The notes below the pieces were generated by a model. The model did not search any database and had not been told where the DNA came from. It worked only from the letters and a program-made list of their open reading frames with translations. A stretch of DNA of 64,000 nucleotides from an uncultured Fibrobacteria bacterium (GTDB lineage Bacteria; Fibrobacterota; Fibrobacteria; UBA11236): contig OY970309.1 in assembly GCA_963716395.1 (NCBI GenBank), forward strand, positions 1,600,001 to 1,664,000. Direction: 5' to 3'. This document shows, one piece after another, positions 1 to 64,000 of this stretch. Position 1 is the stretch's first letter; each line of letters begins with the position of its first letter. Made by a program: the position numbers and the translations under genes.

Positions 1-1695
1 TCCGTAACGCGCGGCCAGGGAGTCGTGCACCGAGCGCATTTGCGCTTCGCTGTGGCCGAGAATAATGGCGGGAGAGGTGTTCCGCCCTCCGCCCACGGCC
101 CGGCCGTAACTGATGCTCGACCCGGTGCTGCGGCCGCGGAGGTTTTGGAAATCGTTTTCGAAACGTACGCTGGGTCCGAAGGCGATGGCCAAGGTGAACA
201 AGGCCGACACGATTCCCAGGACGACGAGTCTCTTCCGTGAAAGGCGAATTTCGGGGAGCAGAAGTCCGCCCTGCACATCATGGGATGAAGGGAGCAGCCA
301 GTGCAGAACGGTTTTGACCGCGGGCCTCGCGGCGAAAACGCGATCCAGCCGAGCGGTCATGCGCAGCACCAGAAAGAAGAGTGGAGGCATTACGACCCAA
401 TTGGCCAGCAAGGCAAGGCCGATGCCGAAGCAAACCACGATGCCGAACTCCTGGAAACCCTTGAAATGCCCCACTTGCAGGCTCAGCATGGCGAACACAT
501 TGGTGGCCGCTCCGGAGAGCAGGGATCTTCCGGTGGCCACCATGGCGCGACCCATGGCGTCGACGGGCTTGAACCCGGTGCGGCCTTCTTCGGCCCAGCG
601 CGCATACAGATGCACGGCGTATTCGATGCCGAGACCCAAGATGAGCGAGAGAATGAAGGCGGTCAGCAAGGTCAGCCGCCGGTACACCAGATACGTCAGG
701 CCCATGGCCCAGGCCATGGCCACGAACAGCGGAATGTTGATCAGGAGCAGATTCACGGGTTTACGCACGAAGAACCAGAGCAGCACAAGCATGAGGCCGA
801 AAGAAATCACGCCGGCCAGAATGATGTCGCCCACGACCTCTTGGATTTCGTTGAAGTTGCGGTAGGCGCCCGTCACTTGCGCCACTAGGCCGGTTCCGTA
901 ATCTTCGGGATGCATGCGGGCGAGCAGCGCCTCGCCTTTGTCAAACATCGCCTTCGCGAACGCGGCGTTGGTGGAGGGTTGATTCAATTGGGCCAGCACT
1001 ACCGCGACCCAGACACCCTTTTCGGCATGCCATCCCATCAACCGGCTCGAAAGCGAATCGGGCCGCGGAGGCGCAGCGTCGATTCCCGTATCCAGCGTGG
1101 CGGCCGTGGCCGGTTCAATCTTTTTCAGCAAAGCCTCGACGATGTCTTCCGGAAGGCCCTGGCGCCGCAACGACTCGGGATCGGGCCATCCTTTCAGCGA
1201 AGGCGTCGCGGATTCGTCGACCAAAGATTCCACCAGCGGATTCGCCGCGGCGAATTTCGATCCCACCATGCCCCGGATGCGATCCCGCAAATCGACGAGA
1301 TCCGATGTCGGCAGATAAAGCAGGGCATGCTTTTCGAAAAACGACGGATCCTGATCGTATTGCACCCACACCGCTTCCGGCCAGGTTTGCAAAGACTCGG
1401 CCACGGCCTTTTGGAACCGGCCCAGGTCTGCGAGCGAAGGCGACTGCATGGCGATGGTGAAAAAATCGGTCGACCCTTTGCGCCGCTCGGCTTCTTCGAT
1501 GGCGAGCTTCGAGGGCGTTCCCTTGGGCAGCAAGACCCGCAAATCGGTGTCGATGCGCAGGTTTCTGGCCACATAGGTTCCGGCCCAGGCTGTCAAGGCG
1601 ATGAAGGCCAGGGGAATCCAGGGCCAGGCATGGGAAAACCGCACATAGCCCCAGGCCAGGCGCGCGAAAAATCCCGATTTATCCTGGGTATTCAT
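1..1695 (-). CDS. MMPL/RND-family membrane transporter (HpnN-like), 3'-truncated by the window edge
   Basis: Absent from the ORF track because it runs off the edge. Manual translation from the ATG at 1695 gives MNTQDKSGFFARLAWG...RNLRIDTDLRVLLPKG; later segments read ILSLILGLGIEYAVHL and SGAATNVFAMLSLQVGHFKGFQEFGIVVCFGI, typical of MMPL transmembrane helices. Confidence 0.85.
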   Translation of the reverse strand, partial: MNTQDKSGFFARLAWGYVRFSHAWPWIPLAFIALTAWAGTYVARNLRIDTDLRVLLPKGTPSKLAIEEAERRKGSTDFFTIAMQSPSLADLGRFQKAVAESLQTWPEAVWVQYDQDPSFFEKHALLYLPTSDLVDLRDRIRGMVGSKFAAANPLVESLVDESATPSLKGWPDPESLRRQGLPEDIVEALLKKIEPATAATLDTGIDAAPPRPDSLSSRLMGWHAEKGVWVAVVLAQLNQPSTNAAFAKAMFDKGEALLARMHPEDYGTGLVAQVTGAYRNFNEIQEVVGDIILAGVISFGLMLVLLWFFVRKPVNLLLINIPLFVAMAWAMGLTYLVYRRLTLLTAFILSLILGLGIEYAVHLYARWAEEGRTGFKPVDAMGRAMVATGRSLLSGAATNVFAMLSLQVGHFKGFQEFGIVVCFGIGLALLANWVVMPPLFFLVLRMTARLDRVFAARPAVKTVLHWLLPSSHDVQGGLLLPEIRLSRKRLVVLGIVSALFTLAIAFGPSVRFENDFQNLRGRSTGSSISYGRAVGGGRNTSPAIILGHSEAQMRSVHDSLAARYG

Positions 1696-1734
1696 GTTGC
1701 GGCGGGATCGGGACCTCGCGGTTGGGCCGCATGT

Positions 1735-2469
1735 TTACGGCAGTTGCGACCCGAGCAGCCCCTGTTGCAGGCGGATCAATTCGCCGCAGCCTTTTTCGGC
1801 CAGGGCCAATAAGGCGTCGAGTTGCGCGCGCGAGAACACCGCCTCTTCGCCCGTGCCTTGGATCTCGACGAAGTCGCCGGAGTCGGTCATGACCACGTTC
1901 ATGTCCACCTCGGCTTCGCTGTCTTCGGCATAGCACAAATCCAGCAAGGGGGTATCTTCCACAATACCTACGCTGACGGCTGCCACAAAATGTTTCAGGA
2001 TTTGTCCGGAAGGAAAAGCCTGCGGCAGGGATTTTTTCATCCGTTGCAAGGCGCGGGCCAGGGCCAGAAATCCGCCCACGATGGAGGCCGTGCGCGTGCC
2101 GCCGTCGGCTTCGATCACGTCGCAGTCGATGATGAGGTGGCGCTCGCCAAGTTTGCTCAAATCGCAGACCCCGCGCAAGGCGCGGGCGATGAGACGCTGG
2201 ATTTCCTGCGTGCGGCCCGACGCCCCCGTCCGTTCACGCTTCACCCGCTGCGATGTGCTGCGCGGCAACAGGCTGTACTCGGCCGACACCCAGCCCTTAT
2301 TGCGGCCTTTGAGCCAGCGGGGAAGGTCTTCGTCGAGGCTGGCGCAGCAAAGAATGCGCGTGCGCCCCACTTCGACGAAAAACGAAGCCTCGGCCGAGGC
2401 GACGAAATCTTCCGTCACCTTGATGTTACGGAGCTGATCGCGGGCGCGGTTATCGGGGCGTGCTGTCAT
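1735..2469 (-). CDS. rph: Ribonuclease PH
   Basis: Motifs GWVSAEYSLLPRST, GRTQEIQRLIARALR and DCDVIEADGGTRTAS; AAAGGAG RBS before the ATG at 2469. Confidence 0.97.
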   Translation of the reverse strand: MTARPDNRARDQLRNIKVTEDFVASAEASFFVEVGRTRILCCASLDEDLPRWLKGRNKGWVSAEYSLLPRSTSQRVKRERTGASGRTQEIQRLIARALRGVCDLSKLGERHLIIDCDVIEADGGTRTASIVGGFLALARALQRMKKSLPQAFPSGQILKHFVAAVSVGIVEDTPLLDLCYAEDSEAEVDMNVVMTDSGDFVEIQGTGEEAVFSRAQLDALLALAEKGCGELIRLQQGLLGSQLP

Positions 2470-2529
2470 GGGACTCCTTTCTTTCGGTTTGTCTCGAACC
2501 ATCCGCCTGCGGCGGACGCTGGGCAAACT

Positions 2530-3417
2530 TTATTGTTTCGGCGTTCGCCGAGTCGCCGAGGGTTTTCGCCCCTTACCGGGGGGTGGCGGCGTATCGAGAC
2601 GGGCGCGCGCATAGCTGCCCAGCATCCGCAGGCTGCGGGTCAGGCCGCGCAATTGATCCAGGGTCGCGTGCACCTCGGGATCGGCGGCTCCGCCGGCGAA
2701 GTCGAGATAAAAGCGGTAGGCGAACGGGTTTTCGGGATCGGGGCGCGATTCGATTTTCGTGAGATCGATGGCGTGTGCGGCGAAGGCGCCCAACAATCGG
2801 AACAGCGAACCGGCCTGGTTGCGGCGCGGAATGAAGGTGATACTGGTTTTGAGCGGCCCCGTCACCCCCCGCGCGGGCTGGCGCGCCACGGCCAGAAAGC
2901 GCGTGAAGTTTCGGGCGCGGTTCTGCAAATGGCGGCGCAATACCACGAGGTGGTACAGCTGGGCGGCGCCTTCGCCGGCGATGGCCGCAACCGGGGTCGA
3001 AGTTTCTTTCGTCAGCGATTGGGCCGCGCCCGCAGTGTCGAACCAGGCCACAGGCCGAAGCCGGGGGTGGTCGGAAAAGAAATCGCCGCATTGCGCCAAA
3101 GCCTGGGGATGCGATCGCACTTCGCGCACGGCGGAAAAAGTCGTCCCGGGCCGGGCCAGCAAAGCGTGATCGATGCGCACATAGGTTTCTCCCGTCACGT
3201 ACAAGCGATGTTTCAAAAGGAGATCGTAATTCTGGTGGATGCTGCCGGCCAGCGAATTCTCGATGGGCAGCACGCCTGCCCCGGCCGCGCCGCGATGTAC
3301 GGCTGCGAAGACGGCCTCGAAGGTGGGTTGCGGCAGCATGCGGCTGCGTGGTCCGAATAGGGTACGCGCCGCCATTTCGCTGTAGGCCCCGGGCACCCCC
3401 TGATACGCGACTTGCAT
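2530..3417 (-). CDS. pheA: Prephenate dehydratase with ACT domain
   Basis: Motifs VAYQGVPGAYSE, LPIENSLAGSI, SHPQALAQC, NFTRF and LTKIESRP. Confidence 0.95.
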   Translation of the reverse strand: MQVAYQGVPGAYSEMAARTLFGPRSRMLPQPTFEAVFAAVHRGAAGAGVLPIENSLAGSIHQNYDLLLKHRLYVTGETYVRIDHALLARPGTTFSAVREVRSHPQALAQCGDFFSDHPRLRPVAWFDTAGAAQSLTKETSTPVAAIAGEGAAQLYHLVVLRRHLQNRARNFTRFLAVARQPARGVTGPLKTSITFIPRRNQAGSLFRLLGAFAAHAIDLTKIESRPDPENPFAYRFYLDFAGGAADPEVHATLDQLRGLTRSLRMLGSYARARLDTPPPPGKGRKPSATRRTPKQ

Positions 3418-3448
3418 TTTGGGTAATGGTAGCTATTGGGCCTGCGCG

Positions 3449-4033
3449 CTAGTCGAGCACGCGCTTCGCGCCTGCGTAATGGTCGTCGAAATAGTCGGCG
3501 TCCAGTCGCGTGTAAGTAACCCCCACGCTGGTTTGCGAATGCATGAAGTACCCGTCGCCCATGTAAATGCCGACGTGATCCACGAACAGAAAGCCGCGGA
3601 AGAAAACCAAATCGCCGGGACGCAAAGCGCTTTTGGAAACCTCGCGGCCGTAATGCGACATGGCCGCGGCGTTGTGGGGAAGGTTCATGCCCAGAGCTTG
3701 GTGAAATACTTCGCGTACGAATCCCGAGCAATCGATGCCCCCGCGGCTTTCGCCGCCAAAGCGGTAAGGCGTGCCCAAATACGACTCCGCGGCTTTGCGC
3801 AAACGTGCGAAGGCCTCCGAGGCGGGTCGGGCCGCCGGGGCTGCCGGTTGCGCCGCAACCGGTGCCGCTGGCGAAGTTGCAGCCAAGGCAGCGGGGGGCG
3901 TTGCGGTGTAATCGGGATCTTTGGGCGCGACCCAGGCGCCGGCTTGGCGCGAGTAGTAAGGACGCGGCCCGGGGGGCGCGCAGGCGCAGAGCCAAAGGGC
4001 CGTAGCCCAAAGGTTACGGCCGCGAATCCGCAC
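3449..4033 (-). CDS. NlpC/P60 (C40) cell-wall peptidase, probable lipoprotein
   Basis: YLGTPYRFGG...IDCSGFV...PGDLVFF...HVGIY; lipobox-like LWLCAC. The GTG start at 4033 is inferred. Confidence 0.9.
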   Translation of the reverse strand: MRIRGRNLWATALWLCACAPPGPRPYYSRQAGAWVAPKDPDYTATPPAALAATSPAAPVAAQPAAPAARPASEAFARLRKAAESYLGTPYRFGGESRGGIDCSGFVREVFHQALGMNLPHNAAAMSHYGREVSKSALRPGDLVFFRGFLFVDHVGIYMGDGYFMHSQTSVGVTYTRLDADYFDDHYAGAKRVLD

Positions 4034-5447
4034 CCACGAGCGTTTCCACGGCGGCCGCGACCTGAAACAGTTCCTGTTCCGCAAAGGGGCGGCCGATGAG
4101 TTGTAGCCCCACGGGAAGGGAATCGGTCTTGCCGGCCGGAAGCGACAGGCCGGGCAAACCGGCCAGGTTGACGGCCACGGTGTAGATGTCTTGCAAATAC
4201 ATGGCCAGGGGATCCTGAAACACTTCGCCCACCTTGGGGGGCGGCGAAGGCATAGTGGGCATGGCCACCACATCGCATTGCGAAAAGGCGCGGCCGAAGT
4301 CTTCGGTGATCACTCGACGCACCTTCTGCGCCTGCATGTAATAGGCGTCGTAAAATCCCGAGGACAAGACGTAGGTGCCGAGCAAAATGCGCTTTTTGAC
4401 CTCGAAGCCGAAGCCCTCGGATCGCGACCGGGCGTACAAATCGTACAGATCCTTGGGCGCTGCGGCGCGGTAGCTGTAGCGCACGCCGTCGTAGCGCGCC
4501 AGATTGGCCGAGGCTTCGGCCGTGGCCAGAACATAATAAGCGGCCACCGCGTAGCGCAGGCTGGGCAGGCTCAACTCGATCACGCGCGCGCCCGCGCCTT
4601 CGGCGGCGGTGATGGCCGCGCGCACCGCCGCAGCCACGCCGGGATGCAACCCGTCGCCGAAACACTCCTTGGGCACGCCCAGGGTTTTGCCTTCCAGGCC
4701 GCCTTGCAGGAGTTCGGTGAAGTCGGGCACCGGCTGCTGCGACGAGGTGTTGTCATGCACGTCGGGTCCCGCCATGACGTTGAGGAGATAGGCGACGTCG
4801 GGAACGCTGCGGGCAAAGGACCCGATTTGATCCAACGACGAGGCATAGGCGACCAGGCCATAGCGCGATACACGGCCGTAGGTGGGCTTGAATCCCACCA
4901 CGCCGCAGCAGGACGCCGGCTGGCGGATGGAGCCGCCGGTATCCGACCCCAACGCCGCCGGCACGGTGTCGGCGGCCACGGCCACGGCCGAACCGCCCGA
5001 CGACCCGCCGGGAATCACCTTCGCGTCGATGGGATTCACGGGTGCGCCGAAGGCGCTGGTCTCCGAAGTCGAGCCCATGGCGAATTCGTCGAGATTGGTT
5101 TTGCCCACCGGCACGGCTCCCGCGGCCAGAAGTCGCGACACCACGGTGGCGTCATAGGGCGAATGGAAATTTTCCAGCATGCGCGAGGCGCAGGTGGTGG
5201 CGCCGGCCGCCACCACGATGTTGTCCTTCACCGCCAAGGGCACGCCGGCCAGCGGGCCCAGGGTTTCGCCGGCTTCGCGCCGGCGATCCAAAGCGCGCGC
5301 TTTATCCAGCGCGTAGTCGGCCAGCACCGCGAGATAGGCTTTGAGATGCTGGGTGGCGGCGATGCGATCCAGCGCCGATTGCACGGAACTTTCGGCGCGG
5401 AGCTCGCCGGTTTGCACGCGGCCCGCGAGTTCGGCCAGCGCGCTCAC
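4014..5447 (-). CDS. gatA: Asp-tRNA(Asn)/Glu-tRNA(Gln) amidotransferase subunit A
   Basis: Amidase signature GGSSGGSA, GSDTGGSIRQPA, GFKPTYGRVSRYGL and EVKKRILLGTYVLSSG; GTGA overlap with the upstream gene. Confidence 0.96.
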   Translation of the reverse strand: MSALAELAGRVQTGELRAESSVQSALDRIAATQHLKAYLAVLADYALDKARALDRRREAGETLGPLAGVPLAVKDNIVVAAGATTCASRMLENFHSPYDATVVSRLLAAGAVPVGKTNLDEFAMGSTSETSAFGAPVNPIDAKVIPGGSSGGSAVAVAADTVPAALGSDTGGSIRQPASCCGVVGFKPTYGRVSRYGLVAYASSLDQIGSFARSVPDVAYLLNVMAGPDVHDNTSSQQPVPDFTELLQGGLEGKTLGVPKECFGDGLHPGVAAAVRAAITAAEGAGARVIELSLPSLRYAVAAYYVLATAEASANLARYDGVRYSYRAAAPKDLYDLYARSRSEGFGFEVKKRILLGTYVLSSGFYDAYYMQAQKVRRVITEDFGRAFSQCDVVAMPTMPSPPPKVGEVFQDPLAMYLQDIYTVAVNLAGLPGLSLPAGKTDSLPVGLQLIGRPFAEQELFQVAAAVETLVGADSRP

Positions 5448-5755
5448 GACCGCCACCACTTGAGCATATACAGCGAGGTGAACACGCCCAGCACGCTGCA
5501 AAAATTGAACTTGAAGCCGAGGCCCAGGCGCACCTTGATGAGATAGAGATCCACGGCCCAGCCGTTCTGGTTGTAACCCAGGTCGAGATCCCACGACTTC
5601 ACGAAAAAGCTGCGGATGGGGTTGTCGAAACTGCTGCCGCTCATCTCGCCCAGCTTACCGAGCAGGTAGCCCAGGGCATTGCCGAGCACGCCGCCGATGA
5701 GAAGTCCGAGCACTACAAAGAGAATGACCAAGCCGAGGTTTTTATGCCGATCCAT
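5444..5755 (-). CDS. DUF4321-like small membrane protein
   Basis: Hydrophobic N-terminus LILFVVLGLLIGGVLG-type helix and C-terminal VDLYLIKVRLGLGFKFNFCSVLG pattern. Confidence 0.75.
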   Translation of the reverse strand: MDRHKNLGLVILFVVLGLLIGGVLGNALGYLLGKLGEMSGSSFDNPIRSFFVKSWDLDLGYNQNGWAVDLYLIKVRLGLGFKFNFCSVLGVFTSLYMLKWWRS

Positions 5756-5790
5756 GCCGCTCCCGCTGAAAACGATCCCGTTTCGGAAAC

Positions 5791-6942
5791 TTAGAAGATA
5801 CTCCGCGAGCGCGGAGCTTCTTGCAGCGTCATTTCCGTCCGCCGGTTTTGGCCATGGCGGCGATAGAGAATTTCCACTTTCTCCCCGACTTGGAATTGCC
5901 GGAATAAATCGAGGACATCCTGCAAATCGTCGATGCGCTTGCCGGCCACCGCGTACAGCACGTCGCCGGCTTGCAATCCCGCCTTGTCGGCCGGAGAACC
6001 GGCGTCGACGCGCGCCACCGTCACACCGTGGTGGTGGGGATTGTAATCGGGCTCGGCGTACAGGCCCGTGGTGAATTGCCGGATGGTTCCGTATTTCAGC
6101 AATTCGTCCATGACCAGCTTGGCTTTTTCAATGGGAATGGCGAATCCGAGGCCGATTGATCCCTGCGACGATCCGCCCCCGGTCAGAATGAAGGTGTTGA
6201 TGCCGATGACCTTGCCGTCGGTGTTCACCAGCGGCCCGCCGGAATTGCCCGGATTAATGCTGGCGTCGGTTTGAATCATGTTGAAGTAGTGGATGCCGCT
6301 CTGGCTGCTGAAGGAGCGGCGCACCGCGCTGATCACCCCCACCGTGACCGTGGGCTTGGGGTCGCCGATCAAATAGCCGAAGGGGTTGCCGATGGCCACC
6401 ACCCATTCGCCGATCAGATTGTCATCGACCGTCTGCAATCGCGCCACCGGCAGATTTTTGGCCTGGATGGAAAGCACCGCAATGTCGTTGTCGGCGTCGG
6501 CGCCCACGACCTTGGCGGGAAACTGGCGCCCGTCGGGCAAGGTCACCCAGACGGCTTGGAGTTCGCCGCCCTCGTTAACGCCCAGCACATGCGCGTTGGT
6601 GAGAATATGGCCCTCGTGGTCCACGATGAAACCCGACCCCAGGCTGCTGATTTCGCGGCGGCGCAGTTGCGGGCCGAAAAAATCGAAAAAGGGATCTCCC
6701 GACGGGCGTTCGGCCACCACGTCGCTGCGGCGCACGTTGACGCTCACCACGGCCGGCGAGGTTTCTTCGGTAGCGATGACGATGGCATTGCGGCGGCTGT
6801 TGGAGACGCCGGTTGCCGACGCCGCGGCCTGGGGGGGATCGGGCGCCTTGACCGGCGGAGTTCCCTGTGCGGTGTAATGGCCTACGGCCAAGGCAACCGC
6901 GGCGCCCAAGCCCATCCACACCACGTTTTTAAAAATCATCAT
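5791..6942 (-). CDS. HtrA/DegP-family trypsin-like serine protease with PDZ domain
   Basis: GSGFIV, ILTNAHV, DIAVL and IQTDASINPGNSGGPL; C-terminal PDZ with SPADKAGLQAGD. Confidence 0.95.
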   Translation of the reverse strand: MMIFKNVVWMGLGAAVALAVGHYTAQGTPPVKAPDPPQAAASATGVSNSRRNAIVIATEETSPAVVSVNVRRSDVVAERPSGDPFFDFFGPQLRRREISSLGSGFIVDHEGHILTNAHVLGVNEGGELQAVWVTLPDGRQFPAKVVGADADNDIAVLSIQAKNLPVARLQTVDDNLIGEWVVAIGNPFGYLIGDPKPTVTVGVISAVRRSFSSQSGIHYFNMIQTDASINPGNSGGPLVNTDGKVIGINTFILTGGGSSQGSIGLGFAIPIEKAKLVMDELLKYGTIRQFTTGLYAEPDYNPHHHGVTVARVDAGSPADKAGLQAGDVLYAVAGKRIDDLQDVLDLFRQFQVGEKVEILYRRHGQNRRTEMTLQEAPRSRSIF

Positions 6943-7675
6943 CGGGGTAACTCACCCGTTCCAGACATAATCCCTGCGGCGGAGCCCACAGGCGCGGGCC
7001 GCGAAAGGCGTCGGCCAGAACCGCGGCGGTCGAACCTGCGGGATGCGCGCCCCGTGCCACGTCGACGCACAGGCCCACCACCGAGCGCACCATTTTGTGC
7101 AAAAAGCGGTCGGCTTCCATTCGGATCGCCAGAAAATCTCCTTCGCGCTCGACATCGGCGGTAAGGACGCGGCATGCCGTGGATTTTCCGTCATTTCGTG
7201 GTATGGAAAAATTTAAAAAATCGTGTTTGCCCAAGACAGCGCGCAACTCGGATTGCAGCGTATGCTCGTCGAGAGCAAAGCCGGTATGCCAGCTCAGGGC
7301 CGCCCACAAGGCGGTCGGCCGCAGGGCGATGCGATAGAGGTAGCGGCGCGACCGCGCACTGTAACGCGCATGGAACTCCGGCGGACAAGGCGCGAGGCCG
7401 CGGATGCAGATGGAAGGCCCGGCCAGGGCGTTCACCGAATGCGCGAGCCGCCCGGCATCAATGGCGACTCCGTCGGGAAGATCGAAATGGGCCACCTGCC
7501 CGGTGGCGTGCACGCCGGCGTCGGTGCGGCCGGCCCCGATGACGCGCACCTGCCGACGCAAGGCGGTGGCCAGGGCCTGCTCCAGAGCGCCTTGCACGGT
7601 GGAGGCGCCGGGCTGCGCCTGCCAACCGGCGAAGGGTGCGCCGAAATATTCCACCGTAAACCGATACCGGGGCAT
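6929..7675 (-). CDS. truA: tRNA pseudouridine(38-40) synthase
   Basis: GWQAQ, GAGRTDAGVHATGQ, FHARYSA and FLHKMVR motifs. Confidence 0.96.
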   Translation of the reverse strand: MPRYRFTVEYFGAPFAGWQAQPGASTVQGALEQALATALRRQVRVIGAGRTDAGVHATGQVAHFDLPDGVAIDAGRLAHSVNALAGPSICIRGLAPCPPEFHARYSARSRRYLYRIALRPTALWAALSWHTGFALDEHTLQSELRAVLGKHDFLNFSIPRNDGKSTACRVLTADVEREGDFLAIRMEADRFLHKMVRSVVGLCVDVARGAHPAGSTAAVLADAFRGPRLWAPPQGLCLERVSYPDDDF

Positions 7676-7737
7676 GTCCCAAAAGATATTCGGGAACAAG
7701 GCGCGGTCGCCACGATCCGTGTCGGTGCGAAGCGTCC

Positions 7738-9744
7738 CTAACCCAACAAATCCACTTGGGACATCGGTCCCGAGGCCTTAGGCCACATTCCATCCCCGGT
7801 TTCGGCAGCTTGGGCTTGGGATTTTTCCGGCAGCGGGGCATACGACCAGCCGCTAAGCCGCATCTCAAGATCCGACAGGAGGTGCTCGAGCGGCGCCAGC
7901 GATTGCGACAGCAGTTCGCGCACGTCGCCGCGGTTGTTGCGAAAGTCGAGATGCGACCCGCGGCGATCCAGCGAGAGCTTGATCTCCACCTCTCCCAGAT
8001 GCGGGGTCTGGGTGCGGATCTGGAGTTGCACCGGAGGCCGCTCCGCCGGCGGCCGCCCGCGCTGCGGTGCCGCGCCCACCTGCGACCATTGCACGCCGGC
8101 CGGATGCCAGGCGTTGTCGAAGAAGTAGTAGGTTTGCGCCTCACCCGGCGTCGCCGCCTCGGGGCGCGGGGTGGAGCCGGTTACGGTTTGCAGCCAATAT
8201 TTACCTGCGGCATCGAGTTTTCCCCCGTCGGGAGCTGCGTTTCGCAGCGCGTCGAGCAAATCGTCGAGGCGCGCATCGGTCCGGCCCAAATCGGCCAACG
8301 CTTGCGACCACGAAGAATGAGCGGCGGCCGTCGGGTCCGTCTCCGATGCAACGGCGGCGCGCAGGGGCAAATCGCGCGTAAGCAGCGCGGCGTCGGCGTC
8401 GGGCCGCACCTGTTCCAGAAAGTCGGTGAAAGCGGCGGGATTGCGGCCGGCATTGCTCCAGGCTTGCGTTTGCGGCGCGGTGGCGTCGCGGGGAAAAGCC
8501 AAAACCAGGCGGAGCAGGAAATTCATTTCATCTTGTGCAGGCAGGGGTTGCCCCCCTTGCAATCTGCCGGAATCGGCCAGCACATGGGCCAAATCCAATA
8601 CGGCCTGTGCGCCGCCCGGTTGATTCAAATCGGGTTCCAAAAAATCGGCGGCCAGCCGCAGCGCCGATTGCCGCGGCGGATCGGCCGCGGTCAGCGCCGT
8701 CTGCAAAGCCGGCGGCCAACTGCGCTCGGGGCTTTGAAACCGCATCACCAGGTTTCCGGATTCGCGCTGCAGCGAAAAGCGCACGAAATCGCCGGGCGCG
8801 CGCGTTTCCGTAGAAACCGCTTCAAGGGAGGCGCCGCCCAAATCCAGCCGGTAGCGCGTCAGTGACGGTTGCTGCAATCTGGTGGGGTCGGAGGCCTCGG
8901 GCCCGGATTCGGCCCGCCGGCCTGCCGGGCCCGGCAAGGCGGCGGAACGGCTTTCGAGCACCAAGCCGTGGCCGGTGAACAAGGCCGATCCCGTCGCCGG
9001 AACCAGGTAACGCGGAAGTTCCTTCCCCGTGTTTAGGGAGGGCGGTGTCGGGATCGCGTCGGCCGCCGCGGGGTTCGACGCCGCACCGGACGACGGCAGA
9101 GTCGTGGCGCCGGAAACGGCGACCTTCTCATTAGTATCATCCATGTTACTACTGGTGCCGAGCGCACGGCGAAAGCCTTGCAGCAGGGTCAATAATTCGC
9201 GCTGCCCCGCCTGGTCGGCGGGAGCCGGGAGTTGCGCCAGCGCGCCGATCAAGGTCTTCAAGGTTGCCGAAGGCAACTGACCGATTTGCTGCGTGAGAAA
9301 TTCCAGACCGTCGGGTTGGCTCAAAACCTGGCGCAACAAGACGGGCAAGGATTGCATCGCCGGCGGTGCCGCGGTTCCGGTGGCGGCGGCGGCCAAAAAT
9401 CCGGACAGGGCGTTTTCGAAACGGCTGAGGTCGCGCAGCAGGGCGGGCCAATTGGCAGGCATCCCGACGTCGGGGCCGGGATCGGCCGGGTCTTCGGCGG
9501 GATCGGCCGGCTTTTCGACGCGCCAGCCGTTGGCCGTGACAGTGAGCTTCAATACGTCGCCGGCCTGCACGTCGTCGGGAACCTCGGCGCGCAGGCGGCC
9601 CAGGGCGAAGTCGATCACCGCGACCTTTTTCCCCGCCGCGTCGGTTTGCACAGCGTCGACTCGGCCGGGATAGCTTGCGCCCGGCGCCCCTTCGGGCGCG
9701 GATGCGGAAAACGGACGGCCGGCGGAAATCGGCGTGGGCATCAC
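7738..9744 (-). CDS. FliK-like (flagellar hook-length control C-terminal domain) protein
   Basis: Long Pro/Ala-rich body; C-terminal TQTPHLGEVEIKLSL...LAPLEHLLSDLEMRL resembles the FliK C-domain; GGAGGAG RBS; flagellar context. Confidence 0.6.
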   Translation of the reverse strand: MMPTPISAGRPFSASAPEGAPGASYPGRVDAVQTDAAGKKVAVIDFALGRLRAEVPDDVQAGDVLKLTVTANGWRVEKPADPAEDPADPGPDVGMPANWPALLRDLSRFENALSGFLAAAATGTAAPPAMQSLPVLLRQVLSQPDGLEFLTQQIGQLPSATLKTLIGALAQLPAPADQAGQRELLTLLQGFRRALGTSSNMDDTNEKVAVSGATTLPSSGAASNPAAADAIPTPPSLNTGKELPRYLVPATGSALFTGHGLVLESRSAALPGPAGRRAESGPEASDPTRLQQPSLTRYRLDLGGASLEAVSTETRAPGDFVRFSLQRESGNLVMRFQSPERSWPPALQTALTAADPPRQSALRLAADFLEPDLNQPGGAQAVLDLAHVLADSGRLQGGQPLPAQDEMNFLLRLVLAFPRDATAPQTQAWSNAGRNPAAFTDFLEQVRPDADAALLTRDLPLRAAVASETDPTAAAHSSWSQALADLGRTDARLDDLLDALRNAAPDGGKLDAAGKYWLQTVTGSTPRPEAATPGEAQTYYFFDNAWHPAGVQWSQVGAAPQRGRPPAERPPVQLQIRTQTPHLGEVEIKLSLDRRGSHLDFRNNRGDVRELLSQSLAPLEHLLSDLEMRLSGWSYAPLPEKSQAQAAETGDGMWPKASGPMSQVDLLG

Positions 9745-9758
9745 TCCTCCCCCTCTTT

Positions 9759-9785
9759 ATATCGGCCGCGGTGAACGAATGCTGT
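9759..9785 (-). promoter_or_regulatory. Possible sigma-28 (FliA) promoter upstream of the FliK-like gene
   Basis: GCCGATAT -10 element at 9759-9766; the -35 match is poor. Confidence 0.3.
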
Positions 9786-9820
9786 TGCGGGCTAAAGCCG
9801 CCGGCCGCCGAAAATGCGGG

Positions 9821-10786
9821 TCAGCCGCGTTCGCGGCGGATGCGGATGATGAGATCGACCTGATCCTGCCCCATGCGCAGGCGGCGGGCGATTTCCGAAG
9901 GGGTCATGCCTTTGCGGGCATAGCGTAATACCTCTTCGCGTTGCCGTTCCAGTTGCTCGAACTCGGTGGTTTCGGGCATTTTTCCGAGGGGAGGATCGTC
10001 GGTGGTTTCGGCGTCGGTCCTGGGTGCCGATAACGCATGCGCGCCTTCGTCTTCCATGGACAGCGCAGGTACGGTCCACACCGCGTCGGGGTCGGGGGGC
10101 GGAACCGGAGGCGCTGCGGAGAGGTCTTCGAGAAATTCCAGATCCACTTTGCCCACCCGCGGCGGTTCGGTCGGCGCGGTTTCGGGCTCTTGGAACAGCG
10201 GTTCGACGGGCCGTGTGGTCGGCCCAGGCGAAGGTTCGTCCCAGGGGGCGGCCGTGTCGGCTTCAGCGGGTTTGGCGGGTTCGTCGCCGCGTCGCGCCGC
10301 GGTTTGCAAATGTGCCATCTCCTCGGCTTTGCGATTTTCGATCCCGAAGTGCCGAGGTGCTTGCGTCGCGGCGGTCTTGGACCCCAGGGCGCGGCCGGCC
10401 AAGGCGCCCGCGATGGGAAAACCGAGTCCGAGGGCCGCCAGCCACATCCACAGATCGCCGACCCACACTCCGAATCCCGACAGCGAAGCATGGGATTGCG
10501 ATTGCACCCATGCTCCCAACTGGCCGCGCAAAGCGGTGTATCGACGCCAGGCGTTCTCCTGTGCGGTTTTCAAATCGTCCGGAACCTTCGGCGCCGCGGC
10601 GATTTGCTGTTCGCGCTGCTGCAAGCCAAGGTATTCGCTTTGCATTTCCCGTTTCCAAGTCGGTAGCTTATGGCCCGCAAGGGCCAGGACCGTCACGCGC
10701 ACGGGCGTCAGATAGACGACTCCCGTCACAGCCACGAAGGCGACAAACCCCCATCCGACTCCCGGCCAAATTTTACTGCGTTTCAT
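9821..10786 (-). CDS. Membrane protein with C-terminal HTH-like domain (DUF6115/DUF2802-like, flagellar-associated)
   Basis: Two hydrophobic segments, an acidic Pro-rich linker, and C-terminal EEVLRYARKGMTPSEIARRLRMGQDQVDLII. Confidence 0.65.
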   Translation of the reverse strand: MKRSKIWPGVGWGFVAFVAVTGVVYLTPVRVTVLALAGHKLPTWKREMQSEYLGLQQREQQIAAAPKVPDDLKTAQENAWRRYTALRGQLGAWVQSQSHASLSGFGVWVGDLWMWLAALGLGFPIAGALAGRALGSKTAATQAPRHFGIENRKAEEMAHLQTAARRGDEPAKPAEADTAAPWDEPSPGPTTRPVEPLFQEPETAPTEPPRVGKVDLEFLEDLSAAPPVPPPDPDAVWTVPALSMEDEGAHALSAPRTDAETTDDPPLGKMPETTEFEQLERQREEVLRYARKGMTPSEIARRLRMGQDQVDLIIRIRRERG

Positions 10787-10871
10787 GGGTTCTCATCGCA
10801 AAATGTACTCGCATCCCCTGGTGAAATCGCTGGGAAGGGCACGCGCCTTTTGATATAGTTTTTCGGGTAGT

Positions 10872-11495
10872 ATGGCCAAGTTTATTTTGCGTTACCAGAA
10901 TCAAACGGTATCGGAACACAATCTGGGCCCGGGATTCAACAACATCGGGCGGCTGCCTTCAAACTCGATCCGCGTGGATAACCCCGGCATCTCGCGGCAA
11001 CACGCTTTTGTTTTGGGCGATGCGGGCGGCGGAATTTTCGTGATCGAGGATTTGGAAAGCCTGAACGGCACCTATGTGAACAAGCGCCGGGTGCAGAAGC
11101 ATTGGCTGCGTCCGGGCGATGTGGTGACGGTGGGACAACATACGCTGGAGTTTGTGGAAGACGAGGGTGGGTCGACGGCTGTCGGCGCACCGGCGGCCCA
11201 CGAACCCTATCTCGAGGAATTGCCTGCGGGAAAAAAACATGCTCTGCACAAAGACGTGGTCTACTTCGGCAACAGCAGCGCCGATGATATTCAGATTCCC
11301 GGTCTCATGGTGGGCAAGAATTTCGCCAGCTTGAATCGCAAAGGCAATATCTGGGTCGCCAACCTGCTGGTCAAACGCTTTTCGCAACTGCGTCTGAACG
11401 ATGAGGAAATCCATTCGGCCAAGGTCGAAGACGGAGACGCGCTGGAAGTGGCCGGTGTGAAATTCGTGCTGCACTTGCCCGGCTCCGCGATTTAA
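10872..11495 (+). CDS. FHA domain protein (one canonical and one degenerate FHA-like domain)
   Basis: IGRLPSN...ISRQHA...DLESLNGTYVN; second half YFGNSSADDIQI...VEDGDALEVAG. Confidence 0.9.
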   Translation: MAKFILRYQNQTVSEHNLGPGFNNIGRLPSNSIRVDNPGISRQHAFVLGDAGGGIFVIEDLESLNGTYVNKRRVQKHWLRPGDVVTVGQHTLEFVEDEGGSTAVGAPAAHEPYLEELPAGKKHALHKDVVYFGNSSADDIQIPGLMVGKNFASLNRKGNIWVANLLVKRFSQLRLNDEEIHSAKVEDGDALEVAGVKFVLHLPGSAI

Positions 11496-11500
11496 AGCCC

Positions 11501-11519
11501 CGCCGGAAGATGCCCGGCG
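11501..11519. terminator. Short hairpin between convergent FHA and flgL genes
   Basis: CGCCGG-aagatgc-CCGGCG inverted repeat; no clear U-tract. Confidence 0.3.
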
Positions 11520-12692
11520 TCAGAGAAAATCCATCAAGGTGTGCTGGATCGATTGCGCACCCATCTGCAGGGTGGCGGTGAACACCGATTGCTGCAAGGC
11601 CAACTGGCTGGTGGCCGCGGCAAAATCCACGTCTTCGAGATTGGACTGCTGATCGGTCAGATTGGTGTTCTGCGTGGCGCCGCGGTTTTGCGCGGCGGTC
11701 AATGCGTTGACGCGCGCTCCGTTTTGCGCCTGCGCCGCCAAATTGCGGTTCAGCGCCGCGCTCAGGGGGTCGACGCTGTCCTCGATCTGGGTCGAATTGT
11801 TGTTGTTGAGACCTGCCAGCAAGTTAATCACGGCGGCAAAGGTGTTGCCTTGCGCATCTGATCCCGAACCGTATGCGTCGCTGGCCGTGGTGTTGATTTG
11901 CGCCGTTTGGTTCTGTGCGACCGAGCGGTTGATGGCGCCGTCGAGATCGGCCTCGTTGCGGCGAATCCAGCTGAAGCCGACCTGCAAATTGCCGCCGCCC
12001 ACGGCGGCCAGGGCGGCCGTGCCCGGCGGCAGGAAGGTGATGGTGCCCTTGACGTAATCGACGGTGTAATCCGTGCCTTCCTGGAGCCCGTTGATGCTCA
12101 AGGTTCCCGGAATGACATCGTAGGCGTTGGCCGCCCCTGAAGGCGAATCGGCCGAATCGGTGACCTTGGTGTCGACGAGCTGGATGGGCTGCCCGATTGT
12201 TCCGGCGGTGAGTTGGGCAGCGGTGATTTGCGCCGAACCATCTTGCTCGGTGAAAGGGGGAGCCTGGGTGTTGGTGCCCGAAAACACGTAATCCCCCTGA
12301 TACGTGGTGTTGGCCACGGCGACCATCTGATCGAGATTGCTGCGCACTTGCTGAGCAATCGACGCCCGGTTCAAGGCCGTCAGGGTGCCGGTGGCGCCTT
12401 GCAGGGCCAGTTGCTGGGTGTTTTGAATCAGCTGGTTATTGCCGTTCAGGGTGGTGTCGATCGTCGCCAGATACGCGCTGCCGTCGCTGATGTTGCGGGT
12501 GTATTGGGTGTTCTGCGCCAGTTGGGTGCGCACCTGCAAATCTTCGGCCGCGCCCACGGGATCGTCCGAAGGTTTATTGATGCGCTTGCCGGTGGAAAGC
12601 TGCTGCTGCAGATTCATGATCTTGGCGTAGTTGAGTTGAATCTCCTGCAAGATGTCAGTCGTGGCTTGCCCGAAAGTAACGCGCGAGGTCAT
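11520..12692 (-). CDS. flgL: Flagellar hook-associated protein 3
   Basis: QQQLSTGKRINKPSDDPVG, GDYVFSG and C-terminal EDVDFAAA...TLMDFL. Confidence 0.93.
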   Translation of the reverse strand: MTSRVTFGQATTDILQEIQLNYAKIMNLQQQLSTGKRINKPSDDPVGAAEDLQVRTQLAQNTQYTRNISDGSAYLATIDTTLNGNNQLIQNTQQLALQGATGTLTALNRASIAQQVRSNLDQMVAVANTTYQGDYVFSGTNTQAPPFTEQDGSAQITAAQLTAGTIGQPIQLVDTKVTDSADSPSGAANAYDVIPGTLSINGLQEGTDYTVDYVKGTITFLPPGTAALAAVGGGNLQVGFSWIRRNEADLDGAINRSVAQNQTAQINTTASDAYGSGSDAQGNTFAAVINLLAGLNNNNSTQIEDSVDPLSAALNRNLAAQAQNGARVNALTAAQNRGATQNTNLTDQQSNLEDVDFAAATSQLALQQSVFTATLQMGAQSIQHTLMDFL

Positions 12693-12706
12693 GGGGAAAT
12701 CCTTTC

Positions 12707-14389
12707 TCACATGTTCATCAGCACATCGAGCATGGACTGAACCGTGGTGACGATGCGGGCCGAAGCCTGGTACGAGTTTTGGTACTTGATGAGGTTGGTC
12801 ATTTCCTCGTCGAGCGAAACCCCCGAGACGGATGTTTGCTCCTGTTGGAGCTGGGTCACGAGATTGTTTTGGGTTTGCAGGCCGTTGGTGCTTTGGGTGC
12901 GCGCCGCGCCGAGATCGCCCACGACCGACGAATAGTAGTCGGAGAAGGTTTGGGTGGCGTTGCCGCTGGAATCGGGCGCCATGGAATTCTGCTGGGCCAA
13001 CTGCGAAATCGCCAGGGCGTTCGAGCCGTCGCCGACGCCGGGAAAACCGTTTTGCGCATAGCGCAGGTTGACGGTGATGTTGTCGCCCGCGGCGAATTTA
13101 TTGTAATTGAGAAAGGTGATGGTGCCCTGCGCATAGTCGACGATGTAGTCCTTGCCCGCGCCTTCCTGCAAGGTTTGTCCGTTGCTGTCGAGGGTAATCT
13201 GCACGCTACCATTCACCAGATAGCGGTAATTGGGATCGATGGTTTTCAGATCCAAGGTGGGCGCGGTTTGGGCCGGAATGCCGCCGGCCGGACTCACGGT
13301 CGCCGACGCCGTGGTGCCGCCCGACGCGGCGGCGATATTGTTGGGATCGGCCAGCACCGCGTCCGACAGGCTGATGGTGCCGGCGGTGGTGTCGTTGGGA
13401 TTGAAAAAATCGATGCCGGTATCCTGGTTCATATTGAAGCCGGTTTCGTGCAGGGCGTTCACACTTTGCACCAGACCTTTCGCCAGCGAGTCGAGTTTGT
13501 CCTGATACGACGGAATGATGGTTTGTTCGACGTCGAGGATGCCTTTGAGTTGACCGGTCGCCGGCTGCACCACCTGTTTGTTGCTCTGCAGGCGGACTCC
13601 GAAAGTGGGTTGCTGGGTGCCATCGGCTTGCGTGACCGTGGTCCCATAGGTTTCGAGCTGTTGATAACTGGACGGACCCACCATCAGCACACCGCCCGAG
13701 GTGATGGAAACGCGCCCCTGCGCGTCCTCGGTGGTGGTCACGTCCATAAGCTGCGACAACTGGGTCACCAACTGGTTGCGTTGATCGCGGCTGTCGTTGG
13801 CGTTGCCGTTCGGTTGCGCCTCTTCGGAGGAGATGGTTTTGTTCAGCGCCGAGATCTGCTGCATCAGGTTGTTGGCCTGGGTGACCGTGTCTCCCAGCAC
13901 GCCCTGCTGTTGGCTTTGGTATTGCTGCAGCCCCTGGGTCAAGCCGTGCAAGTTGTCGGTCAGAGTTCCGGCCGCGGCGCTCAGGGCTTCGCGCGTCGAC
14001 AAATCGCCGGGATTGTTGGCCAAATCCTGCCACGCGCTGAAGAAACTGTTGAGATTGTCATTCAGGCTTCCGTTCTGCGGTTCGTTAAACAGATTTTCCA
14101 CCTGCCCCAAGGCCGCGTCGACCTGGGTGTAATATCCCTGCTGCCCGGATTGGCTCTGGATTTGTTGATCGAGGAAAGCATCGCGGATGCGCGTGATATC
14201 GGCCACGTCGACACCCATGCCCATTTCGCCGTAGGTGCCATCGGGCCGGCTGAGCGGTTGGAGATCGATCTGCTTGCGCGAATACCCTTCGGTGTTGGCG
14301 TTCGAGATATTCTGCCCGGTGACGTCGATGGCGGTTTGCGAGGCATTGAGCCCGGTCAACGCCACGCTCAGGGAACTGAACAGCGACAT
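12707..14389 (-). CDS. flgK: Flagellar hook-associated protein 1
   Basis: GQNISNANTEGYSRK, ITRIRDAFLD and SGVSLDEEMTNLIKYQNSYQASAR. Confidence 0.96.
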   Translation of the reverse strand: MSLFSSLSVALTGLNASQTAIDVTGQNISNANTEGYSRKQIDLQPLSRPDGTYGEMGMGVDVADITRIRDAFLDQQIQSQSGQQGYYTQVDAALGQVENLFNEPQNGSLNDNLNSFFSAWQDLANNPGDLSTREALSAAAGTLTDNLHGLTQGLQQYQSQQQGVLGDTVTQANNLMQQISALNKTISSEEAQPNGNANDSRDQRNQLVTQLSQLMDVTTTEDAQGRVSITSGGVLMVGPSSYQQLETYGTTVTQADGTQQPTFGVRLQSNKQVVQPATGQLKGILDVEQTIIPSYQDKLDSLAKGLVQSVNALHETGFNMNQDTGIDFFNPNDTTAGTISLSDAVLADPNNIAAASGGTTASATVSPAGGIPAQTAPTLDLKTIDPNYRYLVNGSVQITLDSNGQTLQEGAGKDYIVDYAQGTITFLNYNKFAAGDNITVNLRYAQNGFPGVGDGSNALAISQLAQQNSMAPDSSGNATQTFSDYYSSVVGDLGAARTQSTNGLQTQNNLVTQLQQEQTSVSGVSLDEEMTNLIKYQNSYQASARIVTTVQSMLDVLMNM

Positions 14390-14392
14390 GGC

Positions 14393-14989
14393 TCAGGCCT
14401 TGCGGTTCACCAGACTGCGCAATTGACGGCGGTGCAATTGCGATTGACCCTGCCGCGTATACAGGCGGTGGCGCTCGGCCGGGCTGCGTCCCGCCACGCT
14501 GGTGATGGCCGACAAGGTGGCGGCCACCAGGCGCTGACCGTTCTCGGCCAGAGCCGTGTTGATGCGCGCCGTATCCTGCGCTTCGCGCAAGAGCGGCCGC
14601 AGGGCGTCGCGCGCCGCCAGCAGACGGCGGGCCGCTTCCGCTTCGAGGTGCGGAACCAGCTCTTCGCATTTGGCCGATGGTTTCACAGCCGGCCGCGTGA
14701 ACCAGCCTTCGGTGGGACTGCGGCGATACAGGCCGGCTTTTTCCAGGATCGCCGCCACCCAGGCTTCGCGGTCGACGTCGAGTTGCAACAGCCGCGCCAG
14801 CACGCCGTCGATGGCGGCGTTGGCTTCGGCGAGATGCGCCATCGCGCCATGAATTAAAGCGTGACGTTGGTCGCGGAGCAAAACAAGGTAGTCGCGGTAG
14901 GCTTCGGTTTGCATTTCGAGATTGCGCGCTAGGGCGTGGCCGGGATTTTTTTCCGGCTCCGGAACGCGACGGTGCGGCACGGTGATCAT
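14393..14989 (-). CDS. flgN: Flagellar export chaperone FlgN-like
   Basis: Helical protein directly upstream of flgK; INTALAENG...YTRQG tail pattern. Confidence 0.7.
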   Translation of the reverse strand: MITVPHRRVPEPEKNPGHALARNLEMQTEAYRDYLVLLRDQRHALIHGAMAHLAEANAAIDGVLARLLQLDVDREAWVAAILEKAGLYRRSPTEGWFTRPAVKPSAKCEELVPHLEAEAARRLLAARDALRPLLREAQDTARINTALAENGQRLVAATLSAITSVAGRSPAERHRLYTRQGQSQLHRRQLRSLVNRKA

Positions 14990-15867
14990 GGCGAATCTCC
15001 TTGCGCAACGTGGTTGCGCATTTGCAGCACACGGCTGACATAATCCTGGGTTTCGGGATAGGGCGGGATGCCGCCGAAGCGATCGACGGTCGCAGGCCCG
15101 GCATTGTAACCGGCCAGGGCCAGGCCTTCGTTGCCGTGGTAGCGGTCGAGCAGGGTGCGCAGGTAGCGCGCCCCGCCCATGACGTTCTGGAGGGGATCGA
15201 AGGGGTTCGCCACCCCCATCGCCGCCGAGGTCGTATCGGTCAATTGCATCAAGCCTTTGGCGCCTTTGGAAGACACGGCGGCGGGGTCACCCGCCGATTC
15301 GGCATGGATGACGCTGCGTAACAAATCGGCCGGCACGTCGTATTGCTGCGACGCTGCCTGCACCAGCGGATTCAATTGCGCGGGTGGCAGCGCCGCGCCT
15401 CCCGAGGATGGGACCGCAGGCGTCGGCGCGCCTTTGAGTCCGGCGATATCGGTCGGCGTCAAGGTGCGTCCACTTTGCCGCAAGGAGCGATAAATTTCCG
15501 CGGCCAGCGAATTTGAAGTGCCGTTCTGGGCGGCGGTTAATCCCGCGAGTCCCGAGGTGAGCGGCGAACTCGCTGGTGCGGCCGCGACATCTTGATCGAA
15601 CATGTCGGTGAACATGTTGCGCGCAAACGAGGGTTGGGTCAGGTCGCTGTGGTCCACGGTTTGGCGCATCGACTTGTACAGTTGGGTGAGAAACATGGTT
15701 TGAAAATCGAGACTGGTTTTCCAGCGCTGCATTTCCGCGGCCGACGATCCCGCCGCGGCCTTGGGGCCGGCGTTTGCCGCCGGAGATGTCGGCGGGTGCG
15801 AGGCCAGCGCTGCTTCGGCTTGCAAAAGATTCAGGCTCTGTAGGCCGGAGGCATCGGGTATGGGCAT
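14986..15867 (-). CDS. flgJ: FlgJ-like rod-binding domain fused to an SLT lytic transglycosylase
   Basis: N-terminal DFQTMFLTQLYKSMRQTV...MFTDMFDQ; C-terminal IHAESAG...SSKGAKGLMQL...ALAGYNAGP...PPYPETQDYV. Confidence 0.8.
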   Translation of the reverse strand: MPIPDASGLQSLNLLQAEAALASHPPTSPAANAGPKAAAGSSAAEMQRWKTSLDFQTMFLTQLYKSMRQTVDHSDLTQPSFARNMFTDMFDQDVAAAPASSPLTSGLAGLTAAQNGTSNSLAAEIYRSLRQSGRTLTPTDIAGLKGAPTPAVPSSGGAALPPAQLNPLVQAASQQYDVPADLLRSVIHAESAGDPAAVSSKGAKGLMQLTDTTSAAMGVANPFDPLQNVMGGARYLRTLLDRYHGNEGLALAGYNAGPATVDRFGGIPPYPETQDYVSRVLQMRNHVAQGDSP

Positions 15868-15906
15868 GGCGGACTCGGGTTGAAATTTCCCTTGAACGTT
15901 GCCAGA

Positions 15907-15922
15907 CGCAAACCCTATGCCA
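15907..15922 (-). promoter_or_regulatory. Sigma-54 (-24/-12) promoter of the flgJ-flgN-flgK-flgL operon
   Basis: TGGCAT-AGGGT-TTGCG closely matches TGGCAC-N5-TTGC(A/T), about 40 bp upstream of the ATG at 15867. Confidence 0.75.
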
Positions 15923-16107
15923 CGCGCCCGTTTCTGCAACGCAGCCGAATTCGGCGCATGCCGCCGATATGCCGTTTCCATTCCTGCCGGGACCAGCAAT
16001 TTTTTCCACCCCTGAGTGGGTAGGCGCGGGACGAAAATCGGGGTAAAATCAAAAAACCTTATGGCTTTTGGGTTTCGATCCGATATTCGGAAAGAGAAGG
16101 AGCTTGC

Positions 16108-16728
16108 GTGTTTTTTGCATCGGGTATGGACGGATTACGATCGATAGCACCTCTGGAAGAGTGGACCCGCGTCGCCCAGGCCGGCGTGATCGCACCTGAA
16201 CACGATTCCGACGAAGGCGGGGGCGCCGAAGGTTTCCACCGCCCCCCTCCGCGGCGCAAAGCGGCGCAGGCCTATGCGGCGGCGCGGCGGGCGCTGCCGC
16301 CCGAGCCCATTCTCACCGCCGACAAAGCCATGCAGGCACCGGCGCATTGCGTGCGTGCCGAAGTCCCTCTGGAAGAGGCCGAACACCTGATGCGCGTCAA
16401 GGGCGTCGGACATCTGCCCGTGCTGGCAAAAGAGGGCTTGCTGGTGGGCGTACTCTCCGATCATGATTTGTTGCGCCTGCGCGTCCATCCGCCGCAGGGG
16501 CTGGAATGGTCTGAAGTGTTGGCACGGCCCGTGGGCGAATTCATGGCCTCGCCCGCCTTCGCGGTGGGCCCCGAAGCCGACATCCGTTATATCGCCGCCA
16601 TGCTGCTCGACAAGCGGGTGGGATGTGCGCCGGTGATCAATACCGCAGGCGAGGTGCTCGGCATCATTACCCGTACCGACATTCTGCAAGGCTTCGTTAA
16701 ACATCCGCCCCTGCGTCTTTGGGCCTGA
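16108..16728 (+). CDS. CBS-domain pair protein
   Basis: VGHLPVL...LVGVLSDHDL and VGCAPVI...VLGIITRTDIL; AAGGAG 5 nt before the GTG at 16108. Confidence 0.9.
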   Translation: MFFASGMDGLRSIAPLEEWTRVAQAGVIAPEHDSDEGGGAEGFHRPPPRRKAAQAYAAARRALPPEPILTADKAMQAPAHCVRAEVPLEEAEHLMRVKGVGHLPVLAKEGLLVGVLSDHDLLRLRVHPPQGLEWSEVLARPVGEFMASPAFAVGPEADIRYIAAMLLDKRVGCAPVINTAGEVLGIITRTDILQGFVKHPPLRLWA

Positions 16729-16768
16729 TCCCGTTGCGTTCGGGCCGTGGCCCGGTTAGGTTTGCGGC

Positions 16769-17569
16769 ATGTCCGCCGCCAAGATTCCGCCGCTGCTGGA
16801 AGTGCGCCATGCCACCGTGCAGCGGGAAGAAACCTTGGCGTTACGCCGGTTTTCCTGGACCGTGCGCGGCGGGGAGCATTGGGCGGTGCTGGGCCCCAAC
16901 GGTTCGGGCAAAAGCACCTTGGTACAGATGCTGCAAGGGTGGCTGTGGCCGCGCACGGGAACGCTGTCGGTGCTGGGGCGGAATTTCGGATCCGACGACG
17001 TGGCCGAATTGCGGCGGCATGTGGCCTGGGTCGGCCAGGAGGCCGAGGCCGAATCGCCGGCGCACCAAAGCGTGGGCGCCATCGCCGCTTCCGGAACCGT
17101 GGGTGCCTGGGGGTTGCAATTCGAACGGCCCGGAGGGCGGCAGCGCGCCCGGGCCCGGGCGGCGCTCCGCGCCTTGGGGCTTCTGCGTCTGGCCGATCGG
17201 CCATTCCGGCATTTAAGCCAGGGGCAACGCCGCCTGGTGGTGATTGCCCGCGCCTTGGCGATGCGGCCCCGGCTCCTGTTGCTCGACGAAGCCACGGGCG
17301 GGCTCGATCCCGTTGCCCGCGAACGGTTTCTTCGGCGCGTGGCCGGCTTGCTCCGCCCGCCCCACCATCCTGCCGTGATTTATGTCACGCATCATATCGA
17401 AGAAATTCTGCCGGGGTTCACCCATGTCTTGCTGCTGCGCGCCGGCCGCTGCGTGGCCGCCGGGCCGCGCCGCGACGTTCTGACGCCGGCGACGCTGCGC
17501 GCCACCTTTGGAACTCGTTTTACAGTGGCTTTTCGCGAAGGCCGGTATTGGGTGCGCTCGCTCGGTTAA
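16769..17569 (+). CDS. ABC transporter ATP-binding protein (ModF/YlmA-like)
   Basis: GEHWAVLGPNGSGKST, LSQGQRR, LLLLDE and YVTHHIEEI. Confidence 0.92.
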   Translation: MSAAKIPPLLEVRHATVQREETLALRRFSWTVRGGEHWAVLGPNGSGKSTLVQMLQGWLWPRTGTLSVLGRNFGSDDVAELRRHVAWVGQEAEAESPAHQSVGAIAASGTVGAWGLQFERPGGRQRARARAALRALGLLRLADRPFRHLSQGQRRLVVIARALAMRPRLLLLDEATGGLDPVARERFLRRVAGLLRPPHHPAVIYVTHHIEEILPGFTHVLLLRAGRCVAAGPRRDVLTPATLRATFGTRFTVAFREGRYWVRSLG

Positions 17570-17649
17570 GGCCGAGCGCAGCCCCGCGCGGATTGCGGGG
17601 ACCTTGCCGGTCCGATCCCACATCCGCCCCAGGCCAACAGGGTCGCGCT

Positions 17650-19245
17650 TTAATGCTCCATGGTGGGGGGGCGCAAGGGATTGGCGGTACCATCGTCGGT
17701 CTGCACCGGCGTGGCGGTCGCCGGCGTGGCGGCGGGCGTCGCCGCAGCGGCTGCGGGATTCGCACCCGGCGCAGCGCCCGTTTCGCCGGCTTCGGGGGCC
17801 GCATTTCCATAAACACCGGGATCGTTCCGGTCGGTGTTCGCCGACGTCGCCGAGGCCGTGGTACTGACCTCGCCGTTGCTCACGATATGCGGTGTGACGA
17901 ATACGATGAGATCGCGCTTGGTGGTCTGATGGGATTTGTGTTTGAACAGCCAGCCGAGAATGGGAATGTCCTTCAGCAGGGGAATGCCGGTTTCGACATC
18001 GGTTTCTTCTTTGGTGGTGAGTCCCGCAATCACCACGGTTTCGCCGTCGTTGACCAATACCGTGGTTTTGGCGTTTTCTTTCTCGAGAATCACTCCGGCC
18101 TGCGCGTCCACCCGATAGGAGTTTTTTTCGGGTTCGAGGTCGAGCAGGATGTGTCCGTCCCCGGTCACATGCGGCGTCACGGTGAGCGAGGTTCCCGCGT
18201 CTTCCAACTGGATGGCCTGACGGCCATTGACGTCCAGCACCTTCACCGGCACCTCTTCGCCCATGAAGATCCTGGCTTCGGTATTGTCGACCGTGGTGAT
18301 TTGCGGCTTGGCGAGAATCTCGCCGCGTGATTCACTGAGCAGATCGGCCACGGCCACGGCCAAATGGGTGTTGAGCAGGCCGAAGGCGAATTGCGATGTG
18401 GCTCCGGTCACACCGCCTACGCCGCTGCTGGTGGTGGTGCTGGAGGCCGTTCCCCCGGACGTCGAGGATTGGGAATTGGCGGTGATGCCGCCGGGATTGC
18501 TGGTTCCCACGGCATTGAAATTGCCTTTCAGCGAAGGATCGATTTTTCCCGGAGTGTTGAGCAGGGCTCCCACATGCCCTTGGCCGAATTGCCAATCCAC
18601 CCCCATCGATTGCAGGCCATCGGCGTCGACTTCGATCAATTGCGCCTGGATATTCACCTCGGGAGTGGGCACGTCGAGTTCGTCGATAGCCGCGCGGATT
18701 TCCCGGATGTTCTGGCGGGTGTCGAACACCAGGAAAGCATTGTTGCGCTCCACGTAGTTCACGCGCCCGCGCACCGATAAAAGCCCCTTGACCGACTCCA
18801 GCAGATCGCTTCCCTTGGCGTTGCGCAGGTGGATCACGTCGCGCACCAACGGCGCCAGGGCCCCGGTTTGCTGCATGGCGGTGGCGTTTTCCACCGAGCT
18901 CTTGTTGAATTCGCTGATGGGCTGCACGTAGAGGTAATCCTTCTCCACCGTGTACTTCAGGTTGAACATCTGGCACAGAATGATGAGCGCCTCCTGCCAG
19001 GTCTTGTCGGTGAGTTGCAGACTGGGGACGGTGCCGTTCACCGTCGGCGACACCACGATATCGACCCGGCCTGTGGCCGACAAGGCCTTGAAGGCCGAGC
19101 GCAAATCGGTGTTGGAAAAATTGAAGTTCTGGCGGAACTCCTGCGCATGCGAGGTCGAAAAGCTGGCGCCGAAGGCGGCGGAGTTCAGGGCCGTCAGCGT
19201 CGTGAACGCCATGATGGGGAAAAAACGCGCGTGCGAAAAGTTCAT
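17650..19245 (-). CDS. pilQ: Type IV pilus secretin
   Basis: N0 domain FSNTDLRSAF, EVNIQAQLIEV, ILAKPQITTVDN, GETVVIAGL and GIPLLKDIPILGWLF; last gene of the pilMNOP run. Confidence 0.9.
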   Translation of the reverse strand: MNFSHARFFPIMAFTTLTALNSAAFGASFSTSHAQEFRQNFNFSNTDLRSAFKALSATGRVDIVVSPTVNGTVPSLQLTDKTWQEALIILCQMFNLKYTVEKDYLYVQPISEFNKSSVENATAMQQTGALAPLVRDVIHLRNAKGSDLLESVKGLLSVRGRVNYVERNNAFLVFDTRQNIREIRAAIDELDVPTPEVNIQAQLIEVDADGLQSMGVDWQFGQGHVGALLNTPGKIDPSLKGNFNAVGTSNPGGITANSQSSTSGGTASSTTTSSGVGGVTGATSQFAFGLLNTHLAVAVADLLSESRGEILAKPQITTVDNTEARIFMGEEVPVKVLDVNGRQAIQLEDAGTSLTVTPHVTGDGHILLDLEPEKNSYRVDAQAGVILEKENAKTTVLVNDGETVVIAGLTTKEETDVETGIPLLKDIPILGWLFKHKSHQTTKRDLIVFVTPHIVSNGEVSTTASATSANTDRNDPGVYGNAAPEAGETGAAPGANPAAAAATPAATPATATPVQTDDGTANPLRPPTMEH

Positions 19246-21074
19246 TTTCCAGCCCTTTCCTGAGAGGGGACCAATTTCAAAGTGTAGGAGCGCGTGATCC
19301 CGAATTCCGTGAGATCAAAGGTGACGGCGTCCCGGGTGATGCGCGCCACGTGTCCGTTGTGAACCGGATCGCCCGGGCGCACGGTGAATGAAAGGTTCGA
19401 TTCCTTGATGTTTTCCAGCACGGCCATGGGCCCCTCTCCCTGCCACACAATGCCGACCACCTTCATTTCGTCGATGTCGATGCCGTTGTCGGGCGAGCCC
19501 TGTTCGACCGGAATGAACGGGTCGCGGCGCCCGTAGCTGTTGTAGGTCACGGCCTCGCTGCTTGGAGGGGCGAGATTCACTTTTTCCGAATCCGCCGCTT
19601 TTTGTTCGTCGTCGAGCGCCGTCGGCGGAATCTCCATCTTGGCGCCGGGGGCGGCCAAGGAGAGCTTCGGTTCTTCCGTTTTTTTGCTGTGGACGGCCGT
19701 CGCGGGCGGGGCCGGGGGGGCGGGCGGCTCTTCGGCGCGGGGCTTTCCGGCGGGCGCTACGGCGGCTTGCGCGGCCGTCTGGCGCGCGTGGATCTTGGCT
19801 TGCAGCGCGCGCAACTGGGCCGCCGATAATTCATCCGGGTAGGCGGCCGCCGCGGCCGCAACATAACCGGTATCGTTGTCCGCGACCGCGCGCAGGTACC
19901 CTGCATGTGACCCTAGCCGCCGCAGATTTTCTCCCGCCTGAAGCCAGCGTCGCACGGCGACGGATTTGCCCGGGCCGGCCAAAAGCGGGGCCGAATCGCG
20001 CACCACCACCATGGGTTTGCCGGCTGGGGCCAAGGTGAAGATATGGCTGCTGGTAAGGGCATGGGCGTGTTTTTGATCCAGAGTCGCGCCTTCGGCGAAA
20101 GCCGAGGGCAAGGGGCCGACCGGAACACGGGGCGTTACCGGATGTCGGCTTTTCCAGGAAAAGGCCGGCGTGCCCGGCGGCAGAGGGATCCGCAGCCGAA
20201 CGTTGCTTTTTTCCGCGGTCGGCTGCAGCGATTGCGCCGAATCCAGCAACAGGACGGCCACTAAATCCGAGTCGTGTTCCTGCCAGAAAAGCCCGCGCAC
20301 GCGGCCCAGCGGTCCGAGGTCGAATTTGGCCTCGGGCGGGGCGGCCTCGGTGTGGTGAAAGATCAGTCCCAAGGCGGGCGCCGTACCCGAAGGATTTTCC
20401 ACCCGGTAATCCGGTGTTTGGCCTTGGAATTGAAAACTCACCTCTTCCCATGACCCGGCAGCCGTGATGCGCACCTCACGCAATTTTCCGGGCGAGGCGG
20501 CTGGTGCCGGGGTGGCCGGGGCCGAAGCCTCCGCTGCCGGCGCGGAAGAAGCCGTGGGTGTTACGGGAGGGGCGGCGCTTCCCTGGGCCAGCGACCAGGC
20601 GGCGAGGGAAGCAGCGGATTTGGGGGCTTTGCCCAAGAAGATGCGCAAGATCGAACCGGTGGGAATCAGGCTCCAGTCGGCGGTGGCGGGCAACCGCTTG
20701 AGCGAAAATTCCACACCCAGAAAATCCTTTCCGCTGGGGGAGCGGAAGCGTTGGAGGGTGACGCCGGCGACGGGGGCCTGCGAAGGCAAGGGTGTGAAGC
20801 CCATCGGCAGCGACGTTTCGGTTTCGAGAAAAGAAAACAAGGCGGTCTTGCGGGCCGAGTCGATTTTCTGGAAATAAGGGGGAAAGGAAAAAGTCTGACC
20901 CTCTTCGGGAGGCGCGAAGTGGATTTCGGCCGCGATCTTTCCTGCAAACTTCAAGGTGACATCGGTGATTTGGGGCGAAGCCCAAAGCGGCGCCAAGGCA
21001 CAGGCCAGTACGCCCAAGGCCCGGGCACAACCTGTGCGGAGGGGGAGGAGTCGATGCGAAAAGCCGCGCAGCAT
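19242..21074 (-). CDS. Extended PilP-like protein (AMIN-like and SH3b-like N-terminal domains, C-terminal PilP domain)
   Basis: Lies between pilO and pilQ; C-terminal GRRDPFIP...IDEMKVVGIVW...AVLE; internal LLAGPGKS...LQAGENL...GYV (SH3b-like). Confidence 0.7.
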   Translation of the reverse strand: MLRGFSHRLLPLRTGCARALGVLACALAPLWASPQITDVTLKFAGKIAAEIHFAPPEEGQTFSFPPYFQKIDSARKTALFSFLETETSLPMGFTPLPSQAPVAGVTLQRFRSPSGKDFLGVEFSLKRLPATADWSLIPTGSILRIFLGKAPKSAASLAAWSLAQGSAAPPVTPTASSAPAAEASAPATPAPAASPGKLREVRITAAGSWEEVSFQFQGQTPDYRVENPSGTAPALGLIFHHTEAAPPEAKFDLGPLGRVRGLFWQEHDSDLVAVLLLDSAQSLQPTAEKSNVRLRIPLPPGTPAFSWKSRHPVTPRVPVGPLPSAFAEGATLDQKHAHALTSSHIFTLAPAGKPMVVVRDSAPLLAGPGKSVAVRRWLQAGENLRRLGSHAGYLRAVADNDTGYVAAAAAAYPDELSAAQLRALQAKIHARQTAAQAAVAPAGKPRAEEPPAPPAPPATAVHSKKTEEPKLSLAAPGAKMEIPPTALDDEQKAADSEKVNLAPPSSEAVTYNSYGRRDPFIPVEQGSPDNGIDIDEMKVVGIVWQGEGPMAVLENIKESNLSFTVRPGDPVHNGHVARITRDAVTFDLTEFGITRSYTLKLVPSQERAGK

Positions 21075-21087
21075 GGGCTGGGTCTGC

Positions 21088-21696
21088 CTATTTCTTGGAG
21101 GTGAAGGTGGTCAGTTCGAAGGTGGCCGTGATGGTTTTCGGAATTTCGCCGTGATCGTGCGCGTCGGACACCACCTTGTCGAGGTCGGGGGCTTTTTCGA
21201 TTTCCAATTTGTTGATGGCCGTGGGGTAGCGGAAGTTGGCGATATCGGCCAGCAAACTCCCCAACCCGTGGTAGCTGCTGCTCAAGGTGACCGAATAATG
21301 GTTCTCCTTGTAAAACTCTTTTTCTTCCGATTGCAGCGGGAGGAATTTGGTGGGGATGGTCTGCGAACGGCGGGTGACGGCCGTGAGATCGATGAGCCGT
21401 TTAGGAATGACTTCGCGGTCGGGAAACATCTCTTGCAGCCGCGCGAATTCCTGGTTGGCCACTTCGATTTCGGCTTCGAGATCCTTGAGGCGTTGTTTTT
21501 GCGCCAGGATTTGCCGCAGTTCACCCCTTTTGGTTTCGATTTGCTGATCGAACTGCTTCGATTGCTGGGCATAGTCATGGTATTGCTGCGTGTAGAACAG
21601 ATAGCCCAATCCGCCGACGGCCGCGAGGCAGAGGCCGAAAAAAATCCACAGCTTGGCTTGCAAGGTGAGCAAGGCGTTGAGGTCGAACTTTTTCAC
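21088..21696 (-). CDS. pilO: Type IVa pilus assembly protein PilO
   Basis: TM helix plus coiled coil; MFPDREVIP, EKEFYKE and SSYHGLGSLL; synteny. Confidence 0.88.
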   Translation of the reverse strand: MKKFDLNALLTLQAKLWIFFGLCLAAVGGLGYLFYTQQYHDYAQQSKQFDQQIETKRGELRQILAQKQRLKDLEAEIEVANQEFARLQEMFPDREVIPKRLIDLTAVTRRSQTIPTKFLPLQSEEKEFYKENHYSVTLSSSYHGLGSLLADIANFRYPTAINKLEIEKAPDLDKVVSDAHDHGEIPKTITATFELTTFTSKK

Positions 21697-22313
21697 AGCA
21701 CCTTGCCCTTCACGGCCCCGTTGGCTTCGACCGGCATCCCGGAATTGGGATTCATCTCTATTTTCAAGGTGAAGGAGAAATAGCTTTGATCCGCGTCATG
21801 CTTGAATTCGATGGAAGCCAGTGACACCTGCTGGAAGCAGTCGAGCTTTTCCAACTCCATCATGTATTCCGCCACTTCGGGGAAGACGAAGGTTTTCCCA
21901 TCGATTTCCAGGCCTTCCTCGTCGGCACCACTCTGCTTGATGGACTCCAGCCAGGTGTTGAGCGGCAACGATTTGGATAGCCCTTCAAGCACCCCGATCC
22001 ACTTGCGTTTGTTCACGCTGATGCTTTTCAGCGAGGTATTCTTGGCGTTCTTTTCGTCGCGGATTTTTTCCAATTCGCGGATTTTCTGTTCCACGAAATT
22101 GTTTTGGGCGATTTCCGCCTGTACCTGGGTCAAAGCCGATTTTTTGGTGGCGAGGTTGGCCTCGATGAACTGGCGGCCGGCCACGAACGCCAAGCAGGCT
22201 GCGATCACAATCACGGTTCCCGTCAACGGGCGCCAGTCGAGCAGAAAGGAATAATCCTTCCGGACGACGCGGTATTCAATGGGAAGCAGGTTGACTTGGA
22301 TGTAGTCGCGCAT
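21693..22313 (-). CDS. pilN: Type IVa pilus assembly protein PilN
   Basis: N-terminal IQVNLLP PilM-binding motif, TM helix, LPLNTWL. Confidence 0.9.
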   Translation of the reverse strand: MRDYIQVNLLPIEYRVVRKDYSFLLDWRPLTGTVIVIAACLAFVAGRQFIEANLATKKSALTQVQAEIAQNNFVEQKIRELEKIRDEKNAKNTSLKSISVNKRKWIGVLEGLSKSLPLNTWLESIKQSGADEEGLEIDGKTFVFPEVAEYMMELEKLDCFQQVSLASIEFKHDADQSYFSFTLKIEMNPNSGMPVEANGAVKGKVL

Positions 22314-22314
22314 G

Positions 22315-23397
22315 TCACACCTTGCGCAAGGCCAGGCCCGTGGCCACGGTCAGAATGGTCGAGATATTTTCGGGAATCGGGCCGCTGAAGCGCTTCTCGT
22401 CATAGGCGATGTGGGCCAGCGGGTTGGCGATTTCCACTTCGACGTTGTGGCGCTTGGCCAGAATGCCCGCCAGGTTGCGGATGGTGGCGCCGCCGCCGCA
22501 CAGCACCATTTTTTCCACCTTGAGATTGTTCTCGGAAGACTGGAAATAGCCGAAGGCCAAATCGATTCCCACCGAAAGCTCTTCGGCCGAGAATTCGATG
22601 CTGCGGTTGACCACCGACTGCACCTGGGGTTCGACGTTCTTGCCGCGCAGGATGGTCGAGGCCTCTTCGCGATCGACCTTCAGGTTTTTCATCAGGGTCT
22701 TGAGAAAGAAGTCGCAGGCTGTGGCGATGTCGCGCGTGGAATGGTAGGTGCCGTTCTTCAGAAAGGTGAGGTTGGTCAGATGTTCGCCGATATTGATGAC
22801 GCTGACCACCTTGTTGGCATCTTCTTCGGACGAGGCCAGCAGATAGGCGTTGGTGACCGCGAAAGCGTCGACGTCGATGACCAGGGGCCGCAATCCGGCT
22901 TCGTACAAGAGGTCGATGTACGACTGCATCACCTGGTTCTTGGCGGCCACCAGCAGCACTTCCATCTCTCCCGACTCGGGGGTTTTCGACAGCACCTTGT
23001 AATCGAGCGTGATGTTGTCGACATCGAAGGGGCTGCGTTGCCCGGCTTCCATGAGGATTTGCTCCTCGTCTGATTCGCCGGAATCGATTTTCAGGTGGAT
23101 GCGGTCGGCGATCACGCCGTACGACCACGAAAGCGAAAGCACCACATCTTTGATTTTTCCCGAAGGATCGGTGCGGTGCACCAAGGTCGTCAGCGAATGC
23201 AACAATTCGTCGCGATTCTTGATTTCGCCGCCCGACAAGGTGTCGGGTTTGAGCACGTGAATACCGGCCCCGAGCAGAACGGGTCCGGCTTCGCGATGGG
23301 CGATCCGCGCAATCTTGATGGAGTAATTGCCAATATCAATGCCCACCGTGGTGGGTTCGCTTTGTATCAGGCGGAGAAGGGACTCCCGAATGCTCAC
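22315..23397 (-). CDS. pilM: Type IVa pilus assembly protein PilM
   Basis: VGIDIGNYSIK, EVLLVAAK, IDVDAFA, LCGGGA and VATGLALR. Confidence 0.93.
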   Translation of the reverse strand: MSIRESLLRLIQSEPTTVGIDIGNYSIKIARIAHREAGPVLLGAGIHVLKPDTLSGGEIKNRDELLHSLTTLVHRTDPSGKIKDVVLSLSWSYGVIADRIHLKIDSGESDEEQILMEAGQRSPFDVDNITLDYKVLSKTPESGEMEVLLVAAKNQVMQSYIDLLYEAGLRPLVIDVDAFAVTNAYLLASSEEDANKVVSVINIGEHLTNLTFLKNGTYHSTRDIATACDFFLKTLMKNLKVDREEASTILRGKNVEPQVQSVVNRSIEFSAEELSVGIDLAFGYFQSSENNLKVEKMVLCGGGATIRNLAGILAKRHNVEVEIANPLAHIAYDEKRFSGPIPENISTILTVATGLALRKV

Positions 23398-23444
23398 GCA
23401 ACGGCCCTCATCTTCAAAGGTTTTTGAGGAATTTCAACTTGGCC

Positions 23445-23473
23445 ATTATAGCACCACGTCCGCCGGGAAGCAA
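23445..23473 (-). promoter_or_regulatory. Sigma-70-type promoter of pilMNOPQ
   Basis: TTGCTT-N17-TATAAT with an extended TG. Confidence 0.65.
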
Positions 23474-23502
23474 CCTTTGCCGCTGCATATTTCCAGGCGG
23501 GG

Positions 23503-24603
23503 TCAAGCCGGAAAAGGCGCGCCGCGATCCTGGGCGCCCAGGCGCTGCTTCTCGAACACATAGCGCACGATGCTTTCCTGCTGGGCGGTTTCCAGGCCCA
23601 TGAATTTGAGATGGTGTTCGAAGTCTTCGCGACCGGGTTTAGACACCGCCGCCACGCGCATCACTTCGGCCCGCAGTTCGCGGAAGGTGGCGCCGCCGGG
23701 CAGATCGAAATTCAACGACAGCTTGTGCCCTTTGGGCACGGAAGTGGGCAGCCGCGCGCAGGCTCCTCCTCCGGACAAATCGGCCAGACGGCCCTCCACC
23801 AGGAGGCCGGCGGGCAAAAGGCGATCGTCGGGGCCGGGATGCTCCGGCCCGCTCACGACCAGAATGCGGCAGGGCAAATTGACCTCGACGCGCACCCAAT
23901 TGCGCAATTGTTTGCGTTCCAGGTTGCGCGTGTGGGCCAACACCAGAATGCGATGGGCTGGGCGCACGGCCACCAGCGTGGTGCGAATGCCGTATTCCGC
24001 GTCACCGGGCCGCGTCAACGCGAGCGCGAGTTCGACGCCGGCCCGGATGTTTTCGGGCAGGCGATCGAAAGCCGCCACATGCCACTCGCGTTCGGACACG
24101 AATTGAATCTGGCCTTTGAGAGCGGTGCCCGACATCGTCCACGCAACGGCAAGTCCGTCTCCCAGTTGGCGCGTGCTGCTGAGCGGGATTTCCGCCGGTA
24201 ATTGCAGAAAGCCGAGCTTGAAACGGATGCTGCGCAAAACGCCGTACAGCGCCGGATCGCGAGCTAGGCGGTCTTTCTCTTCGGCCAAAAAAGCTTCGAC
24301 GGCGTCTTCGAAAACATAGGGGGAATCGAAAACCATGTCGGCGCTCATCACTTCGCCGCTGCGCACCACGGCTTTGAGCAGGGAGTTCTCAGTCGCCGAC
24401 AATTCTTTTTGGGTGGCGCACTCTTCAAAGTACCGCCAGCCGATTTGCACCTCTTCTTTGTGGTGGCGGGCCGAGCGCAGAATTTCCAGGAACACCAGCC
24501 ATCCCATGGCTCCGATGAGCAGAAATCCGGCTATCACCACGGCCAATGGATTCATGCGTCCGAAGCCGCTGCCCATGGCGTGAAGCAACTCTTGCACCGA
24601 CAT
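23503..24603 (-). CDS. Membrane-anchored PilZ-domain (YcgR-like) c-di-GMP receptor
   Basis: N-terminal TM helix; QLRNWVR (RxxxR) and DLSGGG motifs; C-terminal ESIVRYVFEKQR. Confidence 0.85.
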   Translation of the reverse strand: MSVQELLHAMGSGFGRMNPLAVVIAGFLLIGAMGWLVFLEILRSARHHKEEVQIGWRYFEECATQKELSATENSLLKAVVRSGEVMSADMVFDSPYVFEDAVEAFLAEEKDRLARDPALYGVLRSIRFKLGFLQLPAEIPLSSTRQLGDGLAVAWTMSGTALKGQIQFVSEREWHVAAFDRLPENIRAGVELALALTRPGDAEYGIRTTLVAVRPAHRILVLAHTRNLERKQLRNWVRVEVNLPCRILVVSGPEHPGPDDRLLPAGLLVEGRLADLSGGGACARLPTSVPKGHKLSLNFDLPGGATFRELRAEVMRVAAVSKPGREDFEHHLKFMGLETAQQESIVRYVFEKQRLGAQDRGAPFPA

Positions 24604-24630
24604 AGAAGCCCTATTTTCCCATAATTCCCG

Positions 24631-24660
24631 TTGCCGGTGCGGAAAGAAGAGCGATAGAAT
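24631..24660 (+). promoter_or_regulatory. Possible sigma-70 promoter for HDOD-fliN
   Basis: TTGCCG-N18-TAGAAT. Confidence 0.45.
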
Positions 24661-24693
24661 GCAAAACGAGGTTCGCTTTCAAAAAAAGACCAA

Positions 24694-25578
24694 ATGCCGG
24701 CCACCGACAACCAACTCAAGGCCGTGGTGCAGAAAATTACCGATCTGCCCACCTTGCCGGCATTGTTCGTCACCCTCACCCGGTTGATTCAAGACCCGCA
24801 TACCTCGGCCGAACAGTTGGGCCGCGCCCTGTCGACCGACATGACCTTGGTGTCGAAAGTGCTGAAGCTGGTGAACTCGGCTTTTTACGGATTTCCCGGA
24901 CGCATCGGCACGGTGTCGCAGGCCATCGTCATTCTGGGATTCAGCTCCATCCGCAATATCGTGCTGACCACGTCGGTGATGAAGATGTGGGAACATCCCA
25001 AATTGCAGAAGCAATTCGATCTCGACGGCTTCTGGCGGCATTCGCTGCAAACCGCGGCGCTATCCAAAGCCCTGGCTATGGAACGGGCCATCCCGTTTAT
25101 GGAAGAGCTTTTCATCGCGGGGTTGCTGCACGATATCGGGCGCATCGTGCTCAGCGGCAAGTTGCCCGAAGATTTTGAAAAAGTCCTCGATTATCGCGCC
25201 CGGCGCCATGTCAGCCTGCTTGAAGCCGAGAAGAAGGTATTGGGGCTGACGCATGCCGAACTCGGCGCATTTCTGGCGAAGAAGTGGAATTTGCCCGCGC
25301 CCTTGGTGGAAATCATCCGCTGCCACCATGCTCCGGAGTTGGCGGATACGAGTCCGGGAGCGCCGCTGTCCGGAGACGCTTCGGCCTCGCTGGCGGTGGT
25401 GCGTCTGGCCGATGCGTTGTCGCGCGTGGTGACCGAGGGAGAATTACCCCCGGGTTATGTGGAAAAGGTCGCGCCGGGTTTGTGGGAGCAAGTCGGATTT
25501 GAATCGCTTCCCGGGGGCGGTTTTCCGGATCGGGCGCGCGAGGAAATCGGCAAGGCTTTGGCCTTCCTCAGCGTTTAA
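24694..25578 (+). CDS. HDOD domain protein
   Basis: LPTLP, KVLKLVNSAFYG, FWRHS, AGLLHDIGR, THAELG...WNLP...HH. Confidence 0.93.
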   Translation: MPATDNQLKAVVQKITDLPTLPALFVTLTRLIQDPHTSAEQLGRALSTDMTLVSKVLKLVNSAFYGFPGRIGTVSQAIVILGFSSIRNIVLTTSVMKMWEHPKLQKQFDLDGFWRHSLQTAALSKALAMERAIPFMEELFIAGLLHDIGRIVLSGKLPEDFEKVLDYRARRHVSLLEAEKKVLGLTHAELGAFLAKKWNLPAPLVEIIRCHHAPELADTSPGAPLSGDASASLAVVRLADALSRVVTEGELPPGYVEKVAPGLWEQVGFESLPGGGFPDRAREEIGKALAFLSV

Positions 25579-25644
25579 GCGTATACTCGGAAGCGCAGGC
25601 ATTGCCGGCACCGGCGGCGGCATCCGGGGAAGCCGGGAGATTTC

Positions 25645-25935
25645 ATGACGGTCGAATACAAAAAGTCGAACAAGAAGCGCCTGACCATCGAGCAATTGCA
25701 AGACGTGTCGCTTCCCGTGAGTTTGGAATTGGGAAAGAAGCGCATGCGCGTGCGCGAGCTCTTGGCCCTATCGCGCGGCTCGATTGTCAAACTCGAACGG
25801 CTGGCCGGCGAGCCCGTCGACCTGGTGATCAACGGACGCGCCATGGCCAAAGGCGAAGTGGCGGTGATCGACGAGAATTTCGCCGTGCGCCTGGTGACTT
25901 TGCTTTCTCCCGAAGAGCGTCTGAAGCTCTTGTAG
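25645..25935 (+). CDS. fliN: Flagellar motor switch protein FliN
   Basis: DVSLPVSLELG...LERLAGEPVDLVING...KGEVAVIDENFAVR. Confidence 0.9.
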   Translation: MTVEYKKSNKKRLTIEQLQDVSLPVSLELGKKRMRVRELLALSRGSIVKLERLAGEPVDLVINGRAMAKGEVAVIDENFAVRLVTLLSPEERLKLL

Positions 25936-26021
25936 GACGCCTCTAAAATATTGAGACTTTTCCTTCGGTCCGCTCCGCCGGCAGACGAGGACTGAGCCAG
26001 TCGAGAGATGGCGAAGGCCGA

Positions 26022-26234
26022 TCAAGCCGCGCGGGCGCGGGGCCAGGAAAGCGGCCGGAAGCGCTGCGCCCGGGAAAAGCCGGGTAACTCGCATGTTTCG
26101 GGGGAGGAGGCGGCTTTCAGCGCGGGTTGCGCCACGCCTTGGTCTTCGGCCGCCCAGTGCAGAAACGGAAAGCTGCGGACTTCGGCCTGATAGACTTCAC
26201 GCAGTTCCCGCGGGGTGACCACTTTGCACCGCAT
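26022..26234 (-). CDS. Possible small hypothetical protein
   Basis: 70-aa ORF with an ATG start in an otherwise empty 420-bp gap; no recognisable motif. Confidence 0.3.
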   Translation of the reverse strand: MRCKVVTPRELREVYQAEVRSFPFLHWAAEDQGVAQPALKAASSPETCELPGFSRAQRFRPLSWPRARAA

Positions 26235-26356
26235 GCCTTTAAACTAGCAAGGGTAGCCCGGGACGGTAAGCTTCGGTACAAAATCTCCGCAGTGAAAGTT
26301 CAACCTCAAGTCGAAGTTCGGCTGCAAGATTTCTTGCCCAAGCCGTTCCGCCGGAT

Positions 26357-27334
26357 TTATAAAGCCGGGTGGTATTTGGCCAGCGAAGGCGCAAGAGTGC
26401 GCACCAGGCGCAACAGTTCGGCCTCCAATGCGGGGCCGCCTTCGGTTTCGCGCACCGAGGCCAGCGGCAAAAACAGGGGGGAGTGGAACAGAGTTCCCAG
26501 CGGAACCGGATTCTTGCGGCTGAATACGGCCTGCACAAAGGTCATGACCTCTTTCTGGCCGCGTTCCGCGTCTTGAACCCGGCCTGCGCGATGCGCCTCC
26601 ACCAACCGCAGAAACAGGCGGGCCGCCTCGGGAATGTTTCCCGTGGCGGTGATCACGCCGTGTCCGCCCAGTTCCAGCAGGGCGAACACGCCGTCGTCTT
26701 CGCCGCTCACCACCGCGAAGTCGGAGTTTTTCGTGGCTTCGATCACGGCGCGGGTATCCTCGCGGTAACGTCCGGGGCTGCGGAAATCCACCGCCTGTTT
26801 GAGCCCGATGATGTTGCGGTCTTCGGCCAGCCGCAGCAGGGTGTCGGGTTCGAGATAGCTGGCGGTGCGTCCGGGAACATTGTAAATCACGATTTTGGCG
26901 CCGGTTTCGCGCGCCAGGGTTTCGTAATGCGCCGCCAATCCGGCCTGGGGCGGATTGTTGTAATACCCGGTCACACACAGGCAGGCCACCGGCCCCGTGG
27001 TCCGGAACAATTCCTGAATGAGATCCACCGACTCGCGGGTGCAATTCGATCCCGCTCCGGCCACAATGGGCACGCGGCCGTCGACGTATTCGGCGGCGAA
27101 GCGGATGAAATCGAGATGCTGCGCGGTGCTGACCGTGGGGCTTTGCCCCGTGGTGCCCACCGGCACCAGACCGTCGACGCCGGCGGCGATGAGGTCGTCG
27201 ATCATGCGGCGCGCTTTTTCATAGTCGATGGAGTTGCGCAGGCGCTTGGGATCGTCGTCGCGCAAGGGCGTGAACAGCGCCGGCCATACGCCGCGCAATT
27301 CCGCCGCCGCGGCGATGCTTTTCACGGAAGACAT
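26357..27334 (-). CDS. dapA: 4-hydroxy-tetrahydrodipicolinate synthase (DapA family)
   Basis: GTTGQS, GAGSNCT, YYNNP, YNVPGRT, Schiff-base lysine in GLKQA, SGEDD. Confidence 0.85.
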   Translation of the reverse strand: MSSVKSIAAAAELRGVWPALFTPLRDDDPKRLRNSIDYEKARRMIDDLIAAGVDGLVPVGTTGQSPTVSTAQHLDFIRFAAEYVDGRVPIVAGAGSNCTRESVDLIQELFRTTGPVACLCVTGYYNNPPQAGLAAHYETLARETGAKIVIYNVPGRTASYLEPDTLLRLAEDRNIIGLKQAVDFRSPGRYREDTRAVIEATKNSDFAVVSGEDDGVFALLELGGHGVITATGNIPEAARLFLRLVEAHRAGRVQDAERGQKEVMTFVQAVFSRKNPVPLGTLFHSPLFLPLASVRETEGGPALEAELLRLVRTLAPSLAKYHPAL

Positions 27335-27408
27335 GGAACGCTAACCTAGCAAGAGCGCGGGCCGGCCGTCCAGCGCCCGCCTGGGGCGCCGCGGCGGGCC
27401 GCCTCGCG

Positions 27409-28764
27409 TCAACCCGCCTGCATCAGTTCGGGATGTTGTTCGAGAAACTTGGTGCTGTAGGTGCCGCGCGCGAAGCGGGGATGGCGGAGGACGCGCTTGA
27501 GCAGGGGAATGGTGGTTTTGACGCCCTCAATGACGAATTCGTCGAGGGCGCGCAGCATGCGGGCGATGGCCTGTTCGCGGTCGGGCGCATGCACGATCAG
27601 TTTGGCGATCAGACTGTCGTAATTCGGCGGCACAATATATCCGGCATAGCAGTGGGTGTCGATGCGCACGCCCAGGCCGCCCGGCAAATGGAAGTCGGTG
27701 ATGAGGCCCGGGCTGGGTTTGAAGTCGTCGAAGGGATCTTCGGCGTTGATGCGGCATTCGATGGCATGCCCCTCGAAGCGCACGTCTTTCTGGGCAAAGG
27801 GGAGTTTTTCGCCCGCCGCCGCCAGAATTTGCAGCCGCACCAAATCCAACCCCGTCACATATTCGGTCACCGGATGTTCCACCTGGATGCGCGTGTTCAT
27901 TTCCATGAAGTAGAACGAACCGTCTTGGTCATAGAGAAATTCGATGGTGCCCGCGTTGGAATAGCCCGCCTCCAAGGCTCCGCGCGCCGCGGTTTCGCCC
28001 ATACGCCGGCGGATTTCCGGAGTGACGGCGGGGCTGGGGCTTTCTTCGATGAGCTTTTGATGCCGGCGCTGCACCGAGCAGTCGCGCTCGCCCAGGTACA
28101 CCATGTTGCCGTGCGCATCGCCCAGCAGTTGAATCTCGACATGGCGCGGCTCGGTGAAATAGCGTTCGAGATACAAATCGCCGCGGCCGAAACAGGCCTG
28201 GGCCTCGGAAGCGGCCACGGCGTAGATTTTGTTCAGCTCCTCCAAATCCTTGGCCACGCGCATGCCGCGCCCGCCGCCGCCGGCGGCGGCTTTGACGATG
28301 ACCGGATAGCCCACGATTTGCGCGGCCGCCGCGGCCTCGGCCAAGGTGGCCACCAGGCCTTCGGACCCGGGAATGGTGGGCACGCCCGATTTGCGCATGG
28401 TGGCCTTGGCCTCGGCTTTGTCGCCCATGCTGCGGATGACTTCGGGCGAAGGGCCGATGAACACCAGCCGGTTGTCGCGGCACACTTCGGCGAACTTGGC
28501 GTTCTCCGAGAGAAAGCCGTAGCCGGGATGCACGGCGTCGGCGTTGGTCAATTCGGCTGCGGCCAAAATCTGCTTGGTGTTGAGATAGCTCTGTTTGCTG
28601 TTGGGCGGGCCGATGCAGATGTCCTCGTCGGCGAAATGCACGTGCAGCGAATGGGTGTCGGCGGTGGAATGCACCGCCACGGTGGAAATGCCCATTTCTT
28701 TGCAGGTGCGAATGACCCGCAGGGCGATTTCACCGCGGTTGGCGATCAGGATTTTTTTAAACAC
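27409..28764 (-). CDS. accC: Acetyl-CoA carboxylase biotin carboxylase subunit
   Basis: [39 protein letters not shown] and [14 protein letters not shown]. Confidence 0.97.
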
Positions 28765-29857
28765 CGGTGATCCAACTCCGATCGGAAGTGCCTTCGACGC
28801 CGCGCACCTTCAATTCGAAATCTTCGGGATTGGTGGCACTGCGCATGGCGGTTTCATAACTGATTTGTTCGTCGTGGTACAGGCGCAAAATCGACTGGTC
28901 GAACGATTGCGACCCGTACTGGGTGTAGCCTTCGCGGATGCAGGCGTCGAGCAGATGGGTGTTTTCGGGCTGCGTGAGAATGTCGCGCACGGTGGCGTTG
29001 TTGACCAGAATTTCACAGGCCGGTACGCGGCTGCGTCCGTCTTTACGCACCAAAAGGCGCAGCGTGATCACCGCCACCAAAGTGCTCGAAAGGGTGAGCC
29101 GAACCTGTTGGTGCTGGTGGGGCGGAAAGAACGAGACGATGCGGTTGATGGTTTCCACCGCGTTCATGGTGTGCAAGGTCGACAGCACCAGGTGGCCGGT
29201 GTCGGCTGCGGTCAGGGCGATGGACATGGTTTCCATGTCGCGGATTTCGCCCAACAGGAGCACGTCGGGATCCTGGCGGAAGGCGGCGCGCAGCGCGGTC
29301 GTGAACGAGTCGGTATCCGAGTTCACCTCGCGCTGCGAGATGATGCTTTTCTTGTCGCGGTAGAGAAATTCGATGGGGTCTTCGATGGTGATGATATTCG
29401 AGGCGGTGTTCTCGTTGATGTGGTCGATCATCGAAGCCAAGGTGGTGCTCTTGCCCGATCCCGTGGTGCCGGTGACCAAAATGAGGCCGCGCCGGCGCAG
29501 CGAGAGATCGCGGATGACCTCGGGCAGGCCCAATTGCTCGAAGGCCGGCACCACGCTGAGGATGGCGCGCAGCGAAAGCGCCGGGGTGCCGCGCTGCTTG
29601 AAGGCGTTGACGCGGAAGCGGCCCACGTTGCGGATGCCGATGGCGAAATCGAGTTCATGCTGCTGGTCGAAGCGGGCCTTCTGGTTGCGGTCCATCACGT
29701 CGAGCAGGAATTGCTCCATCTCTTCGGTGGAGATGCGCTCGCTTTGCAGCCGGTACAGATCGCCGTTGATGCGAAAGGTGGGCGGCGATCCGACGCGCAG
29801 ATGCAGATCCGACGCGTTGCGCAGCATCATTTCCTTGAGCAGGGTTTCCACGTTCAC
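28757..29857 (-). CDS. pilT: PilT/PilU-family pilus retraction ATPase
   Basis: [14 protein letters not shown], Walker [30 protein letters not shown] and [11 protein letters not shown]. It lacks the canonical AIRNLIRE motif, so it may be a paralogue. Confidence 0.9.
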
Positions 29858-29915
29858 GGGATACTCCTCCGGCGGCCGGGAAGGAGACGCACTTCCATCG
29901 GAGAGCCGGGCCGCC

Positions 29916-30401
29916 TCACGCCATGCGCACGCGGAACAGCACGGTGCCGTATTCCACCGGCGTTTCGCTGGGGGCGCATACCTCTTCGATGACCCCGGCC
30001 ACGTCGGACTCGATTTCGTTCATGATTTTCATGGCTTCGATGATGCACAAAACCTGCCCCGGCTTGACCGGCGACCCCGCCTGCACAAAGGGTTCGGCGC
30101 CGGGCGAGGGCGAGGCAAAGAAAGTGCCCACCATGGGTGAGGTGATTTCTTTGAGTTTGGGGTTGGGCTTTTCGCTCGTGGCATGGGCTTCTTGGGCCGG
30201 GGCCGTCGGCGCGGCTATCGGGGCGGGCGCGGGCGTTGGGGCCGCCGCCATGGGTGCCGAAGCCAGCAGTCGATACGACTCTTTCTTGAGCACCACTTTC
30301 GACTTTTCGTCGCTGAAGCTGATTTCGGTGAGGCTGCTTTTATCCAGCAACTTGATCAGCTGGGACACGTCGGAAAGCTGCATGTTTCCCTTTCCGGACA
30401 T
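29916..30401 (-). CDS. accB: Acetyl-CoA carboxylase biotin carboxyl carrier protein
   Basis: ITSPMVGTF, IIEAMKIMNEI biotinylation site, Ala/Pro linker; the start may be 30383. Confidence 0.96.
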   Translation of the reverse strand: MSGKGNMQLSDVSQLIKLLDKSSLTEISFSDEKSKVVLKKESYRLLASAPMAAAPTPAPAPIAAPTAPAQEAHATSEKPNPKLKEITSPMVGTFFASPSPGAEPFVQAGSPVKPGQVLCIIEAMKIMNEIESDVAGVIEEVCAPSETPVEYGTVLFRVRMA

Positions 30402-30406
30402 TCGCC

Positions 30407-32920
30407 TTATTTTTTGCGGCGGGGAACCTTGAGCCCGGGACGCGGTGCGCGCCGATCCGCCTCGGACCCTTGCGCTTCGTCGTCGGATTTTAGGGCTTCG
30501 ATTTCTTCGACGCGTTTCCTCGCGGTTTCATTGTCCGGTTCCCGCTCGAGGAGTTGGCGGTAGATTTGCAAAGCCTGCTCTTTCAGGCCTTGCTGAAAAT
30601 ATATCTCGGCTAAAGTCATGGTGGCAACGTTCGGAGGCGCGGCGGCGGTTTCTGCCTCTTCGCCTTCATCCATCGCTTCCGACGCCGGTGCCGAAGTGTC
30701 GGACGCGGGAGCAACTGCCTCGCCGGTCGCCGAGTTTTCTTCGGGGGGCGAAAACTCATCTTCCCGGGTGCGAGGAAGCATTTGCGTGCGCGTGGCCTCG
30801 TTTTCGTCTGCCGGCATTTCTTCGGCGCCGAACATTTCCGTGAGCCGGACCTGCACGTCTTCCCCGGAAATAGACGGGTCGCGGTCCGACTCCGATCCCG
30901 CCGGTTCAATTTTATAAGCGGTGGTTTCCGAGGTTTCCGGCTCTGTGGCCGGCGGAGCCGGGACTTCGGCCGTCGGCACGTTCAAACCAAAAAGCTGATC
31001 GAGCCGCTGGCTGATATCGTCGCCCACCACCACCGGTTCGGATATTTCTTCGCCCTTCAATTCGTAAGCGCTGGTTTCGCGGATCATGCGCAGGTCTTCG
31101 GTTTCCACCACCGATTCGTGATGGGTCGCCGAGGTCTCGGCCGTCGGAGTCGCCTGGGATTCATCCGCTTCCTGCGCTTCGGGAGCGAAGGCCGGCATGA
31201 CCATGGTGCGATCGTCCATCCCCGTGAATTCAGGTTGAAAGGCGGTGGCCGCGGGCGCGGCTTCGGGCTCTTGTTCCTCCGCGGCCGGAGCGGCGGAATC
31301 CAAGGCCAAATCGGAACGGGTGTCAGAATCTGCGCGGGTGTCTCCGGCGGCGGCGAAGGCCGTGTCCGAGACGGCGGAAGGTTGGTTTTGCGCGAAGATA
31401 TCGTCGAGGCGTTTTTCGATATCGCTGCCTTGGACGCGTTCGTGATCCGGAAGGAAATGCGTGTCTCCGGCCTCGGCCAGGGTGGTCTCGGAGGCGGTGG
31501 GTTCGGCATCGGAGAAGACGTCATGGAGACGTTGTTCAATATCGGCGCCTTCGATGCGTTCGGTTTCGGGCGCGGCAACGTGGGTGTCGGCGGCGTCGGT
31601 CGGTTGATGTTGGGCGAAGATTTCGTCAAGGCGTTTTTCGATATCGCTGCCTTGGACGGGTTCGGTATCGGGAACGAAGTGCGTGCCGCCGGCTTCGCTC
31701 AAGGTGGTTTCGGAGGCGGAGGGTTCGGGGGCGGCGAAGACGTCCTCGAGGCGCTGTTCGATGTCGGCGCCTTCTACGCGTTCGGTTTCCGGCGCCGCGG
31801 CCGTGTTGTCGGCGGCGGCCGTGAAGGCGGTGTCGGTGGTCTCGGCCGGTTGATTTTGGGTGAAGATATCGTTGAGGCGTTTTTCGATATCGCTGCCTTG
31901 GACGGGTTCGGTATCGGGAACGAAGTGCGTGCCGCCGGTTTCGCCCAAGGTGGTTTCGGAGGCGGAGGGTTCGGGGGCGGCGAAGACGTCCTCGAGACGC
32001 TGTTCGATGTCGGTGCCTTCTACGCGTTCGGTTTCGGACGGATCGGCATGGGTGTCTCCGGCGGCGGCGTAAGCGGTGTCGGAGCCGTCGGCGGCTTCGG
32101 AAGGTTGATGTTCCGCGAAGATGTCGTCGAGGCGTTTTTCGATATCGCTGCCTTCGACGCGATCCATGTCTTCGGATAAGACGGATTCCGGCGGCACCTC
32201 TTCGGCCGCCGGCGGCGTGTATATCGCCGTAGCGTGCGGATTGGGATCGAGCAGCGGGACGTCCTCGGTTTCGGAAGTAGTGGAATCCTGTTCCAAGAAA
32301 TCCAGCCGGTTTTCCACGTCGGCGCCGGTGACCGGCGCTTCGGCATCGCCGGTCGGCGGCGCTTCGGGCTGAACTTCGGCAAAGGTGCTTTGGGTGGCGG
32401 CGGGGAAAGCAGTTTCGGAGCCGCCTTCTTTGGGCAGAAAATCGGCGACGTCGTTCAGGTTAAATTCGTGGATGGACGAGGTGGGGGTCGCCGTCGCATC
32501 AAATGCCGCCGTGCCCTGCCCGGCCAAACCGAGCGCGCGTTGATACCAAGCCTGGAATTCTTCATCCCAGGGTTCATGGGTCGCAAGGCGCGCGAACGAT
32601 TTGGCGCTTTCTCCATAAGCGCGCAAGCCTTCGGAAATTTCGGCCGACAGGCGCAACGCCGCGGGACAATTCGCGTCACGCTCCAAAACCTCGCCCAAGG
32701 CGGCCGCAGCCTCGGTGAGCCGGCCGGTTTCTTTATAAATGCGCGCTAAAACCAGGCGGCCGGGCAGGTACTCCGGAAAGCGGTTGACGCCTTCGGTGAG
32801 AACCTGCAATGCGTTCTCCACGGCCTGTTCGCGGTACAGGGCTTCGGCATGGCGCGCGAAGGCGAGGCCTGTGTCGGGAAACCTTTGTTGCAATTGTTCC
32901 GATGCGTAGGCGATGCTCAT
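30407..32920 (-). CDS. TPR protein with long acidic internal repeat region (FimV/HubP-like architecture)
   Basis: N-terminal TPR-like helices and C-terminal TMTLAEIYFQQGLKEQALQIYRQLL; ATG at 32920 preceded by GGAGAG. Confidence 0.85.
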   Translation of the reverse strand: MSIAYASEQLQQRFPDTGLAFARHAEALYREQAVENALQVLTEGVNRFPEYLPGRLVLARIYKETGRLTEAAAALGEVLERDANCPAALRLSAEISEGLRAYGESAKSFARLATHEPWDEEFQAWYQRALGLAGQGTAAFDATATPTSSIHEFNLNDVADFLPKEGGSETAFPAATQSTFAEVQPEAPPTGDAEAPVTGADVENRLDFLEQDSTTSETEDVPLLDPNPHATAIYTPPAAEEVPPESVLSEDMDRVEGSDIEKRLDDIFAEHQPSEAADGSDTAYAAAGDTHADPSETERVEGTDIEQRLEDVFAAPEPSASETTLGETGGTHFVPDTEPVQGSDIEKRLNDIFTQNQPAETTDTAFTAAADNTAAAPETERVEGADIEQRLEDVFAAPEPSASETTLSEAGGTHFVPDTEPVQGSDIEKRLDEIFAQHQPTDAADTHVAAPETERIEGADIEQRLHDVFSDAEPTASETTLAEAGDTHFLPDHERVQGSDIEKRLDDIFAQNQPSAVSDTAFAAAGDTRADSDTRSDLALDSAAPAAEEQEPEAAPAATAFQPEFTGMDDRTMVMPAFAPEAQEADESQATPTAETSATHHESVVETEDLRMIRETSAYELKGEEISEPVVVGDDISQRLDQLFGLNVPTAEVPAPPATEPETSETTAYKIEPAGSESDRDPSISGEDVQVRLTEMFGAEEMPADENEATRTQMLPRTREDEFSPPEENSATGEAVAPASDTSAPASEAMDEGEEAETAAAPPNVATMTLAEIYFQQGLKEQALQIYRQLLEREPDNETARKRVEEIEALKSDDEAQGSEADRRAPRPGLKVPRRKK
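31320..32170 (-). repeat. In-frame alternating A/B tandem repeats (about 100-135 bp units, roughly 220-255 bp higher-order period)
   Basis: GGCGTTTTTCGATATCGCTGCCTT occurs four times, alternating with three diverged TGTTCRATRTCGGYGCCTTC units; the encoded pattern is A-B-A-B-A-B-A. Confidence 0.92.
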
Positions 32921-33026
32921 GGTCTTCTCTCCGAGCCGGCCGGTTTCGGGTACATCCCGGTTTAGTCGCCGGAAATTCGCGGGGGAGCGGCCTGCCGGCC
33001 TCGCATGCGCCCCGGGAACTCCCGCA

Positions 33027-33284
33027 TTATACCACTCCCTCCACGGGAATGGCCTCGTCAATGAGCATAATGGGAATGTCTTCGCGAATCGGGTACAGGT
33101 ACTTTTTGTCTGCACGCAAGAGACCGGCTTCCATTTTCTCCTTCACGGTCTCGCCCGCGCGGTTCGTCAGCGACCCGGAGTCGCACAGGCTGTTCAGTTT
33201 GCTGACCAGGTCGGCCGGCGCCAAGGCTACGGGTTGCTTGGTTTCGGGGCAGCACAGGATTTCCAAGAGTTGCGGATCGACCAT
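33027..33284 (-). CDS. Trm112/YcaR-family small protein
   Basis: MVDPQLLEILCCPETK...YPIREDIPIMLIDEA. Confidence 0.92.
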   Translation of the reverse strand: MVDPQLLEILCCPETKQPVALAPADLVSKLNSLCDSGSLTNRAGETVKEKMEAGLLRADKKYLYPIREDIPIMLIDEAIPVEGVV

Positions 33285-33293
33285 GTCGTCTCC

Positions 33294-34250
33294 TTATTTT
33301 TCCATGTATTGCGCCAGGGCGGCGTATTTGGCTGCGCGCTTTTCCACCAGCTTGTCCAGTTCGACCTGTCGCAAGGTTTCCAACTCTTCTGAAAGCACGC
33401 CTTTTAGCGAGCGATACATGGCTTCGGGATCCCAATGCGCGCCGCCCAACGGCTCCTTGAGAATGCGGTCGACGACCTTGAGACCGAGCAAATCCGCGGC
33501 CGTGATGCGCATGGTTTCGCTCAGGTCCTGCTTCTTGCTGCTGTCGCCCCACAAGATGGCACTGCACGATTCGGGCGAAATCACCCCGAACCATGCGTTC
33601 TCCAGCATCAGGAGGCGGTCGCCCACGCCGATGCCGAGCGCGCCGCCGCTGGCGCCCTCGCCGATGACCACGATCAGAATGGGCGTGCGCAGCGCCGACA
33701 TCTCAGCCAGGTTGCGGGCGATGGCTTCGGCCTGACCGCGTTCTTCGGCGCCCACGCCCGGGTACGCGCCGGGCGTGTCGATGAAGGAAATGATGGGCAG
33801 CCGGAATTTTTCCGCCAGCTTCATGCAGCGCAGCGCCTTGCGGTAGCCTTCGGGATGCGCCATGCCGAAGTTGCGGTGTATGCTTTCCTTGGTATCGCGT
33901 CCTTTTTGATGGCCCATCACCACCACGCTTTGATCGCCGAGACGCGCCAGGCCCGTGACCAGGGCCGGATCGTCGCCGAAACAGCGGTCGCCGTGCAATT
34001 CCACAAAATCGGTGAACAGGTTTTGGATGTAGTCGAGGGTGTAAGGCCGGCCGGGGCGGCGGGCCAGCTCGACCCGGTTCCAGGCCGTGAGCTTCGAGGC
34101 GATTTTCTGCTGCAGCGCCTCTTTCTTGGCGATCAGGTGCTTGACGTCGGAGCTGGTGACCTCGCTGGTTTTGAGCAGGTCGTCGATTTTCATGGCCAAC
34201 TCCACCACGGGTTGCTCGAATTCCAGGTGCGGACCTTTGGGAACGGGCAT
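33294..34250 (-). CDS. accA: Acetyl-CoA carboxylase carboxyltransferase alpha subunit
   Basis: [31 protein letters not shown] and IDTPGAYPG. Confidence 0.97.
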
Positions 34251-34306
34251 GGCAGTAAAGGGAAGCTTTCCTTCCCGGTTTCGTCAATGCGGCACCAAGA
34301 ATCCGC

Positions 34307-34903
34307 TCAAAAACCGTAGGCCTGGCGCAATTGGTCGTTGGTGGGGAACGCGTCGTATTCTTCGCCGCGCGGCCCTTTCCATTTGCCGTCGACGTATTCG
34401 AGCAGCACCGGCGTATGCGATCCGTTGCTGTTGTTAACCAGCACGGTTTTGGTTTGGGGTGCGGCCGGAGCAGTCGACGTCGTCGTATCCTCTTCGACGA
34501 CGGTATCCACCACCAAATCGGTTTCGGGTTTTGCAACCACCACATAGCCGTCGCCGGATTCTTGGTAGTAATTGCCGCCGTAGTAATAGAGCGTCAGGCC
34601 GCCGGAATGCAAGACCAGCGCGTCGAGCGGCAGAAACGGCACCACAATGCCGATGGGCGGCGGCGCGAGGTAATAGGCGTGATGCCTGCGGTGATAGAAA
34701 TATCCGTTGTGGAAAAACAAATGGTTTCCTCCGACGTGAACGTCGAGATAGGCTTCGGGGTGATATCCGCCGCGGGCGAAACGCCCGGGACGGGCTTCCG
34801 CGGTTTGAACCGCGAGCAATCCCGCTGCGAGGAGCGCGGCCGACGACAACGACCTTTTGCGCAGCCATGGGAAACTTGGGAAAAACGCAGGCAAATTATT
34901 CAT
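34307..34903 (-). CDS. Exported Tyr/Gly-rich protein (DUF6515-like)
   Basis: Signal peptide; PPPIGIVVPFLP...YYYGGNYY...GYVVV; C-terminal NSNGSHTPV...GPRGEEY. Confidence 0.7.
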   Translation of the reverse strand: MNNLPAFFPSFPWLRKRSLSSAALLAAGLLAVQTAEARPGRFARGGYHPEAYLDVHVGGNHLFFHNGYFYHRRHHAYYLAPPPIGIVVPFLPLDALVLHSGGLTLYYYGGNYYQESGDGYVVVAKPETDLVVDTVVEEDTTTSTAPAAPQTKTVLVNNSNGSHTPVLLEYVDGKWKGPRGEEYDAFPTNDQLRQAYGF

Positions 34904-35047
34904 AACCGACCTCTTTTTTTCATTTGGAAACCCGGTGTGACCGGCATCAAAGCTTGCTCCGGGCGAGGATTCGCGTCGCTCTTCGGTCACGAAGATATCA
35001 ACCGTTTCGGGGGCGGTCCAGACGTGTTACAATCCGGATCCGCCGGG

Positions 35048-36679
35048 TTACTTTCGGAAATTCAGGTCGATGAGCGACACCGTTTCGGGGGCCGGAGTTC
35101 CCAGCAGCATCTTGACCTCGAGACGGCCGGGATCGCGGGTCGATAACACCTGCAAGGCGGTGGCGTAGGCGTCTTCGTCCAACGCGATGATGACGCCTTG
35201 CAAATCGAGTTTGCGCGCCAAGGAGTGTAAGGCGTCGATGTCGCCGATCACGTTCTCGCGCATAGCGCGGGGAATGGGCCCGCGGGGAAATTGCAGAAAA
35301 CCCACGAACTCGTAGCCCTCGAGCTTTTCGTTCACAATCAAATCGGCCAAGTCCTGCGCGCGCGCATTGGTGCCCAGAATGGCCACGCGTTTGACGTCTC
35401 CCAGGACGCGGCGCCAAAAGCGGCCGCCGTGGCTGAGGACGAGGCGCCATCCCATCAGCAGGGCCAGGCTGATGACGGCCGCGAGCGCGAACACCACGCG
35501 CGAATAGGCCCGTTCTTTCATGAAAAAGCTGCAGGAGAAAAACACCAGAAAGGCTTCGCATACCGTAAGGAACACGGTTTTGGGGCGCGGAAGCACCCGT
35601 CCGTATTCCCCGATGGCGGCCAGCGGCGCCAGCACCGACAGCGACGCCAGGGCATGCCAGAACCAATACAGGCCCGGCTCGGTAAACATGAGCAGGGGGA
35701 TGTGGAGGGCGTGCTCGTAGGCATCGGTGACGCCGGCCAGCACCGCGTTCACCAGCAGCAAATCCGCCAGCCAGCGCGGCCATTTCTGCAGCCGGGCCGA
35801 CACGAAATTCGCCAGGGCCAGTACGCCCACGCCGGCCTGCAGCAAGGTGTAGGGCAGAATGCGCAGCTCCAGGTGCTTGCGCGAGAAAATCACCATGGCC
35901 TCGTAGAAGTTGAAAAACGAACGCAGCGGACGGCTTTTGACGCTTTCGCCTTTGAAGTGGATGATTTGGGTGGCGGGGTGATAGAAGTTTCGTTTTCCAC
36001 TCAATTTGACGCGGAAGCAGAGATCGAGATCTTCGCCGTACATGAAGAAGTCTTCATCGAAGCCGCCCACCTGGCGGAACAATTCGGCGGGCAGGCACAA
36101 AAACGATCCCGACACCGCGTCGACTTCATGCGTCTTATTTTCGTCGAGATAGGTCAGGTTGTAGCGGCCGAACACCCGGCTGTTGGGAAACAACCCGCCC
36201 AGGCCGAACAGTTTGAACGCGGCCACGCGCGGCGAGGGAAAGCTGCGCTTGCACGCCAGTTGCAGCGAGCCGTCGCGGTTCACCACCTTGCAGCCCACCG
36301 CGCCCGCTTCCGGATGATCGCGGAAGAAGTCGGCCATGACCTGAAACGTGTCTTCGCGCACCAAGGTGTCGGGATTGAGGAACAGCAGCAACGGCTGGGT
36401 CGAGGCCGCCGCTCCGCGGTTGCAGGCCGTGCCGAAGCCCAGATTGCGGTCCAGCGAAATCCAGGTGGCATCGGGCCAGCGCGGTTTGAGCAGGGGCACG
36501 GTGCCGTCGCGCGAATCGTTGTCGCAGACGATGATCTCGGTGGCGCCCGAGAACTGGGCCGCGGCGTGGCGAATGCTTTGCAGGCAGGCGTCGAGGTATT
36601 CGCGTACGTTGAAGGCGACGATGATGATGGAAATTCCCGGCTCGCGCGGCGCCGGCGGTTCGGGATCGGGCCGGTTCAC
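35048..36679 (-). CDS. GT2 glycosyltransferase fused to TM helices and a CoA-binding-like Rossmann domain
   Basis: DNDSRDG, NLGFG, LNPD, GGFDEDFFMYGEDLDL and HFKGES; C-terminal VAILGT...YEFVGF. Confidence 0.9.
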   Translation of the reverse strand: MNRPDPEPPAPREPGISIIIVAFNVREYLDACLQSIRHAAAQFSGATEIIVCDNDSRDGTVPLLKPRWPDATWISLDRNLGFGTACNRGAAASTQPLLLFLNPDTLVREDTFQVMADFFRDHPEAGAVGCKVVNRDGSLQLACKRSFPSPRVAAFKLFGLGGLFPNSRVFGRYNLTYLDENKTHEVDAVSGSFLCLPAELFRQVGGFDEDFFMYGEDLDLCFRVKLSGKRNFYHPATQIIHFKGESVKSRPLRSFFNFYEAMVIFSRKHLELRILPYTLLQAGVGVLALANFVSARLQKWPRWLADLLLVNAVLAGVTDAYEHALHIPLLMFTEPGLYWFWHALASLSVLAPLAAIGEYGRVLPRPKTVFLTVCEAFLVFFSCSFFMKERAYSRVVFALAAVISLALLMGWRLVLSHGGRFWRRVLGDVKRVAILGTNARAQDLADLIVNEKLEGYEFVGFLQFPRGPIPRAMRENVIGDIDALHSLARKLDLQGVIIALDEDAYATALQVLSTRDPGRLEVKMLLGTPAPETVSLIDLNFRK

Positions 36680-37386
36680 CCGCCGCCCCGCAGCCGCAGG
36701 CGCAGCAGCAGAAACAAGGCCTCTTTCACGATGTCACCCGACATTTTGGAAACGCCGGCCACGCGATCCTTGAAGATGATGGGAATTTCCTTGATGCGGC
36801 AGCCGCGTTTCCACAGCTTGTAATTCACTTCGATTTGAAAGGAATACCCGTCGGAGCGGATGCCATCCAAATTGAGCCGGCGCAAAGCTTCGGCGCGAAA
36901 ACATTTGAACCCGCCGGTGACATCGTGCAACGGCATGCCCGTGACCCAGCGCGCATAGAGGTTGGCGAACCAACTGAGCAGCAGCCGGCCCATGGGCCAA
37001 TTCACCACCGTGACACCGTGCACATAACGGCTGCCCAGCACCAAATCGCAATCGGCGGCGGCCGCCAGAAATTCGGGAATATAGGCCGGGTCATGCGAGA
37101 AATCGGCGTCCATCTCGAATACAAAATCGTAGCCCTGCTCCAGAGCGTAGCGAAAGCCCAGCACGTACGCCGAGCCCAATCCCATTTTTCCCGGCCGCTC
37201 CAGCAGATGCAGATGCGGGCGCTGCACCATCTGCCCGCGCACAAAGCTTCCGGTGCCGTCGGGGGAATGGTCGTCGATGACCAGCACGTGCAGGCCGAGG
37301 TTCAAGGCCTCGAGCGTCGCCAGCATGCGCGGGAGATTTTCGATCTCGTTGTAGGTGGGAATGATGACGAGAATGCGGTCGGCCAC
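36676..37386 (-). CDS. Polyprenol monophosphomannose synthase (Ppm1/DPM1-like GT2)
   Basis: LVIIPTYNE, DDHSPDGT, GKMGLGSAY, EMDADFSH, GSRY, TGGFKCFR and GYSFQIE; start is GTG at 37386 or 37392. Confidence 0.92.
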   Translation of the reverse strand: MADRILVIIPTYNEIENLPRMLATLEALNLGLHVLVIDDHSPDGTGSFVRGQMVQRPHLHLLERPGKMGLGSAYVLGFRYALEQGYDFVFEMDADFSHDPAYIPEFLAAAADCDLVLGSRYVHGVTVVNWPMGRLLLSWFANLYARWVTGMPLHDVTGGFKCFRAEALRRLNLDGIRSDGYSFQIEVNYKLWKRGCRIKEIPIIFKDRVAGVSKMSGDIVKEALFLLLRLRLRGGG

Positions 37387-37388
37387 GT

Positions 37389-38276
37389 TCACTCCTTGAC
37401 CGCGGCGGGGTCCAGGCTTTCCAGTTGCGCGTGCAATCCGCGCAACCGCATCCCGGTGTCGCGTTCCAGCCGACTGCAATCGAGGCCCGAACGCAGCGGC
37501 CGCGCTGCCGGAAGCCGCAGGTCTTCGGTGCGTATCGCTTGGATCAATCCCGCGTCGAGGCCGTAGAATTCGGCCACGGCGCGCGCCCATGTGAGACGGC
37601 TCACCAGATCGGATCCGGCGGCATGGTACAGGCCGGAGCATCCCCGGCGCAACAGGGCCCACACGGCCAGGGCCAAATCTTCGGCCCAGGTCGGGTTGCC
37701 GATTTGATCCGTGACGGCGCGTACGGGTTTACCCGCGGCCAAAGTTTCGCGCACGAATTCGGTAAAGCTTTTCTTCGCGCCCGGAAGCGCGCCCCACAGC
37801 CACATGGTGCGAAGCACCAATGACCGTGGTGATCCCGCCAGGACCAGGGCCTCCGAGGCGAGCTTGGCGCAGCCGTATTGGTTGAGCGGATGCACGGGAT
37901 TCCCTTCGGCATAGGGGCCGCTTTGGCCGTCGAAAACGTAATCGGTGGAAATCTGCACCAGCGGCAGGCCGGTTTCCGCCATCCAACCCACCAGCTCGCG
38001 GTTGAGGTGATCGTTCAAGGCCGGATTCTTTTCGCAGCCGTCGACGTCGGTGTAGGCGGCGGCGTTGAATATCCAATCCGGCCGACGCCGCGCCAACACC
38101 GCCTGCAGGGCCTCGCGCTCGCCGAGATCGGCCCGATCGTAACTGGCAAGATACTGGGGAAGCCGCGGCGTCTCCTCCAGGCCCAGACCCGACAGTTCGA
38201 CTTCGCCGCCCGCGGCGGCGGTGCGCAGCAGGCTTTGGCCCAAGAGGCCGTTGCAACCCGCAATCAGAATTTTCAC
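37389..38276 (-). CDS. rmlD: dTDP-4-dehydrorhamnose reductase family SDR
   Basis: GCNGLLG, NAAAYTDVDGCE, ISTDYVFDG, YGCAK and DQIGNPT; GTGA overlap with the upstream gene. Confidence 0.85.
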   Translation of the reverse strand: MKILIAGCNGLLGQSLLRTAAAGGEVELSGLGLEETPRLPQYLASYDRADLGEREALQAVLARRRPDWIFNAAAYTDVDGCEKNPALNDHLNRELVGWMAETGLPLVQISTDYVFDGQSGPYAEGNPVHPLNQYGCAKLASEALVLAGSPRSLVLRTMWLWGALPGAKKSFTEFVRETLAAGKPVRAVTDQIGNPTWAEDLALAVWALLRRGCSGLYHAAGSDLVSRLTWARAVAEFYGLDAGLIQAIRTEDLRLPAARPLRSGLDCSRLERDTGMRLRGLHAQLESLDPAAVKE

Positions 38277-39223
38277 GGGGCCGTGCCGACGGAGGGCGCG
38301 TCGGGCGTCACGGCGGCGATGGGCGACGCCGCGGGCGCGAAACGCTGGTTGATCATTTCGCCCAGAAGGCCGATGGACACGAATTGTACGCCCACGATCA
38401 CGAAGGCCACGCCCGCCAGCATCAACGGACGCACATGCAATTGACCCGTCACCGCCCAACTTACGGCAAAGGCCAGCAGCACGGCGAAACCGGCGGCGGA
38501 GAACAACAGGCCCACGAAGCCGAAGAGATGCAGCGGCCGGCGCGTATAGCGGTGCAGAAATACCAAGGTGAGCAAATCGAACAGGCCGCGGGCCCGCCCC
38601 CAGCCGTATTTGGAGCGGCCGAAGCGCCGCGGACGGTGATCGACGGCCTGCTCTTCGACTTTGAAGCCGTTCCAATGCGCCAGCACCGGAATATAGCGGT
38701 GCAATTCGCCGTATAAATCCAGACTTTTCACCACCTCGGCGCGGTAGGCCTTGAGTCCGCAATTGAAATCGTGCAGACGCAGGCCCGCCACGGCGCCGGT
38801 CAGGGCGTTGAACAGCTTCGAGGGCCAGGTTTTATGCCAGGGATCGCGGCGCACGCGTTTCCAGCCCGACACCAAATCGGCGCCGTTTTCGAGGCGCTGC
38901 AAGAGGGCGGGAATTTCGGCCGGGTTATCCTGCAAGTCGGCGTCCAAGGTGATGACGTAGCGGCCGCGGGCGCGCCGGAAACCCTCGGCCAGGGCCGCGG
39001 CCTTGCCGCAATTGCTGCGGAAGCGCAAACCTTGGAAGCGGGGGTCACGCGCGTGAACCTGTTCGATGCGCGCGAAGGTGCCGTCGGTGCTGCCGTCATC
39101 GATGATCCAGGCTTCGAAGGCCAGGCCCGCCCCGTCGCATACCGAACGGATTTCGTCGCACAGAAGGGGTACGTTTTCCGCTTCGTTGAAGGCGGGAATG
39201 ACGAGGGAAAGCGTCGGAGTCAT
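38273..39223 (-). CDS. GT2 polyprenyl-phosphate glycosyltransferase (ArnC/GtrB-like) with two C-terminal TM helices
   Basis: IDDGSTDGT, LDADLQDNP, LHDFNCGLKAYR, YGELHRYIP and SIGLLGEMI. Confidence 0.9.
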   Translation of the reverse strand: MTPTLSLVIPAFNEAENVPLLCDEIRSVCDGAGLAFEAWIIDDGSTDGTFARIEQVHARDPRFQGLRFRSNCGKAAALAEGFRRARGRYVITLDADLQDNPAEIPALLQRLENGADLVSGWKRVRRDPWHKTWPSKLFNALTGAVAGLRLHDFNCGLKAYRAEVVKSLDLYGELHRYIPVLAHWNGFKVEEQAVDHRPRRFGRSKYGWGRARGLFDLLTLVFLHRYTRRPLHLFGFVGLLFSAAGFAVLLAFAVSWAVTGQLHVRPLMLAGVAFVIVGVQFVSIGLLGEMINQRFAPAASPIAAVTPDAPSVGTAP

Positions 39224-39290
39224 GGGGCGGTTCGCAACGCGGGTATCAAAGTTCAAAATTCACCTTTTGGAGTTGTAGACGCAACCCGCT

Positions 39291-40325
39291 TCATTTTGGA
39301 ATTCGGCGTTCGACGGGCGCATGCTTTTTTCTTCCCATCACAAAGTAGAATCCCCCTCCCAGCATCACCGCCATGCCGATCACCGAGGGCAGAAAGGCCA
39401 GGGCCGCCGCGGCTGCAGGCCGGTCGAAGCCCGCATGTGCACGCGCCAGCACGCCGGGCATGCCGTAGAGGTAGGCGCCCAGGCTTTGCGGCAAGCCCCA
39501 GCCACCCACGTTGACGGGCAGAATCGCCGCCAGGGCGATCAGCGGGATAAAGGAGAAAAACAGGGAAGGGGCGATGGAAATGCGCAGGGCGCCGGCGCTG
39601 AGCGCATGCACGGCGATGCGCAGCACCTGCACCAGGCAGGCCACGAAGAACACCGCGGCCATGTTTTTCCACCGCCCGCGATAGGCGGCCAGCGAAGCCT
39701 GCATTTTGGCATAGGCCGCATCGATGCGCCGGAGGCCCAGGGCGCGGATGCCGGTGTGCAGCGCGGCGGCCGCATGCCGGCTGAGCAGCACGGCGAGCAA
39801 ACAGCCGAAGCATACCGATACCGCGCCGACGATGGCCAGCAAATGGTGCAAGAGCGTTAGGGGCAATTCCCGGCGGTGGAATTCGACAACCAGCGAGAGC
39901 AGGGAAAAGAACGCCAGGGCCGCAAAACCCAAAACGCGATCGAGCACCGTGGCCGCGGCGGCCTTGCCGACGCCCGCCGTGCGTTCGCTGTGGTGCACGT
40001 CCCAGACGCGCAGCGCGTCGCCGCCCACGGTTCCGGGCATGAAATTGTTCAAAAACATGCCCGCGTAATACGAGCGGAAGCAGGCGGCGAAACCCAGGTC
40101 GATGCCCTGCAGGCGCAGCAGCAAATGCCATTGATACGCGCCGCCGAGGATGGAAAGGAAAAAAACCACCGCCGCCGCCAAGGCCCAGCCCGGTTGGGCC
40201 GCCAACAGGGCCGTCCCGATGCGCAACCCGCCGTTGCCGCGCACCACCCACACCAGCATGCCGATGGTGAGCAGCAGGCGCAGCCAAAAGGCCGGGGAAC
40301 GCAGGGTTCTAAGCACGCCGCGCAT
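39291..40325 (-). CDS. Lysylphosphatidylglycerol synthase TM-domain (UPF0104) flippase-like protein
   Basis: Polytopic; GMFLNNFMPGTVGGDALR, VLDRVLG and LPVNVGGWG. Confidence 0.88.
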   Translation of the reverse strand: MRGVLRTLRSPAFWLRLLLTIGMLVWVVRGNGGLRIGTALLAAQPGWALAAAVVFFLSILGGAYQWHLLLRLQGIDLGFAACFRSYYAGMFLNNFMPGTVGGDALRVWDVHHSERTAGVGKAAAATVLDRVLGFAALAFFSLLSLVVEFHRRELPLTLLHHLLAIVGAVSVCFGCLLAVLLSRHAAAALHTGIRALGLRRIDAAYAKMQASLAAYRGRWKNMAAVFFVACLVQVLRIAVHALSAGALRISIAPSLFFSFIPLIALAAILPVNVGGWGLPQSLGAYLYGMPGVLARAHAGFDRPAAAAALAFLPSVIGMAVMLGGGFYFVMGRKKHAPVERRIPK

Positions 40326-41487
40326 TCCACTCCCCATAGGCGGCGAGCAGCGCCGCGCGCGTTTCCCGATAGGCCGGTTCCCAGGTATGCGCCGCGGCCC
40401 AGGTCCGGCCATGGTCGGAGAGGCGTTGCCACACGCCGGGGTCGCCCAGCACTTGTTCCAGCCGCTGGGCGAAGGCCGCCGCATCGCCGAAGGGAACCAG
40501 AAATCCGGTTTCACCGTGGCGCACGCTGTCGCACAAGCCGGGCACGTCCGTGGCAACCACCGGGGCGCCGCAGGCATTGGCTTCGATGGAGGTGAGGCCC
40601 CACCCTTCCTTGAGCGACGAATTCACCACCACGGCGGCCCGGTGGTACAGTTCGATTTTGCGCGCTTCGGAGACGAATCCCAGAAAATCCACCGCCGCCT
40701 CCTGGCCCAGGTCGCGCGCCAGTTTCCGTAACCTCGGCGTATCGTCTCCCGTGCCGGCGATGGCGAGCCGTGTGGCCGGGCGCTTTTCGCGCAGCGCGCG
40801 CAGGGCGCGCAACAGCACGTCCAGCCCTTTGTAACGTTTGACGCGCCCCACGTATAGAACCAGGTTCGGTTCGCGCGCGGGCGGCGCCGCCAGACGGTAA
40901 CGTTCCGGATCCACCCCTTCGGCCGCGATGGAAACCGGATGGAAACCCTTGGCCGCCAATTCGCGGCGGCTACTCTCCGATCCCGTCAGCACGCGCACGC
41001 CGCGGTAGGCCCGGGGCATGAGGGCCTCGCAGGTGAGCACGTACAGCGCCGCCGGCCAGGCGGTTTCGCGGAACAGGGTGCGGCCGAAGAGATGGTGCAA
41101 TTGCAGCACCACCGGGCGATTGCAGCACCAGGGTGCGAAGAAGGCGATCTTGTTGGAATCGTCGAGCACGGCGTCGATGCGCAGATCGCGGCACCAGCGG
41201 CGCAGGCCGAACCAGACGGTGAAGTTGAAAAGCAACCCGTTCCCGCGTCGCAGCACGCGCACGCCGTCGATTACCTCTTCGGCCGGGGCGCCCGCGAAGG
41301 CATGCGAAACCTGAAAACAGGCAAAGCCCTCGGCGGCCAGGCGCCGGGCCACTTCGTGCAAATGCACTTCGGCGCCTCCCGCGGCGGGGTTGCGGGGATC
41401 GCGCCAGTTCACCAGCAAAAGGCGCAGCGGCCGGAACGGCGGTTCGCCGGAAAGACGGGCCGCCGCCGTACGCGCTTCGGAATTCAC
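40309..41487 (-). CDS. GT4 family glycosyltransferase
   Basis: NWRDPRNPAAGGAEVH, YVGRVKRYKG and EGWGLTSIEANACG (EX7E). Confidence 0.93.
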   Translation of the reverse strand: MNSEARTAAARLSGEPPFRPLRLLLVNWRDPRNPAAGGAEVHLHEVARRLAAEGFACFQVSHAFAGAPAEEVIDGVRVLRRGNGLLFNFTVWFGLRRWCRDLRIDAVLDDSNKIAFFAPWCCNRPVVLQLHHLFGRTLFRETAWPAALYVLTCEALMPRAYRGVRVLTGSESSRRELAAKGFHPVSIAAEGVDPERYRLAAPPAREPNLVLYVGRVKRYKGLDVLLRALRALREKRPATRLAIAGTGDDTPRLRKLARDLGQEAAVDFLGFVSEARKIELYHRAAVVVNSSLKEGWGLTSIEANACGAPVVATDVPGLCDSVRHGETGFLVPFGDAAAFAQRLEQVLGDPGVWQRLSDHGRTWAAAHTWEPAYRETRAALLAAYGEWNARRA

Positions 41488-44327
41488 AATTTGGAAGGTT
41501 TGCCGGTGTCGTGTGCGGTGCTACCGGGGACTCCCAAACCGCCGCGCTGCGCGGCCTGGATTTGGGCATCCAGTTGCTCGACCTGCTGGGCCACCATGCT
41601 GGCATATTTGTGGCTTGGGTTCTGGGCCAGCCATTCCGAGAGGATCCGACGTGTATTTAAGAGGTCGCCCCGTTTTTCATACATCTCGGCCAAAGTGTAC
41701 ACCGGTTCGAAATCGCTGGGGTCCTGGCTATGAAGGTCGATAAGCAGCGATTCGGCGCGAGCCTCCTGACCGGTTTGCTGATAGAGCTGCGCCAGGTTCA
41801 TCATGAACACATTGCCTTCGGGGCCGGCGGCCTTGATGCCTTTGCGAAAGGCCGTTTCGGCCTTCTGGGTTTCTCCCATTTCCGCATAGAGTTGGCCCGC
41901 GTAGTAGTAGACGCGCCATTCGCTGGGTAAAAGCCGTGCGTTGAGGTCGAGGTACTTCTGCGCAAAGGCGAGTTTGGCTTCTTTGTCGCTGTCGAGCGCG
42001 GCCAAAACCGACTTGATCGAATCGGACGGCGAGGAGATTTTGCGCAGTTCGACTTCCCGGCTCTGGATGTCCTCCAGCTTCTGCTGCGCCCATTGCACCA
42101 GACGGAAGTTGGTGGCCGAGTAATTCGTCAGCAACCCTTGGGTGTTGAGATCGACGTACACGTTCGGATCGCCCAATCCGCGGTAGCGGTACACCGAATC
42201 CACCAGGCGGGTGGTGGCGGCGACATCGATTGCCTGGTTCTTCGGCTCTTCGACCAGGGTGTACACCATGCCCTCCATGACCGTGTACTTCTCCAAGCCC
42301 ATTTCGTTTTCGTCGCCCACCGTGACCGCGAACTCCATGTTCCACTGCGGATAGTTGTTCTGCACGATGTTGAGCACCATGATGTCCTGCACCCGGATAT
42401 AGCTGCGGCGTTGCAGCGTCACATGGATCTGGGAGTTGGGAATCCGGATTTCCACCGGTCCCTTGAAACTCCACGGTTGGGGCTCGAGCTTTTCGATTTC
42501 ATCGTCGGTGAACCCGATTTTGAGCGCGGGCTGGTGGCTGCGCAATTGTTTGATGTACCAGTCGGTGTTGACCAGCGACAGGTTGACCACGCGCACGTCG
42601 CGGCGGATGCGTTCGCCTTCCTGCATGAACCACAGGGGAAAGGTGTCGTTGTCGCCGTTGGTGAACAGCACCGAATGCGGCCGGCAGGACATGAGCAGGT
42701 TGTAGGCGTAATCCCAGGGCGTGTAGTTGCCGGTGCGGTTGTGCTCATGCCAATTCGACCAGGCCGGCACCGCCAGGGCCAGAGCGGCCAGGGCAAGGCC
42801 CGTCGGCCGGACCCAGCGCTTGCGCCGGGGATCTTCCCCCATCGCCTGCAGCAGCAGGGCCGCCGAGACGCCGAAGAGAATGCCCATGAACATGAATCCG
42901 GGCGTGAAGAAATAATCGCGGTCGCGCACTTCGATGTGCACTGGCGCCGGCTTCTGGTTGGGATCGAAACCCGTCGACTTCCAGTACTCGTAGTCGGCGC
43001 TTTCGAGTTGGGTGCCGTCGGCGAAATTCATGTAGAAGATCATGCCGTAGCTGGTGATGCCGTACAGCACCAAGAGGTAAATACCCAACTCTCGGTGGCG
43101 CTTGTACAAGAGATAGCCGCCGTAAAGAAAGGGCAGTTGCATCAGCACGAACAGCAGGAATTCGATGCCGGGATGGGTGCGCAGGCCGAGGTAGAGGGTG
43201 GGAAACTCGATGCGCTTTCCGAAAATATGGCGTACTACGGGTTCGCTTTCATCCGCCCGGCTTTCCCCGGTTTTCCAGGGCAGGTATTGGGCCAGCATGT
43301 AGCCGCCGTAGCCGATATGCGGGTAGACGAGCAACTGGTTTTGCACGTGCGCGCGGCGGTGCAGGGCGCGTTTCAGCATCGATTCCGATCCGTATTGCTT
43401 GCGTTCCAGGTAATCCTTAAAGTTGGACAGGGTCTGCCCGTTGTAGGCGCCCGCATACACGCCGCCCTCGTCGATGTCGGGATTGGTGGAGGAGCGGATG
43501 GGAACATACAGGTAAACCGAGAATCCAATCAAGGCCACAAAGCACACCCAGGCCGAAAGCGACCAGCGATGTTTCCAAACCGGCGTCTTCGACAGCAGGC
43601 CTCCGCCGAGGCAGACGAGCAGCGCCGCACCCATATACACCACGAAATTGCCGATGTCATACAGCATGGACAGCAGCATCAAGCCCGAGAAAATGAGGGG
43701 GATGTTGGTCCGGTTTTCCTTGTCGGAGATGATCAAGAACAGGCCGACCACGGGCACGGTGATGAAGGCGAAATGACTCACGCCCATGCCCAGACTGCTG
43801 ATATACGCGATGAGGATGAGGGTGCGGTCGGCGTGCGGCGTGCCGCGGTGCTCGTACCATTCCAACACCAACCACGAGGTGATCATCACCACCAGCATCG
43901 AGAGGGTGTACATCTCGGCTTCCACCGCGCTGAACCAGAAGGTGTCGCAGAAGGTGACCAGAAAGGCGGCGATGATCCCGCCGGTGTACTTCGCAAACGA
44001 CGAAATGGATTCGCGGAATACGATGCGCAGCACCCGCACCGTGAACAAAAACACCATCCAGATGGTCAGCGCGCCCGCCAGCACGGCCAGAAAATTCATG
44101 CGCACGGCCAGTTCCTTCATCGGCATCACCATCAGGAATAGGCGTCCCAGCAGCATGAACAAAGGGTTGCCGGGCGGATGAGGGTTGCCGAGGATGCTGG
44201 CCGAGGCCAGGAATTCGCCGCAATCCCAGAACGACACCGTGGGCGCCATGGTCTTGAAGTAGGTGAAAAGGGCCACGGCGAATACCGAGAAACCCAGGAG
44301 ATTCCGCAATTTCTTGTCTTGGGTCAT
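41484..44327 (-). CDS. DUF2723 / TMEM260-family polytopic membrane protein with C-terminal TPRs (predicted GT-C)
   Basis: PTVSFWDCGEF, HPPGNPLF, FWFSAVEAEMY, RDRDYFF and FTNGDNDTFPLW. Confidence 0.9.
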   Translation of the reverse strand: MTQDKKLRNLLGFSVFAVALFTYFKTMAPTVSFWDCGEFLASASILGNPHPPGNPLFMLLGRLFLMVMPMKELAVRMNFLAVLAGALTIWMVFLFTVRVLRIVFRESISSFAKYTGGIIAAFLVTFCDTFWFSAVEAEMYTLSMLVVMITSWLVLEWYEHRGTPHADRTLILIAYISSLGMGVSHFAFITVPVVGLFLIISDKENRTNIPLIFSGLMLLSMLYDIGNFVVYMGAALLVCLGGGLLSKTPVWKHRWSLSAWVCFVALIGFSVYLYVPIRSSTNPDIDEGGVYAGAYNGQTLSNFKDYLERKQYGSESMLKRALHRRAHVQNQLLVYPHIGYGGYMLAQYLPWKTGESRADESEPVVRHIFGKRIEFPTLYLGLRTHPGIEFLLFVLMQLPFLYGGYLLYKRHRELGIYLLVLYGITSYGMIFYMNFADGTQLESADYEYWKSTGFDPNQKPAPVHIEVRDRDYFFTPGFMFMGILFGVSAALLLQAMGEDPRRKRWVRPTGLALAALALAVPAWSNWHEHNRTGNYTPWDYAYNLLMSCRPHSVLFTNGDNDTFPLWFMQEGERIRRDVRVVNLSLVNTDWYIKQLRSHQPALKIGFTDDEIEKLEPQPWSFKGPVEIRIPNSQIHVTLQRRSYIRVQDIMVLNIVQNNYPQWNMEFAVTVGDENEMGLEKYTVMEGMVYTLVEEPKNQAIDVAATTRLVDSVYRYRGLGDPNVYVDLNTQGLLTNYSATNFRLVQWAQQKLEDIQSREVELRKISSPSDSIKSVLAALDSDKEAKLAFAQKYLDLNARLLPSEWRVYYYAGQLYAEMGETQKAETAFRKGIKAAGPEGNVFMMNLAQLYQQTGQEARAESLLIDLHSQDPSDFEPVYTLAEMYEKRGDLLNTRRILSEWLAQNPSHKYASMVAQQVEQLDAQIQAAQRGGLGVPGSTAHDTGKPSKL

Positions 44328-44337
44328 GAAGCGATCC

Positions 44338-44772
44338 TTAGGTGGGAGCAGGGGTTCCGTCGGCCGCGGAAAGCTGGCGTGCCACCGCGTCGAGCACGCC
44401 GTTTACGAAACGGCTGCTGTTTTCGGTGGAAAATTTTTTGGCGATTTCCACGGCCTCATTGATGCATACCTTAAAGGGCACGTCGGGCACCTGCAACAGT
44501 TCGGCGATGGCCGTGCGCAGAATGATGCGGTCGATGACGGCGAAGCGGCCCACATCCCAGTGGGCGGAAACCTCGGACAGGCGGCGATCGATTTCCGGAC
44601 CGTGAGCCGAAACCGCGCGCGCCAGTTTGAGGCCGTAAGCCTGGGCTTCAGGCGGCACGGGCGGATCTTCGGGGGCCAAGGTGGTCGCAGCCTGTTCCAG
44701 GGTGGTTCCGCCCACTTCGGCGGCGTACAGGATTTGCAGGGCGAATTCGCGTCCCCGGCGGCGGGAAATCAT
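44338..44772 (-). CDS. nusB: Transcription antitermination factor NusB
   Basis: SRRRGREFALQILY, IDRIILR, INEAVEIAKKF and FVNGVLD. Confidence 0.96.
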   Translation of the reverse strand: MISRRRGREFALQILYAAEVGGTTLEQAATTLAPEDPPVPPEAQAYGLKLARAVSAHGPEIDRRLSEVSAHWDVGRFAVIDRIILRTAIAELLQVPDVPFKVCINEAVEIAKKFSTENSSRFVNGVLDAVARQLSAADGTPAPT

Positions 44773-45231
44773 CTAGAACTGATCCCACAGGGTGGCCATC
44801 TCCACCGCGGCCAACGCGGCGTCGAAGCCCTTGTTGCCCGCCTTCGCGCCGGCGCGTTCCAGCGCCTGGTCCAGGGTCTCGACGGTGAGCACCCCGAAGG
44901 CTACGGGGATGGCGCCGTCGGCGACTTCGGCCACGCCCCGGGTCAGAAGCTGCACGACCTGGTCGTAATGCGGCGTATCGCCGCGAATCACGCAGCCAAG
45001 CGCGATCAACGCCTGGTGTCGCTTGGCGACCGCGAGGCGCTTGAGCGCCTGCGGAATCTCCGCCGCGCCCGGCACCCAGATCACGGTGAGGTCCTTCTCC
45101 TGGGCGCCGTGCCGCAGCAGGCAATCGGTGGCGCCATGCAGCAATTGCTGCGTGATCAGGGCGTTGAAGCGCGACACCACGAGGGCGAAGCTTTTTCCCT
45201 GGGCCTGGAGTTGGCCGGTGATCACGTTCAT
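44773..45231 (-). CDS. ribH: 6,7-dimethyl-8-ribityllumazine synthase
   Basis: VVSRFN, WVPGAAEIP, GCVIRGDTPHYD, FGVLT and GNKG. Confidence 0.95.
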   Translation of the reverse strand: MNVITGQLQAQGKSFALVVSRFNALITQQLLHGATDCLLRHGAQEKDLTVIWVPGAAEIPQALKRLAVAKRHQALIALGCVIRGDTPHYDQVVQLLTRGVAEVADGAIPVAFGVLTVETLDQALERAGAKAGNKGFDAALAAVEMATLWDQF

Positions 45232-46394
45232 GATCTTTCCTTTCGCCGGAGTTTGCGCGGCGGTGCCCGGCCCGGAAAGGGGGTTTGGCGTGCGATATGC
45301 AGGCCGTACCCTTCCAGACCTTGGATGCGTTTGGGGTGGTTGGTCAAAAGATTCAGCCGCCGGATGCCCAGGTCGTAGAGGATTTGCGCCCCGATGCCGT
45401 AGGTGCGAGCATCCATGCCCGCGCTGTGATGAGAGCGCATGCGTGGACTGCGGCCGCGCACGTCTTCCGCGGCATAGCCTTCGAGTTTGCGGCCGAAGTC
45501 TTCCTCGGGGCTGACCTGGCGCATATAGAGGAACACCCCGCCGTCGCGGCCAATGGCGTGCAGGCCCTGCAGCAGCAACTCGCCGCAGTCGCAGCGCCGC
45601 GACCCGAACACGTCTCCGAACAGGCATTCGGAATGCACGCGCACCGGAACGGCGTGCCCGGGCGTGAACGGTTCTTTCACCAAAGCCAGGTGCTTGCGGC
45701 CGTGGATCAAATCTTCATACACGTGCGCGCGGAACTCCCCCTGGGGCGTGGGCATGTGAAACAGGCCTATCGGGCGCACCAGCTTTTCGCGCACCCGCCG
45801 GTATTGAATCAACTCTTCCACCGAAAGGATTTTGAGGCCGTGCTTTTTCGCGAAGCGCTGGCAATCGGGCAGGCGCGCCATCGAGCCGTCTTCATTCATG
45901 ATTTCGCAGATCACGCCCGCGCCGCCGAGCCCCGCCAGGTGCACGAGATCGACGGCGGCTTCGGTGTGGCCGGCGCGCACCAGCACCCCGCCTTGCAGGG
46001 CTTTGATGGGGAAGATGTGGCCGGGGCTCACGAAGGCCTCAGGCCCGAGCGCGGGATTGGCCAAGGCGCGTGCCGTCAGGCTGCGGTCGGCCGCGGAAAT
46101 GCCGGTGGTGGTGCCGTCGCGCGCTTCCACCGAAACCGTGAACGCCGTGTCATGGCGCGAGCCGTTTTTTTCGGCCATGGGCGGCAGGCGCAGTTGCTCT
46201 ACGCGCCGCGCCGACAGGGCTACGCAAATGAGGCCGCGCGCGTGTTTGGCCAGAAAATTGATTTTCGCCGGCGTGGATTTGGACGCGGCGAAAATCACGT
46301 CGCCTTCGTTTTCGCGATTGGCGTCGTCGACCACGACGACCGCGCGTCCGTGGCGCAAATCGGCCAGCACCTCGGCCACGCTATGAAACGCCAT
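45228..46394 (-). CDS. ribB: DHBP synthase fused to a degenerate GTP cyclohydrolase II domain (RibBA/RibBX-like)
   Basis: DDANRENEGD, TAFTVSV, TTGISAADR, PGHIFP and GHTEA; the C-domain keeps RVHSEC...RCDC but lacks QEGRGIGL. Confidence 0.9.
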   Translation of the reverse strand: MAFHSVAEVLADLRHGRAVVVVDDANRENEGDVIFAASKSTPAKINFLAKHARGLICVALSARRVEQLRLPPMAEKNGSRHDTAFTVSVEARDGTTTGISAADRSLTARALANPALGPEAFVSPGHIFPIKALQGGVLVRAGHTEAAVDLVHLAGLGGAGVICEIMNEDGSMARLPDCQRFAKKHGLKILSVEELIQYRRVREKLVRPIGLFHMPTPQGEFRAHVYEDLIHGRKHLALVKEPFTPGHAVPVRVHSECLFGDVFGSRRCDCGELLLQGLHAIGRDGGVFLYMRQVSPEEDFGRKLEGYAAEDVRGRSPRMRSHHSAGMDARTYGIGAQILYDLGIRRLNLLTNHPKRIQGLEGYGLHIARQTPFPGRAPPRKLRRKERS

Positions 46395-47046
46395 ATCCCC
46401 ATTTTTCCAGAGCCAACCATTGGGAGGCGCCGGCATCGCCGGCCGGGTCCGCGCCGCGCCGCGACATTTGTCTTTCCACGTATTTGGCGAGAATGTCGAC
46501 TTCGAAGTTGAGGCGCTGGCCCTTGCGCAGGTTCCCGAGATTGGTGAGTTGCAAGGTGTGCGGAATCACCGCAAAGCGCAACGCGTTCCCTTCGACCGCG
46601 GCGATGGTAAGGCTCACTCCCGACAAAGCCAGCGAGCCTTTATACGGGCAATATTGCAGAAAGGATTCCGGGAGCGCGACCGCGAATTCCAGCCCCGCGC
46701 GCGGCAAAGATTTGACGGCGACCACTTCGCAGACGCCGTCGGCATGGCCGAGCACGAAATGCCCGCCCAAGGCGGTTTGTGGAGTTGCCGCCGGTTCCAG
46801 ATTGACCGTGTCGCCGCTTTTCCACCCGGACAAGGTCGACTTCGAGAGGGTTTCGGGCACGGCGCAAACCGAGAATCCTCCCGGCAATACCCGTTCCACG
46901 GTCAGACACACGCCGTCGCAGGCCACGCTGTCGCCGACTTGAAGTTTTTCCGCGAGACGGGGGGAGGCCAGGGTAAAGCGTATCGCCTCGCCGGCCGCAA
47001 CCCGACCGCGCACCGTCCCCAGATCTTGCACGATGCCAGTGAACAT
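46381..47046 (-). CDS. ribE: Riboflavin synthase (alpha type)
   Basis: MFTGIV N-terminus, GDSVACDGVCLT, GGHFVLGH and NFEVDILAKY. Confidence 0.95.
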   Translation of the reverse strand: MFTGIVQDLGTVRGRVAAGEAIRFTLASPRLAEKLQVGDSVACDGVCLTVERVLPGGFSVCAVPETLSKSTLSGWKSGDTVNLEPAATPQTALGGHFVLGHADGVCEVVAVKSLPRAGLEFAVALPESFLQYCPYKGSLALSGVSLTIAAVEGNALRFAVIPHTLQLTNLGNLRKGQRLNFEVDILAKYVERQMSRRGADPAGDAGASQWLALEKWGYGVS

Positions 47047-47083
47047 CGCTGAGCTTCTTTCCCCGAACTTTTCGGCAACCCGA

Positions 47084-48160
47084 TTACCTGCGCGGCGTTT
47101 TCCTCTGAAACTCCGTCAGCGTATCCTCTCCGAGCGTCGTAAATCTATGAAAAACAAGGGATTTCGCCCATGACGGACGTAGAGTATCCTCCCAACGCTC
47201 GCCACGGGGCAGAAGCTTGGGCGCGGTAAACAAAAACAGGCGATCGCAGTATCCCGAATTCAAAAGCGGTGCCCAAACCGAGCGGCCGCCTTCGACCAGC
47301 ACCTGGTGATACCCTTTCTCTTCGAACAGATCCAGCAAGGATCGCAGCAATTCGGATTCGTCGCCGGTGGAAACCCGGCAGGAGTCGACCCATTCCGGCA
47401 GGCCCCGAATGGCCCGAGGGGTCAGCAAAGTGGTTTTGGCCGCCCGGCGTCGCAACAAGAACCAGCGCGGATTCAGTCTGTTCCCGCGTGTCAGGATCAG
47501 GGCTTCGGGCACGTGTCCGGAAACGAGCCGTGGCGTCAAACGCGGATTGTCGCGGCGCAAGGTGCCGCCGCCGATGAGCACGGCGTCCGCCGCGGCGCGC
47601 AGAGCATGGGCGCGCTTCCGGCTCTCCCGTCCGGTCAGAACGGTTTCCACGCCGGGGTTCTGGTTGATGCGTCCGTTCAGGCTTTGCGCGATCTTCATCG
47701 TGATTTGCGGGCGGCCATGCCGGAGGAAAAAAAAGAAGCCCGTATAAAATTCTTGGGCGCGTTCCTGAAGCAAGCCCGCCGCGGCGTCGATACCGGCGCG
47801 GCGCAATTCGGCCAAGCCTTTTCCCGACATGAGCGGATTGGGATCGTTGCAAGCGGCCACCACGCGGCTTACACCGGCCGCGATCAGGGCGCGCGTGCAC
47901 GGGGGCGTCTTGCCGAAATGCCGGCAAGGCTCCAGGGTCACATACAGCGTCGCGCCGCGGGCATTTTCCCGCGCCTGTTCCAAGGCGACGATCTCGGCAT
48001 GGGCCTGTCCGGCGGGCCGGGTGGCGCCTTGGCCGACGAGGCGACCGTGTTTCATCAGCACCGCGCCCACGGGTGGATTGGGCAGGGTGCGGCCTTTGAC
48101 TTGAAGGGCTAGCTCGAAGGCCATTTCCATGCAGGCCTGATCACGCGCTTTTTCCGGCAT
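47084..48160 (-). CDS. ribD: Bifunctional diaminohydroxyphosphoribosylaminopyrimidine deaminase/reductase
   Basis: PNPPVGAV, HAE, TLEPCRHFGKTPPC, DNPRLT and VEGG. Confidence 0.95.
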   Translation of the reverse strand: MPEKARDQACMEMAFELALQVKGRTLPNPPVGAVLMKHGRLVGQGATRPAGQAHAEIVALEQARENARGATLYVTLEPCRHFGKTPPCTRALIAAGVSRVVAACNDPNPLMSGKGLAELRRAGIDAAAGLLQERAQEFYTGFFFFLRHGRPQITMKIAQSLNGRINQNPGVETVLTGRESRKRAHALRAAADAVLIGGGTLRRDNPRLTPRLVSGHVPEALILTRGNRLNPRWFLLRRRAAKTTLLTPRAIRGLPEWVDSCRVSTGDESELLRSLLDLFEEKGYHQVLVEGGRSVWAPLLNSGYCDRLFLFTAPKLLPRGERWEDTLRPSWAKSLVFHRFTTLGEDTLTEFQRKTPRR

Positions 48161-48348
48161 GGGGCAAAGGGTAAAAATGCGCCGGGTTGGTAGCCCGTGC
48201 TTTTATCCGCGCAGGCGGAATTGTTACATCCGACCCGGCGTCCTAAAACCGGAAATCCAAAACCTTCTGGAAGGGGCAACCCCCAGATCATCCGTGGTTT
48301 TCTTGCGGGGTATGGCCTGCGGGCTGTAGATTATGCCGAGGAGGGGGA

Positions 48349-48963
48349 ATGGGTCGGCTCGGCTTTGTCTTGTGCCTGGCGTTTGTCGTGCCATCGTGGA
48401 CGCAAACGCGCACCTGGGCTTTTGCCCAGGACACCGTGCATGAATGGTTGTGGGATTCGCTGTCTGGATGGTATGGACGCGATACGCTTCGGATCGAAAA
48501 TAATTCCGCCGACACCTTGCGGTTCGACAGCTCGCAGGCGACCATCGTTTCGCCTCCCGGCGTGTTCTTCGAAGGCTTGATCGAGGCGGCCCCGCGCATT
48601 ACCGGCGGTGGTGGCGTCATCGCCTATGCCCCGCCGCAAATCGGTTACGTCTACGAGTTCACCATATTGCAGGACGATTTTTTTTTCCCGCCGCAATCCA
48701 CCGGCGATATTTTCCGTATCTCCTTGGATGCGGCCAAAATCAACGACACCGAGACGGTGCGCGACTCTTTGGTTTTCCAATTGGTGCTTTTTTCCGGGCG
48801 CACCGCGGACACGGTGTATATCAAAGGCGGGGCCTGTTGTGTGACGCCGGTGCTGCGGTTGGGCCGCCCGCCCCCGACGCCCGCGGCCATCAAGCCGTAC
48901 TTTGATCTGCGCGGCCGTCGCGTCGAACGCGCCTTACAGGCGTTTTATTTGAAAGAACCGTGA
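48349..48963 (+). CDS. Exported hypothetical protein with FCB-type C-terminal tail
   Basis: Signal-like N-terminus, GAGGGGG RBS, tail PYFDLRGRRV. Confidence 0.7.
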   Translation: MGRLGFVLCLAFVVPSWTQTRTWAFAQDTVHEWLWDSLSGWYGRDTLRIENNSADTLRFDSSQATIVSPPGVFFEGLIEAAPRITGGGGVIAYAPPQIGYVYEFTILQDDFFFPPQSTGDIFRISLDAAKINDTETVRDSLVFQLVLFSGRTADTVYIKGGACCVTPVLRLGRPPPTPAAIKPYFDLRGRRVERALQAFYLKEP

Positions 48964-49015
48964 TGGATTGCAAACAGCCGACGGCGGGGAGTGGGCCGAT
49001 GGGGCCGCCATCCCC

Positions 49016-52000
49016 ATGAACTCGCGGCCCATCCTTCGCCTCGCTGTGGTCTTGGGGTTCGGCGCGTGGGCCGCGCTTCCCCTGCCGGCGTCGCCCAATT
49101 TTGTCCCGGTCGCCGCGGGTGGGAACAACGCCGGGCCTTTGCTGTTGTACAACTGCCGCGGTGCCGATCCCATCGCCCGCTTTCAAGCGGAACGCCCGGC
49201 CTTCTCCGGCCTCCCCAGCCACTATGCGCGCGCCATTTTCCGGCCCCTTCCCAACGACAGCGTTTTCCATGCCGTGCTCCGCGTCGGAAAGTTCCGCAAG
49301 CTGGGCGGTGTCTTCGCCCGTGAGAACGGCCGGGTTCTGGAGGTTTGGACCGTGAACTTGCAGGGGCAGAACCCGGCGAGCGTACGCGGCCGGCTGCGCA
49401 GCGATTTTCCCGATCTCTTCTTCAATCTCGTGCCCTACAGCTACGAGGACAAGCTGACGCCCAAGCTGTACGGCCTGAAGAGCTTTGCTCCGGGCGAGCA
49501 AAACGCGCAGACCGATAAAATTTTCGCCCACGTCTATTTCTTTCCCGATGTGACGGCGGCCCGGCAGAATCAAATTCTGCACACCTATATCGCGCCCGAA
49601 GATTTTCTGCACAGTCCGTATACGGCCGAGATCCGCGGCACCTTGGGGCAATTGCAGGCCTTGGCCCGCGTCGACGAGGTCAGCCGCGTCACCGAAGCCG
49701 ACACCATTCCCAAATTGACCAGCGACGTGTCGCGCGCCGCAATCGGCGTCGATAGCGTGCAGACCATCGACACTGCGGCGGCGGCGCCCGACACGGGTTG
49801 GCTCGACAACCCGCCCTATGCCGACGACTATTTCGGCCGCGGCGTGGTGGTCGGGGTTTACGACGAAGGCATTGACACCAGTGCCAACGATATGAGCCCC
49901 AACGATTTCAAAGAACAGGTTGCAGCGACCGAGGTCCGAACCCGCCGGGCCGATCCCGACCTTCCCTGGGAAGAGGGCAACGATCCCACGGGCTTTGATG
50001 ATTGGGTTACGGTGCATGGCAACCACGTGGCCGGCATCATCGGCGGCAACGGTTGGAACAGCGCCGCCAGCGGCGGCACGCCCTACTTGTGGCGCGGCAT
50101 CGCGCCCAAATGCCTCTTCATCAGCCAGGGGCCGTTCGAGCGCGGCTTCGCAGGCGACGTCAACAACCATTCTCACATCATCGACGAATCCGCTCCGGGC
50201 TATTACACCGACGCCGACAGTGCAGTCGACGGCGTCATCCACAACCACGCCCTGACCCATACCATGGTGTACGCGGCCGCGAACAACGGCATCAGCGGCT
50301 ACGGCGCCCAACGCGGGTACTATTCCATTTTGTCCAACGCCAAAAACGCGATTACCGTGGGCGCGGTATACCAAGATACGGCTTTGCGGGCCGCCTTCAG
50401 TTCCATGGGTCCGACTCGCGATGGCCGCATCAAGCCCGACGTGATGGCGCCGGGCGCCTCCTATGATTATCCGGATCGCAGCGTGATCCCCATGCACGTG
50501 GAAATCGACTACATCCGCATCCGCCGTCCCAACAACGTCACGGCCGCGGCCTGGGAATTCAACACCGACGGCGACAATGAGGGCTGGACCGGTTCGAACC
50601 CTTATTACACGGCCAACGAGCAGGTGGCGGGCGGCATGCTCAGCTTCGACGTGAAATGGCTCGGCGCGTGGCTCGAAGATACCGCCATCACCGGCTACAA
50701 CAGTAACCCCAATGATACGCTCATCATCAGTTACCGCATCTCCCATCCGCAAATACCTTCCAAGATGACCCGGCTGCGCGTCGGGTTGTCTTGGGACACC
50801 ATCGATTACACCAACGACATGGTGCGTTTTTCCCTGCCGACGCCCGACACCGTGAATTTCCAGGTCGTCAAATTCCGCTTGCGCGATTTATACGGCTTCC
50901 TGAGCCCCGACGACGCCACCAACGGGTGGCAGCCTTGGCCCACCCAAGGATCGTTGCGCATCACCAAGCTGTACCTGGCCCTGCATTCGGACACCCTGGA
51001 ATTCATCACCTCGGTCAACGCCACGGCCCGCAACGCTCCGCGCTACATGCAGCAGCAGGGAACCTCGATGGCCGCTCCGCATGTGACCGGGCTCGTGGCC
51101 TTGATGTTGGAAAAATGGGCCAAGGTGGTGGTGCCGGGCGCGAACCTCGACACTCAGGGCCCCTGGAACAGCACGGTCAAAGCCATCTTGGTGCATACGG
51201 CCACGGATCTGGTGAACACCGCGCCCACGGAATGGGAAGTCCCCAACATGCCCGACACCTGGGCCACGGTGAATCCGGATCTGTGCGTTCCCGTCAATGG
51301 TCAATGCACGCGCCAGACCAGGACGCAAAGCTTCGTGAAATACTACGCCGGCCCCGATTATGCGACCGGCTACGGATTGATCAACGCCCCCAAGGCGTTG
51401 GCGTACACCGATTCCAACCACATCGTGCAGGATTCCCTCCGTCGGCAGGACGGGAGTAAAACCTACGCCTTCACCGTGCCCGCGGGCGTGGAGCATTTTC
51501 GGGTTTCCTTGGCTTGGGACGATTTGCCCGGCGACCCGTCGCTGCCCATCGATCAAATCAAATTGGTGAACGATCTTGATTTGAGCGTCGTCAGCCCGAG
51601 CGGCCGGGTCTTTTATCCCTGGGTCTTGGATTCGCTGCCCCAGAACATCGTCAATAACCAGCCGCCGGCCGACGGGCTCGACCCCATCGATTCGGCCGAC
51701 ATCCAGCCCGCTTACAAAGGCATCAACACCCACGACAACGTCGAAGTGGTCGACGTCGACAGCGGCGGCCTGACGCTGGCGGCGGGAACGTGGCAAGTCG
51801 TGGTGCGCGCCACCCAGGTCATGGCCGGCGACAAACAGGATTTTTCGTTGGTGTCGGATTACACCTTAGGTCCGGCTTCGGTCTCGGGTCAAGCGGCGGG
51901 GGGACAAAGCGCCGCCCCGGCAACGTCGGCCCCGGCCTTGAGCGCGGCCCCCGTTTCCGCCCTGTCCGCACCTGTAAACACGCAGGTTACCCAGGAACCG

Positions 52001-52420
52001 GTTTTTGCCACGGCCATGGGATCCAATCCCGGGGTGGTCGGCGTGACCGGCGCTGCTTCCGTGTCCGCGGCTGCGATTCCAGCCCCCACCCCGATGCCAC
52101 CGATTGCTTCGGCCGGGTTGGGCCCGACGGCGCCTGTGAATCCGCCGGGGCCCGGGTCCCAGGTGTTCGCGGCCGGTGCTCCGAAAAGTTCGGCTTCGAC
52201 CGCGCTCCACCGTACGGTCTGGAAAACGCCGGATGAACTCTTCCCGACCCATTCAAACGGAAGCTGTGACGATGCTAACAAAATATTTTCTTCCGCCGGC
52301 GTCCCGGGTCCTTCGGCCTTGCAGGTCTGCGCCGATGGTCCGGCCCCCTCATCGCTGTGCCGCTCTCCCGCCGCCAATTCGGCGATACCCGCCGGTACCG
52401 ATGCGGGCTGGTGCGACTAA
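49016..52420 (+). CDS. Large secreted S8 (subtilisin-like) serine peptidase
   Basis: Catalytic triad VGVYDEG / HGNHVAGII / GTSMAAPHVTG; AFSSMGPTRDGRIKPDVMAPG; C-terminal SLAWDD...LVNDLDL beta domain. Confidence 0.93.
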   Translation: MNSRPILRLAVVLGFGAWAALPLPASPNFVPVAAGGNNAGPLLLYNCRGADPIARFQAERPAFSGLPSHYARAIFRPLPNDSVFHAVLRVGKFRKLGGVFARENGRVLEVWTVNLQGQNPASVRGRLRSDFPDLFFNLVPYSYEDKLTPKLYGLKSFAPGEQNAQTDKIFAHVYFFPDVTAARQNQILHTYIAPEDFLHSPYTAEIRGTLGQLQALARVDEVSRVTEADTIPKLTSDVSRAAIGVDSVQTIDTAAAAPDTGWLDNPPYADDYFGRGVVVGVYDEGIDTSANDMSPNDFKEQVAATEVRTRRADPDLPWEEGNDPTGFDDWVTVHGNHVAGIIGGNGWNSAASGGTPYLWRGIAPKCLFISQGPFERGFAGDVNNHSHIIDESAPGYYTDADSAVDGVIHNHALTHTMVYAAANNGISGYGAQRGYYSILSNAKNAITVGAVYQDTALRAAFSSMGPTRDGRIKPDVMAPGASYDYPDRSVIPMHVEIDYIRIRRPNNVTAAAWEFNTDGDNEGWTGSNPYYTANEQVAGGMLSFDVKWLGAWLEDTAITGYNSNPNDTLIISYRISHPQIPSKMTRLRVGLSWDTIDYTNDMVRFSLPTPDTVNFQVVKFRLRDLYGFLSPDDATNGWQPWPTQGSLRITKLYLALHSDTLEFITSVNATARNAPRYMQQQGTSMAAPHVTGLVALMLEKWAKVVVPGANLDTQGPWNSTVKAILVHTATDLVNTAPTEWEVPNMPDTWATVNPDLCVPVNGQCTRQTRTQSFVKYYAGPDYATGYGLINAPKALAYTDSNHIVQDSLRRQDGSKTYAFTVPAGVEHFRVSLAWDDLPGDPSLPIDQIKLVNDLDLSVVSPSGRVFYPWVLDSLPQNIVNNQPPADGLDPIDSADIQPAYKGINTHDNVEVVDVDSGGLTLAAGTWQVVVRATQVMAGDKQDFSLVSDYTLGPASVSGQAAGGQSAAPATSAPALSAAPVSALSAPVNTQVTQEPVFATAMGSNPGVVGVTGAASVSAAAIPAPTPMPPIASAGLGPTAPVNPPGPGSQVFAAGAPKSSASTALHRTVWKTPDELFPTHSNGSCDDANKIFSSAGVPGPSALQVCADGPAPSSLCRSPAANSAIPAGTDAGWCD

Positions 52421-52574
52421 TCCATCCCCATCGCGGGGGAGAGGTTATCCGAACCAGGCCAGCGCCGGCGCGGAGTTTCTTGCGAAAAGACGGGGTCCGG
52501 CTGCGAAAAGGGAAAATTCCGTCCGGGCCGCCCGGCTGCGCCGTGTGGTACTCTGAAGGCGAAACGGAATAAGC

Positions 52575-53066
52575 ATGGATGCTTGGATGATTCCATTCGC
52601 CCGGCCCAGCCCGGGCAAGAAAAAAGCCTTCAAAGTGCTGGTCGCCGCTATGCTGGTTTTCTGGATGCCGGTTTTGGCCTTTATCGCCTACAAGGGTATG
52701 GTCGAGCCCTTGGTGGTGTTGGCCGACAAGGTAGAGACCCTGGGCGTGCTGGCGCCGCACGCCGCCGCTCCGGCGTCTGCGCGCTGGGCGCGGCAGGAGT
52801 ATCTCTACGCGGCGCAGGGCCGCATGTTGTTCTATCAGGGCAGCCGCCTGCGGTGGACGCAAAGCTCCCGGCGGATTTTGAAAATCTGGTACAACAAATT
52901 GCTCCCCCGCCTGGCTTTCATTCCCGACCGGTATTTCGCCGAACGCTTTCCGCCCTTCGCTTTGGCCTTCGGCCTGCCCCTGCTGTTCGGCGCCTATGTC
53001 CGCCTGATCCGGAAAGAAACCCTGCGCGGCTACATGTCCCGCCGCATCCGCGAAGAAGTGGGGTGA
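52575..53066 (+). CDS. Hypothetical membrane protein (2 TM)
   Basis: Two hydrophobic segments; host-like codon usage; fills the gap. Confidence 0.65.
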   Translation: MDAWMIPFARPSPGKKKAFKVLVAAMLVFWMPVLAFIAYKGMVEPLVVLADKVETLGVLAPHAAAPASARWARQEYLYAAQGRMLFYQGSRLRWTQSSRRILKIWYNKLLPRLAFIPDRYFAERFPPFALAFGLPLLFGAYVRLIRKETLRGYMSRRIREEVG

Positions 53067-53121
53067 AGGCCGCGGCTGTAGCCGGAAGGTGATGGTTGGA
53101 GGTACCCTTATTTAAAAGCCG

Positions 53122-53997
53122 ATGCCCGCCTCCAAAGCCGAACTCCATCGCCTGCATCCGCGCGAATACGCCGGGTTTACCTATGCCTATCCCGTTTTGT
53201 CGCGACGGTCGGGAGGCGTTTCCATCGGCGTAAATCTCAATCTCGACAAGCGGTGCAATTTCGACTGCCCTTATTGCCAGGTCGATCGCCGCACCCCGGG
53301 CCGCAAACAGCGCATCGATTTGGATCGCCTGCGCTTCGAGGTCGAAACTTTGCTCCACGCGGTCGAGGCCGGTGTCTGCCGCCTGCCGGCCTTCGACGCC
53401 TTGCCCGATGCCGACAAACGCTTGTGCGACGTGGCGCTGTCGGGCGACGGCGAACCGACTTCGGTTCCCGAGTTCGCCGACGTCTGCGCCTTGCTGCGCG
53501 AAATCCAGGGCGGACACACGCAGCTCGATTTCAAGCTGGTGCTGATTTCCAACGCCACCTTGTTCGACCGGCCGCGGGTGCAGGCGGGCATCGAGACCCT
53601 GCTGGCGAAGCAGGGAGAAGTGTGGGCCAAGCTCGACGCCGGCACCGAGGCTTGGTACCAGCGCGTCAATATCAGCCGGGTTCCGCTCGATCGCATCGAA
53701 GCCCATCTCGCCGACCTCGGCGCGCACCACCCTTTCAAGGTGCAGTCTTTTTTCTGCCGCCTGGGGGGCGAAGGTTGGGGCGACGACGAAGTCGCGGCTT
53801 ATCTCGAACGCCTGCGCCGCCTGCGCGACGGCGGCGCGCGCATTCTTGAAGTGCAGATCTACTCCCTGGCCCGGCCGCCGGCGCAGTCCGACGTAACACC
53901 GATGGAACGGGCGTTTCTCGATTCTATGGAAGCGCGGGTGCGGGCGCTGGGCCTGCCGGCCCGCGTATACGGCGACGAACACGGTGACGAGTCCTGA
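53122..53997 (+). CDS. Radical SAM protein (COG0731-like, uncharacterised)
   Basis: YPVLSRRSGGVSIGVNL, CNFDCPYC, SGDGEPT and WAKLDAG. Confidence 0.9.
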   Translation: MPASKAELHRLHPREYAGFTYAYPVLSRRSGGVSIGVNLNLDKRCNFDCPYCQVDRRTPGRKQRIDLDRLRFEVETLLHAVEAGVCRLPAFDALPDADKRLCDVALSGDGEPTSVPEFADVCALLREIQGGHTQLDFKLVLISNATLFDRPRVQAGIETLLAKQGEVWAKLDAGTEAWYQRVNISRVPLDRIEAHLADLGAHHPFKVQSFFCRLGGEGWGDDEVAAYLERLRRLRDGGARILEVQIYSLARPPAQSDVTPMERAFLDSMEARVRALGLPARVYGDEHGDES

Positions 53998-54307
53998 GAT
54001 GCGCCCCACCTGGATTCTGCTGCAACTCGTCAACCTGCTGCTGGGCGGCGCCTCGGCCTATGTTTTCTACTTCGTCCCCGGCGTATGGATGGATCAGGCC
54101 CAGCTCTATTTCTGCCTGGCGGGCGTGGCCGCGGCCCTGCTCACCGTGTTGTTCGCCGGCGGCGCGCTGGTGGCCGGCGGCGACGGACTGGCGGCCGTGC
54201 ACGGGTTGTTGGGCCTGGCGTTTCTGGGTGCGCAAGGCTTCTGGCTGTGGCGTTTCGGCCAGCACGCGGGTCTTATCCACTTCGTGCGCCGCGCTTTCAA
54301 CCTCTGA
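53984..54307 (+). CDS. Small hypothetical membrane protein (3 TM)
   Basis: Highly hydrophobic ORF overlapping the radical SAM stop and abutting rsmE. Confidence 0.65.
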   Translation: MTSPEMRPTWILLQLVNLLLGGASAYVFYFVPGVWMDQAQLYFCLAGVAAALLTVLFAGGALVAGGDGLAAVHGLLGLAFLGAQGFWLWRFGQHAGLIHFVRRAFNL

Positions 54308-54310
54308 ACC

Positions 54311-55024
54311 GTGTCGCCGCTTTTCGACGAAACCTGGTTTTATGCCCCGGCCGAACAAGCAGGCGCTTCGCTGCCCTTGCCCGCCGACGAAGCCCATCAC
54401 GCGCTGCGCGTGCTGCGGCTGCGCTCGGGTGCGGGCATCGTGGTGACCAACGGAGCAGGTGCGGTATTCCACGCCCGTTTCGAAGTGCGCGGCCAGGGCA
54501 CCATGATCCACGTGCTTGATTGCGTGCGTCGCGAACCGCGCCCGCCGGGCTGGAGTCTGGCCCTGGGCCTGCTTCCCGGCCGCGAGGCCGAAGAGCCGGT
54601 GGCCGCCGCCTGCGAATTCGCCTTGTCCGACGTGTATTTGCTGCACACCGACCACAGCGGCGACTTTCCCCGACAAAACTTCGACAAGCTCCTGGCGCGG
54701 CTGCGGCAGAAAAGCCTGGTCGCTCTGAAGCAGGCGAAAAAGCCCTGGCTCACCCGCATTCATGCACCCGAAGCTCTGCGCGTTTGGCGCGAACGGCATC
54801 GGGGCACGGCCCTGGTGGTCGCGCATCCGGGTGAAACGACCGTACCAAACAAGTTACCTTCGGAATTGCATCTTCTCACCGGCCCGGCGGGCGGCTTTTC
54901 GCCGGAGGAAGTGGAATACCTGTTCGCCCAGGAAAACGTCTCGCGTCTCGACCTCGGTCCCACGCGCCTGCGCGCCGAGCACGCCCCCCTCGCGGCGCTG
55001 GGAAATCTATGGGGCCGGTGGTAA
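54311..55024 (+). CDS. rsmE: 16S rRNA m3U1498 methyltransferase family (divergent)
   Basis: EAHHALRVLRL, GPAGGFSPEE and LGPTRLRAEHA (SPOUT knot). Confidence 0.8.
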   Translation: MSPLFDETWFYAPAEQAGASLPLPADEAHHALRVLRLRSGAGIVVTNGAGAVFHARFEVRGQGTMIHVLDCVRREPRPPGWSLALGLLPGREAEEPVAAACEFALSDVYLLHTDHSGDFPRQNFDKLLARLRQKSLVALKQAKKPWLTRIHAPEALRVWRERHRGTALVVAHPGETTVPNKLPSELHLLTGPAGGFSPEEVEYLFAQENVSRLDLGPTRLRAEHAPLAALGNLWGRW

Positions 55025-55029
55025 TCCCG

Positions 55030-55620
55030 TTACGGTCCGTTGCCGCAGCCTTCGGGATTTTCGTCTGCGGCGCGTAGGGTTTCGAATTCGCCGACGTCGG
55101 CCGCGGGCGTGAACACCAGGCTGTCCCGGCCGCCGGGATGCCAGGTCAGTACGAGCTGTTTGAACGGCGCCCCCGAAAAGCGCGCGGCCACCGTGTCGTT
55201 CACATGTTCCAAAGCCGCGTCGCCGGCGGAGTCGATCTCCACCGCGATGTTGCCGGTCCAGGGATGGCGCACGACCCGTGCGATGCGGCCGCCGCCGAGC
55301 GAATCGCAGAATTCGCATTGCCATTGCGGCCGGCCCGTGCTGTCGGGATCGAGTTGCAAGGTGCCGGGCTCGGAATCGCAGGGCAGGTAAATCGCCCAGC
55401 CCTGGCCTTGAATCCACGATACGCGGGTCCAGGTGCGTGGCAAGGTATCGAGGATTCGGCGGATGCCGGAGTCGCCCGTCGCCGTGTCGGCGGCCGAGGT
55501 CAAGGTGTGCATGAAGTCGCGATTGACTTTTTGTTTTTGCCGCCAGGCCGCGTAGAACAGGATTCCCCACAGCAGGAAAGCGGTGGAGAACAGTACAATC
55601 ACAATTTTTTTTCCGGTCAC
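55030..55620 (-). CDS. Hypothetical membrane-anchored exported protein
   Basis: GTG at 55620 gives VTGKKIVIVLFSTAFLLWGILF, a TM anchor. The longer ORF-track start overlaps pgi and is rejected. Confidence 0.65.
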   Translation of the reverse strand: MTGKKIVIVLFSTAFLLWGILFYAAWRQKQKVNRDFMHTLTSAADTATGDSGIRRILDTLPRTWTRVSWIQGQGWAIYLPCDSEPGTLQLDPDSTGRPQWQCEFCDSLGGGRIARVVRHPWTGNIAVEIDSAGDAALEHVNDTVAARFSGAPFKQLVLTWHPGGRDSLVFTPAADVGEFETLRAADENPEGCGNGP

Positions 55621-55737
55621 CGCTTGCCTCGCCGCCCGTCGCGGCCAGGCAGAAATTAGCTCCTTTGCCGCGCGCAGATGCGAAACGGGGCCGCGCGCTC
55701 CGGTTATATTTTTCCCCACATCGATTCGGAGTGAAGC

Positions 55738-57417
55738 ATGACTGTATTGACCGACCGCGCCGCCTGGAAAGATTTGGTCCGCCACCACGCCGAGGCTTCC
55801 GCGTGGCGGCTGAAGGATTTGTTTGCCCGCGACCCGGGCCGCGCCGGGCGCTATGGCGCCGAAGCGTGCGGCCTGTACCTCGATTACAGCAAGAACCGCG
55901 TGAACGACGAGACACTGCGTCTTTTGCGCGCGTTGGCGGAGCAGGCTGGCGTCGAAGCCGCGCGCGCCGCCATGTTTCGGGGCGACAAAATCAATTTCAC
56001 CGAGCAACGCGCCGTGCTGCACACCGCGTTGCGCCATCAAGGGCCCGACCCGGTGGTGCTCGACGGCGAAGACGTGATGCCCAAGGTGCGCGCCGTGCTG
56101 GCCAAGATGCAGGCGTTTTGCGGCCGCGTGCGTTCGGGTGCATGGCGGGGTCATACCGGCAAGCCCATCCGCCACGTGGTCAACATCGGCATCGGCGGAT
56201 CGGACCTCGGTCCGGTCATGGTGACCGAGGCGTTACGCCCGTACGCCTATGACGACGCCGGAAACCGGGTGCTGGAAGCGCATTTCGTCTCCAACGTCGA
56301 CGGTACGCACCTGGCCGAGACCCTGCGCCGGGTCGAGTTGGATCAAACTTTGTTTCTCGTGGCTTCCAAGACCTTCACCACCTTGGAAACCATGACCAAC
56401 GCGCATGCCGCCCGCAGCGCCCTGCTGCAAAACCTGGGCGGCGACACGGCGGCCGTAGCCAAACATTTCGTCGCGCTCTCCACCAATATTCCCGCGGTGC
56501 GGGACTTCGGCATCGATCCCGACAACGCGTTCGAGTTCTGGGACTGGGTGGGCGGCCGCTATTCGTGCTGGAGCGCCATCGGCCTTCCCATCGCGCTTTC
56601 CATCGGTTTCGAGAACTTCGCCGCTTTTCTACGCGGCGGCGCCGCCATGGACCGTCATTTCTGCGAAGCCCCGATGGAGCGCAACCTGCCCGTCATCTTG
56701 GCGTTACTGGGTGTTTGGTACGCCGATTTTTTCGGCGCCGAAACCCTTGCCGTGCTGCCCTACGACCAATATCTTCATCGTCTTCCCGCCTATTTGCAGC
56801 AGGCCGACATGGAATCGAACGGCAAGTTCCGCACGCGCGCCGGCGAACGGGTCGATTACCCCACCGGTCCCATCGTCTGGGGCGAACCCGGCACCAACGG
56901 CCAGCACTCTTTTTACCAATTGATCCATCAGGGCACGCGCCTCATTCCCTGTGACTTCCTCGCGCCCATGCAATCGCACAATCCCCTGGGGTCGCAGCAC
57001 CGCATACTGCTGGCCAATTGCTTCGCCCAAACCGAGGCGCTGATGGTCGGGAAAACCCTGGAAGAGGCCGAAGCCGAATTGCGCGCCCAAGGCATGCCGA
57101 CCGAGGCGGCCAAGTCGCTGGCGCCGTACAAGGTGTTCGAGGGAAACCGGCCCACCAACACCATTGTCTTTGCCAAGCTGACCCCGGAAATTTTGGGATC
57201 GCTGGTCGCGCTTTACGAGCACAAAATTTTCACCCAGGGAGTGATTTGGGGCATCAACAGTTTCGATCAAATGGGCGTGGAACTGGGCAAGCAATTGGCC
57301 AAAACCTTGCTCACCGAGATGAAAGCGGGCGAAAAAGACTCGGCCCTCGCGCCGCGGCACGATGCTTCGACCAATGGGCTGTTGCGGTATTACTGGGCGC
57401 ATCGGGCCGGGGCGTAA
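55738..57417 (+). CDS. pgi: Glucose-6-phosphate isomerase
   Basis: [41 protein letters not shown] and [10 protein letters not shown]. Confidence 0.97.
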
Positions 57418-57527
57418 GGCGGACGAAATTCGGTGCGCACGACGTTTTTTGGCGGCCAAAGCAGGCGAAATTGGGGGTAAGGATGTGGCAGGTAAATTTT
57501 ATGTATAACCGTTACACTTGGTACAGA

Positions 57528-58667
57528 ATGATTTCCGGGTCGAAGCGAACGGCGGCCGCCCTGGCGGTGCTGGTTTTGGGATTCTCGGGTTGTCAGAAAA
57601 GCAATAACGGCAACGAAATCCTCATCGGCGAGTACGGGTCGATGACCGGCGCCACCGCCACCTTCGGACAAAGCAATCACCGCGGCGTCGAAATGGCCAT
57701 GGACGCGGCCAATGCCGCCGGCGGCGCCTTGGGCAAGAAGTTTCGCGTGATTCTGGAAGACGATCAGGGCGAACCCGAAGAGGCGCAAACCGCCGTGACC
57801 AAGCTCATCACCAAGGATCGCGTGGTGGCCATCGAAGGTGAAGTGGCGTCGTCGAACAGCCTGGCGGCCGCGCCCATCTGCCAGCAATACCATATTCCCA
57901 TGGTCAGCGGCTCGTCGACCAATCCCAAGGTCACCGAAGTCGGGAATTACATCTTTCGCGTATGTTTCATCGATCCCTTTCAGGGCCGGGTGATGGCCAA
58001 GTTCGCGACGCAAAGCCTGCATTTGACCCGCGTCGCGGTGCTCCGCGACGTGAAGTCGGATTATTCCGAAGGCCTCTCCGACGTGTTCGTGAAAGAGTTC
58101 AAGGGCATGGGCGGCACCATCGTGGCCGACGAAAGTTATAGCCAGGGCGACAAGGATTTCGCCGCCCAACTCACCTCGATCAAATCCAAGCAGCCCGAGG
58201 CCGTGTACGTTCCCGGCTATTACACCGAAGTCGGGCTTCTCGCGCGCCAGGCCCGCGAATTGGGGCTCAAGGTTCCCTTGCTGGGCGGCGACGGCTGGGA
58301 TTCGGAAAAACTGTGGGCTATCGGCGGCGAGGCCCTGAACGGCTGCTACTTCTCGAACCACACCGCCATGGACGATCCCAATCCCGCCATTCAGAAATTC
58401 GTGGCCGATTACAAGGCCCGCTACCACACCGAGCCCGACGCCTTGGCGGCGCTGGGCTACGACGCGGCTGCGCTCATCGTCGACGCCATCAAGCGCGCGG
58501 GCAGTGACAACCCCGACAGCGTCCAGATGGCCCTGGCCGCCACCAAGGATTTTCAGGGCGTGGCCGGCAAGGTCACCCTGGATGCGCATCGCAATGCCAT
58601 CAAATCGGCGGTGGTGCTCGAAGTCGAGAACGGCAAGTACGTGTACAAGGAAACCATCGCACCTTGA
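57528..58667 (+). CDS. Branched-chain amino acid ABC transporter substrate-binding lipoprotein (LivJ/K-like)
   Basis: Lipobox LGFSGC; STNPKVT, IFRVCFIDPFQG, DFAAQLT, LGGDGWDS and ALGYDA. Confidence 0.92.
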   Translation: MISGSKRTAAALAVLVLGFSGCQKSNNGNEILIGEYGSMTGATATFGQSNHRGVEMAMDAANAAGGALGKKFRVILEDDQGEPEEAQTAVTKLITKDRVVAIEGEVASSNSLAAAPICQQYHIPMVSGSSTNPKVTEVGNYIFRVCFIDPFQGRVMAKFATQSLHLTRVAVLRDVKSDYSEGLSDVFVKEFKGMGGTIVADESYSQGDKDFAAQLTSIKSKQPEAVYVPGYYTEVGLLARQARELGLKVPLLGGDGWDSEKLWAIGGEALNGCYFSNHTAMDDPNPAIQKFVADYKARYHTEPDALAALGYDAAALIVDAIKRAGSDNPDSVQMALAATKDFQGVAGKVTLDAHRNAIKSAVVLEVENGKYVYKETIAP

Positions 58668-58743
58668 AACCACCCGGGCGCGGACGATATTAAGTCGAGG
58701 CCCTAGAGCCCCGGCGCCACGGGCGGGTCTTTGGGGAATTGCG
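58570..58743 (+). repeat. Direct repeat copy 1 (174 bp; livJ 3' end + spacer + 3' tip of an Imm72-like gene)
   Basis: Ungapped alignment to 63046-63219 with 18 mismatches by hand count (about 90% identity). Confidence 0.95.
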
Positions 58744-58770
58744 GAGTCCATTCCCTAAGTTTTTGGATGA

Positions 58771-58995
58771 TTACGGTATTGGGTCAGGCTTATTTTCAGC
58801 CAGATCTTTACGCAACTTCTGCCGTTTTTGGCTTTGACTCGAGCAAAAGCTTTCCCCGCTCATTTCCAGGATATGCACTTGTTGAGTAGGCTTATCCAGC
58901 AACGCGCCGGTTAACCGCTCCGAGCCGAATACCTCGGTCTACTCATCGAACGGGAGATTCAAAGTCACCAAGACAGAACCCCGTTCATGTCGTTG
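58771..58995 (-). pseudogene. istB: IS21-family helper ATPase IstB C-terminal remnant
   Basis: Manual translation [49 protein letters not shown]; the in-frame TAG at 58939-58941 replaces a conserved Trp. Confidence 0.88.
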
Positions 58996-59004
58996 ATTTT
59001 GAAA

Positions 59005-59480
59005 ATCCGAGTGGAGGAGCGAAAAAGAAGTCGAAGGTGGGTGCAGGGAAATACATACCCTGGAACGAATTGTTAAAACGCGCCTTCGGCAGCGAAATCG
59101 TCTGCCCCAATCGCGGAGGCAGGATCCGGTGGATAGCCCTGGTCGCGACGGAATGGTCGATTCAGTCTACCCCGGCGGCGATGGAATTGCCGACCGGTCC
59201 ACCGAAGAATTTCGTCACTCGAAAAGCGGCCGTTGCGGATAAGGGAGCGGAGTGGGACGAGGGCGGTGAATCCCGGGATGGGGAGAACTGAAATGGTAGC
59301 GACCTTGCGGGGGAGGAGTGGGGCACGTCCAGGGGGGAATGGGGCGTGAAATTTGAGGGAACAAAAGTTGGAATTGGAATGGAAAAGCGGGGATAAGCCT
59401 CGAATTGGGGAATGAGAGGACGGAACCTTGGGATGCAGTGCGGGGATTCCGGATTGAATAAAGCCTTCGATTTACCTACG
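59005..59480 (+). mobile_element. IS91/ISCR-like rolling-circle transposase C-terminal remnant plus 3' non-coding end
   Basis: YIPWNELLKRAFGSEIVCPNRGGRIRWIAL...MELPTGPP matches the degenerate CPxCGG C-terminus of this family; oriIS-like GCCTTCGATTTACCTACG at 59463-59480. Confidence 0.7.
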
Positions 59481-59548
59481 TCAAGCCGCGGTCGAATTCG
59501 CCTCAAGTGTGCCTAACGTTTTCCGGAGCAGGGGTATGGAATGAGCGC

Positions 59549-60325
59549 ATGCAGCTTAAGAACACTTGGATATTTTGTGCAGTTGCGAGAACAAGCATGG
59601 GCATAACGCATCTGCGTGCAAGTGCAGGGCTGATCGTTTCGCAAATAGCCGCAGGCGCAATGGCCGCGTATGCAAAAGTCATTCACCACACCGCTTCGCT
59701 CGAGATCGAGGGGTTGCAGGATGTGGAGAGTGCTCTCGATAGTCGTCGTCCGGTGCTGTTTGCAGCTTGGCACGGCCAAACACATCTGTTGTACACCGCG
59801 TTTCGACGACATATCGATTTGAAAAAATTCACTATGGTTCTCACCCAGGACGCACGCAAAACAATGCTGAATAGTTTTGCGAAGAAACTTGGAGTTGAGT
59901 CGATATCTTTGAACATGTACAACAATCACTCGGTGGCATTACGCCCACTCGTGCGATTGATGGCAAACATCGAATCCGGCGGGTATCCGTTCATTTTCCC
60001 CGACGGGCCAGATGGACCCGCTCGAATTGCCAAACCCGGTGTTGTATTCCTGGCCATGCGTACGCGAGCCCTGATCGTTCCAGTTGCTTCCGCCGCGCGA
60101 TACGCCAGGCACCTCCCCCGTTGGGACCGTTATTGCATGCCGCTTCCATTCGATTCAATCTCGACCGTATTTCGCCCAGCAATTGACTCGACCGGGGTTC
60201 TTTCGCGCGAAGGACTTCTGGAGGAATTGACCAAAGAACTCAACCATGCCAATGACCATGCCGAGCGCGCCGCGTTCGCACCTGGCATGAAGTCGACCCA
60301 ATTGGCTCTTGAACGTTTGAAGTAG
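59549..60325 (+). CDS. Lysophospholipid acyltransferase-like protein (DUF374/COG2121)
   Basis: LFAAWHGQ, FPDGPDGPARIAKPGVVFLA and WDRYCMPLPF; start uncertain (59507, 59549 or 59597); lower GC. Confidence 0.8.
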   Translation: MQLKNTWIFCAVARTSMGITHLRASAGLIVSQIAAGAMAAYAKVIHHTASLEIEGLQDVESALDSRRPVLFAAWHGQTHLLYTAFRRHIDLKKFTMVLTQDARKTMLNSFAKKLGVESISLNMYNNHSVALRPLVRLMANIESGGYPFIFPDGPDGPARIAKPGVVFLAMRTRALIVPVASAARYARHLPRWDRYCMPLPFDSISTVFRPAIDSTGVLSREGLLEELTKELNHANDHAERAAFAPGMKSTQLALERLK

Positions 60326-60664
60326 CGCGAGCTGCGATCGCACAAGGCCACGTCATCACCGTTCTTCCGGCCCCCACTACTACGGGGTAGTCGCTTTCAC
60401 AATCCTTGGTTGCATGAGGTGAAGCGCAACCTTGCGAATGTCTTGGGCTGGAAGATTGCGTGATCCGCTTGTGCCGGAGTCCCGACCAAAAACATGGCGG
60501 TCAACTTATTGGGCGGTGGGCCGACCAGCATCACCCTCAGGGATTCCATGAGTTTGGGGAGCGGTAATTTTTTAAGCGAAGCGAAACGCATACAGGAATC
60601 GTCGAACGCCAATCCGGCCTTGGTCAAGGCCCTTTCCCCCATGGCTTGCGTCCATGTCCGAGGG

Positions 60665-60980
60665 TCAGCACATCCCGCGCGCCCCCCTTTGGCCGATGCG
60701 CGTTTGCATTTACTGGAAGACGGCAGCGTGACGGTGGAGTTCAAGCGTCCTTGGTCCGATGGGATGCGCACTATCGGTTTGCAACCCAAAGCAATGTTTT
60801 CCCGTATGGAGGCCTTGGCTCCTCCCCATGGTGAAGAAGGAACGGACGATTCAGTCTATTCTGGCGGCGAGGAAATTGGCGACCGGCCCACCGAAGAGCG
60901 TCGCCACCCGAATAGCGACCGTTGCGGATAAGGAAGCGGAGTGGGACGGGGGCGGCGAATCCCGGGATTTCTGGCCCTAA
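60665..60980 (+). pseudogene. Second IS91/ISCR-like transposase remnant with internal deletion and frameshift
   Basis: RPPLADARLHLLEDGSVTVEFKRPWSDG...RMEALAPPH, then IQSILAARKLATGPP in another frame; 60847-60968 repeats 59158-59279 (17 mismatches in 122 bp). Confidence 0.8.
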
Positions 60981-60981
60981 G

Positions 60982-62766
60982 TTATTTGATCAGCATTTGA
61001 GGCTGCGCCGATTGATCCGCGCGATCAGGCTTCATGATGTTGACGGAACTTGCGATCCCAACTTTGGGGTATCCGGACTTCCGGGGATGGGAGTATCCAA
61101 TCATCCTGCCATCCAGTCCATAAATCGCCCCTGACTGACTGCTACTGGAAAGCATTTGGTGGGACGCCTGGATAGGCCTCAATAGGCCAACTGTGGCGCC
61201 GTATTCGTTGGCACCAATGTCTGCTGTACCGTAGTACAATGACCGTCCCCAAAAATCCAGGCCTCCGTTGCCCGCGATTGATTCACCGGCGTTGATGCAT
61301 GGGGACGTGGATTGAAGTTTGTATCCGTCTAAGCTACCCAAGGCCCATCCGGAAGTGGAACCGCTTCCCCCGGCTCCTGGTTCGACAAATTGGGGGTTTG
61401 ATGTTTTGCCATGTGTGTCTCCGGAAGCCGCCGTTACACCATAATAAAGATTGTAGTTGTAGGTGCTTTTTGCGCCGACAAGCACTGCGGGTCCGCTTGC
61501 AGCCGCATAGAAGATGTTGTTATTAAACACATAGGTTCCGAGATTTAGCGTCGCTGTACCCCCAGATGAGTTGACCAACGAACCGGATGTTTTATCAGTA
61601 TAAAGCACATTGTTGTAAGCTTGAGCGGTGGCAGCAGGGTCCGAATGTAGATTAAAGGTGTTCCGGCTGTTGTTCTGCAAAATATTATATCTCGCTATGG
61701 CATTGCCGAATAAGAATTGGCAAAACAATATTCCGTCGCCGTTGTCGTGAATATAGTTGTATTGGAAAACGATCCTCGTGGTGCCCTTATCGGCATCGAT
61801 TCCATTGAAGTCGGCGCTGTTGCAACGTTGGACCGTACCATACATTTCATTGTACTGGACCGCGATGCTATCCGTGTAGTACAACTCCACAGCGCTGACG
61901 CCGGAATGGGCACACACATTGTTCTGAATCACTCCGCCCCGGACATTGGTGACGTAGATCGTGTTGCAACCATGATCCGTATTGTACTGGCTCAAATAGT
62001 TGTTCTGAATGAGCAAATTGGTGTGGGGATACCATTTGGTGTCCGAGGCGGAACTTCTTGCCCCCCAACCTACAGACCCCTGCCATTGCTTGATGCAAAT
62101 ATCCCCGAACGAGCAGTCACTGATCACATTGTTTTCGATTCGTATGTCATTGAAATTGGTTTTCACTAAGGTTGCCGTGGTGACATCGAATACAATTCCT
62201 CCGCTGTGCTTGGATCCATCCCATCCCGCGCTATCAATGATGCCAGCCGCACCGTTTGAATTGCTATTTCCGATCCAAGCCACGACGCCGTGGACATCGT
62301 GGATGTAACAATTCCTGATATAGATATGATTTATCGTGCCGAAATCTTTTCCATTTATCGAAATGCCATGATAATCTCCCCATGAACTTGTTTCGTTTGT
62401 GACTTCAAGATTGTTGATCTCCCAGTAGGGCTGATTCAGTAAATAGACGGCGCTGGGGGAACCCTTCGCGGAGATGATCGGTTTGGGACCTGTTCCGTAC
62501 ATGTCAATGACAATAGGGCTATCGCTTGTCCCACTCCCTTTTGGATAGAGTTCTCCTGTCCAACTGCATCCGGATTTAAATAAGATCTGGCTTCCAGGAC
62601 CGAACGTCGTTGCATTCACTTTCGTCAAGGTTTTCCAGGCGGTATTTGTGGTTAGACCATTGTTGGTGTCGTTTCCAGTTGTTGAATCCACATAATAGGC
62701 AGTTCCTGCAGACAGCGATGGCAAGGTGCAGAACAGGAGGAGCAGCCAAGTCGTTCTCGGCAACAT
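60982..62766 (-). CDS. Secreted right-handed parallel beta-helix (pectin lyase-fold) protein
   Basis: Signal peptide then TAYYVDS...GNDTNNG...AWKTL; Asn-ladder repeats (IQNNY, VQYNE, FQYNYIHDN); YKLQSTSPCINAG...DIGANEY; tail IYGLDGRMIG. Confidence 0.88.
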   Translation of the reverse strand: MLPRTTWLLLLFCTLPSLSAGTAYYVDSTTGNDTNNGLTTNTAWKTLTKVNATTFGPGSQILFKSGCSWTGELYPKGSGTSDSPIVIDMYGTGPKPIISAKGSPSAVYLLNQPYWEINNLEVTNETSSWGDYHGISINGKDFGTINHIYIRNCYIHDVHGVVAWIGNSNSNGAAGIIDSAGWDGSKHSGGIVFDVTTATLVKTNFNDIRIENNVISDCSFGDICIKQWQGSVGWGARSSASDTKWYPHTNLLIQNNYLSQYNTDHGCNTIYVTNVRGGVIQNNVCAHSGVSAVELYYTDSIAVQYNEMYGTVQRCNSADFNGIDADKGTTRIVFQYNYIHDNGDGILFCQFLFGNAIARYNILQNNSRNTFNLHSDPAATAQAYNNVLYTDKTSGSLVNSSGGTATLNLGTYVFNNNIFYAAASGPAVLVGAKSTYNYNLYYGVTAASGDTHGKTSNPQFVEPGAGGSGSTSGWALGSLDGYKLQSTSPCINAGESIAGNGGLDFWGRSLYYGTADIGANEYGATVGLLRPIQASHQMLSSSSQSGAIYGLDGRMIGYSHPRKSGYPKVGIASSVNIMKPDRADQSAQPQMLIK

Positions 62767-63045
62767 TCGAAAATGAACGTGTCCGCAGAGTCGGCTAGGT
62801 TGGAACCGGAAGGAATAGGATATGCCCGCCATTCTGACAACATAAATGAAAATATCACCCACTACTTCACGTCTCCAGGACCGGCCTGCAATTCCTACGA
62901 AAAGTGTTGAATCCCGGGGCCAAAAATCAACCTGAAGCGGCGCTTTCCACAAGGGGGTGCGGGATCCTCCGGGAGATCGTTCAGGATGGTTCCACCCTCC
63001 GTCAGAATGCCTCCAATTGGGAACGACGGAAACACAACGCCGACC

Positions 63046-63219
63046 AGGCCACCCCGGACGCGCACCGCAATGCCATCAAATCTGCGGTGGTGCTCGAAGT
63101 CGAGAACGGCAAGTACGTGTACAAGGAAACTATCGCGCCTTGAAACCAACTGAGCGCGGGTGATATTAAGCCGAGGCCCTAAGGCCCCGGAGCCACCGGC
63201 GGATCTTTGGGGAATTGCG
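63046..63219 (+). repeat. Direct repeat copy 2 (orphan livJ 3' fragment + end of the intact Imm72-like gene)
   Basis: Encodes DAHRNAIKSAVVLEVENGKYVYKETIAP*, identical to the C-terminus of 57528-58667. Confidence 0.95.
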
Positions 63220-64000
63220 TGTAGTCGTCGAGCAAATATTCCTGCTCTTCCAAAGGAATTTTCCCATCACGATAGCGTGTGTCTTCCCACACCAATTCCC
63301 AGGTGCAGGGGAATTCACCGGGTTCAAAATCGCTGCTGGCAATTCTGGAGGAACCGGGAATGTTACTGTCGGTTTCAATCTCATCAATGCGGGTCATCGC
63401 CAACCTGGCCGTAGGTGCTTTTCTTCCGCGCAGGAAATAATTGGGGCAACCGCCTTTGAGTTTACGCGGAATCCAAATGCCGCTTCTGGGAACGTCGTCT
63501 CTGGAAACGACAGTGATTCCTGTGGACAATGGAAAGCCGCCAATTTGTTTTGGAAAACGATACTTGTTCACATCAAACAATGGGTAGCTTAGTTTTCCAC
63601 TTGAGGGACTTTTTACTCTCATACTCATTTGAACGGCATTTTCCATCCAACACCAAAGTCCTATTGAAGGAGGATCGTTTGGCTCCCTAAAGTCTCCTCT
63701 TTTACCAAGGGGCCGGTATTCCATGTCGCTTCCAAAACGTCCGAAATAAAAGAGATTCTGAAACCGAATTCCTTCCCAAATTAAAGGGAGACCGGCTGCA
63801 TCTCCCTTTTGAATTCTCGTCAAACCATTTTCCAAATTGTTTAAGCAACCACATCCGCCTGACAACGCATCCAAGTATGCACCGGGCTCAGTTCGCTTTG
63901 CAACAAAGGCTTTGAACCCAGGAAGAAAGGCTTTCAGCATTTCTGTCATGCGGCCAATATAGGTAACTGAAGTGTTACGGCACAAAAGCCAAAAGGTTCT
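63179..64000 (-). CDS. Imm71/Imm72-like polymorphic-toxin immunity protein, 5'-truncated by the window edge
   Basis: Frame open to the edge (RTFWLLCRNTSVTY); VPRSGIWIP...GCPNYF...AP and C-terminal WELVWEDTRYRDGKIPLEEQEY are characteristic of Imm72. Confidence 0.75.
   Translation of the reverse strand, partial: RTFWLLCRNTSVTYIGRMTEMLKAFLPGFKAFVAKRTEPGAYLDALSGGCGCLNNLENGLTRIQKGDAAGLPLIWEGIRFQNLFYFGRFGSDMEYRPLGKRGDFREPNDPPSIGLWCWMENAVQMSMRVKSPSSGKLSYPLFDVNKYRFPKQIGGFPLSTGITVVSRDDVPRSGIWIPRKLKGGCPNYFLRGRKAPTARLAMTRIDEIETDSNIPGSSRIASSDFEPGEFPCTWELVWEDTRYRDGKIPLEEQEYLLDDYTQFPKDPPVAPGP

Follow-up and report, generated by a model that had tools for sequence, protein, structure and literature searches.

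On the minus strand of the window (the whole 64,000-nucleotide stretch of uncultured Fibrobacteria DNA that was analyzed), positions 35048-44327 are occupied by a seven-gene block encoding a GT117/TMEM260-like GT-C glycosyltransferase with TPRs, a GT4 glycosyltransferase, a UPF0104 membrane protein, an ArnC-like GT2, an RmlD-type reductase, a DPM1-like GT2 and a GT2-TM-CoA_binding_3 fusion. The original prediction had described a tightly coupled minus-strand run of these genes, and all seven were recovered at the positions it had assigned, together with their overlaps. GTGA start/stop overlaps occur at four junctions (41484-41487, 38273-38276, 37389-37392 and 36676-36679), which suggests translational coupling in this genome, and the GT4 and UPF0104 genes overlap by 17 nt. 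Domain searches of the block recognized neither a catalytic Bac_transf domain nor any domain of wzx, wzy or waaL, in agreement with the earlier reading, although the last gene matches the N-terminal half of a priming phosphoglycosyltransferase.

The block is not an island. On the upstream side, 11 nt separate the end of nusB (44338..44772, minus strand; PF01029, E 1.9e-31) from the GT117 start, and nusB is itself preceded by ribH, ribBA, ribE and ribD. On the other side, and on the same strand, are a gene for a DUF6515 protein (34307-34990; PF20125, E 8.4e-15) and accA (33294-34250; PF03255, E 6e-135), the latter of which also follows the GT117 block in several other phyla.

A TMEM260-family GT-C enzyme

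The first gene (44327..41484, minus strand) is single copy in the genome and encodes a 947-aa protein that matches PF11028 with an E-value of 2.1e-45 (155 bits; cut-off 24.2). The transmembrane core occupies residues ~1-530 and is followed by a periplasmic domain of Rossmann-like type (~536-720) and by TPRs (domain ~727-930), with TPR matches spanning residues 790-930. Human TMEM260 (PDB 9rql) was matched at E 1.3e-19 by the single sequence using phmmer and at E 3.6e-30 by the GT117 family profile. An AF2 model was obtained with a pLDDT of 92.5 and a pTM of 0.90. VIA-align placed the yeast Pmt1-Pmt2 complex first (Z 22.6, 397 residues aligned, rmsd 4.3), with Pmt4, AglB, STT3 (20.1) and ArnT (19.4) also among the top matches, which are GT-C enzymes, and 16 of the 18 Foldseek matches at E<=0.001 were likewise GT-C enzymes. 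The protein is therefore a genuine member of the GT117/TMEM260 family, as had been proposed from its DUF2723 domain, and it carries the predicted C-terminal TPRs, the Rossmann-like and TPR lobe being apparent from Pfam, the AF2 model and VIA-align.

The family’s functional residues are retained. HMMER alignments to 9rql equate D35, within FWDCGEF (residues 33-39; codon 44223..44225, minus strand), with human D52, and H50 (codon 44178-44180, minus strand) with H67; substitution of H67, like D52A, is reported to inactivate the human enzyme (preprint 10.64898/2026.03.17.711096). The essential first-loop aspartate thus lies where it had been expected. R470 (codon 42918-42920, minus strand) corresponds to human R355 in the profile alignment, and D559, within the invariant TNGDNDTFPLW (codon 42651..42653, minus strand), corresponds to the catalytic base D441 in both profile and single-sequence alignments. 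D35, H50, R470 and D559 are invariant among the 77 family members aligned, and their human counterparts are all described as required for activity (10.64898/2026.03.17.711096). A further stretch, R309..Y312 in ERKQYGSES (43392..43403, minus strand), is proposed from a collinear motif to be equivalent to R264/Y267 of the human donor-loading loop (FLREEYGTFS). HMMER did not align this stretch with human TMEM260; the order of P-I-x-S and R-x-x-Y-G is the same and their spacing similar in the human chain and the bacterial alignment, and none of the 14 sequences compared, which come from several phyla, departs from the R, Q, Y and G of the motif.

Partner enzymes and sugar supply

The GT4 gene (41487..40309, minus strand; 392 aa) shares a GTGA overlap with the GT117 stop codon, and its product matches PF00534 (E 2.8e-43) and PF13439, with no NCBIfam model reaching its cut-off; the family is retaining and nucleotide-sugar dependent. 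It is followed by the UPF0104/LPG_synthase_TM gene (40325..39291, minus strand; ~344 aa; PF03706, E 1.1e-30), which starts with an ATG at 40325 preceded by GGAG and is read in the same frame as ORF 39291-40577. ORF 39253-40287 was considered as the UPF0104 gene and rejected, as it matched no family. Sequence searches returned no solved relative of the UPF0104 protein, which is a candidate flippase by its family name and by analogy with MprF.

Two of the partners resemble polyprenyl-phosphate sugar synthases. The ArnC/GtrB-type GT2 (39256 or 39223..38273, minus strand; 316-327 aa, with C-terminal transmembrane helices) matches ArnC structures over its full length (9hwj, E 6.4e-47), ahead of GtrB (5ekp, 2.4e-27) and DPMS (3.6e-17); its NF007986 score of 163.5 bits is under the cut-off of 529. 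Among solved structures, the smaller, soluble GT2 (37392..36676, minus strand; 238 aa) is closest to 5mlz, the dolichol-P-mannose synthase of Pyrococcus furiosus (residues 6-232, E 1.9e-27), with ArnC at only 6.6e-9, which bears out its designation as a candidate polyprenol-phosphate mannose synthase. Its orthologues adjoining GT117 in other phyla share 50-59% identity, and no close paralogue was found in the genome. Between the two lies a gene for a 4-ketoreductase of the dTDP-4-dehydrorhamnose reductase family (38276..37389, minus strand; 295 aa; PF04321, E 3.3e-63), which has a GTGA overlap at each end; the translation contains GxxGxxG, STDYVFDG and YxxxK motifs and scores 208.8 bits with TIGR01214, under the cut-off of 224.

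The last gene (36679..35048, minus strand; 543 aa) combines a GT2 domain (PF00535, E 4.1e-21) with transmembrane helices and CoA_binding_3 (PF13727, E 1.1e-11). It matches positions 2-219 of the 445 in TIGR03025, the N-terminal half of a polyprenyl glycosylphosphotransferase, and gives a weak rhamnosyltransferase match (TIGR01556, E 7.8e-7); the fusion derives from a phosphoglycosyltransferase whose catalytic domain it lacks. An orthologue of 692 aa at another locus (L019) keeps part of Bac_transf (E 5e-13). The overlapping ORF 34998-35783 matched no family.

With regard to the donor, gmd, encoding a GDP-mannose-using enzyme, is present in the genome (505.8 bits; cut-off 415), indicating that GDP-mannose is made. 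We infer mannose to be the transferred sugar, a reading against which it counts that sugar specificity is not readable from sequence.

Conservation of the block

Of 201 Fibrobacterota genomes, a tally that takes in one unpublished genome (G194), 196 carry PF11028, as do 150 of the 152 of high quality. The block is a conserved Fibrobacterota operon around a GT117 enzyme that is near-universal in the phylum. Among GT117 loci flanked by 8 kb or more, a Ppm-like gene is present at 7 of 11 in Fibrobacterota and at 13 of 62 overall. The association of DUF2723 with Ppm1, for which a survey of FCB genomes had been suggested, is thus conserved in Fibrobacterota and scattered in the other FCB phyla.

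It could be argued that the seven genes do not form one pathway, and that GT117 cooperates only with one or both polyprenol-phosphate-sugar synthases while GT4, UPF0104, RmlD and the GT2 fusion belong to other envelope pathways and owe their position to ancient synteny. In KSB1, Calditrichota and unlabelled loci, DUF4837, purE, a permease and a PfkB kinase intervene between the block genes, and such interleaving with unrelated housekeeping genes means that the linkage may in part reflect ancestral synteny. Moreover, the locus of Fibrobacter itself lacks GT4, UPF0104 and RmlD, the gene array of the window runs on into rib/nusB and accA, and promoter and terminator signals at the block were no higher than in shuffled sequence. 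We nevertheless regard separate pathways as improbable in view of the four GTGA overlaps, the recurrence across phyla of the order GT4/GT117 ... UPF0104 ... RmlD-Ppm, and the agreement of mannose and rhamnose with a published core disaccharide (PMC12871550).

Potential acceptors

We consider that the block has about an even chance of being a bacterial TMEM260-type protein O-mannosylation operon in which mannose is transferred to exported proteins. The Bacteroidota O-glycosylation sequon, D-(S/T)-(A/I/L/V/M/T), was counted as an indication of a protein acceptor. In the predicted exported proteins of this genome it occurs at 2.64-2.66 times expectation (1475 vs 560; 1673 vs 629), compared with 1.28-1.31 times in cytoplasmic proteins, 0.86-1.02 times for control motifs and 1.10 times in E. 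coli K-12 (200 kb). GT117 was not found by Pfam, tblastn or family profile in G042, a closed Fibrobacterota genome (1.6 Mb, 98% complete), and the exported proteins of G042 still show 2.15 times the expected sequons (267 vs 124 expected; shuffles 129 +/- 10.5). A 186-kb sample of the GT117-negative draft G053 gave 1.94 times. The sequon is therefore not visibly dependent on GT117. Furthermore, G042 keeps the DPM1-like, ArnC-like, GT4 and UPF0104 genes, so polyprenol-P-mannose has other users. Other candidate transferases exist, namely a YfhO-type GT-C common to all genomes tested (G000, G042, G053 and the B. thetaiotaomicron control) and five PMT_2 GT-C enzymes in this genome. IPT/TIG, the acceptor domain of human TMEM260, had no match in this genome. 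The proposal that exported proteins are the acceptor is thus in line with the ~2.7-fold sequon excess and is weakened by the persistence of that excess in G042.

Alternatively, the acceptor may be a glycan or lipid. In that case, a glycolipid or lipid-linked glycan assembled at the cytoplasmic face by GT4, the GT2 fusion and RmlD would be flipped by UPF0104, and GT117 would use polyprenol-P-mannose to mannosylate it, or LPS/lipid A, in the manner of GtrABC, ArnC/ArnT or CsbB/YfhO. Most characterized bacterial systems that pair a GT2 with a GT-C act on glycans or lipids rather than proteins, and the known three-component ones mainly on glycans. The two Leloir transferases, the sugar-nucleotide reductase and the priming-enzyme-derived protein of the block suit such a role, as do the partial catalytic domain of the L019 orthologue, the retention of partner genes in G042 and the GT117-independent sequon excess of G042 and G053. 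Even so, the only characterized family member is a protein O-mannosyltransferase, the bacterial family shows no variation in its catalytic base or in the residues that bind the donor, a protein O-mannosyltransferase is also the best structural match, and GT117 is a single-copy core gene amid housekeeping genes, not part of a variable polysaccharide locus. The lobe type with which human TMEM260 is reported to take extended peptides, Rossmann-like plus TPR (10.64898/2026.03.17.711096), is also kept here. A glycan or lipid acceptor is accordingly somewhat unlikely.

In Bacteroidota, the O-glycan core is Man-Rha(-GlcA), and the pathway is said to resemble eukaryotic O-mannosylation, with its core machinery, flippase and transferase described as undiscovered and with sequon enrichment shared by Fibrobacterota, according to a 2025 review (PMC12871550). 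The putative mannose and rhamnose enzymes of the block would match this Man-Rha disaccharide. In the current model for Bacteroidota presented there, lipid-linked glycans are flipped and then handled by an OTase and a ligase that have yet to be discovered, and GT117 might accordingly be an en-bloc O-oligosaccharyltransferase or glycan ligase: GT4 and the GT2 fusion would build the short core glycan Man-Rha on undecaprenyl (pyro)phosphate, UPF0104 would flip it, and GT117 would transfer it whole to D-(S/T)-x or attach an outer glycan to that core. The block does supply cytoplasmic transferases, RmlD and a flippase-like protein, and AglB, STT3 and PglB, which are OST-type, are among the closest folds. 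We find this quite improbable, since there is conservation of the residues by which human TMEM260 is reported to hold one beta-mannose and a single phosphate, the most conserved neighbor is a Dol-P-Man-synthase-like gene of no use to such a route, the GT2 fusion has no catalytic priming domain in Fibrobacterota, and G042 speaks against an essential role of GT117 in the sequon system.

Proposed pathway

Under protein O-mannosylation, the DPM1-like GT2 would convert GDP-mannose to polyprenol-phosphate-beta-mannose on the cytoplasmic face, and the lipid-linked sugar would be flipped, with UPF0104 as the candidate flippase. The donor would be bound in the GT117 membrane core by D35, H50 and R470, and probably R309/Y312. 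The periplasmic Rossmann-like/TPR lobe would hold an exported polypeptide that is still extended, and GT117, with D559 as the general base, would transfer mannose with inversion to one of its Ser/Thr hydroxyls. RmlD, the ArnC-like synthase, the GT2 fusion and GT4 may supply or add further sugars, rhamnose being the obvious candidate.

The original prediction, as a whole, is partly supported; its author was aware of no characterized bacterial pathway of the TMEM260 type, and no bacterial GT117 pathway came up in the literature searched. Given a true TMEM260 relative beside predicted enzymes for lipid-linked mannose and rhamnose, the operon offers a testable candidate for the machinery, still missing, by which Bacteroidota and their relatives initiate protein O-glycosylation.

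Other GT-C genes of the genome also adjoin a GT2 synthase of their own. PMT_2 genes at 151.8/156.7 kb have a GT2 nearby at 152.9-153.4 kb, and the PMT_2 gene at 2505.5 kb has one at 2503.2-2503.8 kb.

A bacterial TMEM260-like protein

Human TMEM260 was defined as a protein O-mannosyltransferase (CAZy family GT117) that is inactivated by a D52A substitution (PMC10214176, 2023); the accessible text of that paper mentions bacteria only as having 'distant homologs in bacteria'. According to the available part of a 2026 structural preprint, the human enzyme is built of a GT-C core of 11 helices together with Rossmann-like and TPR domains. The donor mannose is held by D52, H67, Y267 and R355 and the phosphate by R264, and the catalytic base is D441, located in the Rossmann-like domain (10.64898/2026.03.17.711096). 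We found that the 947-aa protein encoded at 41484-44327 (-), hereafter the GT117 protein, is matched by PF11028 (DUF2723) at 155.1 bits versus a gathering cut-off of 24.2, over profile positions 1-177 of 179. Homology to the human enzyme was also detected directly. A profile of 20 relatives matched human TMEM260 (structures 9rql, 9rqm and 9rqn) with an E-value of 3.6e-30, and a phmmer search with the first 620 residues matched 9rql_A (E 1.3e-19) in two stretches, one in the GT-C module at the N terminus and one in the Rossmann-like domain.

The original prediction had singled out FWDCGEF as the counterpart of the essential first-loop Asp of TMEM260. This motif is present at residues 33-39, and its aspartate, D35, aligns with human D52, as do H50 with H67 and D559 with D441, in both the single-sequence and the profile HMMER alignments; R470 aligns with R355 in the profile alignment. 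All four residues are invariant among 77 relatives. R309 and Y312 (ERKQYGSES) resemble human R264 and Y267 (FLREEYGTFS), with the same order and similar spacing after P-I-x-S, in a segment left unaligned by HMMER. They lie in a collinear R-x-x-Y-G motif that is invariant across phyla, and their equivalence to the human residues is a motif argument. HMMER comparisons of the donor-loading loop with TMEM260, using an 81-aa query and a 14-sequence sub-profile, both gave no match.

An AlphaFold2 model built from the 77 sequences had a pLDDT of 92.5 and a pTM of 0.90. When it was compared with 48,161 chains using VIA-align, Pmt1-Pmt2 ranked first (Z 22.6), followed by Pmt4, AglB and STT3 at 20.1, ArnT at 19.4, and AftB and PglB at 19.1; ALG12, ALG9 and DPY19 also fell within the Z range of 17-23. 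Of the 18 Foldseek matches at E<=0.001, 16 were to GT-C enzymes. The anticipated GT-C fold was therefore recovered by each method, and since the fold libraries lack TMEM260, these matches are to other GT-C enzymes. In the model, alternating strands and helices at residues 552-691 form the Rossmann-like part and helical repeats occupy residues 727-928. The latter region has Pfam TPR matches, and TPR structures were matched over residues 732-930 by VIA-align with Z of 13-16. Family profile, direct homology, residues and fold all agree with the proposed TMEM260 relationship, and the protein is a bona fide bacterial GT117 by every testable feature except the presence of an IPT/TIG acceptor. As the original prediction had supposed, we found no study of a bacterial GT117 or TMEM260-like pathway in the literature outside subscription journals.

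The gene block and its surroundings

The window occupies positions 1,600,001-1,664,000 of a closed, 3.75-Mb genome that is 99.2% complete, with 59-65% G+C around the block. ORFs, Pfam and NCBIfam matches and start-codon inspection showed the description of a seven-gene minus-strand block (44327-35048) to be accurate, including its short overlaps, which comprise four GTGA junctions and a 17-nt overlap between the GT4 and UPF0104 genes. The gene for the PF11028 protein with C-terminal TPRs is followed by those for a GT4 (40309-41487), a UPF0104/LPG_synthase_TM membrane protein (39291-40325), an ArnC/GtrB-like GT2 with C-terminal TM helices (38273-39256), an RmlD-type reductase (37389-38276), a small soluble GT2 (36676-37392), and a fusion protein of a GT2, TM helices and a CoA_binding_3 domain (35048-36679). 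An ORF at 39253-40287 has no family and was rejected as a block gene; the real gene is in another frame, in ORF 39291-40577 (PF03706, UPF0104, E 1.1e-30).

The block sits inside a longer co-directional array. Upstream are ribD, ribE, ribBA, ribH and nusB, the last ending 11 nt from the GT117 start. Downstream, on the same strand, are a 227-aa DUF6515 protein (34307-34990 (-), 57 nt 3' of the block), accA, and a 902-aa TPR protein (30407-33115 (-)) with TPRs at both ends. TPR proteins of 890-915 aa likewise follow the GT2 fusion gene in two Fibrobacter loci (L021 and L015). The wider array is flanked by a 1150-aa subtilase (Peptidase_S8; 48968-52420 (+)) and a PilT/T2SSE-type ATPase (28757-29857 (-)). 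A consensus scan of 33000-48500 gave five promoter-like sites (shuffles 3.5 +/- 1.9) and 24 terminator-like sites (shuffles 19.2 +/- 4.0). Neither kind of site stood out from the shuffles, and the scan is uninformative on operon limits.

Donor supply and neighboring enzymes

The small soluble GT2 had been proposed as a polyprenol-P-mannose synthase. Its best solved relative is the Pyrococcus Dol-P-Man synthase 5mlz (E 1.9e-27, residues 6-232), ahead of ArnC at 6.6e-9, which upholds that candidacy. This DPM1-like protein matched no NCBIfam equivalog at cut-off and has no close paralogue in the genome. A search of the genome for a bifunctional ManC using PF01050 gave no match; gmd is present, which indicates that GDP-mannose is made. 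The genome also has five PMT_2 matches. At two places outside the window (151798-157173 and 2503202-2505945 of the chromosome), PMT_2 genes or gene pairs adjoin ArnC/GtrB-like GT2 genes, and these sets are classic donor-synthase/GT-C pairs. That other GT-C genes of this genome adjoin their own GT2 synthase supports the reading of an adjacent GT2 as a donor synthase. On genomic context, namely the adjoining DPM1-like GT2 and gmd, polyprenol-P-mannose-dependent periplasmic transfer by GT117 is a well-supported prediction.

The ArnC-like GT2 matched ArnC over its whole length (E 6.4e-47) and GtrB at 2.4e-27. The RmlD-like protein has the reductase motifs and scores just below the RmlD equivalog cut-off; the genome has a further RmlD-like gene and two RmlC genes at other places. 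The UPF0104 protein has no solved relative by sequence. The UPF0104 family includes the MprF flippase domain, and on this family membership we consider the protein a candidate flippase.

The GT2 fusion matched polyprenyl glycosylphosphotransferases in their N-terminal half only (TIGR03025 positions 2-219 of 445) and had a weak rhamnosyltransferase match. No PF02397 (Bac_transf catalytic domain) match was found in it or in its orthologues at L002, L021 and L015, in line with the original prediction that the block lacks a priming phosphoglycosyltransferase (PGT) domain. A catalytic domain hidden by a frameshift was rejected: the overlapping ORF at 34998-35783 has no family, and close orthologues end at the same place. 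Four complete PGTs occur elsewhere in the genome. A 692-aa orthologue from another lineage (L019:10417-12495 (+)) keeps the C-terminal part of Bac_transf (E 5e-13), and the Fibrobacterota gene thus looks like a truncated GT2-PGT fusion.

Relation to known glycosylation systems

Like human TMEM260, an ER protein O-mannosyltransferase of IPT domains, the GT117 protein belongs to PF11028, is homologous in sequence, combines a GT-C membrane core with a Rossmann-like domain and TPRs, keeps the equivalents of D52, H67, R355 and D441, and has a plausibly equivalent donor from a Dol-P-Man-synthase-like enzyme. However, it exceeds the human protein by 240 residues, has additional sequence separating the Rossmann-like domain from the TPRs, and would act in the periplasm rather than the ER lumen, on a bacterial polyprenol donor. 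It also differs in sharing an operon with its putative donor synthase and in the lack of an IPT/TIG acceptor in the genome.

Actinobacterial and fungal PMT (GT39) enzymes, together with Ppm1 or DPM1, carry out polyprenol-P-mannose-dependent protein O-mannosylation. The block would follow the same logic of a GT2 mannose-phosphate-lipid synthase and a GT-C protein O-mannosyltransferase, and Pmt1-Pmt2 was the best structural match. The GT117 protein nevertheless belongs to another GT-C family, with no PMT Pfam match and no MIR domains, and its predicted catalytic base is in a soluble Rossmann-like domain, as reported for TMEM260 in the available part of the structural study (10.64898/2026.03.17.711096).

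The joint encoding of an ArnC/GtrB-type GT2, a putative flippase and a GT-C enzyme recalls the GtrA/GtrB/GtrC, ArnC/ArnE-F/ArnT and CsbB/GtcA/YfhO systems. The targets of those systems are O-antigen, lipid A or teichoic acids, whereas the GT117 precedent acts on protein. The components differ as well, since the flippase candidate here is UPF0104 (MprF-like) rather than GtrA or ArnEF, and the GT-C enzyme is GT117.

Distribution and conservation of gene linkage

Where a source is named, the closest relatives belong to metagenome bins of Fibrobacteria and Fibrobacterota; of 8000 candidate proteins in this search, 3083 scored at E<=0.001. PF11028 occurs once in the genome of the window and was found in 196/201 Fibrobacterota genomes sampled, including 150 of the 152 of high quality, in a tally that includes one unpublished genome (G194). 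In GTDB, with one genome per species, at least 661 of the 663 pattern matches listed are relatives. The best 73 loci were named as Fibrobacterota, Zixibacteria, KSB1, Calditrichota, Latescibacterota, Gemmatimonadota, Marinimicrobia, Cloacimonadota, Ignavibacteria, Chlorobi and Bacteroidota, and the B. thetaiotaomicron control also carries GT117.

The neighborhoods of these 73 loci were surveyed by tblastn with the proteins of the window; 11 loci with less than 8 kb of flank were then dropped, which left 62. Loci were grouped by source label, except that L004 was placed with Fibrobacterota on its 49% identity to the GT117 protein. A locus was scored as carrying a Ppm-like (DPM1-like) gene when it contained a match with 45% identity or more and 90% coverage or more. 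Linkage of GT117 and Ppm was seen at 13 of the 62 loci: 7/11 in Fibrobacterota, 3/21 in other FCB candidate phyla, 1/23 in the Bacteroidota, Ignavibacteria and Chlorobi group and 2/7 among unlabelled loci. Fibrobacterota loci also carried the ArnC-like gene (8/11), the GT2 fusion (6/11) and ribH (9/11). All seven genes occur in the same order at one locus (L002), and in the genus Fibrobacter the locus reads GT117-ArnC-Ppm-GT2 fusion, with GT4, UPF0104 and RmlD missing. The loci of KSB1, Calditrichota and some unlabelled sources read GT4-GT117 ... UPF0104 ... RmlD-Ppm, with interruptions by DUF4837, purE, a permease and a PfkB kinase. The link between GT117 and Ppm is old and recurrent, but synteny by descent may account for some of the block.

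Tandem GT117 pairs, with strong PF11028 matches in both copies, occur at KSB1-type and unlabelled loci (L026:9320-12112 and 12206-14866; L024:9998-12679 and 12743-15391; L019:551-3244 and 3279-5990). The two copies could divide the work, with protein as the acceptor for one and the first sugar as the acceptor for the other.

Candidate acceptors and the D-(S/T)-x sequon

No IPT/TIG (PF01833) match was found in the 99.2% complete genome. Bacterial IPT/TIG domains with the human sequon are thereby ruled out as acceptors, and bacterial acceptors, if protein, must differ from the human ones. In Bacteroidota, hundreds of exported proteins are glycosylated at one sequon. We counted D-(S/T)-(A/I/L/V/M/T) in the genome of the window, in two crudely called gene sets of 2853 and 2967 ORFs, with signal peptides assigned by a heuristic rule. 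The 455 predicted exported proteins contained 1475 sequons versus 560 expected from composition (2.64-fold) and 553 +/- 24 in within-protein shuffles. The ratio was 1.28-fold in 1680 cytoplasmic proteins and 1.83-fold in 718 membrane proteins, and the second gene set gave 2.66 for exported and 1.31 for cytoplasmic proteins. Control motifs with E or N at position 1, or with the order reversed, gave 0.86-1.02, and position 1 showed enrichment of D alone. At position 3, L (3.2), T (3.0), V (2.6-2.7), A (2.3-2.4) and I (2.1-2.2) were enriched and P, Q, D, E, F and R depleted. The sequon was carried by 336/455 exported proteins, and an excess of 2.32 was left after removal of the top 5% of proteins. 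The same pipeline gave 1.10 (29 versus 26.3) for 25 exported proteins in 200 kb of E. coli K-12, and, in the fetched loci, 1.56 for Bacteroidota, Ignavibacteria and Chlorobi, 1.74 for other FCB and 2.19 for Fibrobacterota. In its accessible text, a 2025 review states that sequon enrichment extends to Fibrobacterota (PMC12871550), and our result is therefore confirmatory rather than new.

GT117 proteins themselves have sequons in their tails. At least one was found within the last 40 residues of 35 of the 77 sequences, for a total of 45 versus 6.3 expected, among kin that are not independent; the tail of the protein in the window has only D-T-G. One clade shares the motif K-D-T-A-L-K-G in a Pro/Ala/Gly-rich C-terminal extension that is absent from the protein in the window. 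This motif is a canonical sequon in a periplasmic tail that is probably disordered.

The same review, in the portion available, describes the reducing-end core of the Bacteroidota O-glycan as mannose-rhamnose(-glucuronic acid) and reports that a hexose-deoxyhexose remains after deletion of the outer-glycan locus. It calls the core machinery, with its flippase, transferase and ligase, undiscovered, likens the pathway to eukaryotic O-mannosylation and suggests that homologues of the latter be sought (PMC12871550). An identified Bacteroidota O-OTase was likewise not found in the accessible text of the literature outside subscription journals, and a literature search for Fibrobacter glycoproteins gave no relevant work. 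In the block, a homologue of the human protein O-mannosyltransferase that retains every catalytic residue tested shares an operon with a putative mannose-lipid synthase and a rhamnose-pathway enzyme, in a phylum that is sister to Bacteroidota and has the same sequon signal. The presence together of these three genes, with apparent translational coupling, is a striking fit to a Man-Rha core. Differences from the Bacteroidota system are the absence of an LFG-type wzx locus from the block, the en-bloc transfer assumed in the published model, as given in the accessible text of the review (PMC12871550), and a sequon excess in a genome without GT117.

Protein is the best single reading of the GT117 acceptor, and we judge the chances for and against it to be evenly balanced. 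A more specific proposal, which we put forward tentatively and consider rather unlikely as a whole, is that the operon encodes the core machinery of D-(S/T)-x O-glycosylation common to Bacteroidota and Fibrobacterota. GT117 would transfer the first mannose from polyprenol-P-mannose onto exported proteins, as a bacterial counterpart of eukaryotic O-mannosylation, and the coupled ArnC-like/RmlD pair would make rhamnose available on a lipid carrier as the second sugar in the Man-Rha core. Such a system would date back to the ancestor of the FCB group, and genomes without GT117 would have a redundant GT-C enzyme, such as a shared YfhO-type protein, or have lost the gene recently. The operon provides a short, concrete list of genes that could be knocked out or assayed in Fibrobacter, Flavobacterium or Bacteroides, all of which can be cultured. 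It also brings a bacterial system, possibly one that is simpler to work with, into a gene family implicated in human disease (SHDRA syndrome).

Genomes without GT117 and other candidate transferases

Five of the 201 Fibrobacterota genomes are negative for PF11028. One of these, G042, is a single 1.6-Mb contig that is 98% complete with 32% G+C. No GT117 was found in this whole genome by tblastn or by the family profile over ORFs of at least 150 aa (best profile match 20 bits), nor was there a PMT_2 or Wzy_C match. G042 keeps the DPM1-like gene (58.6% identity, still adjoining accA), the ArnC-like gene (54%), GT4 and UPF0104. Its two GT117-syntenic places, one beside the ArnC-like gene and one beside GT4, are occupied by large proteins of 1152 aa (L158:5534-8992 (-)) and 1065 aa (L159:6043-9240 (+)). 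These were rejected as diverged GT-C enzymes, since they are Big_2 (bacterial Ig-like) repeat surface proteins.

The 147 predicted exported proteins of G042 contain 267 sequons versus 124 expected (2.15-fold; shuffles 129 +/- 10.5), with the same position preferences, and a 186-kb sample of G053, a GT117-negative draft, gave 1.94-fold. The sequon signal thus shows no visible dependence on GT117 in these two genomes, which lowers the specific claim of a link between GT117 and the sequon and leaves the family assignment untouched. Three explanations fit G042: a recent loss of GT117, redundancy of GT117, or the use of another enzyme at the sequon.

A candidate for such a rival transferase is a YfhO-type GT-C of about 780-830 aa, common to the genome of the window, G042, G053 and the B. 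thetaiotaomicron control. The copies in the first two genomes (1478023-1480239, outside the window, and G042:C1:1257156-1259498) are 42.5% identical, and no GT2 synthase gene lies beside the former. A GT117-negative genome with a sequon signal is as useful as the gene list, because it names this rival and indicates that comparative genomics can discriminate among candidate transferases.

A further membrane family is common to G042 (G042:C1:1376956-1378704) and the genome of the window (1985070-1986599 and 3229691-3230938, both outside the window). Its membrane part has no Pfam family, and its Protein Atlas matches are to 'hypothetical protein' clusters only (best score 0.90); its members have about eight hydrophobic segments followed by C-terminal TPRs.
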